A stretch of 64,000 nucleotides of DNA from Nanobdellota archaeon (lineage in GTDB: Archaea; Nanobdellota; Nanobdellia; Pacearchaeales; GW2011-AR1). Positions within the stretch are counted from its first letter, which is position 1, and every line of letters starts with the position of its first letter. Shown piece by piece: positions 1-64,000 of the stretch. Made by a program: the position numbers and the translations under genes. The stretch lies in contig JBBTAN010000017.1 in the NCBI GenBank assembly GCA_038044205.1, positions 175,315-239,314 of the forward strand. Reading direction: 5' to 3'. Under the pieces are notes generated by a model that did no database searches, was not told the DNA's origin, and saw only the letters and a list, made by a program, of their open reading frames with translations.

Positions 1-101
1 ATATAGATAAAAAATTAAATAATATAAATAATATTAGAAAGAGATTTACTTTATTTGGGCTGCAAGAATATATTCATAGAATTCTGATTAAGGAAAAATA
101 A

Positions 102-905
102 ATGAACAATATTCCTTTAGTAATAATCCATGCTGGTGAACAGCCTTGGTTTAAGAAAATTCTTGAACTTAATATGAGGACCAATGAAAATTTATTATTA
201 GTTGGAGATAATCAATCATTACCATGTAAACAATTTTTCCATATTAGAGATTTCCAGAATGAAAGAAGAAGATTTGATCCTCTTTATGTTCATCTAAATG
301 TAACTCCTCAACCGTATGAATTACTATGTATTTCTCGTTGGTTTATTTTACTTGAACTAATGAAAAAACAAAATATTAATATTTGTTTTTATGCTGATTC
401 TGATATTCTTATGTTTTCTGATATAGATAGTGAATGGAAGAAATATAATAATTGTGCTTTAACTTTGGTTCATGGATGTTGTGGTGCAAGTAGTTTTTTC
501 ACAAGGAATGGACTTCAAGAATTTTGCGATTTTGTGGTAAATGTATATAATAATAAAAATGGATATGATTTTGAAAAAATTTCTTCTCATTATCATATTA
601 GGAGAAAGCATGGGTTGGGTGGTGGGGTCTGTGATATGACTTTATTTCAATATTATGCTTACGAGCATCATAGTGATATTGGTGAAATGATGCACGTAAT
701 AAATGATTCTACTTATGACCATAGTATTAATGCTGCGGACGGTTATGAATTTAATGGACAAAAAGTATTTAATTTTAGGAATAAGAAACCTTATTGTAAA
801 AACATAAGATTAAATAGAGATATATTGTTTAACTGTATTCATTTACAAGGAGGAGGAGTAGAAGATAAAAATAAAGTTTTTTCTATTGAGAAATACATAA
901 CATAA
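102..905 (+). CDS. Putative glycosyltransferase (GT-A fold, nucleotide-diphospho-sugar transferase)
   Basis: FYADSDILMF DxD motif; C-terminal IHLQG; lies in a glycan cluster. Confidence 0.6.
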   Translation: MNNIPLVIIHAGEQPWFKKILELNMRTNENLLLVGDNQSLPCKQFFHIRDFQNERRRFDPLYVHLNVTPQPYELLCISRWFILLELMKKQNINICFYADSDILMFSDIDSEWKKYNNCALTLVHGCCGASSFFTRNGLQEFCDFVVNVYNNKNGYDFEKISSHYHIRRKHGLGGGVCDMTLFQYYAYEHHSDIGEMMHVINDSTYDHSINAADGYEFNGQKVFNFRNKKPYCKNIRLNRDILFNCIHLQGGGVEDKNKVFSIEKYIT

Positions 906-913
906 GCAGGGCC

Positions 914-2752
914 ATGATGATTAAATTAGCTGACGTGAAATCTTCTTATTTAGAACATAAAGAAGAGATAGATAGTGCTATACATAGAGTTTTAGATAGT
1001 GGTTGGTATATTCTTGGTAAAGAGGTTAGTTCTTTTGAAGGAGAGTTTGCTTCTTATATTGGGACAAAGTACGCAGTAGGTGTTGCAAATGGCACTGACG
1101 CCATAGAAATCGCTTTACGAGCCTGTGAATTACCTCCAGGTTCCCAAGTAATAACAGTATCGAATACAGTTACGGCAACTGTAGCAGCAATAGAAAGAGC
1201 AGGGCTTGTTCCGGTATTTGTTGATATAAATCCATTTACTCTTACTATGGATTCAACCAGAATAGAAGAAATGCTAACATTTCCTGATTATAGGAATGTA
1301 AAAGCAATTGTTCCTGTTCATTTATTTGGAAATCCTGCTGATGCTAAAGATTTAATAAGGATAGCAAACAAGTATGGATTGAAAATTATTGAAGATTGCG
1401 CTCAAGCTCATGGAGCATCTATACATGGAGCTTTTTGTGGAACTTTTGGGGATTTAGGAGCTTTTAGTTTCTATCCAACTAAAAATTTAGGTGCTATAGG
1501 GGATGGAGGTGCAGTAGTAACATCAAATAAAGAATTATATGATAAATTAATAATGTTAAGACAATATGGATGGAAAAATAGATACGAAAGCGAGATGCAG
1601 GGGATAAATAGCAGATTGGATGAAATTCAAGCAGCTATACTGAGAGTAAAATTAAAATATTTAGATAGCGATAATAATAAAAGAATAACTTTGGCAGGTT
1701 TATATAATAGTTTATTGTGCGATAGGGTTGTTACTCCTCAATGTAAATTTGGACATAGACATATATATCATTTATATGTAGTTCAAGCAGAAGAAAGAGA
1801 TGAGTTAAGGCAACATTTAAAGGAGAATAATATAGAATCAGCTATTCATTATCCTGTTCCTGTTCATAGTCAGAAAGCGTATCAATGGAAATATAAATAT
1901 ATGTATCTTCCAAATACGGAAGAGGTGAAAAATAAAATATTAAGTTTACCTTTACATCCTTATTTATCAACTAATGATGTGGAGAATATAAGCAATATCA
2001 TGAAAAGATTTATAGAAAAAAGAAAAATAGATAAGCCTGTAGTTCAAGAAATAAAATCTCCAATTAAATATTCTTTTTTTGCTACTACTGGAGGTTCAAG
2101 TAGAGATTTGTTTAGTATAGAATCATGGAATAATATGGAAGGACCATTTGAAATTATTTTATTTTTCCCTTCGAGATGTAAAGATGTAATATTTAGAATG
2201 AATTTAAATACTAAATTTAAATTAGTGGAAATTCCTAATGGAATACCTAAAATAAATTATCTAATAAAAGAGACAAATAAAATAGCTAATGGGCGATATA
2301 TAGTATATGTAAATGGGGATATAGCTATGAATAATTCAGTTATATCTTCATTAGATGAAGCATTTCGTAAAAATTTTGATATGGCTGTATGCGGAAGAAG
2401 ACAGGTGCCAGGTGAAATTAAAAAATGGACAAAAGAAGATTTTGATAATTATCAACAGTATGAAATATACGTAATTTGTGGAATTGATTTGTTCGCATTC
2501 AAAAAAGGTGAATTTTTAGATTTCCCTGATTTTTATATTGGATATCCAAGATTTGATAATTATTTTATTATTTCAGGATTAAATAAAAAATTAAAAATAG
2601 TAGATATAACTGAAAAAACTATTTTATTACATAGAATACATACAGATGATACAAGGGCGCAGAACAAAGATTATCATAAACATAATTGTTATACTTTTGA
2701 TTGTCATAATCCACAAAGAAATGGTTATAGGAATGATTGTGCAACTTTGTAG
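914..2752 (+). CDS. DegT/DnrJ/EryC1/StrS sugar aminotransferase (FdtB-like) fused to a C-terminal GT-A-like domain
   Basis: VANGTDAIE, IIEDCAQAHG, FSFYPTKNLGAIGDGG (PLP lysine), NSRLDEIQAA; last ~240 aa contain YVNGDI, GIDLFAF and GYPRFDN. Confidence 0.9.
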   Translation: MMIKLADVKSSYLEHKEEIDSAIHRVLDSGWYILGKEVSSFEGEFASYIGTKYAVGVANGTDAIEIALRACELPPGSQVITVSNTVTATVAAIERAGLVPVFVDINPFTLTMDSTRIEEMLTFPDYRNVKAIVPVHLFGNPADAKDLIRIANKYGLKIIEDCAQAHGASIHGAFCGTFGDLGAFSFYPTKNLGAIGDGGAVVTSNKELYDKLIMLRQYGWKNRYESEMQGINSRLDEIQAAILRVKLKYLDSDNNKRITLAGLYNSLLCDRVVTPQCKFGHRHIYHLYVVQAEERDELRQHLKENNIESAIHYPVPVHSQKAYQWKYKYMYLPNTEEVKNKILSLPLHPYLSTNDVENISNIMKRFIEKRKIDKPVVQEIKSPIKYSFFATTGGSSRDLFSIESWNNMEGPFEIILFFPSRCKDVIFRMNLNTKFKLVEIPNGIPKINYLIKETNKIANGRYIVYVNGDIAMNNSVISSLDEAFRKNFDMAVCGRRQVPGEIKKWTKEDFDNYQQYEIYVICGIDLFAFKKGEFLDFPDFYIGYPRFDNYFIISGLNKKLKIVDITEKTILLHRIHTDDTRAQNKDYHKHNCYTFDCHNPQRNGYRNDCATL

Positions 2753-2764
2753 GAAAGGAAATAT

Positions 2765-3853
2765 ATGGTAATATATAGAGATTTTAAACAGTTTAAAGAT
2801 TTAGATGGATCTTTAATTCCATTTGAATTTGAGGATTTACCTTTTAAACCACAAAGAATTTTTATTGTTAAAGATGTTCCTAAAGATATAGAAAGAGGTA
2901 ATCATGCTCATTATATGACTAGACAACTTCTTGTTTGTTTAGAAGGAAAAATATTAGTAAAAATGTATAATGGAATAGAAAATGAAGAAACTATAATCAA
3001 ACCTATGGAAAGTGTATTAGTTAATTCACTTGTGTGGGATTCTCAAATATTTTTAACAGATAAAGATATGTTATTATCTTTATGTTCTACACACTATATG
3101 CCGAAAGATTATATAGATAATATAAATATATTTAATAATATTTTCAAAAGAAAAATAGCGATAGTTGTTGCTGCTTATTGTTTACATGGTGATATAATAA
3201 CAAATTTCATAGAATGGAATAAAAAGATATTGCAAGAATTTGATGTTGAATTGATTGTTGTCTCTGATAGATTTATTCATTTTGAAAATCCTAAATATAG
3301 ATCTTTAGTTTATCCAAGAAAACATAAACCAATGTCAAGATCAAGAATATTGAATTATGGTATTAAAAATGCCAAACATAAAGATATTATTTACGCTTTC
3401 GATATAGATGTTGCTATATCAAGACAAGCATTAGTGCAAAGCCTTGGACTTGTAAATTACGGAGTTGGTGTTTCTTTTCAAGTAGGTAGAATAAATACAA
3501 TTGAAGAATCTTTTACTTTTGATTGGAATAAATTAGAGAAAAGAATTACGGGTTACGGGATGATGGGGATGAATTATTCTGATTGGGATAAATTAAATGG
3601 TTATGATGAGAGAATGTGTGGCTGGGGATACGAGGACGTGGATTTGTGGCGGCGATCTTGTAAGACTATGATTATGCACAGGTTAAGTGATTATCCTATT
3701 TATCATATTGATCATCCTGACAGAAGCACTACTGGCTCTTTATTTGAAAATAGGAATTCTATAAATGGATTATTAAGTGATAGAGGAGGATGGGAATGTA
3801 AGAATTGGGGAGAAGATTTTAGAATAAATGAAGACTATGCTGTTGAGTTTTAA
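2765..3853 (+). CDS. FdtA/QdtA-like cupin 3,4-ketoisomerase fused to a GT2/GT7-type glycosyltransferase
   Basis: PFKPQRIF...RGNHAH...QLLVCLEG cupin signature; C-terminal FDID and LNGYDERMCGWGYEDVD. Confidence 0.85.
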   Translation: MVIYRDFKQFKDLDGSLIPFEFEDLPFKPQRIFIVKDVPKDIERGNHAHYMTRQLLVCLEGKILVKMYNGIENEETIIKPMESVLVNSLVWDSQIFLTDKDMLLSLCSTHYMPKDYIDNINIFNNIFKRKIAIVVAAYCLHGDIITNFIEWNKKILQEFDVELIVVSDRFIHFENPKYRSLVYPRKHKPMSRSRILNYGIKNAKHKDIIYAFDIDVAISRQALVQSLGLVNYGVGVSFQVGRINTIEESFTFDWNKLEKRITGYGMMGMNYSDWDKLNGYDERMCGWGYEDVDLWRRSCKTMIMHRLSDYPIYHIDHPDRSTTGSLFENRNSINGLLSDRGGWECKNWGEDFRINEDYAVEF

Positions 3854-4667
3854 AATGAAAAAGAAAATATCAATGATAATTTGTTCTTATTGTTTACATA
3901 ATGATTATATAATAAATTTTATTAAATGGAATGAAAATGTATTGCAAGAATTTAATATAGAACTAATAGTAATTTCAGATAAAAATATTATATTTAATAA
4001 TCAAAACTATAAATGTTTTATTTATCCTATAATACATAAACCAATGTCCAAATCAAGAATATTAAATTATGGAATAAAAAATACAACTAATAGGGATATT
4101 ATTTTTTCTTTTGATATAGATATTGTTATTTCAAGAGAAGCTTTAATGAAATCTATAGAGTTAATAGAATCAGGTGTTGGAGTTTCTTTTCAGGTGGGAA
4201 ATATAGATTCATATGATAATATATCTAAATTAGATTGGAAGAAAAAGATAAAGAAGAGACTTGTTGGATATGGTATGACTGGAATGAGTTATTCTGATTG
4301 GGATAAATTGAATGGGTATGATGAGAGAATGTATGGGTGGGGATTTGAAGATACGGATTTACATAAAAGATCTTGTAGAATAATAAAAATGCATAGATTA
4401 ATTGATTATCCTGTATATCATATAAATCATGCTGATAGAACTGTTACAGGCTCATTATTTGAACATAATAATTTAGTTAATGGAGCCATAAGTGAAATGG
4501 GAAGATGGGAATGTAAAAAATGGGGGGAAGAAAAATTTGTAGATTATGTGTTTGAATATAAAGATATAAAACATGACTATATAGATGAGAAATGTAATTG
4601 GAAATGTGATAAATGGATAGAGTGTGGAAAATTAAGTAATTTTCATGGTGATAGATTATTAATATGA
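3828..4667 (+). CDS. GT2/GT7-type glycosyltransferase, tandem paralog of the C-terminal domain of the preceding gene (likely start 3855)
   Basis: FDID; LNGYDERMYGWGFEDTD; collinear similarity to 2765-3853. Confidence 0.8.
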   Translation: MKTMLLSFKMKKKISMIICSYCLHNDYIINFIKWNENVLQEFNIELIVISDKNIIFNNQNYKCFIYPIIHKPMSKSRILNYGIKNTTNRDIIFSFDIDIVISREALMKSIELIESGVGVSFQVGNIDSYDNISKLDWKKKIKKRLVGYGMTGMSYSDWDKLNGYDERMYGWGFEDTDLHKRSCRIIKMHRLIDYPVYHINHADRTVTGSLFEHNNLVNGAISEMGRWECKKWGEEKFVDYVFEYKDIKHDYIDEKCNWKCDKWIECGKLSNFHGDRLLI

Positions 4668-5725
4668 ATAAAATATATCACTATACATTTGATGAAAAAA
4701 GATTAAGTGAATCTCCAATCATAGTTGACCTTGGTTTTAAATATGGTGAATTTTCTATCCCTTTTATAGAAAAATATAAAGGAATATGCTATGCTTATGA
4801 ACCTGCAAAAACTTCTTTTAATATAGCAAAAGAAAAAATAAAATATATGAATAGTATTTTTCTTTTTAATGAAGCAGTATGGAAATATAATGACATAATT
4901 GATTTTTATTCTTTTGATAATTTTCCTCAATCTAATTCTGTATTTAATAGACCACTTCCATTAGAAGATAAATATAAAATAAGGTCAATAACACTTGATA
5001 ATATATTGAAAATGGTTCCTTATGTAGATATATTAAAAATTGATATAGAAGGGGCTGAATGGGAGATATTAAGATTAAGTAAAAAAGAATTATTTAATAG
5101 TGTAGATCAATTAATTATTGAATTTCATTTGGAATTTTCTTGTTTTACTTTAGATAATGCCATTCAATGGTTAAAAGACTTTGGATTTTATATTGTAAGT
5201 AAAGAAGAAGAATGCGAAAATAGAATATCTGTTTATTGTAAAAAATCATCTTCGGAATTGAGAACTAAAACAAATAAATGGTATAGAAAAAATCTAAATA
5301 ATTTTAATTTTAATAATGTATTAAATGCTGGTTGTGGTAGCGATGAAGACTTTGAAGGCGGAACCTATTCAAAAGATTATTTTTCCTATAAAAAATTAAT
5401 AAAATTAGATATAGACAATACCTCAAAAGCAGATATTATTTCTTCTATTGAAAAAACTCCATTTAATGATAATCAATTTGATTTTATTTTTTCTAATTGG
5501 GTTATATATAAAACAGACTATAAAAAATCAATAGATGAATTCTATAGAATCCTACAACCTAATGGATATGTTTGTATTTCTTATTCCCTGCCTGATTTTA
5601 ATGAAGTAAAAAATATAAGAAATAGTTTATTGAATAAATTTAATTTATTCAATTTATATGAATTGGAATATAATCATCAATCTTTAGATAGGAAAGCAGA
5701 AATATTTTTAGGTAAAAAATTATGA
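4664..5725 (+). CDS. FkbM-family methyltransferase fused to a second class I SAM methyltransferase
   Basis: IVDLG, AYEP, LKIDIEGAE (FkbM); VLNAGCG, PFNDNQFDFI, RILQPNG (class I). Confidence 0.85.
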   Translation: MNKIYHYTFDEKRLSESPIIVDLGFKYGEFSIPFIEKYKGICYAYEPAKTSFNIAKEKIKYMNSIFLFNEAVWKYNDIIDFYSFDNFPQSNSVFNRPLPLEDKYKIRSITLDNILKMVPYVDILKIDIEGAEWEILRLSKKELFNSVDQLIIEFHLEFSCFTLDNAIQWLKDFGFYIVSKEEECENRISVYCKKSSSELRTKTNKWYRKNLNNFNFNNVLNAGCGSDEDFEGGTYSKDYFSYKKLIKLDIDNTSKADIISSIEKTPFNDNQFDFIFSNWVIYKTDYKKSIDEFYRILQPNGYVCISYSLPDFNEVKNIRNSLLNKFNLFNLYELEYNHQSLDRKAEIFLGKKL

Positions 5726-7716
5726 TAGAAAAAAGAAATTATGGTAATTATGAAGAGTATGTAGAACATCAGAAAAAGAAAACAATTGATGAAAGTTTGA
5801 GAGCATGGTTGTTACAATGTTTTGAGAAAAGACTTCCTAAATTTATAGCAAGACTATATCATCTATTAGAAGAAAATATAATAAATTTATCAATGAATGT
5901 CCTTTGTGTTGCAGCAAGGATGGGTGAAGAGGTAGCCTCTTTCAATCTAATGGGATTCAAGGCCATAGGAATTGATTTAGTGCCCAATCCACCGCTTGTT
6001 ATAACAGGTGATATGCAGAAAATTCCATTTGAAGATAAATCGTTTAGCATTATATATTGTAATGCTTTAGATCATTGTTTTGATGTTAAATTATTTATGG
6101 CAGAATGCGAAAGAGTATTAAAAAATGATGGAATTGTTATTTTTGATTTCTATCCAAAGAATTATGGAGAGTTTGAGTCTATAAATATATCTTCTGTGGA
6201 TGATATAGTAAATAATACGAATCTAAGTGTAGTAAGGATTTATCAGGATAATGAACTCCCTAAATTATATTCTTGTGAAAATATACAAATTATATTAAGA
6301 AAAGAAAATAAATTAATAGAATTGTTCCAAAAACCTGTTTTATTATTAGTTGCTCATTGGGATGACGAAGTTATATCTGCTGGCGGATCTATATATAGAT
6401 TTGGAAATGGATGGGATATAGTCTCTGTAACAAGTAGGGATAATGTTCATCCAGATTACAGAGAAAAATTTAATAATTTATGTAATAAGAATAATGCTAA
6501 ACCAATTACATTAAATATACCTCATAGAGATTTAAATAATAATAGCACAGAAATAAAAGAAGATATATTGAGAACTGAATTGTTGAAATATATAGATATA
6601 GAAAAATATAGAACAGTAATAACTCATTCTTATGATGGAGATGTAGGAGAACATGTTCAACATAAGAAAATATCTTCTATAGTTCCTAATATATTTCCTA
6701 ATGCTAATATATTTATGTTTTCTCAAAAGCATGGTAGTTATATTAAATTAAAAGAAAACGAAGTAAGTAAAAAGAAAGAATTTATTTCTATTTATCCTAC
6801 TGCACCTGAAGTAAATAAAACAGAGTTTGAATATTTTACCCATTATAGGAAAATAAAAGATTATCCTGATCTTTGTTTTTCTGTTATATCTAATGGCCCA
6901 TATCAAGTATATATTCCATTGTTTATTTATTTCGCAAGTAAGATGTATCCTAAATCAATGATTTATATTTATTCTCACGGAGAACTAAATGAAGATACAA
7001 GGAAATGTATAAATTTGATAAAAGATGTTTGTAATTTCCAAATAAAAAATTTAACTGATTTTACTGATTGTGATATAAATAAATTAGGACCAGATGAATT
7101 TAAAACATTAAGATGGACGATTTATGATAAAGATTGGGAACAATATAATTATTTATATATTGGTGATTTAGATATGTTATTAGTTGGTCAAACTCTAATG
7201 GATTTTCATTTAGACCATTGCAAGAAAAATAATTTATGTTACAGTAATACAACAAGGAAGAAATGTAAGTTTTGTTTAGGAGAGGATACGAGTAAACTAT
7301 CTGGTCTTCATTTCGTAAAAATAAAAGAATATTTTTCTAAAGTTATGTCTAATATAGAGTTATATAGAAATAAATTGAAAAATGGAGAGTTGAAAAATAT
7401 AAATAACGAAAAAACATTGATGAATATAGTAAAAGAATCAGGTTTGTCAATACCAGAGTTTGAAGAAGATTTTTTTGCTTTAAGGCATCATGGATTACAT
7501 TTAAGATCCTTTGATAGTTTAGAACATTTTAGAAATGTTATGATTTCTACTCAATCTTCTTATCCTATTGACTATTTGTTAAAACCAAATTATATTTTAT
7601 TTTTAAATATGATAAAAAGCGAAAGGTGTCAGAAAATAATAAATATATTTAGCAAGTACGAAGAATTTAGTAGACAGATCAATAATTTAATTTCTATTTG
7701 TAAGGAAATTAAATGA
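5722..7716 (+). CDS. Three-domain fusion: SAM methyltransferase + PIG-L/LmbE-like deacetylase + GT-A-like domain
   Basis: VLCVAARMGEE/GIDL/NALDH; LLVAHWDDE...ITHS...GEHVQH; YIGDLDM and LSGLHFV. Confidence 0.75.
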   Translation: MIEKRNYGNYEEYVEHQKKKTIDESLRAWLLQCFEKRLPKFIARLYHLLEENIINLSMNVLCVAARMGEEVASFNLMGFKAIGIDLVPNPPLVITGDMQKIPFEDKSFSIIYCNALDHCFDVKLFMAECERVLKNDGIVIFDFYPKNYGEFESINISSVDDIVNNTNLSVVRIYQDNELPKLYSCENIQIILRKENKLIELFQKPVLLLVAHWDDEVISAGGSIYRFGNGWDIVSVTSRDNVHPDYREKFNNLCNKNNAKPITLNIPHRDLNNNSTEIKEDILRTELLKYIDIEKYRTVITHSYDGDVGEHVQHKKISSIVPNIFPNANIFMFSQKHGSYIKLKENEVSKKKEFISIYPTAPEVNKTEFEYFTHYRKIKDYPDLCFSVISNGPYQVYIPLFIYFASKMYPKSMIYIYSHGELNEDTRKCINLIKDVCNFQIKNLTDFTDCDINKLGPDEFKTLRWTIYDKDWEQYNYLYIGDLDMLLVGQTLMDFHLDHCKKNNLCYSNTTRKKCKFCLGEDTSKLSGLHFVKIKEYFSKVMSNIELYRNKLKNGELKNINNEKTLMNIVKESGLSIPEFEEDFFALRHHGLHLRSFDSLEHFRNVMISTQSSYPIDYLLKPNYILFLNMIKSERCQKIINIFSKYEEFSRQINNLISICKEIK

Positions 7717-8270
7717 TAAATATAAAAGAATTAGTTGATGGTGCGAATAAAAATAAAGAATGGTTAAGGTATCATCCAAGGGTATTTTCTCACCCAGGAG
7801 ATATTGTTGATTTAGGTTGTTTAGTATGGGATTGGTCTCAACCTTTTATTGGGAAAAAAAGAGTAATAGGTGTTGATCCACAAGAAAATCATGTTCCTCA
7901 AGGATTTGAATTGTTTAAAGGCATGGTAGGGAATTTCACCGGAACAGCTAAAGTGTTACTTGGGAAACAATGTTCTGCTTATGACCTAAAAGGAGAAAGT
8001 TTAGTAGAAGTGATAACCTATGATGATTTTATACTAAAATATAAAATAAATTCTTTATCTTTATTAAAAATGAATATAGAAGGTGCGGAGTATGATTTAA
8101 TAATTAGATGGAAAACTCCTCCGGCAGACCAATTGATTATTTCTTTTCATCATCATAATGGAAAATTTAACAATAAAGCAACTCAATATATGATTGATCT
8201 TTTATCTGAATGGTATGACTATACCTGTATTTGTGAACAATATGCTTGGTATTTATTTTTGAGGAAATAA
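7713..8270 (+). CDS. FkbM-like methyltransferase
   Basis: IVDLGC, IGVDP, LKMNIEGAEY, ISFH. Confidence 0.75.
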   Translation: MINIKELVDGANKNKEWLRYHPRVFSHPGDIVDLGCLVWDWSQPFIGKKRVIGVDPQENHVPQGFELFKGMVGNFTGTAKVLLGKQCSAYDLKGESLVEVITYDDFILKYKINSLSLLKMNIEGAEYDLIIRWKTPPADQLIISFHHHNGKFNNKATQYMIDLLSEWYDYTCICEQYAWYLFLRK

Positions 8271-9139
8271 TTATGAAAATATTGATAATTATAGATGAAT
8301 ATGGTTGGGCTTTTGAATTTGTCGCCAGAGGAATAGAAAAATATTCCAAACATCAAGTAGATTATGTTAGAGCAAGAGATATTGATGATAAATATAATAA
8401 TTATGATATTTATTATGTTTTGAATAACGCTAATTATATGGATTGTAAATATAAGCCAAGTAAAGAAAGAACTATTTGTGGGGTTAGAGGAGAGACTAAT
8501 CCAGATACTGTTGATCCTAATAATTTCGCTGCACTTCAGATAGTGAATAAAAAGATATTTGATAGATATTTAGAGAAATATCCTAATAATAAGAATATGT
8601 TTTATATTAGGAATGCTGTAGATGGGAATGAATTTGTTCCTGCTGAGGAATTGGGAAGTAATGTAGGTTGGTCTGGTGATAAGACCAAACCATGTAAAAG
8701 ATTTAATTTATTAAGTAAAATATATAATGGGAAAGTAATAATAAAAGCAGATCATGGTAGTAATTTCTTTGTAAAAGAAAGGACAAGAAAAGATCAGGTT
8801 GAATTCTATCAATCCCTTTTTGTTTATATTCATCCTTCTAACTTTGGAGAGGGAATGTCTCAAACCATAGTTGAAGCAGCAGCCTGTGGATTACCAATTA
8901 TTTCTTGTGATATTGGCGACAATAGAAATATAATGAGTAATGAGTGGTTTATTGCGAAGGAACCAGACGAAAAATCAATAAAAGAGATAAATGAGAAGAT
9001 AGAAGTATTAGAAAGGAATAAGGAATTTGCTATTCATGTAGGGAAAGAGAATAGAAAGAGATTTGATGAAGGTAACTGGTGTTGGAGCAAAAGAGCAAAA
9101 GAATTTGATAATCTTTTTGAAACAGTAAAAGGAAAATAA
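8246..9139 (+). CDS. GT4-family glycosyltransferase (likely start 8273)
   Basis: EGMSQTIVEAAACGLPII (E-x7-E), NAVD. Confidence 0.85.
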   Translation: MVFIFEEIIMKILIIIDEYGWAFEFVARGIEKYSKHQVDYVRARDIDDKYNNYDIYYVLNNANYMDCKYKPSKERTICGVRGETNPDTVDPNNFAALQIVNKKIFDRYLEKYPNNKNMFYIRNAVDGNEFVPAEELGSNVGWSGDKTKPCKRFNLLSKIYNGKVIIKADHGSNFFVKERTRKDQVEFYQSLFVYIHPSNFGEGMSQTIVEAAACGLPIISCDIGDNRNIMSNEWFIAKEPDEKSIKEINEKIEVLERNKEFAIHVGKENRKRFDEGNWCWSKRAKEFDNLFETVKGK

Positions 9140-9141
9140 AA

Positions 9142-9825
9142 ATGAATGACTATGAACCATACGTTTGTGAAGCCATAGAAAAGATAATAGAGCCAGGTTG
9201 GGTCTGTGCCGATGTAGGGGCCAATGTAGGGCAGATAACTACTCTTTTAGCTAACCTCGTAAAAGAAAAAGGAAAAGTCATAGCCTTTGAGATACTCCCT
9301 GATAATATAAATGAATTAAAAGAAAATATAAAAAATTATAGTAATGTAGTAGTTGAGAATTTAGCAATATCTAATACAAATGATTTTATTCCTATTTATC
9401 CAAGTAGTAATGGTGGTTCTAAAGAATGGAATATATTAGGCTATGACGTTAGAGGAATAAAAACAAATAAATTCATTGAAGTAAAAGCATCAACTATGGA
9501 CGAATATTTCAAAACCTTTACCCAATTAAATTTCGTCAAGATAGATGTAGAAGGAGCCGAATTCAAAGTAATTGAAGGAATGAGTAATATATTGCAGAAA
9601 TTAAGACCATATATTATTGTTGAATTTCATGAAGAAGAAGGATGGGAAGGAAGATTTAATATATTAAAATATGATTATTCTTTATTTGGTCTTTATACCC
9701 ACGGAAATAAAATATTTGATTGGGTAGATGTAAATCATACAAGAATATACCATTGTTTACTAGTTCCTAATGAGTTAAAAGAAAATATAAATGCTAAACT
9801 TCGGAGTAAAAAAGATGAGAGTTGA
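9142..9825 (+). CDS. FkbM-family methyltransferase
   Basis: DVGANVG, AFE, VKIDVEGAE, IVEFH. Confidence 0.9.
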   Translation: MNDYEPYVCEAIEKIIEPGWVCADVGANVGQITTLLANLVKEKGKVIAFEILPDNINELKENIKNYSNVVVENLAISNTNDFIPIYPSSNGGSKEWNILGYDVRGIKTNKFIEVKASTMDEYFKTFTQLNFVKIDVEGAEFKVIEGMSNILQKLRPYIIVEFHEEEGWEGRFNILKYDYSLFGLYTHGNKIFDWVDVNHTRIYHCLLVPNELKENINAKLRSKKDES

Positions 9826-10033
9826 ATCAGCATTTAATCCTTATTATAATTTTACTGATGTATCATCCATTTGTAAAATAATAAAAGTAGATGGTGTTGA
9901 AGGCGGGGTCATTGGATTGAGCAAAAGAATAAAATTAGGTGATGAAATCAGAGTAAGATTCAATGGAATTGTTAAAAAAGTAATTATTTCTTCCATTGAT
10001 TCTAAATATATAAACTGCACAACAAAAGATTAA
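9791..10033 (+). CDS. Hypothetical protein
   Basis: ORF overlapping the upstream gene; GGAG before an internal ATG. Confidence 0.4.
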   Translation: MLNFGVKKMRVESAFNPYYNFTDVSSICKIIKVDGVEGGVIGLSKRIKLGDEIRVRFNGIVKKVIISSIDSKYINCTTKD

Positions 10034-11167
10034 TTATTCTTTTCTTATTTTTATTCTCAAAGAATTATCAATATATTTATCATTTATCACAACTAAGTAT
10101 CCTCCACCACCTGCACCAGATAATTTATACCCAAGCACTTTTTCTCTATATTGTCCTAATAATTCTAATATATCTTTATTTACCATATTGGGAAACATAG
10201 CAATTTGCGCTTTAAATGATTTCCTAACATATTCTCCAAATTTAATTATATTTTTTTCTTTTATTGCTTCCCAACACCTATCTGTAACATCAGATAATAT
10301 ATTTACTTTTTCTTTATTTATATCAGTATTCAATAAAGGATCAAACGATTCTATCCTCGGATTTAATGGAACTAAATATATAGAATCCTCTATAAAGGAT
10401 AAAATATCATTGTCTAATATATTTTTAAAATCAATTGGCCAATAATTTCCATTATATTCTATTTTTGTTAAACCTGGATATATTACTCCAATAGCGTCCT
10501 GCGAGCCAGATATAAATTTTTTACCAGGTTCATTTTCTAACCTAAATGCCAATTTAGCTAATTTTTCTTGTTCCATGTTAGGTAATCGACTACAAAAGAA
10601 TTCTCTTAAAGCATTCCTTGTACTTGAGGCCATTCCGCTTCTATGATTAAATTCTATTGTAGGTTCAAGCGATATAACTACTACGGAGCCTCTACAGTGA
10701 CTTGAAACAAAAGGCTGGTCTAACCAACCACCTGCTAAATCTAAACGGAATGGAAGGGTGCAAACACCCCTTATTGACGTGCTAGATCTTATAGGTAAAT
10801 GAGATTTAGGCATCCTGTCTAAAACTATATATTTTATTTTATTTTCTTCGCATAATTTCTTTTTTTCTGGATAATTCCCTTCTTTATTTACAATTAAAAT
10901 ATCAGGTTTTATTGTTTGAAGCAATGGTTTAAAATCCAAGAATCCATTTCCTGGTGATATATATGCTTCTTTGACAAATTTTATTGATTGAATTATATAT
11001 AATCTTTCATCTTGAGTATATACTGGTGGTCTTCCTTTTAGATCATGTATTGTTTTATCAGAACCAAGAGCAACATATAGGTCTCCGTAGGATGATGCTT
11101 GTTCAAGGAAGGCTATATGGCCGGAGTGAGTAAAGTCAAAACAACCTGATACTAAAACTTTTGGCAT
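10034..11167 (-). CDS. Cytidylyl/adenylyltransferase-like domain fused to a GHMP-family sugar kinase (HddA-like)
   Basis: SGCFDFTHSGH (HxGH) and SSTSIR; PFRLDLAGGWLD, SGMASS, GSQD, KLSGAGGGG; GGAG SD upstream of ATG 11167. Confidence 0.85.
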   Translation of the reverse strand: MPKVLVSGCFDFTHSGHIAFLEQASSYGDLYVALGSDKTIHDLKGRPPVYTQDERLYIIQSIKFVKEAYISPGNGFLDFKPLLQTIKPDILIVNKEGNYPEKKKLCEENKIKYIVLDRMPKSHLPIRSSTSIRGVCTLPFRLDLAGGWLDQPFVSSHCRGSVVVISLEPTIEFNHRSGMASSTRNALREFFCSRLPNMEQEKLAKLAFRLENEPGKKFISGSQDAIGVIYPGLTKIEYNGNYWPIDFKNILDNDILSFIEDSIYLVPLNPRIESFDPLLNTDINKEKVNILSDVTDRCWEAIKEKNIIKFGEYVRKSFKAQIAMFPNMVNKDILELLGQYREKVLGYKLSGAGGGGYLVVINDKYIDNSLRIKIRKE

Positions 11168-11217
11168 GATAGAACTCCATTTCAAATAAAATAAATACAT
11201 TTCTATTGCCTATTTCT

Positions 11218-11284
11218 ATTCTTTTATTTTATATATTTTTCCTTTATGCTCAATCTATAGGAATACCAGAAAAAAGAATAGAAT
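11218..11284. promoter_or_regulatory. Divergent pair of AGGA-N18-GAAT promoter-like motifs
   Basis: Plus strand: AGGA 11259-11262 and GAAT 11281-11284. Minus strand: TCCT 11240-11243 and ATTC 11218-11221. Spacer is 18 nt in both; they lie between divergent genes. Confidence 0.6.
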
Positions 11285-11324
11285 ATAATTATGATTCTTT
11301 CTTTTTAAGCAAAGGAGATTTTTC

Positions 11325-11630
11325 TTGAATATGAAGGAATATGTAAAAAGTCAATTAGAAGAAATATTTAAATATAAATGGATTGAATCAGAAAAAGAAG
11401 GACATGATATTGGTGAAGATGCTGCTGCAAGGAAGTGGATAGAGTTATATGCTGAGAAATTTCGTCAAGAATACGATGAAATGGTAAATAGAATAATAAA
11501 TGAAGTATCTGATAAAATAGATTGTAATTGTATCCAAAGTAAGGATAGAATAAGGAAAATAATAGAAGAATTCTGTGTTATTTTTATTCGAGAAGAAATA
11601 AAAGGGAACAAGAAAATAGATTTGCTTTAG
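11325..11630 (+). CDS. Small protein with a DUF4032-like motif
   Basis: EEIFKYKWIESEKEGHDIG...AARKWIELYA; TTG start after AGGAG. Confidence 0.55.
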   Translation: MNMKEYVKSQLEEIFKYKWIESEKEGHDIGEDAAARKWIELYAEKFRQEYDEMVNRIINEVSDKIDCNCIQSKDRIRKIIEEFCVIFIREEIKGNKKIDLL

Positions 11631-11674
11631 TTGGAAGAAAGTCAGAATTTTGCTGTAGAATAACAGAATTCGTA

Positions 11675-12217
11675 GTGGAATTTGGCAAAGGAGAAAATGA
11701 AATGCGGAGAAAAGATTATCGTTTAGGTGACGTAATTTACAATTGGTATGAATTGATTGACAAGCCAGATATTATGGAACAATTAGATATTAAAGATTAT
11801 CTGATTGATAGATTTAAAAATATAAAATATTGGATTGATAATTCACCTCTAATTGAAGATAATAAAAAATTATTATATGAATCAGGTTGGGGGAAGTTGG
11901 AGATGCTTCGTAGAGTGCAGTTGAAATATGGTTGGGAAAAAATAAATTTATTATTGGCTGTACATAGATTGGATTTTAGGAATGCTTGTCTTCATTTACT
12001 TAAAAAGAAAAATGATCAGATAGCAAGTGTTATTGATGATACTAATTCAGCTAAGATGGCGTATAGTGATTTAGATCAGGTTAAATTATTAAAAAGTTTG
12101 CTTGAGGCTGCTTCTGTTATAGTTGATTCCATGCGTAGAAATAATATTACTATACCTGGCTCTATTTTAACTTTAGCTGCTTCTATTTGTGCAGAAAAGG
12201 AGACTGTAAATGGATAA
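11675..12217 (+). CDS. Hypothetical protein
   Basis: ORF with SD; overlaps the start of the radical SAM gene. Confidence 0.6.
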   Translation: MEFGKGENEMRRKDYRLGDVIYNWYELIDKPDIMEQLDIKDYLIDRFKNIKYWIDNSPLIEDNKKLLYESGWGKLEMLRRVQLKYGWEKINLLLAVHRLDFRNACLHLLKKKNDQIASVIDDTNSAKMAYSDLDQVKLLKSLLEAASVIVDSMRRNNITIPGSILTLAASICAEKETVNG

Positions 12218-13337
12218 TAAAATGAATTTTAGAATAAAAGAAAAAATAGGTGATGGTTGTTTTAATCCTTATGCATTAAGTATAGGGAGAAATGGAATGT
12301 TGAAATTAGAAGAAGTTCTATGGGAAGTAACTTCTAAATGTAATAAAAATTGTCATTATTGTGGATCGAAGAATGTTTTGAATAAAAAAGAATTGACTGA
12401 TGACGATAAAATAAAAATAGCAAAGCAGTTAGCTGATTATGGAGTCAAAGAAGTAGTGTTGTCGGGTGGGGAGCCAGGCTGTTTAGATACCAATACGCTA
12501 AAAGATATAATAAGGGTATTGAGAAATGGAAATTGTATAGTAAAAGTTGTAACTAATGGAAAAATATTTGAACATCAAATGGATTTTAGTCATTTTGATG
12601 CTATAGGTTTATCTGTAAATGAAATTAAAGATATAGAATTTTGTAAAGATAAAAGAGGAGTAAATACTGATAATTTTACTATTATTACAAATTTTGGCAC
12701 TCATAATATATGGGATTTTGACAAGTTGTATAATTTTGCTATGAATTATAATTGTTGGCAAGTTCAGTTAACTATGGGTGAACTGATGTTAAATGCTGAT
12801 GGGATTAAATATTTAAAAAATAAAATAAAAGATACCAATAAATGTTTTCAATTTAATCCAAGTGAAGGATATACATCTAATAAAATTATTTTAGCTGATA
12901 ATTTACAGGATGGCTATAACTGCACTGTTGGAATTAGGTCGTGTGGAATTACCTATACTGGAGAAGTTATAGCTTGTTTATCTGAAAGAAGCTATAGCGA
13001 AAAATTAAATATATATGGTAAGTTACCAGAGGATAGTATTGAAAATATCTGGGAGAATAAATTTAAGGATATTAGATTTAAGTGTAATAGAAAATGTTGT
13101 AGGGATTATATTAAATATCCTGATGTTGATAAAATTGTTGGAGATAAAGAATATGAGACTCTATCTTATCCTATTTCTCCAAATGATCCTGTTTACATTT
13201 ATGGAGTTCAAACTCCAAGCGATGTTGGTGACGATGAGGAGCCTATTGGAGGTGTAATGATTTACGGAGTAGCTGGTCCTAAAAATAATAAAAAAGTAGT
13301 AATGATGTATGGGGTATTTAGAAAAAATAAAGAATAA
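12210..13337 (+). CDS. Radical SAM/SPASM-twitch enzyme, splicease (PlpX)-like, with a C-terminal tail carrying three XYG motifs
   Basis: WEVTSKCNKNCHYCGS (CxxxCxxC), LSGGEP, VTNG, WQVQLT, CTVG..CGITYTGEVIACLS; tail VYIYGV/VMIYGV/VMMYGV. Confidence 0.8.
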   Translation: MDNKMNFRIKEKIGDGCFNPYALSIGRNGMLKLEEVLWEVTSKCNKNCHYCGSKNVLNKKELTDDDKIKIAKQLADYGVKEVVLSGGEPGCLDTNTLKDIIRVLRNGNCIVKVVTNGKIFEHQMDFSHFDAIGLSVNEIKDIEFCKDKRGVNTDNFTIITNFGTHNIWDFDKLYNFAMNYNCWQVQLTMGELMLNADGIKYLKNKIKDTNKCFQFNPSEGYTSNKIILADNLQDGYNCTVGIRSCGITYTGEVIACLSERSYSEKLNIYGKLPEDSIENIWENKFKDIRFKCNRKCCRDYIKYPDVDKIVGDKEYETLSYPISPNDPVYIYGVQTPSDVGDDEEPIGGVMIYGVAGPKNNKKVVMMYGVFRKNKE

Positions 13338-13368
13338 TTTTTATTTATTTTATTATTAGAGAGAAAAT

Positions 13369-13698
13369 ATGGCGAAAGTATACGTACATAAAAAAGATGA
13401 TCTTTCTAGTTCTAATGAATATTATGAGGATAAGAAAGGAATCTATTATTATACAAGTGATTCAAGTTCATCTGAAGAAGACCCTGATGACGAAGAAGAA
13501 TGGTCAAGTTCATCAGAAGAAGACCCTGATGACGAAGAAGAATGGTCAAGTTCATCATCTGAAACATCTGAAGAAGAAATAGAAGAAACATCATCTAATG
13601 AAGAAAAACAAGTAAAAGAAAAGAAAATAGAAAAGGAACAGGTTCCTTTAAAAGAAGAAAAAGATAATAGAACTGTGTTCGAAGCACTGGAGTTTTAA
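13369..13698 (+). CDS. Acidic Ser/Glu-rich orphan ending in VFEALEF
   Basis: First member of the shared C-terminal motif array. Confidence 0.75.
   Translation: MAKVYVHKKDDLSSSNEYYEDKKGIYYYTSDSSSSEEDPDDEEEWSSSSEEDPDDEEEWSSSSSETSEEEIEETSSNEEKQVKEKKIEKEQVPLKEEKDNRTVFEALEF
13462..13556 (+). repeat. 42-bp in-frame tandem repeat (~2.3 copies; SSSSEEDPDDEEEW)
   Basis: Units 13462-13503 and 13504-13545 differ at one position; partial third copy follows. Confidence 0.95.
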
Positions 13699-13711
13699 AA
13701 GGAATAATTTA

Positions 13712-14059
13712 ATGAAGCACTGGAGTTTAAAAAACAATGATATATTGCCAACACCAAAAGTAAATGTTAATTTGCCTATTTATAATAATCCAAAATGTCA
13801 GTATAGATACAAGGGTGAAGGGATGTTAGATTTTACTAATTCTGGATTAGAAAAGAAAGATAATAGTCCATTTAATGAAGTTATAAGTAAAGGCTATATA
13901 TTTGATAGTAATGAATTTAATTATTCTTGGTCAGATAATAAACTTATATTTGATTTAATCAAATTAAGTAAGTTGGTCAAATGTAAGAAAGAAAAGAAAA
14001 TAATTAAGCAGGTTGATAAAAAAGATAATAATAATATTTTTGATGCGTTGGAGATTTAA
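13712..14059 (+). CDS. Orphan ending in IFDALEI
   Basis: Shared C-terminal motif. Confidence 0.7.
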   Translation: MKHWSLKNNDILPTPKVNVNLPIYNNPKCQYRYKGEGMLDFTNSGLEKKDNSPFNEVISKGYIFDSNEFNYSWSDNKLIFDLIKLSKLVKCKKEKKIIKQVDKKDNNNIFDALEI

Positions 14060-14061
14060 TT

Positions 14062-14460
14062 GTGAATGAAAATGAAATAGATTTATATAATAAAGATTTA
14101 GTAAAGATTAATAAGGAATTTGAAAAATCATATATTTATTATGATAAAAAATTAAAAGAATCAGGTGTATATGATGAGAAGGTAAAAGAACAGAAACAAA
14201 TTGCGAAATTAGAAAAAATAAAGATGGAAGAAAAAGAGAAAGAAAATATTGAAATATATAATAAGAAGAAACAGGAGAAAGTGGAAATATTTCTAAAACA
14301 AAATCCAAAGGTAATCAATCCAACAAAGATAGTAAATTATGTAGATATTTTTGAAAGTTATGAAAGGGAACAGGAGCAGATAAAAGAAAAAATAAAATTA
14401 GAAAAATTCAATAAGAATAGACATAAAAGAGTTTCAGTTTTCGAGTCGTTGGAGTTCTAA
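14062..14460 (+). CDS. Charged coiled-coil-like orphan ending in VFESLEF
   Basis: GTG start 8 nt after GGAG; shared C-terminal motif. Confidence 0.75.
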   Translation: MNENEIDLYNKDLVKINKEFEKSYIYYDKKLKESGVYDEKVKEQKQIAKLEKIKMEEKEKENIEIYNKKKQEKVEIFLKQNPKVINPTKIVNYVDIFESYEREQEQIKEKIKLEKFNKNRHKRVSVFESLEF

Positions 14461-14462
14461 AC

Positions 14463-14804
14463 ATGCCAGACAATGAAATAGATGAAGAAATTACTCCAAT
14501 AGAAGGAGAAGATGTTTCTTTTTTAATTTCTATACAATCCGATAGTTTATATAAAGAAAAAATACAAACTAATCATAGAGAAAATTCTCTAAAAGAAAAG
14601 TTAAATGCGATGTATAAAAAATCAAATGAAACAATTAAGCAGGCGCAAAAAGAAGATGATGAATTTGTTAATAAAAGAAATAAGCAAAAGCAAAAAATAA
14701 TGAATGATCTTTTATCTGAATTTAGAATGGAACAGGATAAAGAAATAGAGAGAAGGAAAAGGATGAAAGCAGAAGGAACAATTTTTGAATCTTTGGAGAT
14801 TTGA
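14463..14804 (+). CDS. Orphan ending in IFESLEI
   Basis: Shared C-terminal motif; SD lies within the previous gene's LE codons. Confidence 0.75.
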   Translation: MPDNEIDEEITPIEGEDVSFLISIQSDSLYKEKIQTNHRENSLKEKLNAMYKKSNETIKQAQKEDDEFVNKRNKQKQKIMNDLLSEFRMEQDKEIERRKRMKAEGTIFESLEI

Positions 14805-15023
14805 ATGTATAATAACATGACAATGATAGAGTTTGAGCCAGAGGAAGAAAAATATACAGGTCCATCTATAGTTCCAGATGAAGCACTTGATATTATTTTC
14901 AATGATAAATTGACAGTAAAAGAAAGAATAAAATTATTAGATGAATTGCGAGAAAAAGAAGAAAAAGAAAATAAAAATATAGATATAACTGATAATAATA
15001 TATTTGGTTCTTTGGAGATTTAA
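14805..15023 (+). CDS. Orphan ending in IFGSLEI
   Basis: Shared C-terminal motif. Confidence 0.75.
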   Translation: MYNNMTMIEFEPEEEKYTGPSIVPDEALDIIFNDKLTVKERIKLLDELREKEEKENKNIDITDNNIFGSLEI

Positions 15024-15025
15024 TT

Positions 15026-15508
15026 ATGGGATATTTTCTGCAATCTATAGCTGATGAGACAGAGGAAAATATTGGAAATATGGATTCCCCTGGATATTTA
15101 ATGAGTAGCCCTTATGTCCCAGAAAATATAAAAATATTAAATGAAAAAGAATTAGAAAAATTAATAGAATTGCATGAGAAGGGAGTAATTAGTAGTCAAA
15201 CTTTATTTGATGGAGCAGGTATTGATTATAAAAAAGAGGTAGAGCAGTTACAATTAGAAAAAACAATATTTTCTACAGATAATAAGGAAATAGAAGATTT
15301 AATAAAAGTAAAATTAGAGGAATTGAAGTGGAAGTCAGGAGAGATAACTAAAGAGGATGTAGAGCATGTCTTTGAAGTTGCGGAGAAGGAAATAAAAAAT
15401 AAACAGGTTCAAATAAAAGAAAATAAAAGTATTCAACCTATAAGCCAAATAAAACCTTGTACAATTATAATAGATAATTATTCTATTTTCGACGCGCTGG
15501 AAATATAA
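15026..15508 (+). CDS. Orphan ending in IFDALEI
   Basis: Shared C-terminal motif. Confidence 0.75.
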   Translation: MGYFLQSIADETEENIGNMDSPGYLMSSPYVPENIKILNEKELEKLIELHEKGVISSQTLFDGAGIDYKKEVEQLQLEKTIFSTDNKEIEDLIKVKLEELKWKSGEITKEDVEHVFEVAEKEIKNKQVQIKENKSIQPISQIKPCTIIIDNYSIFDALEI

Positions 15509-15557
15509 ATAATTTATTTTTTATTAAAGAACCGGAATCTTCTAAAGGAGAAATTAA

Positions 15558-15887
15558 ATGAAAAAATTAGATGATACTGTTTATATTAGACCAGATGATT
15601 ATTTGAAGAAAGTTATTAAAACAAAGAAACCAAAGTTTTTATATGATAAAATTCCAGAAGGTGTAAGAGAACTTATTATAAAGGATACTCCAGTTGCTAC
15701 TTCTTTCAAAAAATTAGATGATGGAACTATAGTTGATAACAATACAGGACAGAAATATTTACGTAAAAAGACAAAAGCACAAAAAGATAAAGAAAAGGCT
15801 GACAGGAAAGATGAATATGAGCGTTCTCAAAAAAGGGCTGCGGTAGATGATGATTTTAGCATGACCGCTCATTTCTATGGTGATTAA
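15558..15887 (+). CDS. Hypothetical basic protein
   Basis: AAGGAG SD and ORF. Confidence 0.65.
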   Translation: MKKLDDTVYIRPDDYLKKVIKTKKPKFLYDKIPEGVRELIIKDTPVATSFKKLDDGTIVDNNTGQKYLRKKTKAQKDKEKADRKDEYERSQKRAAVDDDFSMTAHFYGD

Positions 15888-15951
15888 AAAATATAAATAA
15901 TATAATAAAATAATATAATAAATATAATTTTATTTATTTTTTATTTCATAT

Positions 15952-16003
15952 CCAACTGATCCGCTTCTAACCAAATAGATAGTCATTATCTAGAAGTGCA
16001 AGA
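15952..16003 (+). promoter_or_regulatory. CCAACTGATCCG promoter-like motif, copy 1
   Basis: CCAACTGATCCG-N15-ATAGTCATTATCT-N3-AGTGCAAGAA; near-identical architecture at 29751. Confidence 0.6.
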
Positions 16004-16043
16004 ATATTTTCTTTTTTGAAAGTGCAATTGAAAGGAAGCGGAA

Positions 16044-18470
16044 ATGTCTAGGAAACCAAGTCTTTATAGGAATCTCTCTGCTGCAACCTGCGAAAAAGAC
16101 GTTGAGAATGCTTGGCGTTCTTTTATTCAAGAAACATATAATGATGGTGCTTTCACCAGTCCCCACAAGTGTGATGGATTTCTTGAAAGTAAAGATATTA
16201 AAATGCTTTGTGAATTTAAGTACGACCAGAATATGAAAGAAGATAAAGATCTTCTTCCTATTGTTGGTCAGTCTATTTATTATATAAATAAAATGATTAA
16301 ATCAGGTGATAAGATTCCTAATGTTGTTTTTATTGGTGATAAAAATGAATGTATGGTTTTTCCCGCCTCTATTCTAATCGCTTACGCACAAAAGAATTAT
16401 GCTTTTTCATTGTCTCCTTGCGATGCAGGGAAAGATATTATTCTTATGTCAGATCTTAAGAATGATGTAAATATAAATTCTGTTGTTTTTACTATTGAAC
16501 AAGGATTCAAGTGGGAGACTGTTGATTATTTTATTAAGAGACAGGTGAAGCAGGTTAAAGCTGATCTTCCTATTACTCCTAATACTTTGCCAAATGTTTA
16601 CGAATATTGGTGCAAGAATGTAATGAAGGGTAATATGTCTGACAATGAAATAATTGAAGTATTCTTTAAAGTTCTAACTAAACCTCAAGAATGCTATCCC
16701 CATCCAAAGAAAGAAAATATATTGGTAGTTGGTGGTAATGAAATTAAAATTAGTAAGAAGGGGTTTAATGGATTTTTTAGTTTGTATAAAGAGACTCACA
16801 ATCCTATTGAATTGAGGGAATTGACTGCTAATAAAGACAGGTTGGTTGTGGAGATGAAGCGTCGTAGGAATGGAGAGTATTTTACTCCTGCTGATTGGGT
16901 CAACGAAGCCCATAAGATGCTCACAGAGCATCTGGGAGAGAATTGGAAGGAAGAGTATGTTGTTTGGGACTGTTCTTGTGGAACTGCTAACCTGACAAGA
17001 GATTACAAGTTTAAAGAATTATATTTAAGTACTTTGGGACAGACCGATATAAATATTATAGAGGAGGCTGGATATAGTCCAGAAGCAACTAAATTCCAAT
17101 TTGATTTTTTGAATGATGACCTGTCTAAATTACCTGATGGACTCAGGTGGTCTCTTGATAGTGGAAAGAAATTTGTTTTTCTTAATAACCCTCCGTATGG
17201 AACTGCTAATGATTTTGGAGCAAAAGGAACGGAAAAGTCTGGTATTGCTTCAAATACAATGATAAATAAACAGATGAAAGAAAATAATATTGGAGAATCA
17301 AGTCAGCAATTGTATGCCCAATTTATGTATCGCATAATGGATGTAGTTAAAAAATATAAGATAAAAAATTCAGTTATGGGTACGTTTAGCAATGTATTGT
17401 TCATGTGTGGAGAATCTTTTGAGGGATTCCGTAAAAATATAAATATGGGCTATGTAGATGGAATGATTTTTAAAGCATCTCATTTTTCTGATGTATCAGA
17501 TTCATGGGGGATTGCTTTTACTGTTTTTAAATCTTTAAATTTTGTTAATTCTAAAAATTTTATAGTAAAAATAAAAGATTATAGTGATGAAGGTCGTATC
17601 GTAACTGTCATAGAGAAAGAATTATATAATCTTGATGGAATTGAATCTGCTTCTAAATGGGTTCGTGAACCAAATAAAGGTATTAAAACTTTGGATTATC
17701 CACAGATGACTAATGCTACATGTATTAAACCTGATGGGAGAGGACGTATTTGTTGTGATTCGTTAGGTTATTTTTTAAGTAATGCTAACAATACTTATGA
17801 TAATCTTACATCTGTTGCTTTATTTTCATCTTGTCCAGCTAAAGCTAATGGTCTTTCTATAACTAAAAATAATTTTGAACGTTGTATTGTTTTATATTCT
17901 GCACGTAAACTTATTGAACCAAATTGGATGAATCAAAAAGATGAATATATGGTTCCTAATACTAATCATCCTGATTATCAACAATTTGTAAATGATTCTA
18001 TTATATATTCTTTATTTAATTCAGCAAGTAATCAATCCTCTTTGAGACAAATAGAATATAAAAATAAAAAATGGGATATTGTTAATAATTTCTTTTTTAT
18101 GTCTATTAAAGAAATTCAGGATTTAGCTATTGAATATAATTTTAATGATTTATATAATGATACTATTTCCCATCCTGGAGATAGATACGTATATAATCAA
18201 CTAAATAATATTATTTTATCTCCAGATGCTAAAGAAGTTCTTGATATGGCGAGAAATTTGATTATTGATTCTTTTCAGTCTAGGCAGGCTGCAAGTAATA
18301 TAAAACCAGAGATGCACCTACAAGCATGGGATGCTGGTTGGTATCAGATAAAGAACGGGATATTAAAGGAACAGTTTAAGGACAAGTATAAAGAATTTAC
18401 TGATTTATATAAATCTTTTAGTGATAGACTTATATTGTTAGTGTATGAGTTGGGATTTTTGAAGAAATAG
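16044..18470 (+). CDS. Fused nuclease-N6-adenine methyltransferase (Type IIG/IIC restriction-modification-like)
   Basis: N-terminal E..V...CDGFL...CEFK (PD-(D/E)xK-like); GEYFTP, VWDCSCGTANL (motif I), NNPPY (motif IV). Confidence 0.8.
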   Translation: MSRKPSLYRNLSAATCEKDVENAWRSFIQETYNDGAFTSPHKCDGFLESKDIKMLCEFKYDQNMKEDKDLLPIVGQSIYYINKMIKSGDKIPNVVFIGDKNECMVFPASILIAYAQKNYAFSLSPCDAGKDIILMSDLKNDVNINSVVFTIEQGFKWETVDYFIKRQVKQVKADLPITPNTLPNVYEYWCKNVMKGNMSDNEIIEVFFKVLTKPQECYPHPKKENILVVGGNEIKISKKGFNGFFSLYKETHNPIELRELTANKDRLVVEMKRRRNGEYFTPADWVNEAHKMLTEHLGENWKEEYVVWDCSCGTANLTRDYKFKELYLSTLGQTDINIIEEAGYSPEATKFQFDFLNDDLSKLPDGLRWSLDSGKKFVFLNNPPYGTANDFGAKGTEKSGIASNTMINKQMKENNIGESSQQLYAQFMYRIMDVVKKYKIKNSVMGTFSNVLFMCGESFEGFRKNINMGYVDGMIFKASHFSDVSDSWGIAFTVFKSLNFVNSKNFIVKIKDYSDEGRIVTVIEKELYNLDGIESASKWVREPNKGIKTLDYPQMTNATCIKPDGRGRICCDSLGYFLSNANNTYDNLTSVALFSSCPAKANGLSITKNNFERCIVLYSARKLIEPNWMNQKDEYMVPNTNHPDYQQFVNDSIIYSLFNSASNQSSLRQIEYKNKKWDIVNNFFFMSIKEIQDLAIEYNFNDLYNDTISHPGDRYVYNQLNNIILSPDAKEVLDMARNLIIDSFQSRQAASNIKPEMHLQAWDAGWYQIKNGILKEQFKDKYKEFTDLYKSFSDRLILLVYELGFLKK

Positions 18471-18502
18471 AAAAAATATATTGTATAATATAAATAGAGC
18501 GT

Positions 18503-18540
18503 CCAACTGATCCGAAGTGATGATTGTAATTATTTATTGT
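18503..18540 (+). promoter_or_regulatory. CCAACTGATCCG promoter-like motif, copy 2
   Basis: Exact 12-mer, intergenic, ATTGT 21 nt downstream. Confidence 0.55.
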
Positions 18541-18599
18541 ATGTCAGTGGAAAAGGAAATTGGTGTAATCGTAAGTAAAAAGAAAGAAGGAGAAATGGA

Positions 18600-19364
18600 A
18601 TGAAACATGTAACAATTGGTATCTGTTTTATTTTTTTTGCTGGCTTTGCCTATGGACAGAATGAAAAAGATCCAGTAAAGTCTAAGATAGAAGCGGCTTC
18701 AACCCTTATGAAGGTCAAGCAATGGGATGAAGCAAAAACTATTCTTGAGTCTATCTTTGATGGAAATGAAGATAATAGAGAGGTAGTAGTAGGATTGGCG
18801 AGGTGTGAAGAAGGACTAAAAAATAGTGGTAAAGCCTGTGAATTATATAAAAAGTCGCTTGAACTTGCAAATGGAGATGATAATTTTAGTGATTCAAAAG
18901 AAGGTAAATTATTTATTGATAAATGTAAGAAAACAATTGTAAAATTGGATGAAGGTAAAGCTGTTCTGTTGAAGTATGCTGAAGAAATGGAAAAAGAAGC
19001 AGAAAAATTAAAAGAAAAGAATAAATATGCCTATGATGAAATAATGATAATAGTTGAAGAAATAAAGGGTGAAAAAGAGGAAATTGTAGAAAAGAAAGAT
19101 GCAAAAGAAGGAAAACGTAATAAAAAAGGTAGTAAAATTTCTGGTAAATGGGATGTTTCTGGATCGTGGTCTGGATATCTCGAATTTGATGGCAATTCAG
19201 TAAAAGCAATTGATGGTATTGGAAATAATAGTGGAATATGGGTCTATAGTAATAATGTAATAAATATTAAATGGAATAGTGGTGGTTCTTGGGATGTAAA
19301 TATTAAAACTAATAAAATTGTTGGTTCTGATGGAACTAGGGCGTCTTGTAAGAAAAGAGATTGA
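18600..19364 (+). CDS. Secreted/periplasmic TPR-like protein
   Basis: Signal-peptide-like N-terminus (MKHVTIGICFIFFAGFAYG); TPR-like helices (GLARCEEGL..SGKACELYKKSLE). Confidence 0.6.
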   Translation: MKHVTIGICFIFFAGFAYGQNEKDPVKSKIEAASTLMKVKQWDEAKTILESIFDGNEDNREVVVGLARCEEGLKNSGKACELYKKSLELANGDDNFSDSKEGKLFIDKCKKTIVKLDEGKAVLLKYAEEMEKEAEKLKEKNKYAYDEIMIIVEEIKGEKEEIVEKKDAKEGKRNKKGSKISGKWDVSGSWSGYLEFDGNSVKAIDGIGNNSGIWVYSNNVINIKWNSGGSWDVNIKTNKIVGSDGTRASCKKRD

Positions 19365-19366
19365 TA

Positions 19367-19876
19367 TTATCTTTTTAGATTTATGTAGAATGGTCTTTTT
19401 GTATATATTATATAATTGAATTTATCTTTTATTTTTTGAATATTTTCGGGATAGAATATTTCTATATTTTCTAGACATGACATGATTTTTAAATCGTCTT
19501 CTGCCCAGTGTGTAATTCCATTATTTTCATAATCTTTATTTCTTCCTGATCCAATAATTTTTACATTTAATTTTTCATGATTGATATATGTTCTTAATAT
19601 TTCAAATGGTCTATATAAAACAAATGGAGTTATTGAATATACAATTGGTATTTTACCCGATAGAGACAATCCAACTGCTATTGACATCATTGTGATTTCT
19701 GATGACCCTACATTAAAAAACCTATCAGAATAAGAATTTTTAATATTATCCCACATTCCGTAACCTACATCTCCTACTAATATAAAAATATCTTTATTTT
19801 TCCCCATTTCATTGTGAAGTAAATATGAGAATGTTTTACGCATTTTCGCATAATCTCCTAGCTGTAAAATATTCAT
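19367..19876 (-). CDS. Transketolase-like protein, pyrimidine-binding (C-terminal) subunit
   Basis: LVGDVGYG, RFFNVGSSE, PIVYSITPF, RPFE, GITHWAEDD. Confidence 0.85.
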   Translation of the reverse strand: MNILQLGDYAKMRKTFSYLLHNEMGKNKDIFILVGDVGYGMWDNIKNSYSDRFFNVGSSEITMMSIAVGLSLSGKIPIVYSITPFVLYRPFEILRTYINHEKLNVKIIGSGRNKDYENNGITHWAEDDLKIMSCLENIEIFYPENIQKIKDKFNYIIYTKRPFYINLKR

Positions 19877-20507
19877 TTTCTGACAATATATGATAATGTT
19901 GATCTAGTCCACTAGAGAATGGAAGTTCTTTTATATTTTCAATTTTATGTATAATAATTTTCTCGTAAAATGATAATAATCTATTTTCTAAATAATTAAT
20001 ATTTATTTTTTTATATGCCGATAAACCATTTACTATAACGTTGATATTTATATTTAAAATATTGTATTCTTTAATAAATGCTAATGATTCCCATATTGAT
20101 CCTTCATAACATTCTCCATCAGATATTAAACAACATATTTTATATGGTGTAGATAATGCGTATCCTATAGCAATAGGTAGTCCAATTCCTAAACTTCCAG
20201 TGGTACACCATATTTGATGTTCAGGATCAAAGCAAGGATGAATCCCATGTTTTAGATATAATTCTTCTGCATTGTAGTTAAAAAAATGTTCTAATATTAC
20301 ATATAATGCTAATCCGGAATGTCCGTTAGATAGTATAAATTTTTCATTTTCATTTTTATTGATAAATATATTATATATGATAGGTAGAGATCCTAAACAA
20401 CTACTTAAATGAGATAATTTATATTTATAACTTATCTCCAATATTCTTTGTTTAAGTTTTATTATTTCATTTAATTTTATATATTGTTTATATTCTGTTT
20501 TATCCAT
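19836..20507 (-). CDS. Transketolase-like protein, TPP-binding (N-terminal) subunit
   Basis: SHLSSCLG, LSNGHS, TGSLGIGL, SDGECYEGSIWE. Confidence 0.9.
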   Translation of the reverse strand: MDKTEYKQYIKLNEIIKLKQRILEISYKYKLSHLSSCLGSLPIIYNIFINKNENEKFILSNGHSGLALYVILEHFFNYNAEELYLKHGIHPCFDPEHQIWCTTGSLGIGLPIAIGYALSTPYKICCLISDGECYEGSIWESLAFIKEYNILNININVIVNGLSAYKKININYLENRLLSFYEKIIIHKIENIKELPFSSGLDQHYHILSENEYFTARRLCENA

Positions 20508-21298
20508 TTAGAATACCTTGTTAAACCAGTTTTAATATCAGTCTTTGTTTCAATTTTATATTTTTCTTTAGCATATGTAATATCACATACCCAATTATTG
20601 CTATCATAACTTCGCATGTTATCAATTTTTTTATATTTTATTTCTATGTCTAAAATTGTTTCTAATATTTTTATTAATTCTAAATTAGAATATTGTTTAC
20701 CAGTACCTATATTTACGATATCCCCATTATATTGTCCAATATCTAATAATTTTATTATTGAATCAATAAAATCATCTATATATACCCAATCATGTACAGG
20801 TTCTTCAACTAATTTTACTATTTCTTTTTTGTATATATTTTTAAAAATAGTTGGTAAAAATTTACATGATTTTTCATATGGCCCATAAAGTGTAAATGGT
20901 CTTATTATTAATGCTGGTAGATTGAAATATCTCGAAAAGGATTGTGTTAATAATGTTGCACATCCTTTTGTTGCTTCGTAAATAGTACATGGATTTATTT
21001 TCATTTGTTCATTAATTGGTGTTTTAACTCTGCCATATTCTGATGAAGAACCTATGTATATAAATTTTTTTACTTTCCACTGTACGGATTTTTCTAATAA
21101 TTTGTAAGTTAAATATATATTACTTTTATACATGTTACATATATCATACATTTCTGCTGCGGTGTGTATTACTATATCTGGAGTGATATTGACATCATCT
21201 ATATTATGTTTTTTTGTAAACTCTATAATTTCACCAGATAGTTTAGGGATAAGATTTTTAGATATAAACCCATCAGATCCCGTGACAAGTATTCTCAT
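20477..21298 (-). CDS. NAD-dependent epimerase/dehydratase (extended SDR)
   Basis: ILVTGSDGFI, GSSSEYG, YEATK, RPFTLYGP. Confidence 0.9.
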   Translation of the reverse strand: MRILVTGSDGFISKNLIPKLSGEIIEFTKKHNIDDVNITPDIVIHTAAEMYDICNMYKSNIYLTYKLLEKSVQWKVKKFIYIGSSSEYGRVKTPINEQMKINPCTIYEATKGCATLLTQSFSRYFNLPALIIRPFTLYGPYEKSCKFLPTIFKNIYKKEIVKLVEEPVHDWVYIDDFIDSIIKLLDIGQYNGDIVNIGTGKQYSNLELIKILETILDIEIKYKKIDNMRSYDSNNWVCDITYAKEKYKIETKTDIKTGLTRYSKWIKQNINNI

Positions 21299-21942
21299 AA
21301 TTTTTCCAATATAACCAAATAAGAAGGAATATCTTCTAATATTATTTTAAACATATTTTCTTTCAATATCTGTTGATAGCGTTCATGACATCCATGAATA
21401 TGTCCTTTAGGTATCATATCATGTAAACAAAGATATCCTCCTCTAACAATTTTATTTTTTACTAAATTATAGCCATTCCATTGCGCTATTGGAAAATCCA
21501 TATCAATTAAAACATAGTGAAGTTCAGGAATAAAATCAATATTTGTATTTTCTGTTATCAAACCTTTAATAAGATAAGTATTAAACAATCTTTGTTTATC
21601 TAATTCATTTTTTATATAATCATATTTACAATGTTCTGTGCCGTAATTTATCTTATCATTATACCAATGTTCCATACAATGTGCTGCAAAAGAATTAACT
21701 CCACCTGCTTCAATAGTATGTGGGCAAATAGTCGCTAATTCAATAGGGTGAGTCTCGAACGTATCAAATCCATAGATAAATCCACGTCCTTTCCATATAG
21801 TTCCTATATTCTGAATACCACCGCCATAAGCTACTCCCATTTCAGCACCACACAATATTCCTTTAAATTTTTTTAGACATAGTTCAACTATTGCTCGTGT
21901 ATGGGTACTTGCTCCATTTATATCATTAAGTTCTTTTAACAT
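21295..21942 (-). CDS. TylF/MycF-like sugar O-methyltransferase
   Basis: EMGVAYGG, YGFDTFE, LIDMD, GGYLCLHD. Confidence 0.7.
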   Translation of the reverse strand: MLKELNDINGASTHTRAIVELCLKKFKGILCGAEMGVAYGGGIQNIGTIWKGRGFIYGFDTFETHPIELATICPHTIEAGGVNSFAAHCMEHWYNDKINYGTEHCKYDYIKNELDKQRLFNTYLIKGLITENTNIDFIPELHYVLIDMDFPIAQWNGYNLVKNKIVRGGYLCLHDMIPKGHIHGCHERYQQILKENMFKIILEDIPSYLVILEKL

Positions 21943-22580
21943 AAATTTGTCGCCAAAAATGTATAATCATTTATTATTTTTATTAAATATTTTGATTGTA
22001 TTGATGATATAATTTTATTCATACATCCATAATGGCATTCTATAAAAATAACATCTATAGGTAAAGATAATAAGGAATCGGCGATCTCGATCTCTCCACC
22101 TTCAATATCTATTTTCATAAAATCTATATGTTTTATTTCAAAGTATTTAAATAAATCAGGGATGGAAAAACATGGAACTGTTATGTTTCCATTATCGTCA
22201 ATCCTATTTGCTGTTACATTGTTATTGTCAAATAAAAATTTTCTAAATGTAGTTTTTTGTGCGACAGCTATATTTATTGGTATTATATTGTTGCATGAAA
22301 ATGATGAAATCATATTGCATAATGCTATATAATGTGAAGGTGTTGGTTCTATAGCGTATATTATTTTTGCTATATCTTTAAAATATAATGAAACTAATCC
22401 TATATTGGCACCTAAATCAATCATTGTAAAATTATTTTTATCTGATAATAAATTTTTATATAATCCATCATTAATTTGTTGTAATATAGTTCTGATATAC
22501 GCATTAGGATTATTTTCATAATTTTTAAATTTCTCCCATTTTCCTAAATCGTATTCAATTCCAGATATTGATTTAAAAAT
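21936..22580 (-). CDS. FkbM-family methyltransferase (ORF track starts at ATG 22424; frame stays open upstream past an ATT at 22580 that follows an AGGAG)
   Basis: IDLGANIG, AIEP, MKIDIEGGE, IECH. Confidence 0.8.
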   Translation of the reverse strand: MFKSISGIEYDLGKWEKFKNYENNPNAYIRTILQQINDGLYKNLLSDKNNFTMIDLGANIGLVSLYFKDIAKIIYAIEPTPSHYIALCNMISSFSCNNIIPINIAVAQKTTFRKFLFDNNNVTANRIDDNGNITVPCFSIPDLFKYFEIKHIDFMKIDIEGGEIEIADSLLSLPIDVIFIECHYGCMNKIISSIQSKYLIKIINDYTFLATNLC

Positions 22581-23313
22581 TGTTTTTCTCCTTGTAAATA
22601 TTTTCTAACCATTTACATGTATTTTTATCGCATAATTTTTCAAACTGTAATCTCGGAGAATCTCCACCTGCAGCATGATGTAGAATTTTTACTTTTTTAT
22701 TATTTAAATACAAGTGATCATTTTTAATTTTTAAATTTCTCCAAGTATAAAAAGGAGAAGAAAATCCATAATGTAAATTTTCTTCCACAGGATCTAATAA
22801 TTTCGTGTTATATTTACCACTGTAAAATATCTGATTCATAATATCTTGTTCTTGCCATTTGAAATTTTTAGCTTCATTTTTATTTCTCTCAATCCATTCT
22901 TCCCAAAAATCAATTTTAGTAGAAGCTACTAGCCCTGCATTAAGGTATACGGGTATATTTAAATATCTTTCAGATACTCCGTTGTTCGAATCATCGTTAT
23001 TTCTAACACTTGCTATGTCGTAATCACCATTTATTAATTCATCAAGTCTATCAACTAACATTGAGTCAGCGTCAAAGTGAACGACTATATCATAGTCTTT
23101 AGCCAGTCGTATGCTCATTGTTGGATTTAATGTACAAAAATTAAGAGTTGGATCTTTTTTTATCTCTTCTTCAATTTCTTTATTTCCCATCATAATGAAT
23201 GGTATTTCTGGATGGAAATATTTTATAGAAGCAATAAGTTTATCAGCCCCAAAAAAAATACGTTTTTCATCAGAACAATGAGAACAAAATACTATACGTT
23301 TTTTACAATCCAT
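22573..23313 (-). CDS. GT8-like glycosyltransferase
   Basis: HFDADS, YLNAGLV, QEQDIMN, ILHHA. Confidence 0.75.
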   Translation of the reverse strand: MDCKKRIVFCSHCSDEKRIFFGADKLIASIKYFHPEIPFIMMGNKEIEEEIKKDPTLNFCTLNPTMSIRLAKDYDIVVHFDADSMLVDRLDELINGDYDIASVRNNDDSNNGVSERYLNIPVYLNAGLVASTKIDFWEEWIERNKNEAKNFKWQEQDIMNQIFYSGKYNTKLLDPVEENLHYGFSSPFYTWRNLKIKNDHLYLNNKKVKILHHAAGGDSPRLQFEKLCDKNTCKWLENIYKEKNNF

Positions 23314-23344
23314 GTTTTTTACCTAAAATATCATTTGTATCTAT

Positions 23345-23370
23345 ATTCATTGATTCATTATGTTTTTCCT
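23345..23370 (-). promoter_or_regulatory. AGGA-N18-GAATA promoter-like motif
   Basis: TCCT 23367-23370 and ATTC 23345-23348, upstream of the minus-strand sugar operon. Confidence 0.55.
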
Positions 23371-23460
23371 TCTATTTTCTATTATAGAATAAAAATTTGT
23401 AATTTTTCCCAAAAAAAGATTTACAATGAAAAAGAGAAGAATGCTATTTTGGAGAAAAAT

Positions 23461-24165
23461 ATGAAAACGATAACTTTGACAGTGCATAATAGGCCAGATA
23501 ATTTAATTAAAGTATTAGATAATTTAAAGAAAAATAAATTATATGATTTTAGTTTATATATAGGATTAGAACCTGGTAATGATGAATGTGTTAAAGTATG
23601 CGAGAATATAAATTTTATAAAAACTACTATAGTAAGAAACATTAAAGTTCTTGGAGTAAGGCATAATCCATATAATATATTAGATTGTGTTTTTAATTTA
23701 GGTTCAGAAATAAATATATATTTAGAAGATGACCTTGAAATATCTCCTGATATATGCGATCTATCTATTTGGTATTACAAGCAATTGAATTGTAATAAAA
23801 TATTTAATATGGATATATTATGTTTAAATTTATTTAGTTGGAATAATGGAGATGACCCAAGATGTATTATGCTAAAAAATAATGGATTTTGTCCTTGGGG
23901 AATGTGTATTACAAAATATCAATGGGATAATTATTTTAAACCTATATGGTTTAATGATAATCATTCATTAAATGGTAAAGGATGGGATTTTAGTGTGCAG
24001 TCATTACTTAATCCTAAATTATTTATAGCTTATCCGTATATTTCTAGAAGTAATCATGTTGGGATAGAAGGAGTTCATAGTACTCGTGATATATATGAAT
24101 CATCGTTTAAAGATAGAAAAATAAATACAAGTATGGATATTTCCGATTATTATATTGACATATAA
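23461..24165 (+). CDS. GT-A fold glycosyltransferase (GT2/GT13-like); start corrected to 23461
   Basis: TVHNRP, YLEDDL, PWG, GWD, SRSNHVG; GGAG SD at 23451. Confidence 0.75.
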   Translation: MKTITLTVHNRPDNLIKVLDNLKKNKLYDFSLYIGLEPGNDECVKVCENINFIKTTIVRNIKVLGVRHNPYNILDCVFNLGSEINIYLEDDLEISPDICDLSIWYYKQLNCNKIFNMDILCLNLFSWNNGDDPRCIMLKNNGFCPWGMCITKYQWDNYFKPIWFNDNHSLNGKGWDFSVQSLLNPKLFIAYPYISRSNHVGIEGVHSTRDIYESSFKDRKINTSMDISDYYIDI

Positions 24166-24258
24166 ATTTATATAAAATAAAATATTTTTCTTGCAGGAAT
24201 TTCTACATACCATGTACAATATAAAAGTATAGTAATAGAAATGTAAAAGGAGAATGAA

Positions 24259-24420
24259 ATGAAAAAGAAACAAGTTAATTTTTCTCTACCTGAAAAATGG
24301 TTAATTAAATTGGAACGATTAGCAAGAGAAAATGCTATGAAAGAAGATAGAAATATAACTTATCTTGATTTAATAAGAGATGCGATAAATGAGAAATATA
24401 AATTAGATAAAGAAGAATAG
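24259..24420 (+). CDS. 53-aa ribbon-helix-helix (CopG/Arc-like) DNA-binding protein; below the ORF track cut-off
   Basis: MKKKQVNFSLPEKWLIKLERLARE...TYLDLIRDAINEKY; AAGGAG SD; ends 3 nt before tnpB. Confidence 0.7.
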   Translation: MKKKQVNFSLPEKWLIKLERLARENAMKEDRNITYLDLIRDAINEKYKLDKEE

Positions 24421-24423
24421 GTT

Positions 24424-25683
24424 ATGGATTATAGATTTAGAGTATATCCAACACCAGAACAAGAAGAATTAATAAATAAAACATTTGGTTGTGTTAGATT
24501 TATCTATAATTGGGCATTAGAAACAAAGAGTGGAGCATATAGATATAATAAAGAAAGATTAAGTTGTTATGATTTAAAAAATAAATTACCGAGTTTAAAA
24601 GAAGAGAATGAATGGCTGAAGGAAGTAGATAGCCAAGCATTACAAATAGCAATTGAGAATTTAGATAATGCCTACTATCATTTCTTTATTAGACTAAAGA
24701 AAGGAATTAAAGGTAAGAAATTAGGTTTTCCTCAATATAAAACAAAGAATAAGAGTAAGAAATCATATACAACTAATAATACAAATAACAGTATAAGGAT
24801 AGAGGAAGGGAAATTAAAAATACCTAAAGTAGGATTATTAAATATTGTTTTTCATAGACATGTAAAAGGAATAATAAAATCAGTTACTATATCATGTACA
24901 TCATCAGGTAAATATTATATTTCTATAAAAACAAGGATAGAGGAAAAGGAGATTAAATATGTTGTAAATAAGGATAATGTAGTTGGTTTAGATATGTCTT
25001 TCTCTGAATGTTCTGTAGCGTCAGATGGAACGAGAGCCAAGTTCACGAGATTTTACAGAAAATCAGAGAAGAAGTTAGCCAAAACAAATAGAAGAATGCA
25101 CAAAAGGGACAAAGGATCAAAGAATAGGGAAAAAGCAAAGAAAAAATTAGCTATTGCACATGAGAAGGTAGCTAATCAAAGAAAAGATTTTTTGAATAAA
25201 TTATCTTATAGTATATCTAATAAATATGATGTAGTAATTGTAGAAGATATAGATTTAAGTGCTATGAAAAAGAAGGGGAAGAGAAGAAAATATGGTAAAT
25301 CTATATCTGACATCGGATTTGGTGAGTTGAGAAGACAATTAGAGTATAAATTATTAAGGAAGGGTAAGATATTTATTAAAGCACCCAGATTTCTTGCTTC
25401 ATCTCAATTATGTTCTTCTTGTGGATATAAGAATAAAGATGTCAAAGATCTATCAATAAGGGAATGGGAATGTCCCAAATGTAATGCTAAACATGATAGG
25501 GATGTCAATGCGGGACTTAATTTAGTTAATTGGTATAAGAGTACCGCTGCTGCGGCGGGAATTCACGCCTATGGAGACAAGACCTCTACTAGCTATCATA
25601 AGTTAGCAAGCCCTGTCAGTGAAGTAGGAAAAATTGCTCAACAATCGTTGATTGATCAAGCCCCCACCTTTAGGTGGGGGTAG
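24424..25683 (+). CDS. tnpB: TnpB RNA-guided endonuclease (IS200/IS605 family)
   Basis: YRFRVYPT..Q..INKTFGCVRFIYN; RuvC VGLD, VIVEDI, HDRDVNA; zinc finger CSSC/CPKC. Confidence 0.95.
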   Translation: MDYRFRVYPTPEQEELINKTFGCVRFIYNWALETKSGAYRYNKERLSCYDLKNKLPSLKEENEWLKEVDSQALQIAIENLDNAYYHFFIRLKKGIKGKKLGFPQYKTKNKSKKSYTTNNTNNSIRIEEGKLKIPKVGLLNIVFHRHVKGIIKSVTISCTSSGKYYISIKTRIEEKEIKYVVNKDNVVGLDMSFSECSVASDGTRAKFTRFYRKSEKKLAKTNRRMHKRDKGSKNREKAKKKLAIAHEKVANQRKDFLNKLSYSISNKYDVVIVEDIDLSAMKKKGKRRKYGKSISDIGFGELRRQLEYKLLRKGKIFIKAPRFLASSQLCSSCGYKNKDVKDLSIREWECPKCNAKHDRDVNAGLNLVNWYKSTAAAAGIHAYGDKTSTSYHKLASPVSEVGKIAQQSLIDQAPTFRWG

Positions 25684-25688
25684 TTGAC
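25657..25688 (+). mobile_element. IS200/IS605 right-end hairpin and 3' end of the TnpB reRNA scaffold
   Basis: CCCCCACC-TTTA-GGTGGGGG hairpin (25661-25680) followed by TAGTTGAC; no tnpA nearby. Confidence 0.8.
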
Positions 25689-25708
25689 TAAAATAAAGGC
25701 TAATAGCG

Positions 25709-25945
25709 ATGAGTAGAATTTGTGAAAAACCTTGGCGTAATTTAATTGTATGGGCAACAGGATATGTTTGTTTTTGCTGTGAAGGTGAAGCAATTGGAAA
25801 TATTTCTTTATCGTCTGTGGAAGAAATATGGAACAATTCTAAAGCACAGGCAATTAGAAGCGGTATCATAGAGGGTGGAGAAAAATTACATCCTATGTGC
25901 AAGAACTGTCCTTGGGTAAAAGATTATAAATATATAACAAGCTAA
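25709..25945 (+). CDS. Stand-alone SPASM/twitch Fe-S domain protein
   Basis: CEKPW..LIV...GYVCFCC...IGNI...VEEIWN...CKNC. Confidence 0.8.
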   Translation: MSRICEKPWRNLIVWATGYVCFCCEGEAIGNISLSSVEEIWNNSKAQAIRSGIIEGGEKLHPMCKNCPWVKDYKYITS

Positions 25946-25947
25946 CC

Positions 25948-25985
25948 CCAATTGATCCGCGCCTATCTCTTTCTTATCATATTAT
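25948..25985 (+). promoter_or_regulatory. CCAATTGATCCG promoter-like motif, copy 3
   Basis: Intergenic; ATTAT 21 nt downstream; precedes the AAA ATPase. Confidence 0.55.
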
Positions 25986-26050
25986 AGAATAGAAAAAAGA
26001 AAATAGTGTATTTTTGTAGTGTAAAACCATTTGAATGAAAGGAAACAAGG

Positions 26051-27484
26051 ATGTCCAATTCGTCTAATGCTGTGTTTTACCCTTGCATATACAACGATAT
26101 GATTAGTATCGCAAAAAAGGTATCAAAGGAAGGTTCAAAAACAGGTAATGATTTAGTAGATATTAAGAATGCTGAACTTGATTTTTTCCACGCTTGGTCT
26201 CAAGTGGAGGCTATTCTGGGGATGTGGGCTTTGCCGCGAACAGGTGAAATCGGCAAGGTAATGACCAGCAAGCAAGCCATTGTCAAGGATGTCCTTGAAG
26301 GATGGCAGGTCCGTCCATTTGGAGATATTGTTGTAAATACTGTATCTTCCCTGGAATCCCGTCTTATTTCTGGTTCTAAAAGAGAACCAATCATTACGGA
26401 TACTGATTGCCGTAAGGCAGAATTTATTATTACAAATAAAGAAAATGTAAATATGATTGTTATTATTCATGTTGCAGGAACTTCAGGTGAGCATATTCTT
26501 AGGGCCGCAGCTTGTTATCATGGAACTGATGCCAAGTCTAAGATTGCAGCTACTGACTTTTTCGGTAGGATTGCCAAGGCAGATCACCTCCTCAAGCGCC
26601 TTGAGGAAGGCAACAAAGTAATGAGGATTCATAATACAGGTGTTGAACTTCCAATTGATCCTGCTATTGGTTGGGAAAACGTCTGTCTTACTGAAGTCCA
26701 AAAGAAAATGACACAGGATGATTTTGAATTCTTTCTTAAGAATGAAGATTGGTATAGGAACAATAAAGTAGAGTATAAGCGTGGTTATCTTCTACATGGG
26801 CCTCCAGGTAATGGTAAGACACTTACTATCCACGCTATGGCAAATACACAAGGTGTAAGTGTTATGGGATTCGACTTCTCGGATTGTGAAAGTGCAAATA
26901 ATAAATCACTCCAGTCAGCTATGCAGCAGGCAAGAGAAAATGCCCCTTGTCTTTTTATTATGGAGGATTTGGACCGCGCTATTAGTCCAACGGAAGGCGT
27001 GTCAAATAGTTCTGTAACTCTTAATGAAGTTCTTAATATGTTGGACGGAGTATCGTCTAGGGATGGCGTTGTTGTGGTTGCTACGGCTAATTCCCCTCAA
27101 CACCTTGATGCGGCCATTCTGAGGCGTCCTGGACGTTATGACAGGGTTGTAGAATTCGACAATCCAAACGAGGTTCAGAGAGAACAATTCCTCTCTAGGT
27201 TGTTTGATGCCAAGGACTTTGATATTTCTGAAGATTGTATCAAGGAAGTTGTTAGTGCTATGGAAAATAAGAGCATGGCAACGCTCAAAGAAATCTTTAT
27301 TGCGTCTGCTGCAACTGCTATTGACCCAGAATCAAAGACAAGGGCTAAAGTTACTGATAAGCATGTAATTGAAGCCGTTGGAGTTATTCTTGAGCAGTTT
27401 GAGAAGACAAGTGGAACAGGTGCTTCTGTTGGTTTCTCTGGCGTGAATAGTAGAAAGAAAAATAAAATTAAAAATGCTTCATAA
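26051..27484 (+). CDS. AAA+ ATPase (BCS1/FtsH-like AAA domain)
   Basis: KRGYLLHGPPGNGKT, FIMEDLD, LNMLDG, ATAN...LDAAILRRPGRYD. Confidence 0.9.
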   Translation: MSNSSNAVFYPCIYNDMISIAKKVSKEGSKTGNDLVDIKNAELDFFHAWSQVEAILGMWALPRTGEIGKVMTSKQAIVKDVLEGWQVRPFGDIVVNTVSSLESRLISGSKREPIITDTDCRKAEFIITNKENVNMIVIIHVAGTSGEHILRAAACYHGTDAKSKIAATDFFGRIAKADHLLKRLEEGNKVMRIHNTGVELPIDPAIGWENVCLTEVQKKMTQDDFEFFLKNEDWYRNNKVEYKRGYLLHGPPGNGKTLTIHAMANTQGVSVMGFDFSDCESANNKSLQSAMQQARENAPCLFIMEDLDRAISPTEGVSNSSVTLNEVLNMLDGVSSRDGVVVVATANSPQHLDAAILRRPGRYDRVVEFDNPNEVQREQFLSRLFDAKDFDISEDCIKEVVSAMENKSMATLKEIFIASAATAIDPESKTRAKVTDKHVIEAVGVILEQFEKTSGTGASVGFSGVNSRKKNKIKNAS

Positions 27485-27495
27485 GGGAAAAATAA

Positions 27496-27807
27496 ATGAA
27501 ATGGAATTATCGTATTGGTAGAAGAAAAAAGAATAATAAATATATTTATTCTATGATTGAGGTATATTATAAAAGTAATGGTTCTATTTATGGATATTGT
27601 AATGGTGATGGAGTTTTCCAATATGATGATTTGAAGTCAATGAAAATGGATATTAGTTATTATTATGAAGCAACAAAAAGAAAAATTATTGATTTAGATA
27701 AATTAGATAAAAGATATAAGAAAGCAAAAATGAAAAAGGTAAGTAAATTTATTGATTGCAAGTTAATGGAAGGATCAGTAAAATTATATGATTTTATTAA
27801 AAAATAA
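27496..27807 (+). CDS. Phage-type hypothetical protein
   Basis: WNYRI...IEVYY...G pattern seen in small phage proteins. Confidence 0.55.
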   Translation: MKWNYRIGRRKKNNKYIYSMIEVYYKSNGSIYGYCNGDGVFQYDDLKSMKMDISYYYEATKRKIIDLDKLDKRYKKAKMKKVSKFIDCKLMEGSVKLYDFIKK

Positions 27808-27810
27808 AAA

Positions 27811-28284
27811 TTAATATACTCTACTTACTCCATGACCTCCATCTGATTTCTTATTTACTTTTCTACGGGGTTGATTTTCTTGTTTAACTGTTTCGTAACC
27901 TAATATTTCTTTATAAGAATAAATTGGTCTATTCCCTTTTCTAATACTGAAGTCAGAAGAGTAGTTTCTTCTGGCTTCTTTATTACATTTACTACAATAT
28001 ATTTCCTCCCCAGGAACGTGAAGAATTTCAAATTTTTCTGAACAATTATCGCAAATATAAGAATATAATATAGGTTTAGAGAAGTTCTTTGCTGTTATCT
28101 TTTTTCGTCCAAGAAATTTATCATTTTTATCACTTAGCGCCCCAGGAACAATAAAATTAGTTGGTGTTATTATTCTTTCTACTAAACCTGAACAAGTAGG
28201 ACATTTATCTAATGCTTTTTCTTTCATTGATTGAAAAATATCAAATTGTCCACACTTGCAACATTCATATTTGTAATAAGGCAT
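27811..28284 (-). CDS. FmdB-family zinc-ribbon protein (two CxxC..CxxC ribbons)
   Basis: MPYYKYECCKCG..FD..QSM...CPTC; second PILYSYICDNC...CSKC. Confidence 0.8.
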   Translation of the reverse strand: MPYYKYECCKCGQFDIFQSMKEKALDKCPTCSGLVERIITPTNFIVPGALSDKNDKFLGRKKITAKNFSKPILYSYICDNCSEKFEILHVPGEEIYCSKCNKEARRNYSSDFSIRKGNRPIYSYKEILGYETVKQENQPRRKVNKKSDGGHGVSRVY

Positions 28285-28335
28285 AATATATTTTCTCCTT
28301 TTTTATATTATATAACATTCACAAGGAAAAATTAA

Positions 28336-28986
28336 ATGAAATATAATCCAGACACTAATTATATTGGTTTTTTTGATGAAGTAGGAAGAGGTTGTCTATT
28401 TGGACCTGTAGTAGTTGGATTAGTTCTTCTACCAGAAGAAGAAATAAATAATAAAATAGAAGGTGTAACAGATTCTAAAAGAATGACAGCTAAATTAAGA
28501 AGAAAACAATATTTTATTCTTAAAAAGAAAGTATTATATCAATTGGGTTATTCTACGGTTGATGAAATATATGAATATGGAATAAATAAATGTATTTTTA
28601 AGTCAATGAAGAGGGCATTAAATAAATTTTTAGAATTATATAAAGATATAAAAATAAATTATTTTATTATGGATGGTTGTGAGGATTTTGGTGGGGAGAT
28701 ATTAGGTATTCCTTTGAAGGCAGAGATTAAGGCTGATTTGAATAGGCCAGGGTGTTCTGCGGCATCTGTATTGGCTAAAGTGGCAAGAGATAAATGGATG
28801 GAGATGGTGGGAGTCAATTATAAAGAATATAATATTATTAGTAATAAGGGTTATAGTTCAAGGGGACATATAGCTGCAATAGTTAAATATGGGCCAAGTG
28901 ATTTACATAGGACTATGTATGTCAACACGTTAATGAAAAATTTAATGAAAAAAGGAATTATGGCCAAATGGGTAATGGATAAATAA
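28336..28986 (+). CDS. rnhB: Ribonuclease HII
   Basis: DEVGRGCLFGPVV, DSK, MDG, KAD, AASVLAKVARD, NKGY. Confidence 0.92.
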   Translation: MKYNPDTNYIGFFDEVGRGCLFGPVVVGLVLLPEEEINNKIEGVTDSKRMTAKLRRKQYFILKKKVLYQLGYSTVDEIYEYGINKCIFKSMKRALNKFLELYKDIKINYFIMDGCEDFGGEILGIPLKAEIKADLNRPGCSAASVLAKVARDKWMEMVGVNYKEYNIISNKGYSSRGHIAAIVKYGPSDLHRTMYVNTLMKNLMKKGIMAKWVMDK

Positions 28987-28987
28987 A

Positions 28988-29254
28988 ATGGAAAGTAATA
29001 AAGAAAAAATTATTGTTAGCTGGACAGATAATGGTAGAATTGTAGAAAAAGAGATATCTGTAGATGTGAGTACGAATTATTTCAATGAAAAAGTTGTTAA
29101 ATATAGAGGCGGTTATCGGTCATTAGACTATAGAAAAGGATTCTATATTCTTTATGTAGGAGATGTAGTCAATTTTAGTTTAGAAGCATTCGATTTAATT
29201 GGAGAAAAAGAAAAATATATAAATTATTCTATTTTTGGGGCATTAGAAATATAA
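28988..29254 (+). CDS. Orphan ending in IFGALEI (dispersed member of the C-terminal motif family)
   Basis: Same C-terminal motif as the genes at 13369-15508. Confidence 0.7.
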   Translation: MESNKEKIIVSWTDNGRIVEKEISVDVSTNYFNEKVVKYRGGYRSLDYRKGFYILYVGDVVNFSLEAFDLIGEKEKYINYSIFGALEI

Positions 29255-29268
29255 AAAGGAAAAAGTAG

Positions 29269-29466
29269 ATGGTAAAAAATAATAAATTAAAAGTAACAAT
29301 TAGATATATAATGGATGGCGAGATAAAAGAAAGTAAGGATTTATTTTTTAAGGTAATAATGAATGGCCAAGGAAAAGAATTTATTGAGTATAAAGGAATT
29401 AAGTGGTTATTAAAGAAAGAAAAAGGTGTAGATGTAATTGATATCTATGATGCTATTCCAATTTAG
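29269..29466 (+). CDS. Hypothetical protein ending in IYDAIPI (possible degenerate motif)
   Basis: ORF with AAGGA SD. Confidence 0.55.
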   Translation: MVKNNKLKVTIRYIMDGEIKESKDLFFKVIMNGQGKEFIEYKGIKWLLKKEKGVDVIDIYDAIPI

Positions 29467-29467
29467 A

Positions 29468-29496
29468 AGGAATATATTTATTTTATTTTGAATATA
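29468..29496 (+). promoter_or_regulatory. AGGA-N18-GAATA promoter-like motif
   Basis: AGGA 29468-29471, GAAT 29490-29493. Confidence 0.55.
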
Positions 29497-29521
29497 ATAT
29501 AAAGAATAAAGGAGAAAAAAA

Positions 29522-29749
29522 ATGCGAATATATCCAAATGAAGCTGATGCGCTGACTCAATATAATACAAGAACATTGAGATATATTGAGTTTAAGTGTC
29601 CTTTTACTTATCAGGATAAAATGTGTGGGAATTGGTGTCCACTTTTTCAGTATGATTCCCATCCAGTAGATTCCACTACAACTTCGCAGCAGAGAGTTGC
29701 GTTGCAGTGTGGGTCTGGTAAGGTTGGATTCCAGGTATTCCAGATATAA
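29522..29749 (+). CDS. Small Cys-rich (probably Zn-binding) protein
   Basis: CPF...CGNWCPLF...LQCG; AAGGAG SD. Confidence 0.6.
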   Translation: MRIYPNEADALTQYNTRTLRYIEFKCPFTYQDKMCGNWCPLFQYDSHPVDSTTTSQQRVALQCGSGKVGFQVFQI

Positions 29750-29750
29750 T

Positions 29751-29803
29751 CCAATTGATCCGCCTACCATAGAGAACATAGCCATTATCTGACAGTGCAA
29801 GAA
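29751..29803 (+). promoter_or_regulatory. CCAATTGATCCG promoter-like motif, copy 4
   Basis: CCAATTGATCCG-N15-ATAGCCATTATCT-N3-AGTGCAAGAA. Confidence 0.6.
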
Positions 29804-29942
29804 GGTAATAGCCATTAGGGCTTTACCTTTTTGTATTTTATTCTCTAAATAAAAGTGTTGTATTAGAAGGAATTTGCCTATATTTTCTGTAATATAATAG
29901 TAATGAATGAGTAAGAAAAAAGTATAAAAAAGGAAAAGGGAA

Positions 29943-32396
29943 ATGGAAAGTAAAGAATTCTCTTCTGTTGTAAATGGTATCCAATCCAACGTTAAAAAAG
30001 AAAATATATCAGATCTTATTTTTCTTGGAAATAATATTGATATTATTAAGGAAAAGATTGAATCGGAAGTTGAGTCTGGTAAACATTATTCTCGTAATTC
30101 TTCTGATTGGAAGAGAGAGTGTAGTAGAAGGATTGGTATTCTTGGAGAATATATTGCTTCTTTGGGTTTTCTTTTGAAAGTTCCATTCTTTACTGATAAG
30201 TATGGACCAAATTTTTCTCTTTATGGGTGGGATAAGACTAATAAAATTCCCAATAAAATAAATAGTATTTTAGACTTATCTTCTGGTAGTAGTGCAGGTG
30301 GTGAAATTGATATTCTTATTATTGATGAAGTAATTAAAAAGATTTATTGTTTTTCTTCTAAATTTAAGAATATATACGATGGGACTATTCATTGGAGTGA
30401 TATGGAAATTGATAGAATGCCTATTATTGAAAGTAAGAATATAAAAAGTCTTGAGGAATATAAGGACTTCGGGTATGGAACTTTTATTTTTGATAGGTCT
30501 CATATTGTAAATAACTGCAAAAAGTATTCTGATACTATTATTTACGATTGGAAGGATGTTGATGTAATATGGAAGCAGGTATACAGTATTCTACAGTATA
30601 ATAAATTTGATTGTAATAAATTAAATAATATTATTTCTGGTGGAAGTAAACAGCATTTAGTTCCAAGGTTTCATCAGAAAAAAGCTGCTGAAGCGGCTAT
30701 GACTTATTGGAATAAAGAAGAAGGTAAATTTTATCTTTATGATCATATTTGCCGTTCTGGTAAAACTATTACGGCTCTTTATACTTGTCAGCAGATGAAA
30801 TTTAATAATGTTTTACTTATTACAAGTTTTCCTTGTATAAACGAAATGGAATGGAGTGATACTGTTGATAGATTTTATGATTTTTCTTACTGGAATGTTG
30901 TAAATTACTCTGGTCACAAAGGAGAGTTTGATTCTGATAAGTCTAACTTTGTTATGATCTCATTTCAGGATTTGAAATCGAATGATGTAGATAACAATTG
31001 TTATGGTTTAGATAAAAGTAAGTTTGATTCAATAAGAGGTAAGAAATGGGATTGTATTATTATTGATGAAGTTCATTATGGATATGAGACAGAAAAGAGT
31101 AAGAATATAATGGAAGGATTTGATTTTTCTCATTGTTTGTGTTTGTCTGCAACTCCATTTGTAAATTATTTTAGAAATACATTTGATTCTTCCAATACTC
31201 ACAGGTGGACACTTTTTGATGAAAAGGAAATGTCGAAGGATTATCCTTATTATGCTGAATATCCTAAAATGAATTTTCTTCTTTTCTCTCCTCCAAAAAA
31301 GGTGTATGAAGATTATTTGCAAGAGTATATTAAAGAAGATGGATTGACATTTAGGAAATTGTTGAAGATTAAAGGTAGTGATACGTTCTTTTATGAAAAA
31401 GATATAAAGACAATTGTTAAATTTATATTTGGAGAGAAAGATAGCGAGAATAGATATAATTCAATGAATACTCCATTCAATTATTCGAGAGAAGAAATTG
31501 GTGGTAGTAGTGGTAATGGTATTCTTATTTTTGTTCCTGAATGTATTCACTGTAAACCTCTACAGCAAATTCTTTTAAATAATGAAATGGTAAAACATAT
31601 TTTTGGAAGTAATGTACATTATACTTATAGTGATTTGAATAAGTCTGGAGAATTGAAGGGTTGGTTGAAGAAGAATGCTAATCCACCTTTTATTATTATA
31701 GCTGTTGGACAATTGACGACAGGAGTAACGGTTGCTGGTGTTGATACGGTTATACTTATGGACGACACGGAGAGTCCACAACAGATTATGCAGAGAATGT
31801 TTAGGTGTAGGACAGCTACGAAAGGCAAGAAAGAAGCTTTTGTAATTGATTTAAATCCAACGCGAACTTTTAAAATGATTTATGAATACACTGCAACTTT
31901 GGCAGAAATAGATAAAGAAGATCAAATATCTTATTTTAAGAAATTTTTCAAATTGATGCCTATTGTTTATTGTAAGGATAATAAATTTATTGATGTAGAA
32001 AAGGATATTGTTAAGATATTTCAAGAAGCCTCCAGTAAATATTATGATTGCTTTGGTAAAGCATCATTGATAAACGATATTCCTGACTCTGTAGCTGTTT
32101 TTCTAAATAATATTAAATTTAATAGAAAAGGCAGTAAATCAAAATATACAGAAGGAATAGATAAAGGGAAAACTGTTAAGAAAAATGATAAAATTGACGG
32201 AGAAAGTAAAAAAGAAGATGTAGATAACGATGAAGATAATACGGTAACAGTAAAAGAAAAGATAATTTCTATTCTTCAGTCTCTTTGCTGGGCCTCTGTT
32301 CTTTCAGGATGTAAGTTCAATAGGTATGATGAAATTTTTGAATATTTAGACAAAAACCCTAATTTGAAGTGTGAATATGATAAATTATTATTTTAA
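29943..32396 (+). CDS. SF2 helicase/ATPase with putative N-terminal nuclease (Type III Res/Type ISP-like)
   Basis: CRSGKT, IIDEVH, LSATP, LTTGVTV, QRMFRCRT; N-terminal GEIDI...SSK. Confidence 0.8.
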   Translation: MESKEFSSVVNGIQSNVKKENISDLIFLGNNIDIIKEKIESEVESGKHYSRNSSDWKRECSRRIGILGEYIASLGFLLKVPFFTDKYGPNFSLYGWDKTNKIPNKINSILDLSSGSSAGGEIDILIIDEVIKKIYCFSSKFKNIYDGTIHWSDMEIDRMPIIESKNIKSLEEYKDFGYGTFIFDRSHIVNNCKKYSDTIIYDWKDVDVIWKQVYSILQYNKFDCNKLNNIISGGSKQHLVPRFHQKKAAEAAMTYWNKEEGKFYLYDHICRSGKTITALYTCQQMKFNNVLLITSFPCINEMEWSDTVDRFYDFSYWNVVNYSGHKGEFDSDKSNFVMISFQDLKSNDVDNNCYGLDKSKFDSIRGKKWDCIIIDEVHYGYETEKSKNIMEGFDFSHCLCLSATPFVNYFRNTFDSSNTHRWTLFDEKEMSKDYPYYAEYPKMNFLLFSPPKKVYEDYLQEYIKEDGLTFRKLLKIKGSDTFFYEKDIKTIVKFIFGEKDSENRYNSMNTPFNYSREEIGGSSGNGILIFVPECIHCKPLQQILLNNEMVKHIFGSNVHYTYSDLNKSGELKGWLKKNANPPFIIIAVGQLTTGVTVAGVDTVILMDDTESPQQIMQRMFRCRTATKGKKEAFVIDLNPTRTFKMIYEYTATLAEIDKEDQISYFKKFFKLMPIVYCKDNKFIDVEKDIVKIFQEASSKYYDCFGKASLINDIPDSVAVFLNNIKFNRKGSKSKYTEGIDKGKTVKKNDKIDGESKKEDVDNDEDNTVTVKEKIISILQSLCWASVLSGCKFNRYDEIFEYLDKNPNLKCEYDKLLF

Positions 32397-33779
32397 TGAA
32401 AGTAGAAAGAAATACAATGAATACATTAAGTGGGAAAGAGATAATTTCTATTCTAAATGATTGTGTTGATGTTAAAAAATTAAATTCTATAATAGGAAAT
32501 TTCAACATGAATGTAAAGACAAAGCCTAAAGAAATAAATAAAATGTTGCTCTTGAATGAAAAGTTCAAGAATCTATTTGGAGAGGTGTTTACGCCATTCC
32601 CGTTAGTAGAAGAGATGTTAGATAAATTACCTAAAGAAGTTTGGAATAATAAAGATTTAAAATGGCTTGATCCCGCTTGTGGAACTTGTAATTTTCATTT
32701 GGCTATTAAAGAAAGACTGATGGAAGGTTTGAAAGATATTATTATTGATAGAGATGAAAGAGAAAAACATATTCTTGAAAATATGATTTATGGTGTTGAT
32801 ACAAGAGAGAAATGTTATTTTAAGTAAGTTTAGGATAGATCCATTTAATAAGTATAAATTAAATATAGAATCTCATGATTCATTAAAATTCAATTTCTGG
32901 AATATGAAATTTGATATTATTGTTGGAAATCCTCCATATCAGGATTCCGAGAAGAATAAAAAAGGTAATCTATGGTCTAAATTTATTATGCGATTTTTTG
33001 AAGAAATATTAAAAGATGAAGGTTTTATTTGTTTTGTGACGCCTCCTAGTTGGATGTCTGGAACGAATGAAAATGGTAATGAGAAAAAGAAAATAATTCA
33101 TAAAATATTTTCAAAAAATGATATTTTATATCTAAATTTAGATGTTAAGAAATATTTCAATGTAGGTAGTCAATTTTCTTCATACGTTATAAGAAAGAGT
33201 AATACAAATATTTTTACAAATGTTATTAGTAATGGAGTTGTATCTGATATAAATCTAAAGGATTTTCTGTTTTTGCCAAAAATACTTACGAATATATCTT
33301 TAAATATAATAAATAAAATTTTCAATAAAGATTTTCCTAAAAAACCTTTCACTTCTCAATGGTGTCTTGGTTATCCGCAGAAAGAAGGAAAAGAAAAATT
33401 TAAAATACATAACTCCAGCGGGAAGTTTGCTTCAAGTGCTACAGAGCCTAAAAATTCAAATATAAAGAAAGTTATATTTTCTATTCCTGGTAATGTTAAT
33501 GCTTTTTATGATGATGGAGTATACGGGACATCTATAAATGCCTATTGGATGGAAGTGGAGGGGGAAGATGAGGCCAATAAATATATAAATGCTATAAATT
33601 CTAAATTATTTTTATTTTTATTTAATCAATGTAAATATAGTGGATTTAATAATATTCTTCTGTTAAAAAACTTTCCTAAAATAAGTGATGAAAAAGACAT
33701 ATATTCTTATTTTAAGTTAGATAATGATGAAATAAAATTTGTAGAGGGTTTTAATGATAAGGGAACTTCTAATGAATAA
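32396..33779 (+). pseudogene. Eco57I-like N6-adenine DNA methyltransferase split by a frameshift near 32800
   Basis: 32396-32827 carries GEVFTP, LDPACG and YGVD; 32790-33779 continues IQERN...IVGNPPY; the frames join at GTTGATACAAGAG. Confidence 0.75.
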
Positions 33780-34140
33780 ATATTTATCAGAATTATTCTT
33801 GGAATTAGAAGAGCATATTCAACAAGGAAGATATAATATTAAAATTATAGATAGGAAAAAGTTCAAGAAAAAGTTTATTGTAAAAGGTGATGGTTTATTG
33901 TCATCGGAATTGGGTGACAATAGTTTAGAAAATATGTTTATATTTGATGAGTATAAGATTGATGAATATGTATGCGATTTAATTATCTATGAATGGTTGT
34001 TAGACCATAAGGATGAAAGATATAAAGATTTTACTTTTATATTAATCCCAAAGGGAATAGATGTTGATATGGGAAATGTTACAATAGAAGAATTGATTAA
34101 TTTTATTTCGCCGCAAACAAATAAAACAAAGGATGTATGA
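33754..34140 (+). CDS. Hypothetical protein
   Basis: ORF in operon context. Confidence 0.5.
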   Translation: MIRELLMNKYLSELFLELEEHIQQGRYNIKIIDRKKFKKKFIVKGDGLLSSELGDNSLENMFIFDEYKIDEYVCDLIIYEWLLDHKDERYKDFTFILIPKGIDVDMGNVTIEELINFISPQTNKTKDV

Positions 34141-34144
34141 TTAA

Positions 34145-34702
34145 ATGAATGAAAAAGAAAAAGCAATTAAATGTTTTAAAAAATTAGTAAAATATGCCGA
34201 AATAGATATACCTAAATTGTTAGAAATAGAAGGTATTGCTGGACAAATAGCTCATTGTGTAAATAATGGAATAGATTGGTTGGGATGTATTGTATATGGA
34301 GGAATTTCGAAAGAACGATACAAGAAAATTATTGTAGAGTATTTTCTTGATGACTATCCATATAAAAATGATAAAATTGAACTTTCTAAATTTATATATG
34401 AATATATACGGTGTGGTTTTACTCATGAAGGTTTTAGTAAAGGTAATATAGAACCAGTTAGAAGTAATGATAATAAATTATTGATAAAAGGTGATAAAAT
34501 TAAATTCAATGTAGACGAATTTGCACGACGGTATTTAAAAGTATTATATTTGATAAAAGAGGAAGTTAAATATCTACCGCCTAAACCGGATCCCAATAAC
34601 GAGGTTAAGTTGTCATCAGTTAAAGAAATAATTTCCAGGAAGAAAGATTTCTTTTCTAGTAATTATTCTTATCAAAATTCCACTACACCTTACAGTATTT
34701 AA
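34145..34702 (+). CDS. Hypothetical protein, possibly HEPN-like
   Basis: IYEYIRCGFTHEG (R-x4-H) resembles the HEPN motif; weak. Confidence 0.4.
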   Translation: MNEKEKAIKCFKKLVKYAEIDIPKLLEIEGIAGQIAHCVNNGIDWLGCIVYGGISKERYKKIIVEYFLDDYPYKNDKIELSKFIYEYIRCGFTHEGFSKGNIEPVRSNDNKLLIKGDKIKFNVDEFARRYLKVLYLIKEEVKYLPPKPDPNNEVKLSSVKEIISRKKDFFSSNYSYQNSTTPYSI

Positions 34703-35052
34703 TTTACAATCTCAATAAACCAATCTGGCTGTTCGTCTAAACTTCTAATAAAGTTTTTACATATTTTTTTCCCAATAAATTCTAATTCTTCTACTGTTAG
34801 TTCAGTAGAGACGGTCATTCTGCTAATATCAGCGCCAGCATCATCAGCAAATTCTAATAATTCTTTAAATAACTCTTCATCATTTATGAATTCTAAAAAT
34901 TTAGAATAAAAATATTCATTACCTTCTAATACTTTTTCTATTTGTTCTTCTGAATCAAAGTCCTCTAAATCATTAATCATATCTAACTCTTCATCTGGTT
35001 CATCAGGCAATATACTTGATAAACTTTTCCTTGGATTATATTTTTTACTCAT
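34699..35052 (-). CDS. Acidic hypothetical protein
   Basis: AAGGAG SD; D/E-rich. Confidence 0.6.
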   Translation of the reverse strand: MSKKYNPRKSLSSILPDEPDEELDMINDLEDFDSEEQIEKVLEGNEYFYSKFLEFINDEELFKELLEFADDAGADISRMTVSTELTVEELEFIGKKICKNFIRSLDEQPDWFIEIVN

Positions 35053-35168
35053 ATTTTCTCCTTATATGGACCAATATAATTTATTTTTATTATTATATCT
35101 CATTTTTCCTTCATTGTTTTCAGAATTTTCCCGTACAATAAAAATATAATTTACACAGGAGTATAATA

Positions 35169-36614
35169 TTGAAAATCATAAATGAAAAAGAAGGATCGTT
35201 AGTTTTGAAATCTGGTCTTACATTTCAAGGCAAACAAATAAAAGATTTAGAGGTAGATAAGGAGATCCAGGAAGCATTAGATAATCAATTACTTCATGTT
35301 TATATAGAGAAACAAATAATAGATACAGACCCAAATATAAGGAATCAAAAGGAAGCTATATTTGAGGATGATTTCGACGAAGTAACCCCAAAACAACCAG
35401 ATTATGAATTTGCAGAAGACTTTCATAAACCTCATGGAGTAGCTTTAGCAAAAGATCCCTACGAACACTATAAAAAAACAGGCACAATGCAAGTAGAATG
35501 GACAGGACCAACTCTTGACCTTGGCGGTTACGCCAATATGAATAGATCTTATATATTTCGCCTACAGGATAAAAAAGATATAAGAATAAAGTATGATCTT
35601 TTACCTTCGTTAAATGATTTAGATGAAAATACATTTAGAAGATTGACTCATTTAAGGAATACAGAAGTAAGTGAGACTTGTCCTAAAGTTTATGGAATGA
35701 CAGTTCCTCAAATGTCTCCTTCAAATAGATATAATATATATTATACTATGATGGAGACTGTTGGTATACATAAGATTTATGCTGAAAGGTGTGATTTATG
35801 TAATGAACTTTGGCTTCCTACACAATTTTGTATAGATCAATTTAAAGGAGCAGGTGTAAGAACAAAAATAACAAAAATGCCATTAGGTGTTGATGATAAA
35901 TTATTTAATAGAAACAATATAAAGCCATTAAAACTTACTATTCCACTAAAGAAATTTGTTTTCTTTTCTGTTTTTGGATGGTCGTATAGAAAAGGCTATG
36001 ATATATTATTAAAAGCTTTCTGTGAAGAATTTACATCTAAAGATGATGTAAGTCTTTTAATTTCTTCAAGGTTTTATGGTTCTATATCAGAAGATAAAAA
36101 AGAAAGGATTAGACAGGACACCAGGAACGTATTGGCAATGGTAAACAATAAAGACTTACCCCATATTTCTTTATTTGGGGATTTAATGCCAGTAGACCTG
36201 ATGCCTTCTTTTTTTGCTTTAGCTGATGCTTTTGTTTTGATATCCAGGGGTGAGGGATTTGGTTTACCTTATTGTGAGGCATCGTTGATGGGACTGCCGG
36301 TGATAGGCAGTTATTGCACAGGGCAGACGGAGTTTTTGACTGAAGATAATTCTTTTATTGTTGAACCAGATTGTTATGAAATTGCTGATAAAAGAATGAA
36401 TTGGATTTCTCATTTTTATGAAGGGCAGAAGTTCCCTGAATTTAAGCAACCTGCTATTGAGAAGACAAGGGCGCATATGAGATATGTTTATGAAAATTAT
36501 GAATTGGCTAAACAAAAAAATGAAAAATTAAAAGAATTAGTATTGGAGAAATATACATGGGATATTTCTGCTAATAGAGCCAGAGATAGATTAATTGAAA
36601 TATATAACCGATAA
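35169..36614 (+). CDS. GT4-family glycosyltransferase with N-terminal extension
   Basis: GGYAN, PLGVD, YRKGYDILL, SRGEGFGLPYCEA. Confidence 0.9.
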   Translation: MKIINEKEGSLVLKSGLTFQGKQIKDLEVDKEIQEALDNQLLHVYIEKQIIDTDPNIRNQKEAIFEDDFDEVTPKQPDYEFAEDFHKPHGVALAKDPYEHYKKTGTMQVEWTGPTLDLGGYANMNRSYIFRLQDKKDIRIKYDLLPSLNDLDENTFRRLTHLRNTEVSETCPKVYGMTVPQMSPSNRYNIYYTMMETVGIHKIYAERCDLCNELWLPTQFCIDQFKGAGVRTKITKMPLGVDDKLFNRNNIKPLKLTIPLKKFVFFSVFGWSYRKGYDILLKAFCEEFTSKDDVSLLISSRFYGSISEDKKERIRQDTRNVLAMVNNKDLPHISLFGDLMPVDLMPSFFALADAFVLISRGEGFGLPYCEASLMGLPVIGSYCTGQTEFLTEDNSFIVEPDCYEIADKRMNWISHFYEGQKFPEFKQPAIEKTRAHMRYVYENYELAKQKNEKLKELVLEKYTWDISANRARDRLIEIYNR

Positions 36615-36625
36615 AGGAGAAATTT

Positions 36626-36964
36626 ATGGACAAAAAATATATTGATTTATGTAATGGGAAAATAATTACAACTGGGAAAATGGTGAATAGACCATATGAT
36701 GGATATGCTATATGGTCTATTTTATTATTTGCTTTTATTCTTTTTAATTTAGGGGTATTTATACATCCAAATATTTTATCATTACTTGCAGTATTTTATA
36801 GTGCTATGATTGCTACTTTGGGTGTTATATGTTTGAAAATACATGTAAGTGAAAAATTCCAGCAGCAAATTAAAGCTGTATTAGATATAAAAAGTCTTCA
36901 AGGAGACGAGTTGCCTAAAATTAATATAATAGATATTACATTTGATAAAGGAGAAATAAAATGA
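36626..36964 (+). CDS. Membrane protein (two predicted TM segments)
   Basis: Two hydrophobic stretches. Confidence 0.65.
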   Translation: MDKKYIDLCNGKIITTGKMVNRPYDGYAIWSILLFAFILFNLGVFIHPNILSLLAVFYSAMIATLGVICLKIHVSEKFQQQIKAVLDIKSLQGDELPKINIIDITFDKGEIK

Positions 36965-37659
36965 AATGTATTTTTGTATTTGATGATTTTTCCAAGAATT
37001 TATGGATTGTTTTAGGAGAGAAGATAGAAAAGATTAAATATAGTGATATTGAGCAGAATGAGGAGGCATTAGTTGGTTTAATAAATCAGGGTGTTGTAAT
37101 GGCGGTTCCTACTGAAGTAGAAAAGCAGGATTTAGTTAAAATATTATTAGACAGGAAGCATTCAGATGGTTCTCCATTAGAGAAAATGTTATCTTTAGAT
37201 AAAGTGAGAAAAATAAAAGCAAATCCAGTAAATAAAAATACAACTAATTCAGATAATAAAGTAGATAATAGTAATGCCAGGTATTATATAACAAAGGATT
37301 TATCTCCTGTTGTTATTGGAGGTGGATTAGAAATATTATTAAAGCCAGAAGATTATATTGATGTAGAGAGTATAGGAAGGGATAAATGGAATGATTGTAG
37401 GGATGCGATGTCTGCTGTGAAGAAAAGGATAATTATACCTGCTACTGCGAAGGAAATCAAAGAAAGGAAGCAGAAGTTAAAAGAAAGTAATGTATTGCAC
37501 AATAAAGCGTCAGAAGCGAATATATTAAATACATCGGCTAAAGAAGTTGCAGAGAAAGCTGGATCAGTAGTAGGGTTTAAAGGTGATATAAGTAATGCTG
37601 ATTCAGGTATAGTTGATTCTGGTCCTGAAGGTGTTGAAATAAAAGAATATGAGTATTAG
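36961..37659 (+). CDS. Hypothetical protein
   Basis: ORF with SD and ATGA overlap. Confidence 0.65.
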   Translation: MKCIFVFDDFSKNLWIVLGEKIEKIKYSDIEQNEEALVGLINQGVVMAVPTEVEKQDLVKILLDRKHSDGSPLEKMLSLDKVRKIKANPVNKNTTNSDNKVDNSNARYYITKDLSPVVIGGGLEILLKPEDYIDVESIGRDKWNDCRDAMSAVKKRIIIPATAKEIKERKQKLKESNVLHNKASEANILNTSAKEVAEKAGSVVGFKGDISNADSGIVDSGPEGVEIKEYEY

Positions 37660-37692
37660 GAGATATTTTAATCTCCTAATTTAATAGGAGAT
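37655..37692 (+). promoter_or_regulatory. 10-bp hairpin whose 3' arm can alternatively pair with the next gene's SD
   Basis: ATTAGGAGAT (37655-37664) / ATCTCCTAAT (37671-37680) / TAGGAGAT (37685-37692). Confidence 0.45.
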
Positions 37693-37699
37693 TTTTGAT

Positions 37700-38011
37700 A
37701 TGGATATTAAGGAATTTACTTCGAGAGATGTTCCTGCTGATAAGATGGCTCCTTTTATGTTTGCTGTTATGTTAGATTCTATGAGAGAATTGCTAAATTT
37801 AGGTGAGTTTAAAATTAAAAGTATATCAGAGAGTGAATTTAGATATTTCCGTAAGGTTGCAATGGATAGATTCTACGAACCGTTGACAGCAATTTGCGAA
37901 TATATGGTTGAGAAAGGATTATTAGAAAAGTGTGATTGTGGACTTACTATGAGAAGTGGATGGAAAGAATGTGAAAATTGTAAGGGACTTGGATATAAAG
38001 ATAAAAAATAA
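37700..38011 (+). CDS. Hypothetical protein with C-terminal Zn-finger-like motif
   Basis: CDCG...CENCKGLGY. Confidence 0.65.
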   Translation: MDIKEFTSRDVPADKMAPFMFAVMLDSMRELLNLGEFKIKSISESEFRYFRKVAMDRFYEPLTAICEYMVEKGLLEKCDCGLTMRSGWKECENCKGLGYKDKK

Positions 38012-38182
38012 ATGAAAAATAAACAGAGTTCAGTTGAACAGGCAAATATATTTAATAAGTTATTTATTAAGCAAAAATATTATTTGCCAAAAACAAAAGA
38101 TAATAATTATTTTATTTTTAGTTATAGGAAAATATTCATGAATATGGTTAGAAATTCTAAATACATTACTGGAGTAAATTAA

Positions 38183-38236
38183 ATGAATGATGATTTTATG
38201 AATGATGATTTTATGAATGATGATTTTATGAATGAT
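38183..38236 (+). repeat. 15-bp tandem repeat ATGAATGATGATTTT x3.6 (MNDDF) at the start of a short ORF (38183-38356)
   Basis: Direct reading. Confidence 0.9.
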
Positions 38237-38441
38237 CCTAAAGGAGTAATGGAAGCAGAAGCTGTTGCGGAATTTTGGAGAAAATGGAAAGAAGAAAATC
38301 CTAATCGTTTATCTTTAGATGATGATTATATTATAGGATGCTACAGAAGAATTTGATTATGGTGATGTAGCTATATTATCTACTGAAATGTTATGTGAAG
38401 CCAGAAAGGATGGTCCTGTTTGGTGTAAGGATAAAAAATAA

Positions 38442-38672
38442 ATGAATAAAAATAAATATCAGAATTCTGAAGATGTAATGAGAGAAATTGGTTTTGTTTT
38501 TTCTGATCCAACTGATATTTATTTAGAAAAATCGGATAAAAATGAATCATCTCCAATTATAGAAGGAGAAGATTATGATATGTCAAAAATGCATGAAAGA
38601 TTAGAAGCATTGCATAAATTATCTCCAGAAGAAAGGAAAGATGCTTTTGTTTCTATTGGTAAAAATAAATGA
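38442..38672 (+). CDS. Hypothetical protein
   Basis: ORF in a run of small genes. Confidence 0.5.
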   Translation: MNKNKYQNSEDVMREIGFVFSDPTDIYLEKSDKNESSPIIEGEDYDMSKMHERLEALHKLSPEERKDAFVSIGKNK

Positions 38673-38884
38673 ATAATAAAAAATTTAATAATGTAGTTGA
38701 TAAATTTTTTAGAAAGGCTTTTGCTATAGATATAGGAAAACCAGTAATTGACGATATGTTATATGAGCATCAAGTTCCAAATAGTAAAAAAGTGAATAAG
38801 AATCGTATAAAAAATAAAAAGAAAGTTCTATTAGAAAAAATAGAATACGATCCTTTTTCTAATATAAAATCATTAGAATTTTGA
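38669..38884 (+). CDS. Hypothetical protein ending in NIKSLEF (possible variant of the C-terminal motif)
   Basis: SLEF-stop. Confidence 0.5.
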   Translation: MNNKKFNNVVDKFFRKAFAIDIGKPVIDDMLYEHQVPNSKKVNKNRIKNKKKVLLEKIEYDPFSNIKSLEF

Positions 38885-39037
38885 AGGACAAGTAAAATGG
38901 ACCAAAAAGATTTTCTTCATTTGCAATTAAATGCTACCAATAAAATAATAGAATCTGCTACAAAACTAAAAGATGATTTTTTTGGAGTAATAAGAAAATT
39001 GAAATTGAAAATGAATTAAGAAAATTGGAGAGTAATA

Positions 39038-39349
39038 ATGAAAAAATACAGTAAAGAAGAAAGTAAGAGAATGGTTGATGAATATATTAAAAGACTTAAT
39101 GATAGCAAACCAACAGGAAAATTAAATGATGGATATAGTGATAAAATATTAGCATATCATACAGATAATAATCCTGATTATATAGGTCCAAATGACGGTG
39201 ATGGACCTTCTTGGATTGGGCCTAAACCTGAAAAAGTAGAACTATATTTTGCAGACCCAATTAGAAAAAAAAGATTTTATGATTTTATCAAATCTATTGA
39301 TGATATATCTAATAAATATGTCGATGATATAAAAAATAAGGACCAATGA
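39038..39349 (+). CDS. Hypothetical protein
   Basis: GGAG SD. Confidence 0.55.
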   Translation: MKKYSKEESKRMVDEYIKRLNDSKPTGKLNDGYSDKILAYHTDNNPDYIGPNDGDGPSWIGPKPEKVELYFADPIRKKRFYDFIKSIDDISNKYVDDIKNKDQ

Positions 39350-39540
39350 TGCAATTGATTGTAATTGTTATATTAATTGGTTTTTTACTTGGTCTTTTTC
39401 TTATCAGGCACGAAGAAAAATTGTGGAATGACGGATATTGCAAATGTGGCGGTGAATGGATTGTTGTAAGGAATATGCAAACTAATATGTATAGGTGCTC
39501 CAAATGTAATTTAATTCTTATCACCATTACAGAAAAATAA
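39346..39540 (+). CDS. Small membrane-anchored zinc-ribbon protein
   Basis: N-terminal TM segment; WNDGYCKCGGEW...YRCSKC. Confidence 0.65.
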   Translation: MMQLIVIVILIGFLLGLFLIRHEEKLWNDGYCKCGGEWIVVRNMQTNMYRCSKCNLILITITEK

Positions 39541-39560
39541 AATGTCCAATAGGAAATGAA

Positions 39561-42500
39561 ATGAAAATTTTAGTTGCTTGCGAAGATCCAAGAATACCTA
39601 CTGGATTTGGTAATGTCAGCAGATTCCTTTGCGACATGTTCTCAAATCAAAATGAAGTATATTCTATTGCTTTTAACAACTCCGATTGTCCAAATCATGG
39701 AATTATATTTAATAACTATAAAGTAATACCAAACCTTGAATTAAAAAGAAATTCAAATGCCAGTTATGGTTCAGATGAACTAATAAATTTCTATGATAAA
39801 ATATATAACTTTGATCTTATTCTTTTTTGTAATGATAGCCATAGATTTAGATATATAAATTATCTAAATGAAGGTATTTTAAGTAGATCTATATACCTAC
39901 ATATCAGTGAAGCAGAAGAAATAGATATATTAGCTATGGATTATATGAAGAAATGCTCTGATTTTATTTTTTCTTGTTCTTATTCTAAAAATATACATAA
40001 AGAAATAAAAGAATCAAATAATAGGTCTACTATACCAATTCCTATTGATGTTGACAATTTCTCCCCTGCGTCAGAACAAACATACAAATCCTCAAGAAGT
40101 AAATTAAAATTAGATAATAAGTTTATTGTATTAAGGGTAGATAGAAATCAACCAAGAAAACAATGGGTATCAACATTAAGGGCTTTTTCTATATTTGCTC
40201 AAGATAAAGATGATGTTATTTTATATTGTAAGTGCGATATAAACGACCCTGCTGCCAATTATGATTTACCTTCTATTGCTTCAAGGTTAAATATAGGAGA
40301 TAAAATAAGGTTTGATGGTGAGTTTATAGAAAGAAAATCAATTTGTGAGAAAATATATAAAGCAGCAGATACCTTTTTAAGTACAACATCAGGTGAAGGA
40401 TTAGGACTATCCCTTTGTGAAGCAGGGCTTTGCGAGTTACCTATTATTTCTACTGATGCTGGTCCAATTAGAGAATTCCTTGGTGATAAAGCTATTCTTG
40501 TTCCTCCATTAGAAAAAGATAAATCAAGAACACAGAATTATAATATACCAAATGAAAAAGCGGTTGCAGATGAATTAAATAAATTGTATGAAGATTATAA
40601 ATTTAATAATAAAAATAAAAATAAGGAAATAGGCCAGGAGACAAGAAAACATATTCTTTCTTATTTTTCTAAATACAATATAGTTAGCGCATGGAAGAAT
40701 GTTATATCTTCTTTATTATCACTAAATAAGAGTGTTTTTGTATATGGACAAGAATTTCAAAGTAAAAGAACAATTTCTCATAAAAGAGAAAGAAATAAAT
40801 ATTTAGTTATTAGTAAAAATATAAAATTTCCTAAAGAAGTTGATGTTGTAGATAAACTAATTTCAGCATTAGAAGATAATCCTTCAAGTGGTATAGCAGG
40901 TTGCCCTATTAGAAGGGATACAGACCTTTCTGGGCCTATCTCTTGGCTAGATGGCACCTGTATAGCTATGAGGGAAGAAGATGCCAAAGTATATAATATA
41001 AATGATAAAACAACCGCTAAAGAATTTTTTTATATTTGCACTGATATGTTATCTAAAGGAAAATATATAGTAGAAGTCCCTATCTCTAATATAAGTAACT
41101 ATCAATTAAATGAAAAAGAAAAACAGGATATAAAAAACAATTGGGGAACAAATCTATATAATAAAATAAAAATAGCAATTCATTGTGATTTATCAACTCC
41201 AAATGGATTAGCTACATGGGCAATAGCAACAGCATTAAATCTAAATACTTATTCTTTCGATATTTATATAAATGATATATCTAATTCAGATAATAAATGG
41301 ACACCTATTCCTTTTCAACAACTAATAGAAAAAACAAAGAAAGTATCATTCGATAAATCTACTTGGAATTTTGATATGATTAATTTTTGCTTTCTACCGC
41401 TTCAGTTTAGTAATGACTTATCCTGTGGATTAGTTAAAATTTGTTTTATGAGGTGCGAGAATCAAAGAATATCAAAAGAAGAAGTAGTTGCTTGCTGCTC
41501 CATAGATAGAATCGTAGTTATGACAGATATAGAAAAACAATTACTTGTTTCTTCTGGAGTAACTATTCCTATTCATGTAGTTCCCCCAGTTTTCTTACCA
41601 ATTAATAAATCATTAAATAAAAAAGATATATTTACTTTTTTTACTACATGCAATGATGTTGAATCAATTGGGATTAAAAGGGTAGTAGAAGCATTTAGAG
41701 ATGAATTTCGTGGACAACATGATGTAAGATTATTAATTAGAGTCAATAAAGATTTGAAAGATACTTGGTTATCTTCTTTACCTCCTGTTCCAAGAGTATC
41801 TTTATATAGTAATTATGGTAAGAAATCCTATGAAGATATTTATGAGGAATTAGTATCTTATTCTGCTTATATTCAACCAAGTGGATTCGGAATGTCAACA
41901 GTAGCATTAGAATCTTCTTATTACAATCTTCCTGTCATTTTCCCTAAAGGTTGTGGTAGTGAATCAATATTTGGTAAAAGTATATTAGAAGTAATATCAA
42001 ATATAAATAATGATAATTTAATATATGATAAGGATTTATTGAGAAATAGTATGAGAGAAGTATTTGAGAAGAAACATACAGGCCAAGTAAAAAGAAATTA
42101 TGATTTAATTAGAGATATAGATAATAAGAAATGTTTTGTTGGAGACCTGATCCCTCTTTTATTTTCAATGAAGGGAAATGTAGATAAGTCTTTATCCTAT
42201 AAGGAGTTCAATCCTTTAATAATAAGAAATATAGGACTAAAACCGGTTCAGGATAATGATTATATAGATATAGTAATTCCCACTAAAGATAGAAGACAAT
42301 ATTTATGTTCTTTATTATCTTCTTTATTATGCCAAACGTATAAACTATGGAATTTAATTATTGTTTGTGATGATAAAGATGAATCAATAATAACAGATAC
42401 TACTATTCAATCTTTGTTATCAGCTATAAGAGTTGGTAATCATTCTGTTTTAATGATAAGAGGTAATAGAAAAGGTCCGCATTTTTCTCATCAGAAGGCA

Positions 42501-43043
42501 CTGGAATCAGCTAACTCTGATCTTATATTTAGAATAGATGATGATTGTATATTACATCCTGAATGTTTAGATATATTAAAGAGTTATTTTATTTCTGATG
42601 TAGGATGTAGAATAGGTGCGGTTGGTCCATTAGTATTAAGTGGTGGAAAGAATGAAAATGAACAGAAATGTCCTGTAGGATATGAGGAGATGTCTGGGTT
42701 TTCTGGTAAAGCCTTTGACCCTAAACCAAATTTACAAACATATATAGGTTGTGGTAATGGATATGATATGGAAGTTGAACATTTATATTCTTCTTTTATG
42801 TATAGGAAAGAGTGCGCTAAAGGAGTTGGAGGATATTGTTTAGATTATTCTAAAGCAGGATTTAGAGAAGAAACAGATCTAACTTATAGAATGAAATTGT
42901 CAGGATGGAAATTATTAGTTGTTCCTTCAGCTAAAATATATCATTTATCTGCTCCTTATGGCGGGGTAAGAGATATTGATAATGAATATTTTAAATCAGA
43001 TGACCAGCTATATAAGAAAAGATATATTTCTTTTATTAAATAG
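39561..43043 (+). CDS. Multi-domain glycosyltransferase (GT4 + degenerate GT2-like + degenerate GT4 + GT2)
   Basis: PTGFG, RNQPRK, GEGLGLSLCEA; SGFGMSTVALE; IVIPTKDR, RIDDD, FREETD. Confidence 0.85.
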   Translation: MKILVACEDPRIPTGFGNVSRFLCDMFSNQNEVYSIAFNNSDCPNHGIIFNNYKVIPNLELKRNSNASYGSDELINFYDKIYNFDLILFCNDSHRFRYINYLNEGILSRSIYLHISEAEEIDILAMDYMKKCSDFIFSCSYSKNIHKEIKESNNRSTIPIPIDVDNFSPASEQTYKSSRSKLKLDNKFIVLRVDRNQPRKQWVSTLRAFSIFAQDKDDVILYCKCDINDPAANYDLPSIASRLNIGDKIRFDGEFIERKSICEKIYKAADTFLSTTSGEGLGLSLCEAGLCELPIISTDAGPIREFLGDKAILVPPLEKDKSRTQNYNIPNEKAVADELNKLYEDYKFNNKNKNKEIGQETRKHILSYFSKYNIVSAWKNVISSLLSLNKSVFVYGQEFQSKRTISHKRERNKYLVISKNIKFPKEVDVVDKLISALEDNPSSGIAGCPIRRDTDLSGPISWLDGTCIAMREEDAKVYNINDKTTAKEFFYICTDMLSKGKYIVEVPISNISNYQLNEKEKQDIKNNWGTNLYNKIKIAIHCDLSTPNGLATWAIATALNLNTYSFDIYINDISNSDNKWTPIPFQQLIEKTKKVSFDKSTWNFDMINFCFLPLQFSNDLSCGLVKICFMRCENQRISKEEVVACCSIDRIVVMTDIEKQLLVSSGVTIPIHVVPPVFLPINKSLNKKDIFTFFTTCNDVESIGIKRVVEAFRDEFRGQHDVRLLIRVNKDLKDTWLSSLPPVPRVSLYSNYGKKSYEDIYEELVSYSAYIQPSGFGMSTVALESSYYNLPVIFPKGCGSESIFGKSILEVISNINNDNLIYDKDLLRNSMREVFEKKHTGQVKRNYDLIRDIDNKKCFVGDLIPLLFSMKGNVDKSLSYKEFNPLIIRNIGLKPVQDNDYIDIVIPTKDRRQYLCSLLSSLLCQTYKLWNLIIVCDDKDESIITDTTIQSLLSAIRVGNHSVLMIRGNRKGPHFSHQKALESANSDLIFRIDDDCILHPECLDILKSYFISDVGCRIGAVGPLVLSGGKNENEQKCPVGYEEMSGFSGKAFDPKPNLQTYIGCGNGYDMEVEHLYSSFMYRKECAKGVGGYCLDYSKAGFREETDLTYRMKLSGWKLLVVPSAKIYHLSAPYGGVRDIDNEYFKSDDQLYKKRYISFIK

Positions 43044-43053
43044 GAGAAATTAA

Positions 43054-43695
43054 ATGAGTAGGTTTTTTAGAGAAAAGCTAACAAGAGAAGAATTCGCTAA
43101 AAAGATTATGGAATATTTAAAATATTTAGTTAAAAAGAGTAAAGAAGAATATGGAGATGATGATTTTGCTGAACAACCAGACATATGGAATTTGCCGCCT
43201 TTAGAAGCTATAGAACGTAAATATAGATATAGTGATAATTATTATTATATTTTAAACTCATTTATTAATGACAAAAATATTAATAAAGATTTATCAAAAG
43301 TAGTATTTGATACAGAAAATATTGAAGGTAATCCTAATGAAGCATATGCTGGAGCTAATAGTATTTGTGGTATTAAAACTTTTTCTAATGGTCTGACTTA
43401 TTTGGGTGCTACTGCAGGTGGTGATTGGGAGCAACCATTATTTTTTATTATTTACCATGATGGCAATAATTTCCGTGCTTATATCCCAAAAGATGGGAAT
43501 ACATGGAATACTGATACAAATATGGCTTATGGAAATTCAGAAGAGGATGAAGACGATCCCGACAATGCTGATATTAAAAATATAAATAAAAGATTTGGTA
43601 AAAACTATAAAGGATGGGAGGATGTTGGCGATATAAATGTAGATTGTGATAAAATAATAAAAGATATAGAAAATAGAATAATATTCAAACCATAG
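43054..43695 (+). CDS. Phage hypothetical protein
   Basis: AGGDWEQPLFFIIYHDG..FRAYIP..GNTWN. Confidence 0.6.
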   Translation: MSRFFREKLTREEFAKKIMEYLKYLVKKSKEEYGDDDFAEQPDIWNLPPLEAIERKYRYSDNYYYILNSFINDKNINKDLSKVVFDTENIEGNPNEAYAGANSICGIKTFSNGLTYLGATAGGDWEQPLFFIIYHDGNNFRAYIPKDGNTWNTDTNMAYGNSEEDEDDPDNADIKNINKRFGKNYKGWEDVGDINVDCDKIIKDIENRIIFKP

Positions 43696-43696
43696 A

Positions 43697-43724
43697 AGGA
43701 CATTCTTGTATTTCCGCCGAATAA
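43697..43724 (+). promoter_or_regulatory. AGGA-N18-GAATA promoter-like motif
   Basis: AGGA 43697-43700, GAAT 43719-43722; upstream of the putative virion genes. Confidence 0.55.
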
Positions 43725-43755
43725 TATATAATAACTGATAATAGGAGATATATTA

Positions 43756-46700
43756 GTGGTTTCTCAATCTTTCGGTGGAACTGCAAGTCTGCAAAACTGT
43801 AAATTAAGAAGATTGTCATTAGCGGACAATGCTGAACCAAGACCTACAAGGCTAATAGGTTATTGGCCTTTTGATGGTTCCATTCTAAATAAAATAACAA
43901 CAATTCCAACTTCTATTACCTATGGAATTGATTCTTCTAATTTCTCTATTGGACAAATAAATGGTTCATTATCACTAAATGGCATAGACGAATATTTTAC
44001 AACTAATTATGAATTCTATGATGGAGACCCAGAACTAACTATTTCTTGTTTTATTAAAGTAAACGCAACAGATTCAAGAAGATGTTTAGCATCCTGTGGT
44101 GATAAATGGACAATATATATATTAGATGATGGAAGAATAGCAGTAGAAGGTCAATCTACAGTAATATCTGATTTCTCAATCAAATCATTAAAATATTTTC
44201 ATTTAACAGTATCCTTTTCATCTCTGAATAAAGTATCTATTTATTATGATGGAATTCTAATAACTCAAGACGATTTCTATTATGGAACTAATACAGGGCT
44301 ATTATCAATAGGAAGAAAAGATAATTCTTTTTTCTTTGGTAATATAGATGACCTTAAAATATGGGATGTTGCTTTATCAGATACAGAAATAGCCTACCTT
44401 GCTCTTGCTGGTTTAGGAGATAATATAAGAGGAACAGGTGCTGGATTTGATGTTAATCAGAATGTTTTTTTCTCCCCACTTGATTCAATAAATAAAAATA
44501 TACCAACTTATGTCGGAAATCTTGATGGGTTTTGGATTTTTTCAGAGAATTTATTATTAGTAAGTGCTTCATCTGCAGGAAGTTCAAGTCTAACTTATTC
44601 AAATTGTTCTGCAAGGATAACTTCATTCGCAGGTGGAGTTTATTTTGATGGAACAGGACAGTTTATATGTAACGATTCATTACTAACCGATATACAAGAG
44701 ACTTCAACTATAACTATTTCTTTTTGGGCTTTATTAAAAGAAAATGCCAATCAAAATATATTATATAAAGGTAGTGTAAGTAATCCAAATTGGTTGATAT
44801 ATCTAAATTACAATAAATGTCCTGCTATTAAGATTGGAAGTAATGTAATAGAATCAACTACTCCTTTCAATTTCGCCTCTGTAAATGAAATTTCTTTTGT
44901 ATATAACAATAAGAGTGTAAAACTTTATGTAAATGGAGTTCTTGGAGCATCTGGAACTGTAGATACTCCTCCTGCAACCGCCCTGTCGTTTTCCAGTTCA
45001 TTAGGATTAGTAGGTTGTTTATCAAGTTTAAGAATATGGGATTTTTCTTTTACTGCAAGTAATATATTAGATGAATATAAAAATGGATTACTTTCTGATC
45101 CTTCTACTTCTGGATTAAGATTTTCTAATTTACATTCATTGACTGTAGAGAATCCTCAACAGAATAATTTAAAACTTTTAGCTCCGATGCAGGAAGATTT
45201 AACTTCTTGGTCATCTAATATAAATATGACTGCTGAAGGCTTCCAGATTGATGTAAATGATAGTATGCTTGGGACAGGTGTAGATGGAGCATTAGATGTT
45301 ACATCTACATTGAAAATCTGCACAACTTCTACTAATTTAATTTCTACTGCTACTCAAGGTGATTTGGTATTAAATGTAAATGATTCTACAGGGTTCAAAG
45401 GTGATGATGAAATTCTTCTTTATACAAGCACAAGCACTAATGGTTCCGTATCTGGTATTTGGGAAATAATAAAAATATCATCAGTTGAAAAAGGTAAATT
45501 GCTACTTAAAACACCTGTAGTAAATACCAGATATATTCTTTTATTGGATGAAAATGGTAATTATATAGGGGCAGGTGTAAACGGATCTCACCAAGTCATT
45601 CGCATTCCTCAATATACATCTATAAATATAAATAGTGGAGGTATTTTAACTGCTCCAGAATGGAACGGTGAAAAGGGTGGAATATTAGTAGTTAAATGTA
45701 AAGAATCTTTTTATATTGAGAATGGTGGTTATGTATCAATGGATTCCAGAGGCTTTAGGGGTGGAGTATTATATAGTAATTCTCCTATGGCTGGTGAAAG
45801 TATAAATGGACAAACTATTGTTTATTCTGATGGAACAGTGAATTTCGGTGGTGGTGGATCAGGTTATGGTTCTGGTTACTCTTCTGGTTCTGGAGGTTAC
45901 GGAACTGGTGGTGGAAATGGGATGGACCCTGTAGGCGGTGTAAGACCAAATACGGGTGGAGATATATACGGTAGAAGAGATTTAAGAGATATGGCTACAC
46001 TTGGTTCTGGTGGTGGAGCTATATTAAGAAGTAATAGTCCAGTAATAGAAGGATTCAAAGCAGGTGGTAATGGTGGTGGATTTATTTTTATTTATTGTGG
46101 CCAATTAGTTGGCGATGGGGTTATTACAGCCAATGGAGCTAATAGGCAGGTTCTGGCTGGGGACATGTCTGCGGGCGCGGGATCAGGTGGTTCTGTTCTT
46201 ATATTGGCAAAGAATAGCACTTATACAGGTGATGTTACTGCTATAGGTGGAACAGCCCATGTTACAGGTGGTGCAGGTGGGGATGGACGTATAGCAGTAG
46301 CAATTTCTAATAGTGGAGTACAATTTGAACCAAATGCATACTCTCTGTCATCGGACACTCCAACTTATGGAGATGGACCGTCAGATGGAAAATCAGTTTT
46401 TGTACCTGCTAATGCTTGTGTTCTTACGGATTCTATAGTAGGTGGTCAATTATCAATTACTGATACCTTTACTATAGATGCTTGGGTCAACGCAAGAGAA
46501 GTAGGAAATACAGGATTAGATAGAACCGTAGTTGCTAAATGGGATAACCTAAATAGAAGACAAACGTTCTGGTTAGGTATAGATAAAAATAATAAATATG
46601 TATTCAGGGTAGGTCATAATGCTGGAACGTATGGATATTATCCGTATTATGAATATTATCCATATTACAGTTATTATGATTATAGTTATCCTCTTTATGA

Positions 46701-47862
46701 ATACGTATATGAGACTCAATTATTCTATGCTGGTCAAACATACTCTTATGATTATACCTACGACTATGATAAATATTATTGTTTTTATGATTTACCTGCA
46801 GAAATGTATAATTACTACGGATATAATGAATATTATATTTACGGAGAATATAGCTCGTATAACAATATAAGAAAATATGGAACTGTAATAACTCAATGTA
46901 CTTCAAGGGAGACAGCGGATACAGATGAGTGGGTAAGACTGACTGCTGTATTTGATGGTAGTTACGCTTATCTTTATGTTGATGGAAGACTTGTATCTAA
47001 AGTAAAAGCAAAACAATTATCTCCTATTTATTCTGATGCTTCTTTAACTATTGGTTCGAGGAAAGAAGGATATGAAGTAGCTGATAATTTAGTAGGTTCA
47101 GTTGGAACAGTAAGGTTATGGGATAAGGCTTTAACTATTTCTGAAGTAAAAGAAATGGTTGATTCTGAAATATATGATCCTACACAGGCTACTGATGGAT
47201 ATTCTTTAACTCCAAGTATTCCAGTTGGTAATGCAAGTAAACCTGTAGGAACTTGGGGTAAGTTATTTATTAATAGGGATTTACAGTATCCTTCCAATAC
47301 TTATTTCGCATCTGAAAGCAGTTCTGTCATAGCTACAGAAGATTATACTAAATGGGATTATTTAAATTATCTTTCTATTACTGATTTGTCTTGGACTCCA
47401 ATACCAAGATATTGTGAGCCAACAGGGAAAATAATAATAAATAATAAAAATGCTTTACAAATGAAAGTAAAATCAAGTTTAAGTGGTTGGGGAACATTGT
47501 CATTAGACAATTCTATTGATTTAAGAAATTATACTTATCTTGGATTTAGAATTCAATCAACAAAGATAGGTAGAGTATTAAAAGTAGTATTATCAGATGT
47601 ATGGGATGTTGATTCTTCATTAAAATATGAAATGTATATAACACAATCATCAGAGTATGAAGAAGTATTTTGGTATTTGAAAGATATAGCACCTTATTTA
47701 ATACAGGATATAAAATATATTTCTTTCTTTCCACAGAATAATTCAAGAGATTGGGAATTTACTATTAGTGAGATATTTGCCATGAATGCCAGGCAGAGTG
47801 GTGATAATATCGGCGCAGATATAAATAATTTTCTTATGCTGAAAACTATTAATTCTCATTAA
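43756..47862 (+). CDS. Probable virion surface/tail protein with three LamG/concanavalin-A-like domains, a Gly-rich segment and a Tyr-rich insert
   Basis: GYWPFDG...GNIDDLKIWDVALS; LYVNG...LRIWD; FTIDAWV...LYVDG...VRLWDKALT; GSGGG/GGAGGDGRI repeats. Confidence 0.75.
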   Translation: MVSQSFGGTASLQNCKLRRLSLADNAEPRPTRLIGYWPFDGSILNKITTIPTSITYGIDSSNFSIGQINGSLSLNGIDEYFTTNYEFYDGDPELTISCFIKVNATDSRRCLASCGDKWTIYILDDGRIAVEGQSTVISDFSIKSLKYFHLTVSFSSLNKVSIYYDGILITQDDFYYGTNTGLLSIGRKDNSFFFGNIDDLKIWDVALSDTEIAYLALAGLGDNIRGTGAGFDVNQNVFFSPLDSINKNIPTYVGNLDGFWIFSENLLLVSASSAGSSSLTYSNCSARITSFAGGVYFDGTGQFICNDSLLTDIQETSTITISFWALLKENANQNILYKGSVSNPNWLIYLNYNKCPAIKIGSNVIESTTPFNFASVNEISFVYNNKSVKLYVNGVLGASGTVDTPPATALSFSSSLGLVGCLSSLRIWDFSFTASNILDEYKNGLLSDPSTSGLRFSNLHSLTVENPQQNNLKLLAPMQEDLTSWSSNINMTAEGFQIDVNDSMLGTGVDGALDVTSTLKICTTSTNLISTATQGDLVLNVNDSTGFKGDDEILLYTSTSTNGSVSGIWEIIKISSVEKGKLLLKTPVVNTRYILLLDENGNYIGAGVNGSHQVIRIPQYTSININSGGILTAPEWNGEKGGILVVKCKESFYIENGGYVSMDSRGFRGGVLYSNSPMAGESINGQTIVYSDGTVNFGGGGSGYGSGYSSGSGGYGTGGGNGMDPVGGVRPNTGGDIYGRRDLRDMATLGSGGGAILRSNSPVIEGFKAGGNGGGFIFIYCGQLVGDGVITANGANRQVLAGDMSAGAGSGGSVLILAKNSTYTGDVTAIGGTAHVTGGAGGDGRIAVAISNSGVQFEPNAYSLSSDTPTYGDGPSDGKSVFVPANACVLTDSIVGGQLSITDTFTIDAWVNAREVGNTGLDRTVVAKWDNLNRRQTFWLGIDKNNKYVFRVGHNAGTYGYYPYYEYYPYYSYYDYSYPLYEYVYETQLFYAGQTYSYDYTYDYDKYYCFYDLPAEMYNYYGYNEYYIYGEYSSYNNIRKYGTVITQCTSRETADTDEWVRLTAVFDGSYAYLYVDGRLVSKVKAKQLSPIYSDASLTIGSRKEGYEVADNLVGSVGTVRLWDKALTISEVKEMVDSEIYDPTQATDGYSLTPSIPVGNASKPVGTWGKLFINRDLQYPSNTYFASESSSVIATEDYTKWDYLNYLSITDLSWTPIPRYCEPTGKIIINNKNALQMKVKSSLSGWGTLSLDNSIDLRNYTYLGFRIQSTKIGRVLKVVLSDVWDVDSSLKYEMYITQSSEYEEVFWYLKDIAPYLIQDIKYISFFPQNNSRDWEFTISEIFAMNARQSGDNIGADINNFLMLKTINSH

Positions 47863-47872
47863 GGAATAACTA

Positions 47873-48877
47873 ATGGCAGATACATATGTTTTTGAAGTAG
47901 GTTCAGTAGGAACCTTCTATGTTAATTTTACTGATCTAAATGGTATCAGCGTAAATGCTGATGGCGATGTTACTCTTACAATAAAAGATAGTGTGGGAAA
48001 TACATTAGTAGCAAGTAGAAGTATGGTTCCAATAAGAACAGGATACTATATGTTAGACTGGGAAATTCCTTTTGATTTCCCAGTATCAATGAATGATTCT
48101 GCTGTAGTTAATGCCACTATTGATGGTGTTGCTAAATCAATGACTTTTAGAGTTGTAGTTGTGGTTTCAGAAGGAGAAGTAACAACATCAGGTGGTCAGA
48201 TTGCTTTTTCTACTTCAAGTATGTTAAATGATTTAATAGGTGCTACTATATACAGAATAAAAGAGGCTCAACAAATCCCTATTTATGGAGAACAAGCAAC
48301 TTTATTTACTGATACTTCTACTGCTAAAGTTACATTTGGTAAATGGAATCAAAGTGCAAGTCCAATAGTAAGAAGAAATAGAAATATAGTTTCTTCTAAT
48401 CTTTATACTGTAGATTATAATGGAAAGGTTATATTTACTGACGGACTAACAAATGCAGATGTAGTCCATGTTGACTATAATTTTGCTTGGTTTGAAAGAG
48501 CAGAGTTAGCAGAGTTTTTGGCAGAATCTTTACAAGAAGTAAATTTAATAGCTCCAGGAACTTCTTACGATATATCAACAATGCCTACGGCGTTTACATT
48601 CGTAGTAGTTACTGGTGCTTGTATGTATGCTTTAAGAAGATTGATTTTTGGTTTAGCTTTCCAAGAACCTCGTTTAGTTTACGATACTCCAAGAGATAGT
48701 GGAGCAAAGTTCTCTAATGATATATTTAAATCTTTATTAGAAGACTATAAGCAGAATTTCGATGATATGAAAGTAAAAGTAAAGAGATCGAGATGGCCAA
48801 CCCCAAGCATGATTGTTACTCCTGAATACACTTTACCTGGAGGTAGGTCTCGTTGGTTTAGGTATCTATTTAAATAA
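47873..48877 (+). CDS. Probable virion structural protein (Ig-like N-terminus; head-tail connector-like C-terminus)
   Basis: YTVDYNGKVIF...VHVDY; SLQEVN...; located near terL. Confidence 0.45.
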   Translation: MADTYVFEVGSVGTFYVNFTDLNGISVNADGDVTLTIKDSVGNTLVASRSMVPIRTGYYMLDWEIPFDFPVSMNDSAVVNATIDGVAKSMTFRVVVVVSEGEVTTSGGQIAFSTSSMLNDLIGATIYRIKEAQQIPIYGEQATLFTDTSTAKVTFGKWNQSASPIVRRNRNIVSSNLYTVDYNGKVIFTDGLTNADVVHVDYNFAWFERAELAEFLAESLQEVNLIAPGTSYDISTMPTAFTFVVVTGACMYALRRLIFGLAFQEPRLVYDTPRDSGAKFSNDIFKSLLEDYKQNFDDMKVKVKRSRWPTPSMIVTPEYTLPGGRSRWFRYLFK

Positions 48878-48906
48878 TAATTTTTGCAGGAAAACAACTA
48901 ATAAAG

Positions 48907-48938
48907 AAAGAAGAGATAATAGGTCTCTTCTTTTTTTT
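48907..48938 (+). terminator. Intrinsic terminator
   Basis: AAAGAAGAGA-taatagg-TCTCTTCTTT followed by a T run. Confidence 0.65.
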
Positions 48939-48953
48939 GTTTGGAGAAAATTT

Positions 48954-49436
48954 ATGGCTTGGTATAAAGAATTTTATAGTAAATCAGATGGAAATGATGA
49001 ACCAACGCAAAATAAGCAACAGCCGCCAAGTATTAATGAACAGCTTCCATTAGCACAGAATCTTCAACCAGCCCAACAGAAAGAAGTAGAAAGAATTATA
49101 GAAGTTGATAGTAAGAAACCAGCAACTCCGAATGTTCAACCTGTTAATCAACCAATGGCATCTGTTTCTATACAGACTGCTAAAATGCCAATAGGTGGAA
49201 AAGCAAAAGAAATAATATTAAATAAATATAAAGAAATAGGTAAAAATAAGAAAGTATTAAATACTGAAGAGACAGTTGATTTTTTGAAAACTATTTTTAG
49301 TAATAAAGAGGTAATAAAATCTATACCTGATATTTTTAATTCTTTTAAAGTTGTAAAAGATGAAAAAGAAAGTGGTGGATTAAAGTTACATGCTTATAAA
49401 AAAATATTTATGGAATTACTGGACAGATTGAAATAA
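48954..49436 (+). CDS. Hypothetical protein (start corrected to MAWYK)
   Basis: GGAG SD before ATG 48954; Q/P-rich linker. Confidence 0.6.
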   Translation: MAWYKEFYSKSDGNDEPTQNKQQPPSINEQLPLAQNLQPAQQKEVERIIEVDSKKPATPNVQPVNQPMASVSIQTAKMPIGGKAKEIILNKYKEIGKNKKVLNTEETVDFLKTIFSNKEVIKSIPDIFNSFKVVKDEKESGGLKLHAYKKIFMELLDRLK

Positions 49437-49451
49437 TTAAGGAGAACAATT

Positions 49452-49793
49452 ATGCCTAAAGGTGTTGTAAAAACAAAAGCAGATGAAAAGAAATGGAACA
49501 AGGCTAAAAGTATTGTGAGGGAGCAATATAAAGATAAAAGTGAAGATAGCGATAGTTTTTGGGCATTAACTAATTCTATTTTTCAGAACATGAAAGGTAA
49601 AAAGAAAGCATCAGGTTGGTATAATATGTATATAGAATCAAGTATTGATGTTGAATCTAAGATTAAGCCATCAGGTCATTTAGACACTCAAATATTTCCT
49701 AAAAAAGTAGATCCTCAACATGACCCAAGAAATGTTACTGGAAAAGGGAAATTTCAACCAATGTTTAAAAACAAGAAAAATAAAAAGAAGTAG
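49452..49793 (+). CDS. Small basic phage protein
   Basis: DEKKWNKAK.IV..QY...FWALTNSIFQNM. Confidence 0.6.
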   Translation: MPKGVVKTKADEKKWNKAKSIVREQYKDKSEDSDSFWALTNSIFQNMKGKKKASGWYNMYIESSIDVESKIKPSGHLDTQIFPKKVDPQHDPRNVTGKGKFQPMFKNKKNKKK

Positions 49794-49804
49794 GTTTTAT
49801 TGTA

Positions 49805-51646
49805 ATGGCTAAAAATAAAAACAAAGTGGATTTAGAAAATTTAATGGAAGTTCTCCGTGCGGGGAAAATTGAAATCGAGCGTAAGTTCGGAAATCATATT
49901 CGCACTGTAGTTGATATTATGACATTCTGTTACGATAAAGAATATCTTAATTTCACGGGCCAAGGAATAAAATTAAGAACAGCACAAGAAGTTGCGCTTA
50001 AATTATTTTATTTCGGGTCTCCAGGAAATGAAGATATAGATTTAACTGAAGAAGAGGAAAAATGGTTAAGGGAGCAATCTGATTACGTAGATGATAAATT
50101 TATTGGCCATGAATACATGGTTGAGAAATTAGTAAGATTAAGACAATTAAGAAGAGCAGGTAATATAAAACATACAGATATGTTCCAAGAGCTTGTTCTT
50201 GTTTTCGGACGAAGAGCAGGTAAAACCTTCCTGTGCAGTGTTATAGCCGCATACGAGACCTATAAACTGCTTGCAGCCCCTAATGGATGTCCTCAAAAGA
50301 TGTATGGGCTTCCAGAGACAGCAGAGATATTTATAGTCAACTGTGCAAGATCAAAAGAACAGGCAACTATTCTTTTTAATGAGATAGCATCAAGAGTAAG
50401 GAGTGGTCCTTATTTTAAGGGAAGAATAAATAAAGATAGTAGTGTAAATGAAATTAGAATGTTTACAGAAAATGATAAGAAAATAAATAAGGAGTATGGC
50501 GATATTCCTGTTAAGGGAACAGTTATATTAAGGTGTGGGCATTCATCATCTGAATCCCTTCGTGGTACTGCTGCCATTCTTGTTATATTTGACGAATTAG
50601 CGCATATGTTAGATACTCAAGGTGGTTCTTCAGGTGCTGAAATTTATAGAGCACTTGTTCCTACAACAAAGACGTTTCAATTAGGTGGAGATCCAACTAA
50701 ACCAGAAGGTAGAGTAGTATCTATTTCAAGTCCTGGACCTAAAAGTGGTAAATTCTGGGATTTATTTAGACAGAGTTTAGATCCTAAAATGGGCAGAAAA
50801 ATGCTCATGTCCCAACTTCCTACTTGGGCAGTAAACCCAACCATAACAAGGGAAGCATTAGAAGAAGAATTCCTTAGAGATCCAGAAGGCGCAGAAATGG
50901 AATTTGCCGCCAGGTTTGCAGGAACAGCGTATTCTACATTCCTAAATCCAGATTTAGTTGATGCTTGTATGTCTCAATCTATAAAAACCATGTCTCATCA
51001 AGGTGAGCCAGGTAAAGCCTATTTTATGCATATAGACCCCGCATTAAATAATAATATATATGCTTTAGCTATTGGGTATTGTGAAGAATATGTAAATGCT
51101 ATGAATGAACGTAGAAGAAGAGTATATATTACTCATACTCATAGATTTGTTCCAGAGAGTGGAAGAGATGTTCAGATGGAAGATGTGGAAAAAGAAATAA
51201 TAAGATTGTGTTTAAACTATAAAATAATTAGTATTACATTTGATGTATGGAATTCTGCCCAAACAATTCAGAATTTAAGGAAAAAATTAGCAATTCCTAT
51301 TAAATCAACTACATTCTCAAATATGTATAAACAACAGATATATGGTAGTTTGAAAGAATTAGTAGTTAGAGGTGATCTTGAATTTTTCCCTGATAAACAT
51401 ATTGCAGGTGAATTAAAAGGATTAAGAGTTAAGTATTTATCTCATGGATTTAAGATAAGACCAGATTTTAAGAGTGATGTTCCTACAGATGATTTGGCTG
51501 ACTGTATAGCTGCTATTTGTTTTCTAAGTACAGAAAAAGTTATACATAGAAAATTACCTAAACCTACTGTTGCTTTTGGTGGTGGAAATATAAAAAATCA
51601 TATGGCTCAACTTCATAGTAAATATGACAGACAATTTAGTATATAA
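49805..51646 (+). CDS. terL: Terminase large subunit
   Basis: LVFGRRAGKT Walker A, VIFDELAH Walker B, ISSP coupling motif, MHIDPA, TFDVWNS, TDDLAD nuclease residues. Confidence 0.9.
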   Translation: MAKNKNKVDLENLMEVLRAGKIEIERKFGNHIRTVVDIMTFCYDKEYLNFTGQGIKLRTAQEVALKLFYFGSPGNEDIDLTEEEEKWLREQSDYVDDKFIGHEYMVEKLVRLRQLRRAGNIKHTDMFQELVLVFGRRAGKTFLCSVIAAYETYKLLAAPNGCPQKMYGLPETAEIFIVNCARSKEQATILFNEIASRVRSGPYFKGRINKDSSVNEIRMFTENDKKINKEYGDIPVKGTVILRCGHSSSESLRGTAAILVIFDELAHMLDTQGGSSGAEIYRALVPTTKTFQLGGDPTKPEGRVVSISSPGPKSGKFWDLFRQSLDPKMGRKMLMSQLPTWAVNPTITREALEEEFLRDPEGAEMEFAARFAGTAYSTFLNPDLVDACMSQSIKTMSHQGEPGKAYFMHIDPALNNNIYALAIGYCEEYVNAMNERRRRVYITHTHRFVPESGRDVQMEDVEKEIIRLCLNYKIISITFDVWNSAQTIQNLRKKLAIPIKSTTFSNMYKQQIYGSLKELVVRGDLEFFPDKHIAGELKGLRVKYLSHGFKIRPDFKSDVPTDDLADCIAAICFLSTEKVIHRKLPKPTVAFGGGNIKNHMAQLHSKYDRQFSI

Positions 51647-51647
51647 A

Positions 51648-51676
51648 AGGAAAATTATTATATTTTTTTGAATATA
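51648..51676 (+). promoter_or_regulatory. AGGA-N18-GAATA promoter-like motif
   Basis: AGGA 51648-51651, GAAT 51670-51673. Confidence 0.55.
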
Positions 51677-51693
51677 AGTGATATAATATATAA

Positions 51694-54600
51694 ATGGAGG
51701 CGCTAATGGTAAGCGAAAATATAATTACATCTTTAGCCAATAAATCTGTTGAATTGAAAAATAAAGAAGCTGAACAGTATTTATTAGAAAAGAATAAGAG
51801 TAATGGTAAGGTTATTCCTTTACCTAATAACATGAAAAGTGACGCTTCATCTATTATTAAATTGCTTTCTTCTGAAAAGCCAGAGATTAGGTTTACAAGG
51901 AAGGATTTAGAAGAAGTAGAGAGTGCAGAACAAGTAAAAGATATAATTATTGATATTGTTCATACTTATTGGAGTAAATCTCCTGATTGGTCAGCGTTTG
52001 TATCTGATTCTAAAGAAAATGACAAATCATATATAGATATTTTAGCAGAGGCTATATTTATGAATAAAGATCAGCTATTGAAAGAATCAGTAATTCCTGA
52101 AGCTTTACCTCAAGCTGGTGCTGCTGGGGGCGCTCCTGGTGGAGCACCTCCTATGCCTATGGCATTTAATATAAGCAAAATGAAAAAATCCGCCATAACT
52201 CCTGATATAAAGAATTCTTTTTTTAATTTTAATAGATTTAAGAGCGCACAAACTGATAAAGCTATCATACTTGATCCTAAACAGGTATTAGGTAGATTCC
52301 AAGGTAAATTTGCTTATGATTGGATAGGTATAAGAAAAAATATAAGAGAGATTTTGAGAAATTTGGCTACTATAGACAAATCTCTTATTGAGAATAAGAA
52401 TTTATTACAAAGCGCAGGGACTACTGGTGGAAATCCTCAAGAATTACAGGCAAAGATAACTAAACTTGAACAAGAATCAAATATTCTGAAAACAACAATA
52501 AATAAATTATATCAGGATGAAGAAAATTTAATAAAGAATTTTTTTGAAACTTCAGTATTTGAGGGAGTAACGATAAAAAATGAAGATAAATCAATAATTG
52601 CAAACCTCGTTCTTTCTGAATTAATTGAAAAAACTTACAAAACAGATATAGAAAATTGCAATAAGTTATTAGGAACTGACTGGAAGTCTTCAATAACTAA
52701 TATTATATCTAAATATAAAAATATACAATCTGCTGTTAAACAACCTACAGTTAAAAAAGAAAAAACAAAGGAAGTAAAGGAAAAATCTCCTTTACATTAT
52801 AGGTTTTTAGATAAAGTCTACGATATATTAAAAGAACTTGCTCCATGTAGTGAAGAAGAAGATAATCTTACATTTGATACTAAAAAAGGAAAGCCCTATG
52901 TTAAATTAGGTGCTGCTAAATTAGGAAAATTAGATGCGGAAAGTAAATATTTATATAGCAGAGCAAGCTATGTAAAAAATGCTTTTTCTTTATTTTATAG
53001 ATTAGATGAAACTCCCGATCTTGTTGAGAAAGAAATAGATAAAAACAATAAATTTACTCAATATGATGATAATGAATTAAATATTTTAATAAACAGATTG
53101 ATGGTAGTAAACAATTCAATGAAGGATGCTGTTCTGGCAAAGAGTTCTTTATTTTCTGGTGTTAGTGAATTGAAAAAGAATACTGTAAAGAATATTACTG
53201 AAGTAAGAAAATTTTCTGATGATTTAGATAAACAAATACCTGCTATAAAAACAAAAGAACAGGCTATTGCTTTATGGGAAAAAGTAAAGAATTTTTTTAA
53301 AGGGAAAGGTAAGAATAGAGAAGAAGGTGGACCTGTATACTTTGAAGGTATAGAAAAATTAGTTGATTCTTATATTACAAATATGGGATCTCTTATTAAA
53401 ACAGGGGCTATTGAATTTCATGCTGAAGACGAAGTGAAAGAAGATAAATCAATTAATTTCACTCCTATGCTTGTTGCTATAAATAGTTATAGAATACAAC
53501 AAGGTTCTTTTGCTCCTGGTAAAACTTTCTATAGCCGTTTTCCTCTTGATGAAAAAGATTGTGATTTATTGATAAATGAAGAAAGTAGAAAAGGAATTTC
53601 TATTTTTTATATTTCAAATAATCCAGACAATACAATGAAAACATTCAATGAAGAAATAAATAAATTAGCCCAATACAATATAAATAAATTATCTTCTTTA
53701 GATAAAATTGATGCTTCATTAGCTTCGATAAAAATGAAATTAGAAAATCTATTAACTAGGGTTTATTCGTCTGAAGAAGAAACCCCTGCTTCTAGTCAGG
53801 GGTTAGATTACATGGCCTACAGAGATGATGTTTTTAATTCTTCAGCCTTTAAGAAATATATGGCAGGTTATGGAGGAACTACACCTGATAAACAAATAGC
53901 AATGCCTCATTTTTTTGAAGCAAATGTATTACTTGCTGCTATAATTTTCAATGCCAATAAAACAAAAGATTCAAGTCTCGTTGCAGATGTTTATGCTCGT
54001 TGTGGAACTGGAAATAATATAAAAGTTACAAGTAATGAATTAGAATCTTTAAAGCAATTGTTTTACGATAAAGAAAAAGTAGAAATAGTTATAGATAATG
54101 AGAAATTTAATAATTTCATTGCGGAAGGATTTGCCGCATTTAATGATTCTATTTTTGCTGATAAGAGAGAATTGTATTCAAGAAAGAGAGAACAGGCTGA
54201 TAGAGATGATAGTATGAAGAATATAATGATTGATGGAAAATTTATTTATGATTTTGAAAAAGATAGGAATAAGGCATTTTTAACTACATTAACTCCTTAT
54301 TTAGGCACTATGCAGGCTATCATAAAGAATTGTTTGACGCAAGGTGAAAAGACTTCCAAAGAATGGGGAGATACAGTTGATTCAGGTGAAGAGAAATATG
54401 GCGTAATAAAGAAATCCACCGTATCTATAAATCTAAATAATTATCCAGTTAATGACAGACCTACTGTCGGTAAAGACGTAAAAGAATTAGAAAAATTATT
54501 TGAAGCATTTAGTGATTCTTCTATTTATTCTGATGCCGATAAACTAAATAATACAGTTCGTTTATTGAAGATTAAAATAAATAATATAGCTGATAAGACT

Positions 54601-57600
54601 TTTAAAGAAGAAATAGAAAAGGCAATTGCAAAACCTGATATGAAAAAAGAAGATTATTTGTCAATAGTAAGTAAGATGATAGAGGATGCAAATACAACTG
54701 TAGCTAATCATGATAACTTTGAGAGGGCAGCATTCTTTGCTCTTACTGGTTACTTGTCTTCTTCTCGTGGAGAATTAAGAGAAGCAAGTAATAATCTATT
54801 CTCTACATCAAACAATTCAATAGCTGCATTGATGGATGTAGGCAAGAAATTGCTTGACCCTGGACTACAGACTTTCTACGATAAGACAAGAGAGTTAATT
54901 CTTCGTAATGGGAAACTTGTATTAAAAGATATTTGTGAAGATAAAGATATAAATGAAAAAGTTATTAAAGCTTACTGTGAAAAATTATCTAAATATGAAG
55001 AATTGAGCAAAGGATATAAAAATGCGGAACTTGATGTTCTAGCTAGAAAATCATTAGAAGGTAAGAAAGTCCCTGCGGATAAGATAGGAGAACTATTAGA
55101 AAGTGAAAAAGCTAAAATAAATAAAACATTATCTGATGATATGAGTTTATATGAAGCTAATGTATTATCTACCTCTCATCGTAAACTGTCTATATCTTCA
55201 GCATTATTTTCAGTAAATAAAGGTAATTTTTATGATTTTCTTCCTGCTGAATTAAAGAAAAATTATGAGGAACATGTTCCTAGTTTCATTAATTTCTTCA
55301 ATGGATTTTTAAAATCCCAAGGCGAAGGAAAATCTTTTGATTCCGTAGTTGATAAAACTATAACTGATTATTTTATTAAAATCTATGCGAAGAATAAACA
55401 AGAACCTGAAGTAGAAAAATTATTACAATCAAATCAATTTAATATTTTTAAGAAGTTAATGAAAAATTATATAGTCAGTTATATGATAAATGTAAGAGAT
55501 TACAATAATCCAGATGCTGATAAAAAATCAGTAGTAAACACTGTAAATGTAGAACCTATTAAAGAATTGAAATTGCCTACTAATATTGATAGTAGGATAA
55601 GAGAAATAGAAAGAAAAATAAGTAAAGAAACTCCTGTAAACTATAAAGCAATTTCAACAAAGATAAAATCTACAATTAGAAATATACTTGGTAATGAAGT
55701 AAATAATCAAGCGCAGACTGTTATAGAAGATACTTCTAAAATTGGTAAGATATTATCAATTATAGATTTCTATAAAGATACAGGTAATAAGTTAAGCGAA
55801 AAAACTAATGGATTAAAAGATTTAGAATTGATCTTTTATTTAAATGATGAAGATGTAAAAAATATAAAGTCTGTATACGATGAGTATAAAAAAGTATATG
55901 GAAGTATTAAGAATAATGCCAATGCAGAAATATTTAACTGTCTACAGGATGCTTCTATATCTTTATCTAATGTTACAACTATGGCTTCTGAAAAATTAAA
56001 TAAAGATACATTTAATAATTTTATTGAAAGCTATTTTGATAGAGATAAGAGAGAAACAAGCAAATTATTGGAAAATTTGAAGTCATTAAAACAGTTAGGT
56101 AGTCCTTCACAAAGAAAATTAATTAGTAATAGGGAAAAGTATGAATTGGCAATCACTACTTATGATTTATTATTTGAGCCTACTGTAGAGAAGCTAGAAG
56201 AGATAAGAAATAAGATTCTGGGGTTAGAAGGTGTTACTGATAAGAAATTGAGTAGAGAAGAAAGAAAGCAATTAAGGGAATATAAGGAACAGAAATCTGC
56301 TATTGAAGATGTATTAGAGGCAAAAGAAAAGATAAAAGAAATAGATGAGAAATTACGTTCAGGTAAAGAAGATATAGCATTAGATAATTCTTTTGATTTA
56401 TCTGTTAAGAAGACAATAGCTTCAGGGGAAGAATCTGGATTATCTTTTGACGAAATAGACGAATTAGTAAAATTACGTTCATCGAGAGATAGAAGTGAAA
56501 AATATATATCTTCTAATTTATCTCATTCTAAATCTCAATTCTATAAAAAGAATGTAAATAGTATTGTCCATAATAGTATATTGGCAATAATTAATGAGCA
56601 TAAATTTGGAGTAGATGTAAATGATTTATCATTAATTACTAATTTATTGCAGAAGAAATTAGATACAGTAGCTGATTCGTTAGAAAAAGATATTAGACAA
56701 GCACTCAATACTAATAAGGTTCCTTCTGGTAAGGATATATTAAATTGGGCAATATCAACAATAAAAGATGAAAAAGTATTGAAATTAAAATCAGAGCATT
56801 TGTCAGATAAGAGTAATGATTTTCAATATATGATTTCTGAACTTGTAGCTCTAAAAGAAAGAATAAAAGAGGAAGATAATACTGAAGTTTTTGATAAGTA
56901 TAAAAAAGAATTTCGTGATTTAGTTTATATATTTTCTACATGTTTAACAGGATGCGTTAGTAGCATGTATGGTTATTGTAAGAGTGATTCTTTATTGAGG
57001 GAAATGGAAAAGGAAGGAATTAAGCTATTTAATGAAGCTGAAAAGAATGTTCGTATTACTGATAGAAATTCCAGGATTTATGCTTATTATCTCTATAAAA
57101 CAAAAGAGAATTTTGATTGGGCAATCAATGGTGGAGCTATTAGAACAGCGTATGAATTAAGTAAATCTGATGAATTATTTAATGCTAATGGATTAGAAAG
57201 GAAAGGTGAAGATGCAATCCTTGTAAACTCTATAAATGAATTAATAAAAATTGCTCCCGCTGGAACAGTTGATCCTGAAAAAACTAAATTAATTTCTTCT
57301 TATACAAATACCAGAATAGAAGGTCTTGATACTGAAATATTGCAACTTCTATCTGATGTTAACGATGATAAGAAATCTCATTTACATATATTTTTATCCG
57401 CTGAAGAAATTGAAAGTTATGAGAGTATAAATAATAAATTAAATTCTGATGAATTAGTCGAAAAAGAATCTATGACAGGTGAAGAAAGAACTAATATTAG
57501 GAAACAAAAGAATGAATATATGAAAGAGTTAATGGTGTTAGAAGTTAAAATTGACAATAATTATTGGAATGAAGTGGCTCTTGTTCTTGCAAAGAGATTC

Positions 57601-60600
57601 ATAAATGAAAAGGATGCTAGTTTAAGTAGAAGTGCTTATGCAGTTGATTTTGCTAAATATATTAGTAAGGATCAGGCGGTTTTAGCTTATTGGGATGATA
57701 ATTATGAAAATCTTAATCGTATAGTAAAAGAAATAGAAGTCTACAAGGCAACAAGATCTCATTCAGAAGAAGATACTGTTAAATATAATAAAAATATGTA
57801 TGAAATTAGAAAATTGACTTCTAATACTGAAAAGTCAGTTCAATCCTATAATGCTATTATTTCCTCAAACAGAAAAAATGTTCTTTCTCCAGAACAATGG
57901 AAAGAATCTAATGAGTTAGAAGAAAGATTCATTAAATTAGCTAAAAATTATTTAAGAGATAAGGGATTAGGTGAACGTGTAGATACATATGAGGAAATTA
58001 AAGATACTCAAGACAGAAATTATATAGATATGAGGTATGGTCTTATTTCTCTTGGGTTGGGTCTTTCTACAAGTACGGATGATGTCGGTAAATATTATGA
58101 AATGAGAAAGCAAGTAATTGATGGAAGCGCCCATAAGATGAAAGATAAGGATGTTAAGAGATTAAGTGAATTAGAAGATTTAGCTGCGTTGTATGGTTCT
58201 AAATTATTACGTAGAAGTAAAACTCCTTATGAGAAAATGTCAAAGGAAGAACAATCTATTTATGATTATATTAATTTATTATATAGTTCCGTATGGAAGG
58301 GAATGAAAGAAGAAGGAAGTGAAAATTCCGCTAGAGTATTAAATGAATCTTTAGTAGAATATCTAACAAATCTCAAATTTATGGGTGTGGCACAAATTAA
58401 AAAGAATCCTAGAATTAAGCCATTAAAGGATATGGCTGCTCAACTATACAGAATTGGTTACATAAGCACAAATCCTGATGAAAAAGTCATTGCTGCTAAC
58501 CATATGGCATCTATTAGTTCACTAGCACAGAGAAATGAAAAGAAAATTGCAAAAACAATGGGTGCTGATAAGTATAGAGAATATTTGGAATTAAATGAAT
58601 TATTATTAGGATTTGGTGGATCTCAATATAAAGATAAATCTGGTCCTGATGATATTGATGATACTGATATAACAAAATTTAATGATTCAATGAAGGTATC
58701 TTGTGAAAGAGCAATATATGATGATATTAAGGATAATTTTGAAAATGTAAATGTTGAAGAAACAAATGATTTCATTAAATCTCTTTATATTTTATATAAA
58801 CATACGAATAATATAAATATAGATGAAGATATTAATAGAGATATTATAAATTCCTATTTGAATAATAGTAAGAAATTAGCGTCGTCTAAAGGTAAGGATA
58901 AGAGATTTGATGCATTTGAAAAGATACAAGAAATAAATATTTCAGAAAATCCTATTTTAGAAGAAGTTAAGAATCTATCTCAAACAATTAAAAATATATT
59001 AAATAATGATTTTGGTTGTTTAATATTCGGTTATGGAGAAGATTGTGAAGTATTGTTAGGAAATATATTAAATGACAACGATAGTAAAGAAATTTGTGAG
59101 GCTATAGCCAATTCCATTGGCGATAATTATCTAACTAGTAGTGAACTATCTCTTATTAGATTAGCTATTTTTGAAACAAATATGTATGTAAGAAAAGAAT
59201 TTTTTGATTTTATATCAAAAGGCGATGTTCCTATTAAGGACTTCGTGGCAAATTCAAATATTGCGATGAAAAATTATTTCTTTGCCAATTCGGGTGGTTC
59301 AGAAAAGATAATAAAGATAGGTAAAGCTATTCTAGCTAATAGAAATAGAAAATATAATAGTCAATTCTGTGTCCCTAAATGGATTCTTTATCAGATGCAT
59401 TGTGCAGGTGCAATAAGAGGTTCAGAATTATTTGGAGAAAGTCAATCAACTCTAGGGAAACTGATTGGTAGAGGTTTTGGTGCTGAAGATATGGCTGGTG
59501 TAGTATTAGAGAAATGGATGACTGCTGCCGATAGGGTTGTTCCTACATCTATTACAATTGATGGTAGTGGCAATCCAAAGTTACGTGGTTGTGTCAACTT
59601 CTGTAATAATTCAGCAAGGCAGAGAGTAGCGGAAGAACTCAAAGATGTAAAGGGAATTAAAAAGATAAATAAAGAATCTCTTGTTACGGCTTTGAATTAT
59701 GCTTTTAAAAATGCTACTTTAACTGATGAAGAGAATGAAATTAAAAATACCCTTCTCGGTGAAAGTGGATTATTTACTGAAAAAATTATTACTAAAGGTA
59801 AGAAAGGAAGTAATAATCCTGAAAAAGTTTCCAGAGAAGCAAAATATGAAGAATTTACTTCATTCATGTTACTTATTCTTCCAAAGCATCCAGAAATTGT
59901 TAATGATTTAATTGAAAAATATGAAGAATTGAGAACTAATAAAAATGAAGAATTAAGTAAAGAACAAGCTAATATTTCTATAAGAAAATGGTTGACAGAT
60001 CATAAATATACAGTAGAAGATACTTCTAATGTAGGAAGTAGCACTTCCATAGGAGGTAGAAGAGTTGTATTTAATAAAGAACTTGTAAGTGATGAGAAGA
60101 TAAGTGCTGTAGTTAGAGCTATGTTTGAATCAAGTACAGGTAAACGATGTGATTTTAATTCAATAAGTATTATGTCTGCGTTTTCGATGTTACTAATGCA
60201 TAATAATTTATCTTTATCTTCTAGTGCAGATATAGAAAAATTAGAAAAATTTGTAGAAGTAAATAAGGAAGGCAAAACTCTACCTTGGAAGTCATCGGAA
60301 GAAAGAGCTATGTTTGGAAGCGATTTCCCAGTTATCGAACAGTTAATGTGGGCAACACTTCTTGAAGGTTACAAGAAAGATGAAAGAACAAAAGCTAAAT
60401 TATTAGAATCTGATAAATCTTTATCAGGTATATCTTTAACAGATCCTGAAGTTCTATTTATCAAAGAAGTAAATGAAGTATTTAAATCCTTATATGGAAA
60501 GTATCCAATACATCCAGAAGATGATAAGAAAGTAAAAAATATAATTGCAAGGGCTGCTTCATTAATGCATTCTGTAGCTAAAAATAGCTATGAAGATAAG

Positions 60601-62346
60601 AATAGAAATAAGATTATATTAGATGCAGTAGCTAAATTTATAGTTTCTATTGACGATACTATGGATACTATTAATAAAGTAGAAGATATTAGACGTAAAG
60701 AATTAGCAGAAGGTAAAGATAAACTTCTGTTAACTAGAGAATATTCTATTAGCGATAAAGAAATTGTATTGAAAGAAAAATTAAAAGAATTGGAATCTAT
60801 AGAAAAAGGAATTCCTGAATTATTAAAGGATAGATATAAAACATTAGTTGGTTCTTTAAAAAATACATATAATAAATTATTTAATAATCTATTAAAAGAT
60901 GGGAAAGAAAAAGATATAACTGGAGAATTGAAGAAAATAAACGCATCTTTAGGATATGTTCCTCCTACTGATAAAGTTAATTTAAATAAAATTAATATAC
61001 AGTTATCTAAATTACTTATTAATAAATATTTTTTGAATAGTAAAACAAGTAAGGATTTGAAGACTGTATGGGATGAAATATTGAATCCAGATATAAGTGA
61101 TATTTCTGCAAAGAATAATATATTTGATAAACTAATGAAAGAATTAACTGGTGTATATAAGTCTTTATATGGTCAGTTTATAGAAAAGAATAAACAATAT
61201 GCAGAGAAGGGAGAAAAGTATACTACTTTTGATGTTCAAAAAGTAATTTTAAGTGAAGAAAAGAATGAACCTATATTATTGAGATTAGAAGAACTAAAGA
61301 AACGTTCTGAAATGTTAGGATTTAATGTATTGCCAGTATTGATAGATGATATATTTTCTTATTCTAGCATAGGAGAACCAGAGAATAAAGATAGAGATTT
61401 TTATATGTATGCTGAATATCCTAAAGTAATCAAATCAGTTGAATTTGTTTTCAATAAATTATTCGGAAAAACTGAACTGTCTGCTAATATGGATGATCTG
61501 AAAACACCTGAAGAGAAAAATAAGAAATTAAATTATTTATTAAGAACATCATTATTATTACATGTTGATAGAGATAATGTTGACGAAGAGAATTTTTATG
61601 AAAGTTTCTCTAATAATGTTGATAGTAGAACTGTATTCGCTTTATATCTTGCAAATTCAAATATAGCAACTGATATTGGAGATAATTTCTCTAAAGTATT
61701 GAAAGAATTATTGAATGAGATTTGTGCTTACAATATGTATATTAGAGAATTTATTAGTAGAAATAAACATTATGATAGCACTTCAGATGAAGAGGCTGGG
61801 TATGTTCATGAGATTGTCACAAATACATATAAAATTGTAGGTAAATCTGTAATAGAACATGCCTCCAGTATAATAAATATGTTATTAAAAACTCAATCTT
61901 TTGATTCTTTGGATATGTATATACGAGAAGGCAAAGAATTATCTGAACAAATATTTAATGGTGTTTTCGCTAAAGAATTCAGTGAACTTGTTAGCGATAT
62001 TATATTAAGAAGAGTTATTAATCCTAGAGAAGAAAAACCTAAAGTTACCGAAGAATATAAATTTAAAGAACCTGAAAAAGCTGAAGTTTATATGGAAAAA
62101 ATGAAAGGTAAACAACCAGCAGGAACATTCCCTGAAATACCTAAACCTGTAGGGAATGTTCCATCTCCTGTGAAAGAAAAACTTAATATAAAGTCAACTA
62201 CACAGACTGCATCCAGTTCAGATCAATTAAATAAAGTAGGAAATACGGTTGATAATGATGAAATAGAAGTAGAAGGAATATATAATATTTTTACAGGAGA
62301 TAGTAAGTCAATCATCCTATCTGAAAGGAGTGGACTTGAAGAGTGA
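51694..62346 (+). CDS. Giant 3550-aa largely helical orphan, probably virion-associated; last 12 codons supplied by the IscB element
   Basis: Uninterrupted 10.6-kb ORF directly after terL; no confident family motif. Confidence 0.75.
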   Translation: MEALMVSENIITSLANKSVELKNKEAEQYLLEKNKSNGKVIPLPNNMKSDASSIIKLLSSEKPEIRFTRKDLEEVESAEQVKDIIIDIVHTYWSKSPDWSAFVSDSKENDKSYIDILAEAIFMNKDQLLKESVIPEALPQAGAAGGAPGGAPPMPMAFNISKMKKSAITPDIKNSFFNFNRFKSAQTDKAIILDPKQVLGRFQGKFAYDWIGIRKNIREILRNLATIDKSLIENKNLLQSAGTTGGNPQELQAKITKLEQESNILKTTINKLYQDEENLIKNFFETSVFEGVTIKNEDKSIIANLVLSELIEKTYKTDIENCNKLLGTDWKSSITNIISKYKNIQSAVKQPTVKKEKTKEVKEKSPLHYRFLDKVYDILKELAPCSEEEDNLTFDTKKGKPYVKLGAAKLGKLDAESKYLYSRASYVKNAFSLFYRLDETPDLVEKEIDKNNKFTQYDDNELNILINRLMVVNNSMKDAVLAKSSLFSGVSELKKNTVKNITEVRKFSDDLDKQIPAIKTKEQAIALWEKVKNFFKGKGKNREEGGPVYFEGIEKLVDSYITNMGSLIKTGAIEFHAEDEVKEDKSINFTPMLVAINSYRIQQGSFAPGKTFYSRFPLDEKDCDLLINEESRKGISIFYISNNPDNTMKTFNEEINKLAQYNINKLSSLDKIDASLASIKMKLENLLTRVYSSEEETPASSQGLDYMAYRDDVFNSSAFKKYMAGYGGTTPDKQIAMPHFFEANVLLAAIIFNANKTKDSSLVADVYARCGTGNNIKVTSNELESLKQLFYDKEKVEIVIDNEKFNNFIAEGFAAFNDSIFADKRELYSRKREQADRDDSMKNIMIDGKFIYDFEKDRNKAFLTTLTPYLGTMQAIIKNCLTQGEKTSKEWGDTVDSGEEKYGVIKKSTVSINLNNYPVNDRPTVGKDVKELEKLFEAFSDSSIYSDADKLNNTVRLLKIKINNIADKTFKEEIEKAIAKPDMKKEDYLSIVSKMIEDANTTVANHDNFERAAFFALTGYLSSSRGELREASNNLFSTSNNSIAALMDVGKKLLDPGLQTFYDKTRELILRNGKLVLKDICEDKDINEKVIKAYCEKLSKYEELSKGYKNAELDVLARKSLEGKKVPADKIGELLESEKAKINKTLSDDMSLYEANVLSTSHRKLSISSALFSVNKGNFYDFLPAELKKNYEEHVPSFINFFNGFLKSQGEGKSFDSVVDKTITDYFIKIYAKNKQEPEVEKLLQSNQFNIFKKLMKNYIVSYMINVRDYNNPDADKKSVVNTVNVEPIKELKLPTNIDSRIREIERKISKETPVNYKAISTKIKSTIRNILGNEVNNQAQTVIEDTSKIGKILSIIDFYKDTGNKLSEKTNGLKDLELIFYLNDEDVKNIKSVYDEYKKVYGSIKNNANAEIFNCLQDASISLSNVTTMASEKLNKDTFNNFIESYFDRDKRETSKLLENLKSLKQLGSPSQRKLISNREKYELAITTYDLLFEPTVEKLEEIRNKILGLEGVTDKKLSREERKQLREYKEQKSAIEDVLEAKEKIKEIDEKLRSGKEDIALDNSFDLSVKKTIASGEESGLSFDEIDELVKLRSSRDRSEKYISSNLSHSKSQFYKKNVNSIVHNSILAIINEHKFGVDVNDLSLITNLLQKKLDTVADSLEKDIRQALNTNKVPSGKDILNWAISTIKDEKVLKLKSEHLSDKSNDFQYMISELVALKERIKEEDNTEVFDKYKKEFRDLVYIFSTCLTGCVSSMYGYCKSDSLLREMEKEGIKLFNEAEKNVRITDRNSRIYAYYLYKTKENFDWAINGGAIRTAYELSKSDELFNANGLERKGEDAILVNSINELIKIAPAGTVDPEKTKLISSYTNTRIEGLDTEILQLLSDVNDDKKSHLHIFLSAEEIESYESINNKLNSDELVEKESMTGEERTNIRKQKNEYMKELMVLEVKIDNNYWNEVALVLAKRFINEKDASLSRSAYAVDFAKYISKDQAVLAYWDDNYENLNRIVKEIEVYKATRSHSEEDTVKYNKNMYEIRKLTSNTEKSVQSYNAIISSNRKNVLSPEQWKESNELEERFIKLAKNYLRDKGLGERVDTYEEIKDTQDRNYIDMRYGLISLGLGLSTSTDDVGKYYEMRKQVIDGSAHKMKDKDVKRLSELEDLAALYGSKLLRRSKTPYEKMSKEEQSIYDYINLLYSSVWKGMKEEGSENSARVLNESLVEYLTNLKFMGVAQIKKNPRIKPLKDMAAQLYRIGYISTNPDEKVIAANHMASISSLAQRNEKKIAKTMGADKYREYLELNELLLGFGGSQYKDKSGPDDIDDTDITKFNDSMKVSCERAIYDDIKDNFENVNVEETNDFIKSLYILYKHTNNINIDEDINRDIINSYLNNSKKLASSKGKDKRFDAFEKIQEINISENPILEEVKNLSQTIKNILNNDFGCLIFGYGEDCEVLLGNILNDNDSKEICEAIANSIGDNYLTSSELSLIRLAIFETNMYVRKEFFDFISKGDVPIKDFVANSNIAMKNYFFANSGGSEKIIKIGKAILANRNRKYNSQFCVPKWILYQMHCAGAIRGSELFGESQSTLGKLIGRGFGAEDMAGVVLEKWMTAADRVVPTSITIDGSGNPKLRGCVNFCNNSARQRVAEELKDVKGIKKINKESLVTALNYAFKNATLTDEENEIKNTLLGESGLFTEKIITKGKKGSNNPEKVSREAKYEEFTSFMLLILPKHPEIVNDLIEKYEELRTNKNEELSKEQANISIRKWLTDHKYTVEDTSNVGSSTSIGGRRVVFNKELVSDEKISAVVRAMFESSTGKRCDFNSISIMSAFSMLLMHNNLSLSSSADIEKLEKFVEVNKEGKTLPWKSSEERAMFGSDFPVIEQLMWATLLEGYKKDERTKAKLLESDKSLSGISLTDPEVLFIKEVNEVFKSLYGKYPIHPEDDKKVKNIIARAASLMHSVAKNSYEDKNRNKIILDAVAKFIVSIDDTMDTINKVEDIRRKELAEGKDKLLLTREYSISDKEIVLKEKLKELESIEKGIPELLKDRYKTLVGSLKNTYNKLFNNLLKDGKEKDITGELKKINASLGYVPPTDKVNLNKINIQLSKLLINKYFLNSKTSKDLKTVWDEILNPDISDISAKNNIFDKLMKELTGVYKSLYGQFIEKNKQYAEKGEKYTTFDVQKVILSEEKNEPILLRLEELKKRSEMLGFNVLPVLIDDIFSYSSIGEPENKDRDFYMYAEYPKVIKSVEFVFNKLFGKTELSANMDDLKTPEEKNKKLNYLLRTSLLLHVDRDNVDEENFYESFSNNVDSRTVFALYLANSNIATDIGDNFSKVLKELLNEICAYNMYIREFISRNKHYDSTSDEEAGYVHEIVTNTYKIVGKSVIEHASSIINMLLKTQSFDSLDMYIREGKELSEQIFNGVFAKEFSELVSDIILRRVINPREEKPKVTEEYKFKEPEKAEVYMEKMKGKQPAGTFPEIPKPVGNVPSPVKEKLNIKSTTQTASSSDQLNKVGNTVDNDEIEVEGIYNIFTGDSKSIILSERSGLEE

Positions 62347-62564
62347 TCTTTAAGGGTAACTGGTTGATTAGGAGGCATGTATTCATGCAGAAGTTACATG
62401 GAGAGTTAAAGAACACACCAGGGGATGTAAAATTACTCCTAGTCCCCTGCTCTGTAAATCCTGGATTAAACAAAGAGGAAACTCTTAGTGTTCAGGATAA
62501 AGTACTGCCATGTAACATCTCCGAAGGAGTCCAACCCCAATCACATACTGGGGGACTTACAGTC
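62307..62564 (+). ncRNA. IscB omegaRNA scaffold; guide predicted from the 5' flank (~62287-62306)
   Basis: Structured, GC-richer region directly upstream of the PLMP ORF (CAGGGGA/TCCCCTG and ATCCTG/CAGGAT stems). Confidence 0.7.
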
Positions 62565-63740
62565 ATGGCGTATGTTTTATCAAAGGAGGGGTTTCCTTTG
62601 ATGCCTTGTTCAACAGTCAAAGCAAAACATTTATTAAAGGAGAAGAAAGCCCATGTTGTAAAAAGAATACCTTTTACTATCCAATTAAATTTTATTTGTG
62701 AAAATAAAACACAGGATGTAATTTTAGGGATAGATCCAGGATATAAGAATATAGGATTTTCATGTGTAAGTGATAAGAAAGAATTGATGTCAGGTGAATT
62801 AGTATTAGATGATAAAACATCGGATAGAATAAAAGAAAAGAAAATGTATAGGAAATTGAGGAGAAGTAGGTTATGGTATAGGGAACCAAGATTTAATAAT
62901 AGGAAAAGGAAAGGAGTCTGGTTATCTCCTTCTCATCAAAGAAAATATGATACTCATATTAATTTAATAGAGAGAAAATTAAAAAGTATATTACCGATAA
63001 CAAAAACAATAGTAGAGAATTGTAATTTTGATATACAGAAATTAGAAAATCCGGATATAGAAGGAATAGGTTATCAGCAAGGTGAATTGTATCAATATGA
63101 GAATATTAGAAGTTATTTAATGGAGAGGGAGGAGGGTAAATGTCAATTATGTAAAAAAGGATTTAGTAGGGGAAATCCTAGTCATATTCATCACAATAAA
63201 CCAAGAAGTGAATCAGGAAGTAATAGGGTAAAGAATTTAGTTTTATTACATAAAAGAGGATGTCATAGAAAGGTTCACGATAAGAATATAAAATTATCTC
63301 CTGCTAGGGAATATAAAGGATCAACCTTTATGAATATAATAAAGAATAAATTTATTGAGGATATAAAAGATATAGAATTTACATATGGGTATATAACTAA
63401 GATAAAGAGAATGGAATTAGGATTAGAAAAGAGTCATGTAAATGATGCTTTTATTATTGCTGGTGGGGAAAGAAAGGAAAGAGTAAGAAGTTATATAATA
63501 GAACAGAGACATAGACATAATAGAGTATTCCAATTGAATAGAAAAGGACATAAACCATCAATAAAGACTCATATATATAAAATACAACCTAAAGATAAGA
63601 TATGGGTTAGTGGAAAGATATATAAAGTGGTTGGAATGAAAAATAAAGGATTGTATGTAAAAGTTGAAGGTATGAAAAAAGATATTCCTATTAGGAATAT
63701 AGATAAAATATATAAATATGGGAGTTTGGTGTGGAATTAA
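62565..63740 (+). CDS. iscB: IscB RNA-guided HNH/RuvC endonuclease (start corrected from 62343)
   Basis: PLMPC, PFTIQL, LGIDPG (RuvC-I), Arg-rich bridge helix, IVENCNFD, CQLC...HIHH..N..N...H (HNH), SHVNDA. Confidence 0.95.
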   Translation: MAYVLSKEGFPLMPCSTVKAKHLLKEKKAHVVKRIPFTIQLNFICENKTQDVILGIDPGYKNIGFSCVSDKKELMSGELVLDDKTSDRIKEKKMYRKLRRSRLWYREPRFNNRKRKGVWLSPSHQRKYDTHINLIERKLKSILPITKTIVENCNFDIQKLENPDIEGIGYQQGELYQYENIRSYLMEREEGKCQLCKKGFSRGNPSHIHHNKPRSESGSNRVKNLVLLHKRGCHRKVHDKNIKLSPAREYKGSTFMNIIKNKFIEDIKDIEFTYGYITKIKRMELGLEKSHVNDAFIIAGGERKERVRSYIIEQRHRHNRVFQLNRKGHKPSIKTHIYKIQPKDKIWVSGKIYKVVGMKNKGLYVKVEGMKKDIPIRNIDKIYKYGSLVWN

Positions 63741-63802
63741 TACAGAAAGGAGGCCGCGATTCTTCCCCTACCTAAAGGAAGGGGATTCCCTCGCGGAAGG
63801 TT

Positions 63803-64000
63803 ATGAAATTTAATTTAAGAAAACAGAGTCAATTAACAGAAAAAATGTTAGAGAAATTAAGAGATGATAATCTTGACGCTCTTATTGAGCATGAATTCAA
63901 TAAGGATAGGAGTGGAGAAGACAGAACTCTAACTGAACACATGCTAAATGAAAATAGAGATAAAGACCAGGACCAGATATTACCTGAAGGTAGATTTGAA
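63803..64000 (+). CDS. Partial hypothetical protein (MKFNLRKQSQ...), runs off the window
   Basis: Open frame from ATG 63803 to the end; GGAAGG upstream. Confidence 0.6.
   Translation, partial: MKFNLRKQSQLTEKMLEKLRDDNLDALIEHEFNKDRSGEDRTLTEHMLNENRDKDQDQILPEGRFE

Follow-up and report, generated by a model that had tools for sequence, protein, structure and literature searches.

A radical SAM enzyme family of large phages with Tyr-Gly repeats in its own C-terminal tail: a candidate self-modifying, splicease-like protein

The stretch of DNA analysed here (64 kb, called the window in the following) contains a gene for a radical SAM enzyme that ends in a tail with three Tyr-Gly motifs. Judging from sequence comparisons, we give about an even chance to the reading that this enzyme represents a phage-restricted family which is fused to its own substrate and acts on the Y-G sites that it carries, splicease-type chemistry being the likeliest. 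The enzyme would probably rewrite its own tail, because the YG motif found there is the same as that of the separate partner proteins of its nearest bacterial relatives.

According to three papers (PMC10533398, PMC11414181, PMC11626197), spliceases act at X-Y-G, where X is Met, Leu or another hydrophobic residue; Val or Leu often comes next, with Pro on the flanks, as in the splice tag GAVAAGYGVVFPG, and the enzymes work leader-independently on complete proteins as well as on disordered segments. A Y protein or an activating helix is needed by the known spliceases, as stated in PMC11414181. Known systems of this kind include PlpX/PlpY/PlpA, PcpX, RhaX, RcsX and RasX (NCBIfam TIGR04103, InterPro IPR026482).

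Results and discussion

Organization of the enzyme gene

The gene and its parts are arranged as follows (positions refer to the window):

12210..13337, plus strand: radical SAM / reduced-SPASM enzyme gene with YG-repeat tail, 375 aa (open frame; Pfam PF04055, PF13353, PF13186)
12339..12362, plus strand: CxxxCxxC (C44, C48, C51), predicted ligands of the SAM-cleaving [4Fe-4S] cluster (invariant in 67/67 homologues)
12687..12707, plus strand: family signature TNFGTHN, residues 160-166 (N161, G163, H165 and N166 invariant)
12756..12773, plus strand: WQVQLT strand motif, residues 183-188 (W183, Q184, Q186 and L187 invariant)
12921..13100, plus strand: reduced SPASM (twitch-like) domain with C238, C245, C256 and C297 (Pfam SPASM, residues 238-297)
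13122..13334, plus strand: predicted disordered C-terminal tail, residues 305-375, 71 aa, after CCRDYIKYP (pLDDT)
13191..13208, plus strand: tail motif 1, VYIYGV, residues 328-333, candidate site I330-Y331-G332 (family consensus)
13254..13271, plus strand: tail motif 2, VMIYGV, residues 349-354, candidate site I351-Y352-G353 (family consensus)
13299..13316, plus strand: tail motif 3, VMMYGV, residues 364-369, candidate site M366-Y367-G368 (family consensus)

The open reading frame, its core motifs and the three tail motifs are thus all situated where the initial annotation had placed them. The start codon is uncertain, since ATG at 12210 is preceded by AAGGAG 7 nt upstream and ATG at 12297 by GGGAG 7 nt upstream; the latter coincides with the start point of many homologues, and the tail is unaffected by the choice between the two. 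Pfam recognizes Radical_SAM (PF04055, 46.8 bits, cut-off 29.5) and SPASM (PF13186, 27.2 bits, cut-off 21.5), and Fer4_12 was also found. The cysteines of the first cluster lie within WEVTSKCNKNCHYCGS (residues 38-53, nt 12321-12368), and GITYTGEVIACLS occupies residues 246-258 (nt 12945-12983) of the SPASM region. TNFGTHN was picked by the search tool as the most conserved pattern of the family, and WQVQLT aligns with LWQPQLS of P0262 and with WQINLT/WQIQ of P0139, two proteins of the comparison set.

Concerning the SPASM region, four cysteines are conserved in the family (C238, C256 and C297 in 100%, C245 in 93%), whereas further cysteines at 296 and at the equivalent of 300 are kept in only 48% and 54%. 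The full seven-Cys SPASM motif with two auxiliary clusters is therefore absent from the phage family; four cysteines would be enough for one auxiliary cluster, which points to the twitch-like, one-cluster form. Because the TIGR04133 sequence set retains six SPASM cysteines, the chemistry of the phage enzymes may differ.

In Foldseek, the predicted core (pLDDT >90) matches best to SuiB, PqqE, CteB and anSME (E 1.6e-11 to 2e-9, TM around 0.5), which are all peptide or protein modifiers, so that the modelled core fold is closest to peptide-modifying radical SAM/SPASM enzymes; identity to them is only 14-17%, and their reactions are different. All four have full SPASM domains, and SuiB, PqqE and CteB possess separate leader-binding RRE domains or proteins.

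The C-terminal tail and its motifs

The tail had been described as about 60 aa long and Pro/acidic. A tail containing Pro is indeed present, but it comprises 71 aa and, with 6 Pro, 12 Asp+Glu and 8 Lys+Arg, is of mixed charge rather than purely Pro/acidic. AlphaFold assigns pLDDT <50 to residues 310-323 and 326-375. Two models were computed (P0001 with 67 rows, P0032 with 19 rows of one subclade), and since the tail falls below 50 in both, no docked pose of the tail can be claimed; a prediction of the core (residues 26-310) in complex with the tail (residues 311-375) yielded ipSAE values of 0.02 and 0.01 and gave no answer. Within the P0032 subclade, V333, Y336, G337 and V338 are invariant in the 19 rows. 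The tail by itself matches no NCBIfam model.

The repeats exceed chance. When the 1.0-Mb assembly was searched for [VILMFTA][VILMFYTAS]Y[GAS]V in every open frame of 80 aa or more (387,936 aa in total), 33 occurrences were obtained, and two or more of them within 60 aa exist at the enzyme tail only.

Conservation and distribution of the family

The family set consists of 123 members among the matches listed, 119 of which extend by 25 aa or more beyond the equivalent of C297. At least one YG is found in 110/119 of these metagenomic tails and at least two in 85/119, so that the YG repeats, whose loss in homologues the initial annotation had regarded as counter-evidence, are conserved. YGV occurs in 104/119 tails and YG or Y[AS]V in 115/119; altogether the tails hold 230 YG, compared with 41.9 expected from composition. 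Apart from the motif the tail is hypervariable, with a length between 42 and 186 aa (median 87), a copy number between 0 and 6 and variable spacing.

The tail consensus reads P-x-V-hyd-hyd-Y-G-V-x-x-P. Around the motif Tyr (n=177 sites), V occupies position -3 in 88 sites, M, V or L stands at -1, and P at -5 and +5; position +1 is G in 125, A in 32 and S in 18 sites, and position +2 is V in 130/177. The nine tails (9/119) without any YG count against a splicease reading. Some relatives (L019, L020-22, L007 and L001) exhibit only Y-A-V or Y-S-V sites, whereas canonical splice sites are X-Y-G.

In IMG/VR, 24 relatives are situated on contigs of up to 373 kb, and 23/24 have Y[GAS]V in their tails; the nearest ESM Atlas clusters are 89-100% viral. 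Over 120 clusters at 90% identity exist among the matches listed, of 200 found, on contigs of up to 500 kb. Going by these matches, the enzyme family is almost entirely viral, and being both large and almost confined to viral contigs it would appear to be a recurring piece of large-phage biology rather than a one-off. Scanning IMG/VR for close relatives with this one protein as query gave no match, tblastn against 50,697 deposited phage genomes returned only 4 weak N-terminal matches, and the scan of GTDB species representatives yielded just one locus, on a 67.7-kb MAG contig.

Relation to curated radical SAM families

The enzyme had been called splicease-like from motifs, with TIGR03913, TIGR04103 and TIGR04133 named as families to be searched. 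All three models stay far below their cut-offs: TIGR04133 (rSAM_w_lipo) reaches 48.3 bits (cut-off 425), TIGR04103 (rSAM_nif11_3) 42.4 bits (cut-off 725) over the N-terminal residues 35-117 only, and TIGR03913 (GDL motif peptide-associated rSAM/SPASM maturase) 28.6 bits (cut-off 591.75). The nearest relatives are nevertheless the named splicease-type families, and clustering with non-splicease radical SAM families was not found; the likeness holds, but membership does not, the curated scores being around a tenth of the cut-offs. By these profile scores, the enzyme belongs to no curated family.

TIGR04133 is the only NCBIfam model that matches 67/67 members, and it also has the best E value (3.6e-19); TIGR04103 matches 59/67 (best E 9e-15). 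On the N-terminal core, the MoaA and viperin models score like the splicease-type ones. With the C-terminal half alone, TIGR04133 is the main matching model (25 bits), WgkB also being found (19.5 bits). In hhalign, the phage family and the TIGR04133 alignment are matched with a probability of 99.8% (E 2e-27) over 264 columns. The family HMM gives 92-117 bits to TIGR04103/03913-like proteins and 73-83 to true TIGR04133 proteins; for comparison, a mycofactocin-like protein obtains 67 and an AhbD-like one 54. One TIGR03913/TIGR04103-like protein is aligned end to end (14-272, 103.5 bits) and carries WELT..CN..C.HCGS and LWQPQLS. Based on these alignments, homology to TIGR04133 and TIGR04103/TIGR03913-like enzymes extends across the entire core.

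In the tree, which was built without experimentally characterised spliceases and whose "TIGR04103-like" proteins all lie below the TIGR04103 cut-off, the phage family forms a single clade (100*) whose sister is the TIGR04103/03913-like group (SH-aLRT 90). The phylogeny suggested in the initial annotation would thereby place the family beside splicease-type enzymes, but its stem is very long (1.82 changes per column), and grouping with TIGR04133 instead is not rejected by the AU test (p 0.32).

Partner proteins and fusions among bacterial relatives

In 20/24 close TIGR04133 loci, the ORF directly upstream encodes a protein that resembles a lipoprotein and contains one YG or more (e.g., RIVVMYGVRPPGQ and IRLMYGVRPPVP). 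Eight of these upstream proteins were tested: 3 exceed the TIGR04134 cut-off, and 4 are unrelated yet still bear the motif. In a small-genome (CPR-sized) bacterium, a membrane peptide of 82 aa that contains MVAYGP and MVDYGP lies beside the enzyme. Fusion of YG to the enzyme itself occurs in 4/150 representatives: P0146 possesses an N-terminal extension with three V-x-V-Y-G sites, and P0204, P0252 and P0267 have C-terminal CD-YG-xPP repeats. YG is thus, as far as these sequences go, a common feature of the enzyme partners in the clade of TIGR04133 and TIGR04103/03913-like proteins. Since the motif sits in separate neighbours or in other fusions of related bacterial enzymes, the idea of an enzyme-precursor fusion, put forward in the initial annotation, gains independent support. 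No report on the function of the TIGR04133/TIGR04134 system, or on the chemistry of TIGR04133, was found in the papers searched.

Similarities to and differences from known systems

Spliceases and the phage enzyme are alike in being radical SAM proteins with a SPASM-type domain and an X-Y-G motif, and WE.T..CN..C.(H/Y)CGS and WQ.QL(T/S) are common to the phage enzyme and the TIGR04103/03913-like proteins. Despite this general similarity there are clear differences: neither a Y protein nor a leader was found for the phage enzyme, a separate precursor is missing because the enzyme itself carries the substrate-like motif, and the family is phage-encoded, conserves four SPASM cysteines and allows Gly to be replaced by Ala or Ser.

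In TIGR04133/TIGR04134 of Bacteroidota and relatives, the partners exhibit the same hyd-hyd-Y-G-V/S-P site as the phage tail, but there the substrate-like sites, usually 1-2, lie just past the lipobox of a separate, exported lipoprotein, and the TIGR04133 enzymes keep the full SPASM domain that is reduced in the phage enzyme. The phage enzyme possesses neither signal peptide nor lipobox and bears the sites on its own C-terminus. P0204, P0252, P0267 and P0146 equally combine Y-G repeats and enzyme in one polypeptide; they are bacterial TIGR04103/03913-like and TIGR04133-like enzymes, not viral, and fall into other clades of the tree than the phage family, and in P0204, P0252 and P0267 a segment that by eye resembles a membrane span precedes the repeats, which are Cys-rich.

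In having a candidate substrate fused to the C-terminus of its own enzyme, the phage protein can be likened to the borosin OphMA of omphalotin biosynthesis, a RiPP-type enzyme whose core peptide is situated on its own C-terminus and is modified by the enzyme itself or its dimer partner. Borosins are SAM-dependent N-methyltransferases of fungi and bacteria; they are not radical SAM enzymes, have no Y-G motif and are not viral.

No paper on a phage splicease-like enzyme was found in the literature searched, although the survey of Scott et al. (Chem 2022) may list fused or viral ones; in one spliceotide paper that mentions phage (PMC11002830), the word refers to phage display in its reference list.

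Possible function of the tail

If the enzyme modifies its own Y-G sites, the 5'-deoxyadenosyl radical of the core would attack the Tyr of each site, either in the tail of the same molecule or in that of a neighbouring copy, and the reaction would most likely be tyramine excision, as known from spliceases. One enzyme with few sites would be stoichiometric, which is unusual and counts against self-modification.

Alternatively, the YGV repeats might be docking linear motifs instead of substrates, i.e., hydrophobic beta-strand "stickers" separated by Pro-rich spacers and serving to attach the enzyme to some phage or host protein (for example a virion part, a ring-shaped hub or its true substrate), with the radical chemistry taking place on that other molecule. 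We regard this as unlikely. It is in accordance with the predicted disorder of the tail, for which both models lack a docked conformation, with the free variation in copy number (0-6) and spacing, as would be expected of multivalent linear motifs, and with the replacement of the +1 Gly by Ala or Ser; the enzyme gene, moreover, has no fixed neighbours, so a substrate could be encoded elsewhere. Against it, the same Y-G site is present in separate partners of homologous bacterial enzymes, including mutually unrelated lipoproteins, and has been fused independently to such enzymes at either end, a pattern that would be expected of an enzyme-substrate pair. Furthermore, the central Tyr of the motif is fixed, whereas Phe or Leu would be acceptable there in a docking strand, and clustered copies are found in no other protein of the 1-Mb assembly.

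The tail could also be the substrate of a reaction other than tyramine splicing, such as a Tyr-Gly-Val cyclophane (a triceptide-type C-C cross-link over three residues, from the Tyr ring to the Val C-beta), an epimerisation or another Tyr-centred radical change; this we likewise consider unlikely. The +2 position matters for three-residue cyclophanes. Val is kept there in 130/177 sites, a stronger conservation than the bacterial partner proteins show, and a Tyr-x-Val cross-link would agree with this as well. Acceptance of Y-A-V and Y-S-V, the reduction of SPASM to one cluster and the strong divergence of the family from any characterised enzyme point the same way. Cyclophane models, however, match worse than splicease-type ones: the YhhB-type synthase model NF041707 scores 28 bits (cut-off 445) and is absent among the 25 families listed as matching most members, whereas HMM alignments over the full length speak for TIGR04103/03913-like and TIGR04133 proteins, and M, V or L at -1 matches the X of the known X-Y-G splice sites.

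Should splicing of the tail occur, one speculative purpose for the phage would be to block host or defence proteases. That the self-spliced tail acts as a protein-borne warhead, i.e., as a multivalent alpha-ketoamide which traps such proteases reversibly and covalently during infection, seems to us improbable; if true, it would constitute both the first spliceotide from a virus and the first radical SAM enzyme that splices itself in nature, and it would add a new type of counter-defence to those of phages. Modification of the tail in the proposed way would mean that phages possess a ribosomal beta-amino-acid/ketoamide chemistry hitherto known from natural-product pathways of bacteria alone, and in its most compact form, as one gene with no leader, helper protein or separate precursor. 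It would then offer a ready single-component tool to install reactive ketoamides in proteins and a first handle on the uncharacterised function of TIGR04133/TIGR04134, which share the motif in gut Bacteroidota, and it would raise the question of which host process is targeted by the phage.

Phage setting and neighbouring genes

The window contains a large-terminase match (49805-51646), an ORF of 3550 aa and HNH/RRXRR, and no cellular markers were found in its 64 kb. Together with the viral relatives, these features support the assignment of the encoding genome to a very large groundwater phage. The phage origin claimed in the initial annotation is therefore in line with the terminase, the lack of cellular markers, the 24 IMG/VR relatives and the viral ESM Atlas clusters.

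No gene family besides the enzyme recurs across the window and the 24 related loci; the runner-up is a neighbour family restricted to 7 of the 24 loci, all of one subclade. No other ORF in the 24 loci has two or more YG-type motifs, and neither a conserved Y protein nor an activating helix was found among the neighbours there, a point against a splicease. The upstream ORF (11675-12217) has no Pfam match above cut-off, no PHROG match and no YG repeats, and the downstream ORFs equally lack Pfam matches above cut-off and YG repeats; a TIGR04134-type lipoprotein next to the enzyme gene is accordingly absent. As a helper or RRE, the upstream ORF was rejected as a conserved partner, a counterpart being present in 0/24 loci. 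The co-function with this ORF and the downstream ORFs that had been envisaged is thus unsupported, because neither is conserved beside the enzyme in the 24 related loci.

Six tandem, co-oriented small genes (13369-15508) begin 32 nt past the enzyme gene, and their proteins share only a C-terminal tag, [IV]F[EDG][AS]LE[FI] (IFxALEI). All 7 such tags of the 1-Mb assembly lie in the window, the seventh tagged gene being situated 13.5 kb off, beside RNase HII. No relatives of the tag proteins were found outside this phage, and the pattern IF[DE][AS]LEI-stop gave 16 single matches and 0 arrays in IMG/VR, where a rough estimate predicts around 13 by chance. From these searches, the tag is specific to this phage and probably unrelated to the enzyme.

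That these six proteins are the substrates, as in a multi-precursor RiPP cassette, is very improbable: the tandem arrangement directly after the enzyme gene, the terminal motif as the only shared element and the confinement of all tags to the window would suit it, but arrays of ORFs with a shared C-terminus occur in 0/24 related loci, the tag is not among the conserved features of the enzyme family and contains no Tyr-Gly, one tagged gene stands far from the others, and outside relatives are missing. The tag proteins were accordingly rejected as enzyme substrates.

No RNA run among the matches listed contains region 11600-15600, which is present in 4 DNA runs of one groundwater study.

Structure of the enzyme

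The frame at 12210-13337 is open, and in its product of 375 aa (P0001) every motif quoted in the initial annotation was found in its place. The start codon is either ATG 12210 or ATG 12297, each with a Shine-Dalgarno-like sequence 7 nt upstream; the second is where many homologues of P0001 begin.

Motifs of the radical SAM enzyme P0001, encoded by ORF 12210-13337 (+)
Residues 38-53: WEVTSKCNKNCHYCGS
Residues 183-188: WQVQLT
Residues 246-258: GITYTGEVIACLS
Residues 328-333, 13191-13208 (+): tail motif VYIYGV
Residues 349-354, 13254-13271 (+): tail motif VMIYGV
Residues 364-369, 13299-13316 (+): tail motif VMMYGV

P0001 lies above the Pfam thresholds for Radical_SAM, Fer4_12 and SPASM. In its AlphaFold model the core is confident (pLDDT mostly >90) and the tail disordered; best Foldseek matches of the model are SuiB, PqqE, CteB, anSME and SkfB, with viperin and MoaA close behind. 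The tail comprises 71 residues, among them 6 Pro, 12 acidic and 8 basic ones.

A word-indexed search yielded 92 homologues of P0001 at 32-50% identity, all metagenomic, and a profile search for this group (the phage family) gave 200 matches, of which 120 are among the matches listed. In IMG/VR, 24 relatives are encoded on viral contigs, which reach 373 kb in length. When 185,579 species-representative genomes were scanned by pattern, a single locus came up, on a MAG contig of 67.7 kb, and viral sequences make up 89-100% of the nearest ESM Atlas clusters. Residues invariant in 67 aligned members include C44, C48, C51, N161, G163, H165, N166, W183, Q184, Q186, L187, C238, C256 and C297 (P0001 numbering). 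Since only four Cys are conserved beyond the SAM-cluster triad (C238, C256 and C297 in 100%, C245 in 93%), as against six SPASM-region Cys kept in a set of TIGR04133 enzymes (radical SAM with lipoprotein), the alignment suggests a twitch-like reduction of the SPASM domain, with one auxiliary cluster.

Conservation of the tail motifs

Tails of 123 phage-family members were measured from the equivalent of C297; three without this anchor and one with a tail of 9 aa were set aside, leaving 119 tails of 42-186 aa (median 87). The YGV-type repeats, in which the initial annotation had seen the substrate part of a self-modifying, splicease-like enzyme-precursor fusion, are kept in the homologues: YGV occurs in 104 of the 119 tails, at least one YG in 110, at least two in 85, and YG or Y[AS]V in 115. 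Altogether 230 YG were observed, compared with 41.9 predicted by composition, and the tails are otherwise without alignable sequence. Across 177 tail sites, the preferences upstream of Tyr are P at -5 (55), V at -3 (88), M/V/I at -2 and M/V/L at -1; those downstream are G/A/S at +1 (125/32/18), V at +2 (130) and P at +5 (51). Y[GAS]V is present in the tail at 23 of the 24 viral loci and missing only from the most divergent, L024 (277 aa); tails with Y-A-V or Y-S-V only are found at L019, L020-22, L007 and L001. A subclade of 19 sequences shows no variation at four tail positions, V333, Y336, G337 and V338. The pattern hyd-hyd-Y-[GAS]-V has 33 matches among the 387,936 aa of all open frames (80 aa or longer) in the 1.0-Mb assembly, and the P0001 tail is the only place with at least two copies within 60 aa.

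Relationship to curated enzyme families

The assignment to splicease-type families, made earlier from motifs, did not hold at the level of curated models: no NCBIfam model scored P0001 near its cut-off.

Scores of P0001 against NCBIfam models (bits; cut-off)
moaA_archaeal: 48.7; 325
TIGR04133: 48.3; 425
viperin: 46.8; 180
TIGR04103 (splicease-type): 42.4; 725
TIGR03913 (splicease-type): 28.6; 592

The matches are mostly confined to the N-terminal core. Searched by itself, the C-terminal half has just two matching models, TIGR04133 (25 bits) and WgkB (19.5 bits). TIGR04133 is also the sole model that matches all 67 members (best E-value 3.6e-19).

Two enzymes with 213-216 bits to TIGR04133 were found in genomes of the phylum under which the assembly is filed, and one of them (L032, from a small-genome bacterium) was searched against 1.84 billion representatives. 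Among its 150 best matches, 95 were labelled with NCBIfam (77 + 18): three exceed the TIGR04133 cut-off (P0190, P0157, P0271) and about 35 lie close to it; ten resemble TIGR04103/TIGR03913 (190-314 bits, under the cut-offs in every case), and of two others one is mycofactocin-like, the other AhbD-like. A further relative, P0139, has two radical SAM domains, and its best models are likewise TIGR04103 and TIGR03913 (318 and 300 bits). The alignment of the phage family with 12 TIGR04133-type sequences in hhalign reached 99.8% (E 2e-27, 264 columns). Against the phage-family HMM, single-domain TIGR04103/03913-like proteins scored 92-117 bits, true TIGR04133 proteins 73-83, the mycofactocin-like protein 67 and the AhbD-like one 54. 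Positions 14-272 of this HMM align with the TIGR04103/03913-like protein P0262, whose WELTLACNMKCGHCGS and LWQPQLS stand opposite WE.T..CN.NC.YCGS and WQ.QLT of the phage family, so the motifs cited in the initial annotation hold at least for splicease-like proteins.

In a quick maximum-likelihood tree (55 rows, 345 columns, rooted on two distant proteins), the phage family is monophyletic (100), its stem measures 1.82 changes per column, and its sister is the TIGR04103/03913-like group (SH-aLRT 90); TIGR04133 forms a separate clade (98). Joining the phage family to TIGR04133 instead was not rejected (AU test, p 0.32). As the sample was drawn by similarity to the L032 enzyme and contained no experimentally characterised splicease, we take this placement as a lead, not a result.

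The same assembly holds a second radical SAM/SPASM gene (contig C65, 10679-11641 (-); locus L025, 1441-3357). Its 638-aa product scores 67 bits to TIGR04103 (profile positions 8-321), shows the SPASM Cys pattern in full, lacks a YG tail, and appears methyltransferase-like by eye in its N-terminal part.

YG motifs in relatives of the enzyme

A metagenome scan with the TIGR04133 alignment gave 80 loci, of which 24 were examined: 23 with at least 43% identity and L056 (45%), which replaced three short records. The ORF directly upstream is lipoprotein-like in 20 of these 24 loci and contains at least one YG, usually just past the lipobox (e.g., RIVVMYGVRPPGQ, IRLMYGVRPPVP, VRVMYGSPPARF, PKMYGPPDFRAEYGVPHATY). 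When eight such ORFs were compared with TIGR04134, the lipoprotein model belonging to TIGR04133, three were above the cut-off, one just under it and four unrelated, and these four carry the YG motif all the same. The upstream ORFs at L050, L051, L052 and L072 encode lipoproteins of 94-110 aa that do not match TIGR04134, each with one near-identical site, V/L-M-Y-G-V-R-P-P. The partner of the TIGR04133 enzyme appears to be defined by the YG site rather than by protein family. At L032 (1468-2815 (-), genome G006), the TIGR04133-like enzyme (213 bits) directly follows an 82-aa membrane peptide ending in SPMVAYGPGPMVDYGPMPP; with this pair, the YG system is seen outside Bacteroidota in a minimal form of two genes.

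Fusion of the motif to the enzyme was found in four of the 150 representatives, all bacterial. P0146 is TIGR04133-like, with three V-x-V-Y-G sites in an N-terminal extension, and P0204, P0252 and P0267 end in a hydrophobic segment followed by Cys-rich CD-YG-xPP repeats; P0252 and P0267 are labelled TIGR04103-like, and P0204 groups with both in the tree. The YG site recurs both in separate partners that are unrelated to one another and in fusions of independent origin, and this is the distribution that an enzyme-substrate pair should give.

Interpretation of the tail

According to four papers (PMC11414181, PMC10533398, PMC11626197, PMC11002830), spliceases such as PlpX are radical SAM/SPASM enzymes that excise tyramine at X-Y-G sites, with Met or Leu as natural X; they act without a leader on whole proteins and disordered segments via ten-residue splice tags, require an activating helix supplied by a Y protein or leader, and yield inhibitors of serine and cysteine proteases. 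The residues most often at -1 in the phage motifs (M, V, L) and the flanking Pro are like those of splice tags. The best-supported reading, to which we give about an even chance, is that P0001 is an enzyme fused to its substrate: it would modify the Y-G sites in its tail, in cis or between enzyme copies, and splicing-type chemistry is the most likely reaction. Several points speak against this reading: the failed tests of curated-family membership, the long branch and the sister group not settled by the tree, the reduced SPASM domain, the tails without a Gly site, and Val at +2, which the bacterial partners keep less strictly and which would also suit a Tyr-x-Val cross-link. A further point is that no activating element was found for the phage enzyme, there being no conserved neighbour gene in the 24 loci.

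That the repeats are a docking motif seems rather unlikely to us, and a different chemistry on the same Y-G sites is improbable. For the self-modifying fusion, the protease-inhibitor purpose proposed initially is speculation. In the literature searched, the main survey (Scott et al. 2022) lying outside its scope, neither a phage-encoded splicease-like enzyme nor a natural radical SAM enzyme fused to Y-G repeats was found.

Neighbouring genes

When all ORFs of 60 aa or more in the 24 viral loci and in 4-22 kb of the window were clustered, no family besides the enzyme was common to all; the next most widespread occurs in seven loci, all of one subclade. The genes immediately upstream and downstream of the enzyme vary between loci, and no other ORF with at least two YG-type motifs was seen in the 24 viral loci.

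Genes near the enzyme gene in the window
11675-12217: upstream ORF, 8-nt overlap with the first start
13369-15508 (+): six tandem ORFs, 72-160 aa, ending in [IV]F[EDG][AS]LE[FI]-stop
15558-15887 (+): ORF after this array, 109 aa, ending in MTAHFYGD with a single Tyr-Gly near the C-terminus; no family match
About 28979-29254 (+): seventh ORF with the [IV]F[EDG][AS]LE[FI] end, just after the RNase HII gene

Both the upstream ORF and the downstream ORFs had been put forward for co-expression with the enzyme. The former belongs to no family found and has no counterpart in the 24 related loci, and the array with a shared C-terminus is absent from all of these, which makes it highly improbable that the tag proteins are the substrates. 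The tagged ORFs share nothing but their end, and apart from these seven no ORF of the 1.0-Mb assembly ends in this way. Scanned with the pattern, IMG/VR yielded 16 single matches, roughly the number expected by chance on our own rough estimate, and a profile search for relatives outside this phage matched the window's own proteins only. In our view the array is a feature in its own right that is peculiar to this phage. The tag looks similar to the C-terminal peptides with which T4/RB69-type phage proteins bind the clamp, and one idea is that it might be a hub-binding tag.

Phage setting

The window is AT-rich (about 26-36% G+C) and contains a large-terminase match, a 3550-aa ORF, HNH/RRXRR, helicase and methylase genes, TnpB and many sugar-modifying enzymes. 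P0001 is recorded from a contig 499,814 bases long. Contig C17, of which the window is the part 175315-239314, has nine tRNA genes with duplicates (Lys-ttt x3, Leu-taa x2). Given the 77.7% completeness of the 1.0-Mb bin and its filing in a phylum of 0.5-1.7-Mb genomes, a phage and a small-genome cell of equal G+C content may have been binned together.

Further features of the window
914-11200 and 19367-23313: two sugar-nucleotide/glycan-modifying gene blocks, either side of the enzyme gene
16044-18470 (+): 808-aa ORF, no Pfam or PHROG match
24424-25683 (+): complete TnpB/IS605 OrfB-type gene with HTH_OrfB_IS605, OrfB_IS605 and Cas12f1-like TNB domains
51694-62346 (+): the 3550-aa ORF, next gene after the large terminase, without any match in Pfam or PHROG

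By eye, FLNNPPYG in the 808-aa ORF is an NPPY-type motif, typical of N6-adenine DNA methyltransferases. The glycan blocks encode a DegT aminotransferase, an FdtA-like protein, several glycosyltransferases, five FkbM-type methyltransferases, a PIG-L deacetylase, an epimerase and a split transketolase-like pair. They also hold a cytidylyltransferase that looks fused to a kinase-like part; Pfam matches its cytidylyltransferase domain only, and its PHROG name is bifunctional heptose kinase/adenylyltransferase.

Follow-up and report, generated by a model that had tools for sequence, protein, structure and literature searches.

A short C-terminal tail on eleven otherwise dissimilar proteins of a huge tailed phage, with a putative docking role

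Signals confined to the end of a protein are known from several carboxylate-reading modules, among them PDZ class II domains (hydrophobic-x-hydrophobic-COOH), TPR carboxylate clamps (EEVD, PTS1), and the bacterial SSB tip DDDIPF. The PIP box of PCNA reads Qxx[ILM]xx[FY][FY]. The encapsulin cargo-loading peptide, approximately hydrophobic-x-I-G-S-L-K/R, lies near the C-terminus of the cargo, need not be exactly terminal, and binds an HK97-fold shell on its inner face. In mycofactocin biosynthesis the conserved piece is the very C-terminus, and MftC reportedly acts on the C-terminal Val-Tyr of MftA.

Two phage T4 systems are especially close. The clamp-binding tails of gp43, gp33, and gp55 are short, hydrophobic, acidic, and interchangeable, and bind gp45; T4 DNA ligase has an internal copy, gp33 has 112 residues, and the linker ahead of the clamp-binding epitope of gp55 is charged and varies in length (PMC2988020). 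The gp43 tail is EKASLDFLFG and the T4 motif is LDFLF (PMC6212786). The T4 capsid-targeting sequence (PMC9026906) consists of ∼10 residues on small, charged, fast-evolving, and otherwise divergent internal proteins, is sufficient to load own and foreign proteins into the prohead, and has a prohead protease site at its end; the set of capsid-targeted internal proteins differs between related phages. The prohead protease of the giant phage SPN3US cuts after AXE (PMC10052503). A full-text literature search found no described system with the tail motif reported below, in agreement with the preliminary description of this DNA, which had recognized none.

A tail at protein ends in a huge tailed phage

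The window analyzed here is a stretch of 64,000 nucleotides (contig JBBTAN010000017.1, positions 175,315 to 239,314) from an assembly binned as a Nanobdellota archaeon. Six adjoining ORFs on its + strand, with gaps of 0 to 13 nt between them, encode proteins with a common end. They are located at 13369-13698 (ORF 1; 109 residues, very acidic and rich in Ser, Asp, and Glu, ending TVFEALEF), 13712-14059 (ORF 2; 115 residues, NIFDALEI), 14062-14460 (ORF 3; 132 residues, Lys/Glu-rich, SVFESLEF), 14463-14804 (ORF 4; 113 residues, TIFESLEI, with a TGA stop that abuts the in-frame ATG of ORF 5), 14805-15023 (ORF 5; 72 residues, acidic, NIFGSLEI), and 15026-15508 (ORF 6; 160 residues, SIFDALEI). A seventh strong member, at 28988-29254 (+, 88 residues), ends SIFGALEI and starts 2 nt past an RNase HII gene (28336-28986). 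The strong tag of these seven proteins is [NST][IV]F[DEG][AS]LE[IF]-stop. Four further members carry the core only, namely the 71-residue product of 38669-38884 (+), which ends NIKSLEF, and three proteins encoded on the - strand of other contigs (C51:13632-13952, C65:10211-10492, and C104:2028-2660), the ends of which fit [AS]LE[IF]. The minimal common tag is thus [AS]LE[IF]-COOH, present in 11 proteins that are spread across four contigs and six loci. The members range from 71 to 210 residues in length and from -25 to +7 in net charge, the stretch ahead of the tag is charged and of varying length, and no signal peptide is present. The genes and ends of the preliminary description were all recovered, and the confirmed set is larger than the one first reported. 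The one exception concerns 29269-29466 (+, 65 residues), which had been called weakly tagged; it does end IYDAIPI and is weakly similar to the 28988-29254 product (E 0.13), but it lacks the core, scores below zero against the tag profile, and is a doubtful member.

The position of the motif was surveyed across the bin of 1,002,338 bases. Among 4003 ORFs of at least 40 residues (all frames, overlaps included), seven end in the strict motif, and all seven lie inside the window. The core F.[AS]LE[IFLV] occurs 15 times in the six-frame translation of the bin; the seven strict copies all directly precede a stop and none of the other eight does, which agrees with the earlier claim that the motif always sits exactly at the stop. 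Nor was the tag motif ever seen a few residues short of a protein end. On phage-like contigs [AS]LE[IF] ends 11 of 635 non-overlapping ORFs of at least 45 residues, compared with 0.029 expected from the internal frequency of the four-residue core, and on the other, co-binned archaeal contigs it ends 0 of 863, both sets having been made with a simple ORF caller rather than a gene finder. The genome-wide enrichment at C-termini on which the first reading turned was therefore found. Every phage-contig ORF that ends LE[IF] has Ala or Ser at position -4. Two other tails, YSI and RSK, recur five times each with no further common context and were taken as noise or small paralogue pairs.

At the DNA level, the pattern RTNTTYGRNKCNYTNGARWTHTRR has seven matches in the bin and one match among 400 other genomes of the same order, which ends TGG and has no stop. 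The stop position, the enrichment, the synonymous codons described below, and the near-absence of the DNA pattern in related genomes rule out chance or a DNA repeat as the origin of the tag. The tag was not found in those 400 genomes (searched by DNA pattern), in 2.9 million viral contigs, or in 185,579 species genomes; a pattern match in the viral record G422 is an eight-codon frame within an opposite-strand gene. Since the tag is found in one genome only, conservation across evolution is not demonstrable, and all evidence comes from one phage and one study. Four sequencing runs contain this DNA, all of one groundwater study and with no RNA run among them; they may be its source and thus provide no independent support.

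The carrier is a huge, uncultured tailed phage that was mis-binned with a small archaeon. The preliminary description had called it a phage, and the gene for a large terminase subunit in the window (49805-51646, +) marks it as a tailed one. The bin contains at least 373 kb of the phage, and a 499,814-bp contig elsewhere encodes identical proteins. The two contig classes differ in ribosome-site usage (63% on phage-like contigs versus 22% on the others), and the co-binned archaeon is therefore probably not the host. A eukaryotic giant virus with eukaryotic motifs (NES, FFAT, LIR) is ruled out by the Shine-Dalgarno-like sites and the tailed-phage terminase. An NCLDV capsid profile had no match in the bin, nor in the control genomes, and the mimivirus promoter octamer is not enriched on contig C17. 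By E-value, the nearest terminase is that of the 485-kb uncultured phage LR745208.1, in which two loose tag-pattern matches were found, about chance level, neither of which ends a listed ORF. Viral-contig scans with the window radical SAM enzyme, the 160-residue protein, the C65 radical SAM enzyme, and the terminase, each used singly, gave no useful relatives, and neither did the C65 enzyme against 50,697 phage records. One viral contig of 332 kb encodes a 59% homologue of an 808-residue methyltransferase-like protein, with no tags nearby. The neighbors of the six tag loci (n = 76) include no recurrent partner gene, only one glycosyltransferase pair being similar, and a promoter and terminator scan of positions 11000-16200 gave nothing informative. 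Elsewhere in the same phage, the C65:7082-7363 product ends GEGDDIPF, which we take to resemble the bacterial SSB tip, so this phage genome may make regular use of C-terminal docking tails.

Codons, protein bodies, and neighboring radical SAM enzymes

The bodies of the tagged proteins are dissimilar, as first described. After removal of the last eight residues, the best pairwise BLASTP E-value is 0.069 (10-sequence database), and no significant full-length homology of the kind expected from ordinary paralogs was found. The sole Pfam match that reaches its cut-off among the bodies, Clathrin_lg_ch on the 14463-14804 product (22.7 bits against a cut-off of 22), is marginal and probably compositional. 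A comparison with 5.8 billion proteins gave no relatives of the 160- and 210-residue members, and one with 1.84 billion representatives gave none of the 210-residue member except over a 44-residue stretch. For the 160-residue member, the language-model neighbors ('phage minor capsid protein (fragment)' and portal-family clusters) have a score of 0.93, which 4 to 10% of shuffled proteins also reach; they are a weak lead.

Across the eight tag positions of the seven strong members, 2 to 6 distinct codons per position encode 1 to 3 residues, with CTG, TTG, and TTA for Leu and GCA, GCG, TCG, and TCT for Ala or Ser. As was claimed at the outset, codons vary synonymously while the amino acids are kept, and this supports protein-level selection on the tag, strictly at the free C-terminus. 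The conserved end could instead act in translation, either as a nascent-peptide termination signal or as a by-product of the next gene's ribosome-binding site in a tightly coupled operon. Indeed, at four of the five array junctions Leu-Glu is encoded by TTG GAG, which places GGAG 6 to 8 nt ahead of the next start codon, and such ribosome sites are frequent in the phage (250 of 395 genes of at least 100 residues, versus 130 of 587 on other contigs). However, the residues stay constant where the nucleotides differ. Two tag ends have CTG GAA (ORF 6, hence without GGAG) and TTA GAA and no coupled downstream gene able to use a GGAG site. In a third, CTG GAG lies 20 nt from the next start codon, and that start has an AAGGAA site of its own. 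The remaining tag positions are unrelated to the ribosome site and the members on C51, C65, and C104 occur in varied contexts, so that we regard an origin in translation as very improbable. A second alternative concerns descent. The tagged genes could be remnants of one fast-diverging paralogous family in which the last strand or helix is kept structurally, for self-assembly or packing on its own body, with no separate receptor. Tight tandem packing of six members is typical of tandem duplication, an N-terminal NEID is common to ORFs 3 and 4, the weak similarity between the 28988-29254 and 29269-29466 products points the same way, and another family in the same phage, of ten proteins, has a 17-residue N-terminal motif that outlasts detectable body similarity. 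Tandem duplication alone is nevertheless insufficient to explain a set distributed over four contigs and six loci. Common descent also sits poorly with bodies that lack significant mutual similarity and differ widely in length and charge, and with four core-only members in unrelated contexts, on other contigs. Elements of 4 to 8 residues behind a low-complexity linker do not suffice for a folding core, and a plain structural element would tolerate a position a few residues before the end, where the motif never occurs. We therefore consider this explanation improbable.

The remaining alternative is that radical SAM/SPASM enzymes recognize the tail and modify the proteins at or near their free C-terminus, which could coexist with a docking role. 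The preliminary description had proposed a follower peptide for the enzyme encoded directly upstream of the array (12210-13337, +; 31-nt gap), which itself has a C-terminal tail with three [IM]YGV repeats. The proposal gains from a second case on C65, where a gene with methyltransferase, Radical_SAM, and SPASM parts lies directly ahead of the tagged 93-residue ORF ending ALEF, on the same strand; the SPASM match of this enzyme (E 0.0014, 19.3 bits) lies under the cut-off of 21.5, and its last 110 residues contain nine Cys. Eight radical SAM genes occur on phage-like contigs, and two of the eight directly precede tagged genes, at two of the six tag loci. In a family-profile screen that covered seven of the eight (C17:139554-140267 was left out), SPASM matches were found in only two, the same two that precede tagged genes. 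A post-hoc estimate of the chance of both adjacencies is ∼1e-4 to 1e-2 (6 loci among 635 ORFs), and a free-carboxylate requirement would account for the strict stop position. However, the 53 loci that encode homologues of the window enzyme (36-49% identity over the best tblastn segment; 13 viral and 40 metagenomic, some duplicated) include none with tag-like or common C-terminal tails, and of 41 window proteins tested, only the enzyme itself has homologues there. The enzyme family keeps its own C-terminal [MVI][YS][GA][VT] repeats, which suggests an independent function for the family. Pfam finds only Radical_SAM, Fer4_12, and SPASM on the window enzyme, the core of which begins at about residue 35, with no PqqD/RRE-type domain; no curated maturase family matched it above cut-off, and the 180-residue protein upstream of it has no family match. 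Moreover, the layout of long variable bodies with a constant C-terminal piece is opposite to that of RiPP precursors, four tag loci have no radical SAM neighbor, and both enzymes lie within sugar and methyl-transfer gene clusters, in which SPASM or twitch enzymes can have sugars as substrates. A complex prediction of the window enzyme (residues 1-310, with SAM and three 4Fe-4S clusters) and the 72-residue tagged protein, both supplied as alignments, scored 0.07 against a mark of 0.32, which is evidence neither way. On balance, we consider modification by these enzymes unlikely, though it is the principal alternative to docking; the follower-peptide proposal is strengthened by C65 and weakened by the 53 homologue loci.

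The docking reading and candidate partners

We favor the reading of the tail as a docking label. It would be a short linear motif, functional only at a free C-terminus, that a charged, low-complexity linker presents to one common receptor as a docking or address peptide. The receptor would recognize the tail together with the alpha-carboxylate, and a changeable, fast-evolving client set would in this way be brought to the same place. Judging from sequence, we see about even chances that the [AS]LE[IF]-COOH tail is a docking or address label for a common partner, where we infer both the binding and its target. The docking or addressing code to one hub proposed in the preliminary description thus stays the best reading, with none of the hubs that it named confirmed.

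As the receptor, we rank prohead or virion loading first, though at a low probability; below it, level with each other and both doubtful, are an adaptor for an unfoldase or protease and a clamp-like hub of replication or transcription. The part of the phage in this bin is incomplete, and in the searches for clamp, PDZ, capsid, and prohead protease genes the control genomes gave no match for three of the families either, so that the blanks for those three say little. No PCNA, beta clamp, or T4-type clamp was found on phage-like contigs (PF02916 has no match in the bin), and PCNA was found only on the host-like contig C52, which leaves the clamp suggested earlier without a recognized counterpart. 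Host PCNA was set aside as the hub; PCNA and PolB lie on the other composition class of contigs, the archaeon is probably not the host, and PolB of the co-binned archaeon ends QTKLSDF, a PIP-like tail that differs from the tag, which has no Gln at position 1 and a hydrophobic spacing unlike that of a PIP box. Capsid loading, also named earlier, is likewise unconfirmed, as no capsid, scaffold, or prohead protease gene was recognized on phage-like contigs and the HK97-type capsid had no match in the bin. The AAA+ protein suggested in the preliminary description is an unconfirmed candidate, its gene lying beside a TnpB gene in a stretch of higher GC. The only nearby TPR protein (18600-19364) is an unlikely hub, with an N-terminus that reads as a signal peptide, whereas the tagged proteins have none. 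No PDZ domains were found on phage-like contigs; PDZ_2 and PDZ_6 match only the host-like contigs C56 and C34.

The free end might also be chemically processed, a SPASM-type radical SAM enzyme modifying the [AS]LE[IF] terminus or an AXE-specific prohead protease clipping the last residue, which we regard as rather improbable. In the former version, the upstream-encoded SPASM enzymes would modify the terminus of at least 11 clients, a protein-level, C-terminal counterpart of RiPP maturation. In the latter, cargo docked inside the prohead through its last residue and carboxylate would be freed when that residue is clipped. Either version would be an undescribed kind of phage protein sorting or maturation, and action of the radical SAM enzymes on the tail would be a new protein modification.

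Huge phages consist mostly of orphan genes that offer no handle, and a strict label of 4 to 8 residues groups 11 of them as one functional set with no homology needed. If the receptor is the prohead, the label would mark the proteins that are injected alongside the DNA and evolve fast, an arsenal comparable to the T4 internal proteins. It would also provide a portable loading tag for engineering. If it is a clamp or unfoldase, the set would show many small regulators wired to one hub in a huge phage. A per-genome count of over-represented terminal k-mers requires no homologues and could reveal private address codes in other large viruses.

Comparison with known systems

The ligands of carboxylate-reading modules are signals of 3 to 6 residues, confined to the free C-terminus, present on many clients, and hydrophobic in the last residue, and the tag resembles them in these respects; L-E-[IF]-COOH fits a PDZ class II ligand in 11 of 11 members. 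The differences are that PDZ domains were found only on host-like contigs here, that the nearby TPR protein looks secreted, and that the tag is not the SSB tip. The encapsulin peptide is likewise C-terminal on unrelated cargo, and IFGSLEI and IFGALEI hold its G-[SA]-L center, but the charge after Leu is opposite (Glu in the tag versus Lys/Arg) and no shell gene was recognized. The order of a SPASM radical SAM gene followed by one or more small genes with a common short peptide recalls the maturases of mycofactocin (MftC/MftA), PQQ, sactipeptides, and ranthipeptides. In contrast to their precursors, the tagged bodies are long (71-210 residues) and unrelated, only the tail is constant, and the tail contains no Cys.

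The T4 capsid-targeting sequence (PMC9026906) is also a short terminal peptide common to otherwise divergent small proteins. It is N-terminal and removed by the prohead protease, whereas all 11 members carry the tag at the C-terminus, where cleavage behind Glu would take only the last residue. Within the tag, [AS]LE fits the SPN3US site AXE (PMC10052503) in 7 of 11 members and reads SXE in 4 of 11; it does not fit the T4 site (L/I)xE. The T4 clamp tails (PMC2988020, PMC6212786) are short hydrophobic-acidic peptides that end several unrelated proteins, some of which are small and acidic, and follow a divergent linker, as is seen here. The motifs differ, LDFLF in T4 (PMC6212786) against [IV]F.[AS]LE[IF] in this phage, and the 373 kb of phage in the bin yielded no gp45-type clamp. 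The 11 clients here are more than in T4, and four core-only members keep just four residues. In T4, the tails bring all carriers to one ring-shaped hub (PMC2988020), and it is this arrangement, many proteins and one partner, that we propose the tag may share.

Members and statistics of the C-terminal tag

The six adjacent open reading frames (ORFs) of the array are borne out in both coordinates and tails, and all lie on the forward strand: ORF 1 (13369-13698, ending TVFEALEF), ORF 2 (13712-14059, NIFDALEI), ORF 3 (14062-14460, SVFESLEF), ORF 4 (14463-14804, TIFESLEI), ORF 5 (14805-15023, NIFGSLEI), and ORF 6 (15026-15508, SIFDALEI). A seventh member that matches the strict tag [IV]F[DEG][AS]LE[IF] is found at 28988-29254 and ends SIFGALEI. 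Using our own simple ORF caller on the whole bin (1,002,338 bases, 124 contigs), the strict tag was found to end 7 of 4003 ORFs of at least 40 aa in all frames, and all seven are inside the window, which spans C17:175315-239314. The claim of the preliminary description that the motif sits exactly at the stop held throughout. Among 15 copies of the looser core F.[AS]LE[IFLV] in a six-frame translation of the bin, a stop follows immediately after 7/7 strict copies versus 0/8 of the others. As a degenerate DNA pattern, tag plus stop has seven matches in this bin. A scan of 400 further genomes from this order returned a single match, which ends in TGG with no stop.

Scored against a profile built from them, the seven tails reach 23.5 to 25.4; no other C-terminus exceeds 4.3, and the best internal 8-mer is at 15.8. 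The next-best C-termini are all on phage-like contigs, of the class that includes the window's contig C17, and all end in [AS]LE[IF]. This four-residue core ends 11 of the 635 non-overlapping ORFs of at least 45 aa that the same caller gives on the phage-like contigs, where its internal frequency (5 in 111,284 residues) predicts 0.029. None of the 863 ORFs on the other contigs ends in it (0.080 predicted). The enrichment at C-termini that the preliminary description called for is thus present, and the family is wider than first noted, with 11 members. The additional members are 38669-38884, which had been listed as a weak copy and does carry the core (IKSLEF), and three ORFs on the reverse strand of other phage-like contigs: C51:13632-13952 (DLALEI), C65:10211-10492 (ESALEF), and C104:2028-2660 (ELALEI). 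A second proposed weak copy, 29269-29466 (IYDAIPI), is without the core and its membership is doubtful. In every ORF that ends LE[IF], the preceding residue is Ala or Ser. We regard the tag itself as a solid observation.

Synonymous codon variation was likewise upheld, with two to six codons used at each of the eight tag positions for one to three residues. Leu is encoded by CTG, TTG, and TTA, and Ala/Ser by GCA, GCG, TCG, and TCT; selection on the tag works at the peptide level. In four of the five junctions within the array (14046-14062, 14447-14463, 14791-14805, and 15010-15026), Leu-Glu is written TTG GAG, so that a GGAG ribosome site lies 6 to 8 nt ahead of the following start codon. The two ends that lack a coupled downstream gene have CTG GAA and TTA GAA for Leu-Glu, and the tag residues are therefore kept where there is no ribosome site to preserve.

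The tagged proteins are 71 to 210 aa long, with net charges of -25 to +7, and the segment preceding the tag is charged and of low complexity. After trimming of the final eight residues, no pair of bodies is significantly similar (best E-value 0.069 in a ten-sequence database). Pfam gave nothing convincing, the one marginal match (Clathrin_lg_ch, 22.7 bits versus a cut-off of 22) being probably compositional. The 160-aa member (ORF 6) and the 210-aa member (C104:2028-2660) match only themselves among 5.8 billion proteins, and a search of 1.84 billion representatives with the 210-aa member returned one 44-residue stretch in a 1940-aa protein. There are hints of shared ancestry, in that ORFs 3 and 4 share an N-terminal NEID and 28988-29254 matches 29269-29466 with an E-value of 0.13, so the bodies, described initially as unrelated, are better called not detectably related. 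ORF 1 (13369-13698), with a net charge of -25, contains an internal duplication in which SSSSEEDPDDEEEW occurs twice; DNA mimics and heavily modified Ser-rich proteins typically have this kind of composition.

The carrier phage and the reach of the tag

The bin is a mixture of a huge phage and a small archaeon. In tetranucleotide use, C17, C51, and C65 correlate with one another at 0.995 or above and with the other large contigs at 0.93 to 0.97, while those contigs reach about 0.99 against the pool to which they belong. The phage class comprises ten contigs (C17, C51, C65, C40, C20, C104, and four small contigs; 373,441 bp in total). Its genes are mostly small orphans on one strand, and Shine-Dalgarno-like sites precede 250 of its 395 genes of at least 100 aa (63%) versus 130 of 587 on the other contigs (22%). 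It is rich in tRNAs for A/T-ending codons, with nine genes on C17 (C17:32653-45249 and C17:109857-119414) and six on C51 (C51:6094-32822), fifteen on the two largest phage contigs; these include two Leu-taa, three Lys-ttt, and one Ile-tat, all decoding A/T-ending codons. In the other class PCNA and PolB are present and a beta clamp is absent; it falls in a genus with genomes of 0.5 to 0.9 Mb, which identifies it as the small archaeon.

The large terminase (49805-51646) matches phrog_2 with an E-value of 4.7e-26 as well as 333 phage records, those listed being annotated as terminase, with the best E-value (6e-43) on a 485-kb uncultured phage. It is preceded by a 1368-aa protein with three Laminin_G_3 domains (43756-47862) and followed directly by a giant 3550-aa ORF (51694-62346). 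In other assemblies, the 160-aa member, the C104 member, and the radical SAM (rSAM) enzyme upstream of the array are all listed for a contig of 499,814 bp. These data point to one phage of about 0.5 Mb that is partly missing from the bin. The co-binned archaeon is probably not its host.

For wide searches a stricter pattern (I...I plus TAA) was used. In 2.9 million viral contigs it gave 17 single matches, whose open frames span 8 to 46 codons, and in 185,579 species (one genome each) 102 single matches, of which only one ends an ORF of at least 100 aa. Another two close one 68-aa ORF that is present in two bins, and the remaining frames are no longer than 37 codons when counted from the first Met. 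The lone substantial ORF, of 255 aa and ending KIFEALEI, is on a 2351-bp Fodinibius sediminis contig and may be chance or a prophage gene. Five whole viral records with homologues of the rSAM enzyme hold a single match, in an 8-codon frame, and the 485-kb phage has two loose matches, about the chance level, neither of which ends a listed ORF. As far as seen in the genomes searched, the tag is private to this phage, so the functional evidence is its upkeep in 11 dissimilar proteins of one genome and not conservation across genomes.

Other terminal motifs occur in the same phage. Ten proteins of 69-175 aa, seven on C51 (e.g., C51:21056-21565) and three on C17 (C17:6083-6475, 129643-130098, and 168908-169318), start with MK[IYFC]R.GFVSNSS[ST].S[FY]; without the first 18 residues, similarity is detectable in three subgroups only. 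Sequence comparison makes these ten another family whose terminal motif outlives body similarity. A 93-aa protein that is not SSB-like (C65:7082-7363, reverse strand) ends GEGDDIPF, which we take to resemble the C-terminal tip DDDIPF of bacterial SSB. It may be a decoy or an additional docking tail, and its form is a hint that the host is bacterial.

Gene neighborhood and the radical SAM alternative

The array starts 31 nt after a gene with Radical_SAM and SPASM domains (12210-13337). The surrounding genes encode sugar/methyl-transfer proteins, an 808-aa methyltransferase-like protein, a TPR protein whose N-terminus resembles that of a secreted protein, TnpB, a CDC48/PAN-like AAA protein within a region of raised GC, and an SNF2 helicase; an RNase HII gene directly precedes the seventh member (28988-29254). 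The stretch at 24424-27484 (GC 0.36 versus about 0.28), possibly a recent insertion, holds the TnpB-type gene and the single-domain AAA gene, whose 235-residue N-terminal part has no assigned family. Two overlapping ORFs (32396-32827 and 32790-33779) match positions 23-89 and 104-204 of the N6_Mtase profile, which suggests a split or frameshifted DNA methyltransferase. Apart from one glycosyltransferase pair, no protein family is represented more than once among the 76 proteins that flank the six tag loci.

This neighborhood raises the main rival to a docking function, namely that the tail is a modification site of rSAM/SPASM enzymes. Beyond the upstream gene itself, a second gene on C65, whose protein combines methyltransferase, Radical_SAM, and SPASM parts (SPASM E-value 0.0014, below the cut-off), is followed directly by a tagged 93-aa gene, and with seven of the eight rSAM genes on phage-like contigs screened against family profiles, only the two SPASM-positive genes precede tagged genes. 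However, a search with the window enzyme returned 91 homologues other than the enzyme (35 to 50% identity), and the 53 loci examined that carry such homologues (40 metagenomic and 13 viral, the viral contigs measuring 14 to 373 kb and four of the five largest showing terminal repeats) show no tag-like tail and no common tail of any kind; homologues of the 40 other tested window proteins are likewise absent from them (0/40). The family retains C-terminal repeats of its own, of the type MMYGVF or MSYGVT, and a peptide-recognition domain was not detected and the curated maturase families were not reached. The evidence on the proposal that the tag is a follower peptide is mixed, and we therefore keep modification as the main rival, unlikely but compatible with docking.

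The repeats, [MVI][YS][GA][VT] in general form (also VYGV), occur at 13170-13337 and in the dozens of homologues on large viral contigs (loci L032-L084), within low-complexity tails of variable length; Tyr331 is invariant in 32 aligned sequences. Judged from sequence, the enzyme appears to carry, as a fusion, a substrate or docking peptide of its own.

A proposed docking tail and its precedents

Four features of the tag are hallmarks of a docking peptide whose carboxylate is read as well: a length of four to eight residues, obligatorily at the very chain end, a terminal hydrophobic residue after Glu and Leu, a flexible charged linker, and many dissimilar small clients. A common receptor would read the tail plus the carboxylate. 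Of the addressing code proposed earlier, the position at the stop and the dissimilar clients stand, and binding is what we infer from them. Among concrete receptors, we would rank prohead loading first, with a clamp-like hub and an unfoldase adaptor next. The clamp and capsid hubs suggested in the preliminary description did not turn up. Searches of the phage contigs, on which the phage is incomplete, detected neither a clamp nor a PDZ domain, and no capsid protein and no prohead protease either; three of the search controls also matched nowhere. Language-model comparison places the 160-aa member closest to clusters labeled 'minor capsid' and to portal-fragment clusters, at a score (0.93) that chance also reaches.

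A full-text literature search returned neither this motif, in agreement with the earlier remark that no described system with it was recognized, nor a C-terminal tag common to orphan proteins of a huge phage, though absence from print is not thereby proved. The tag offers a direct experimental handle. In published work, the SPN3US prohead protease cleaves after AXE, a site that the tag core [AS]LE fits (PMC10052503). Other papers describe the T4 clamp-binding tail as interchangeable and located behind a divergent linker (PMC2988020), with EKASLDFLFG as the tail of gp43 (PMC6212786), and a 10-residue capsid-targeting sequence common to T4 internal proteins whose mature parts diverge and of which related phages have other sets (PMC9026906). 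That terminal peptides gather unrelated phage proteins in one place is a principle known from T4, and the tag described here would be a variant on that principle.
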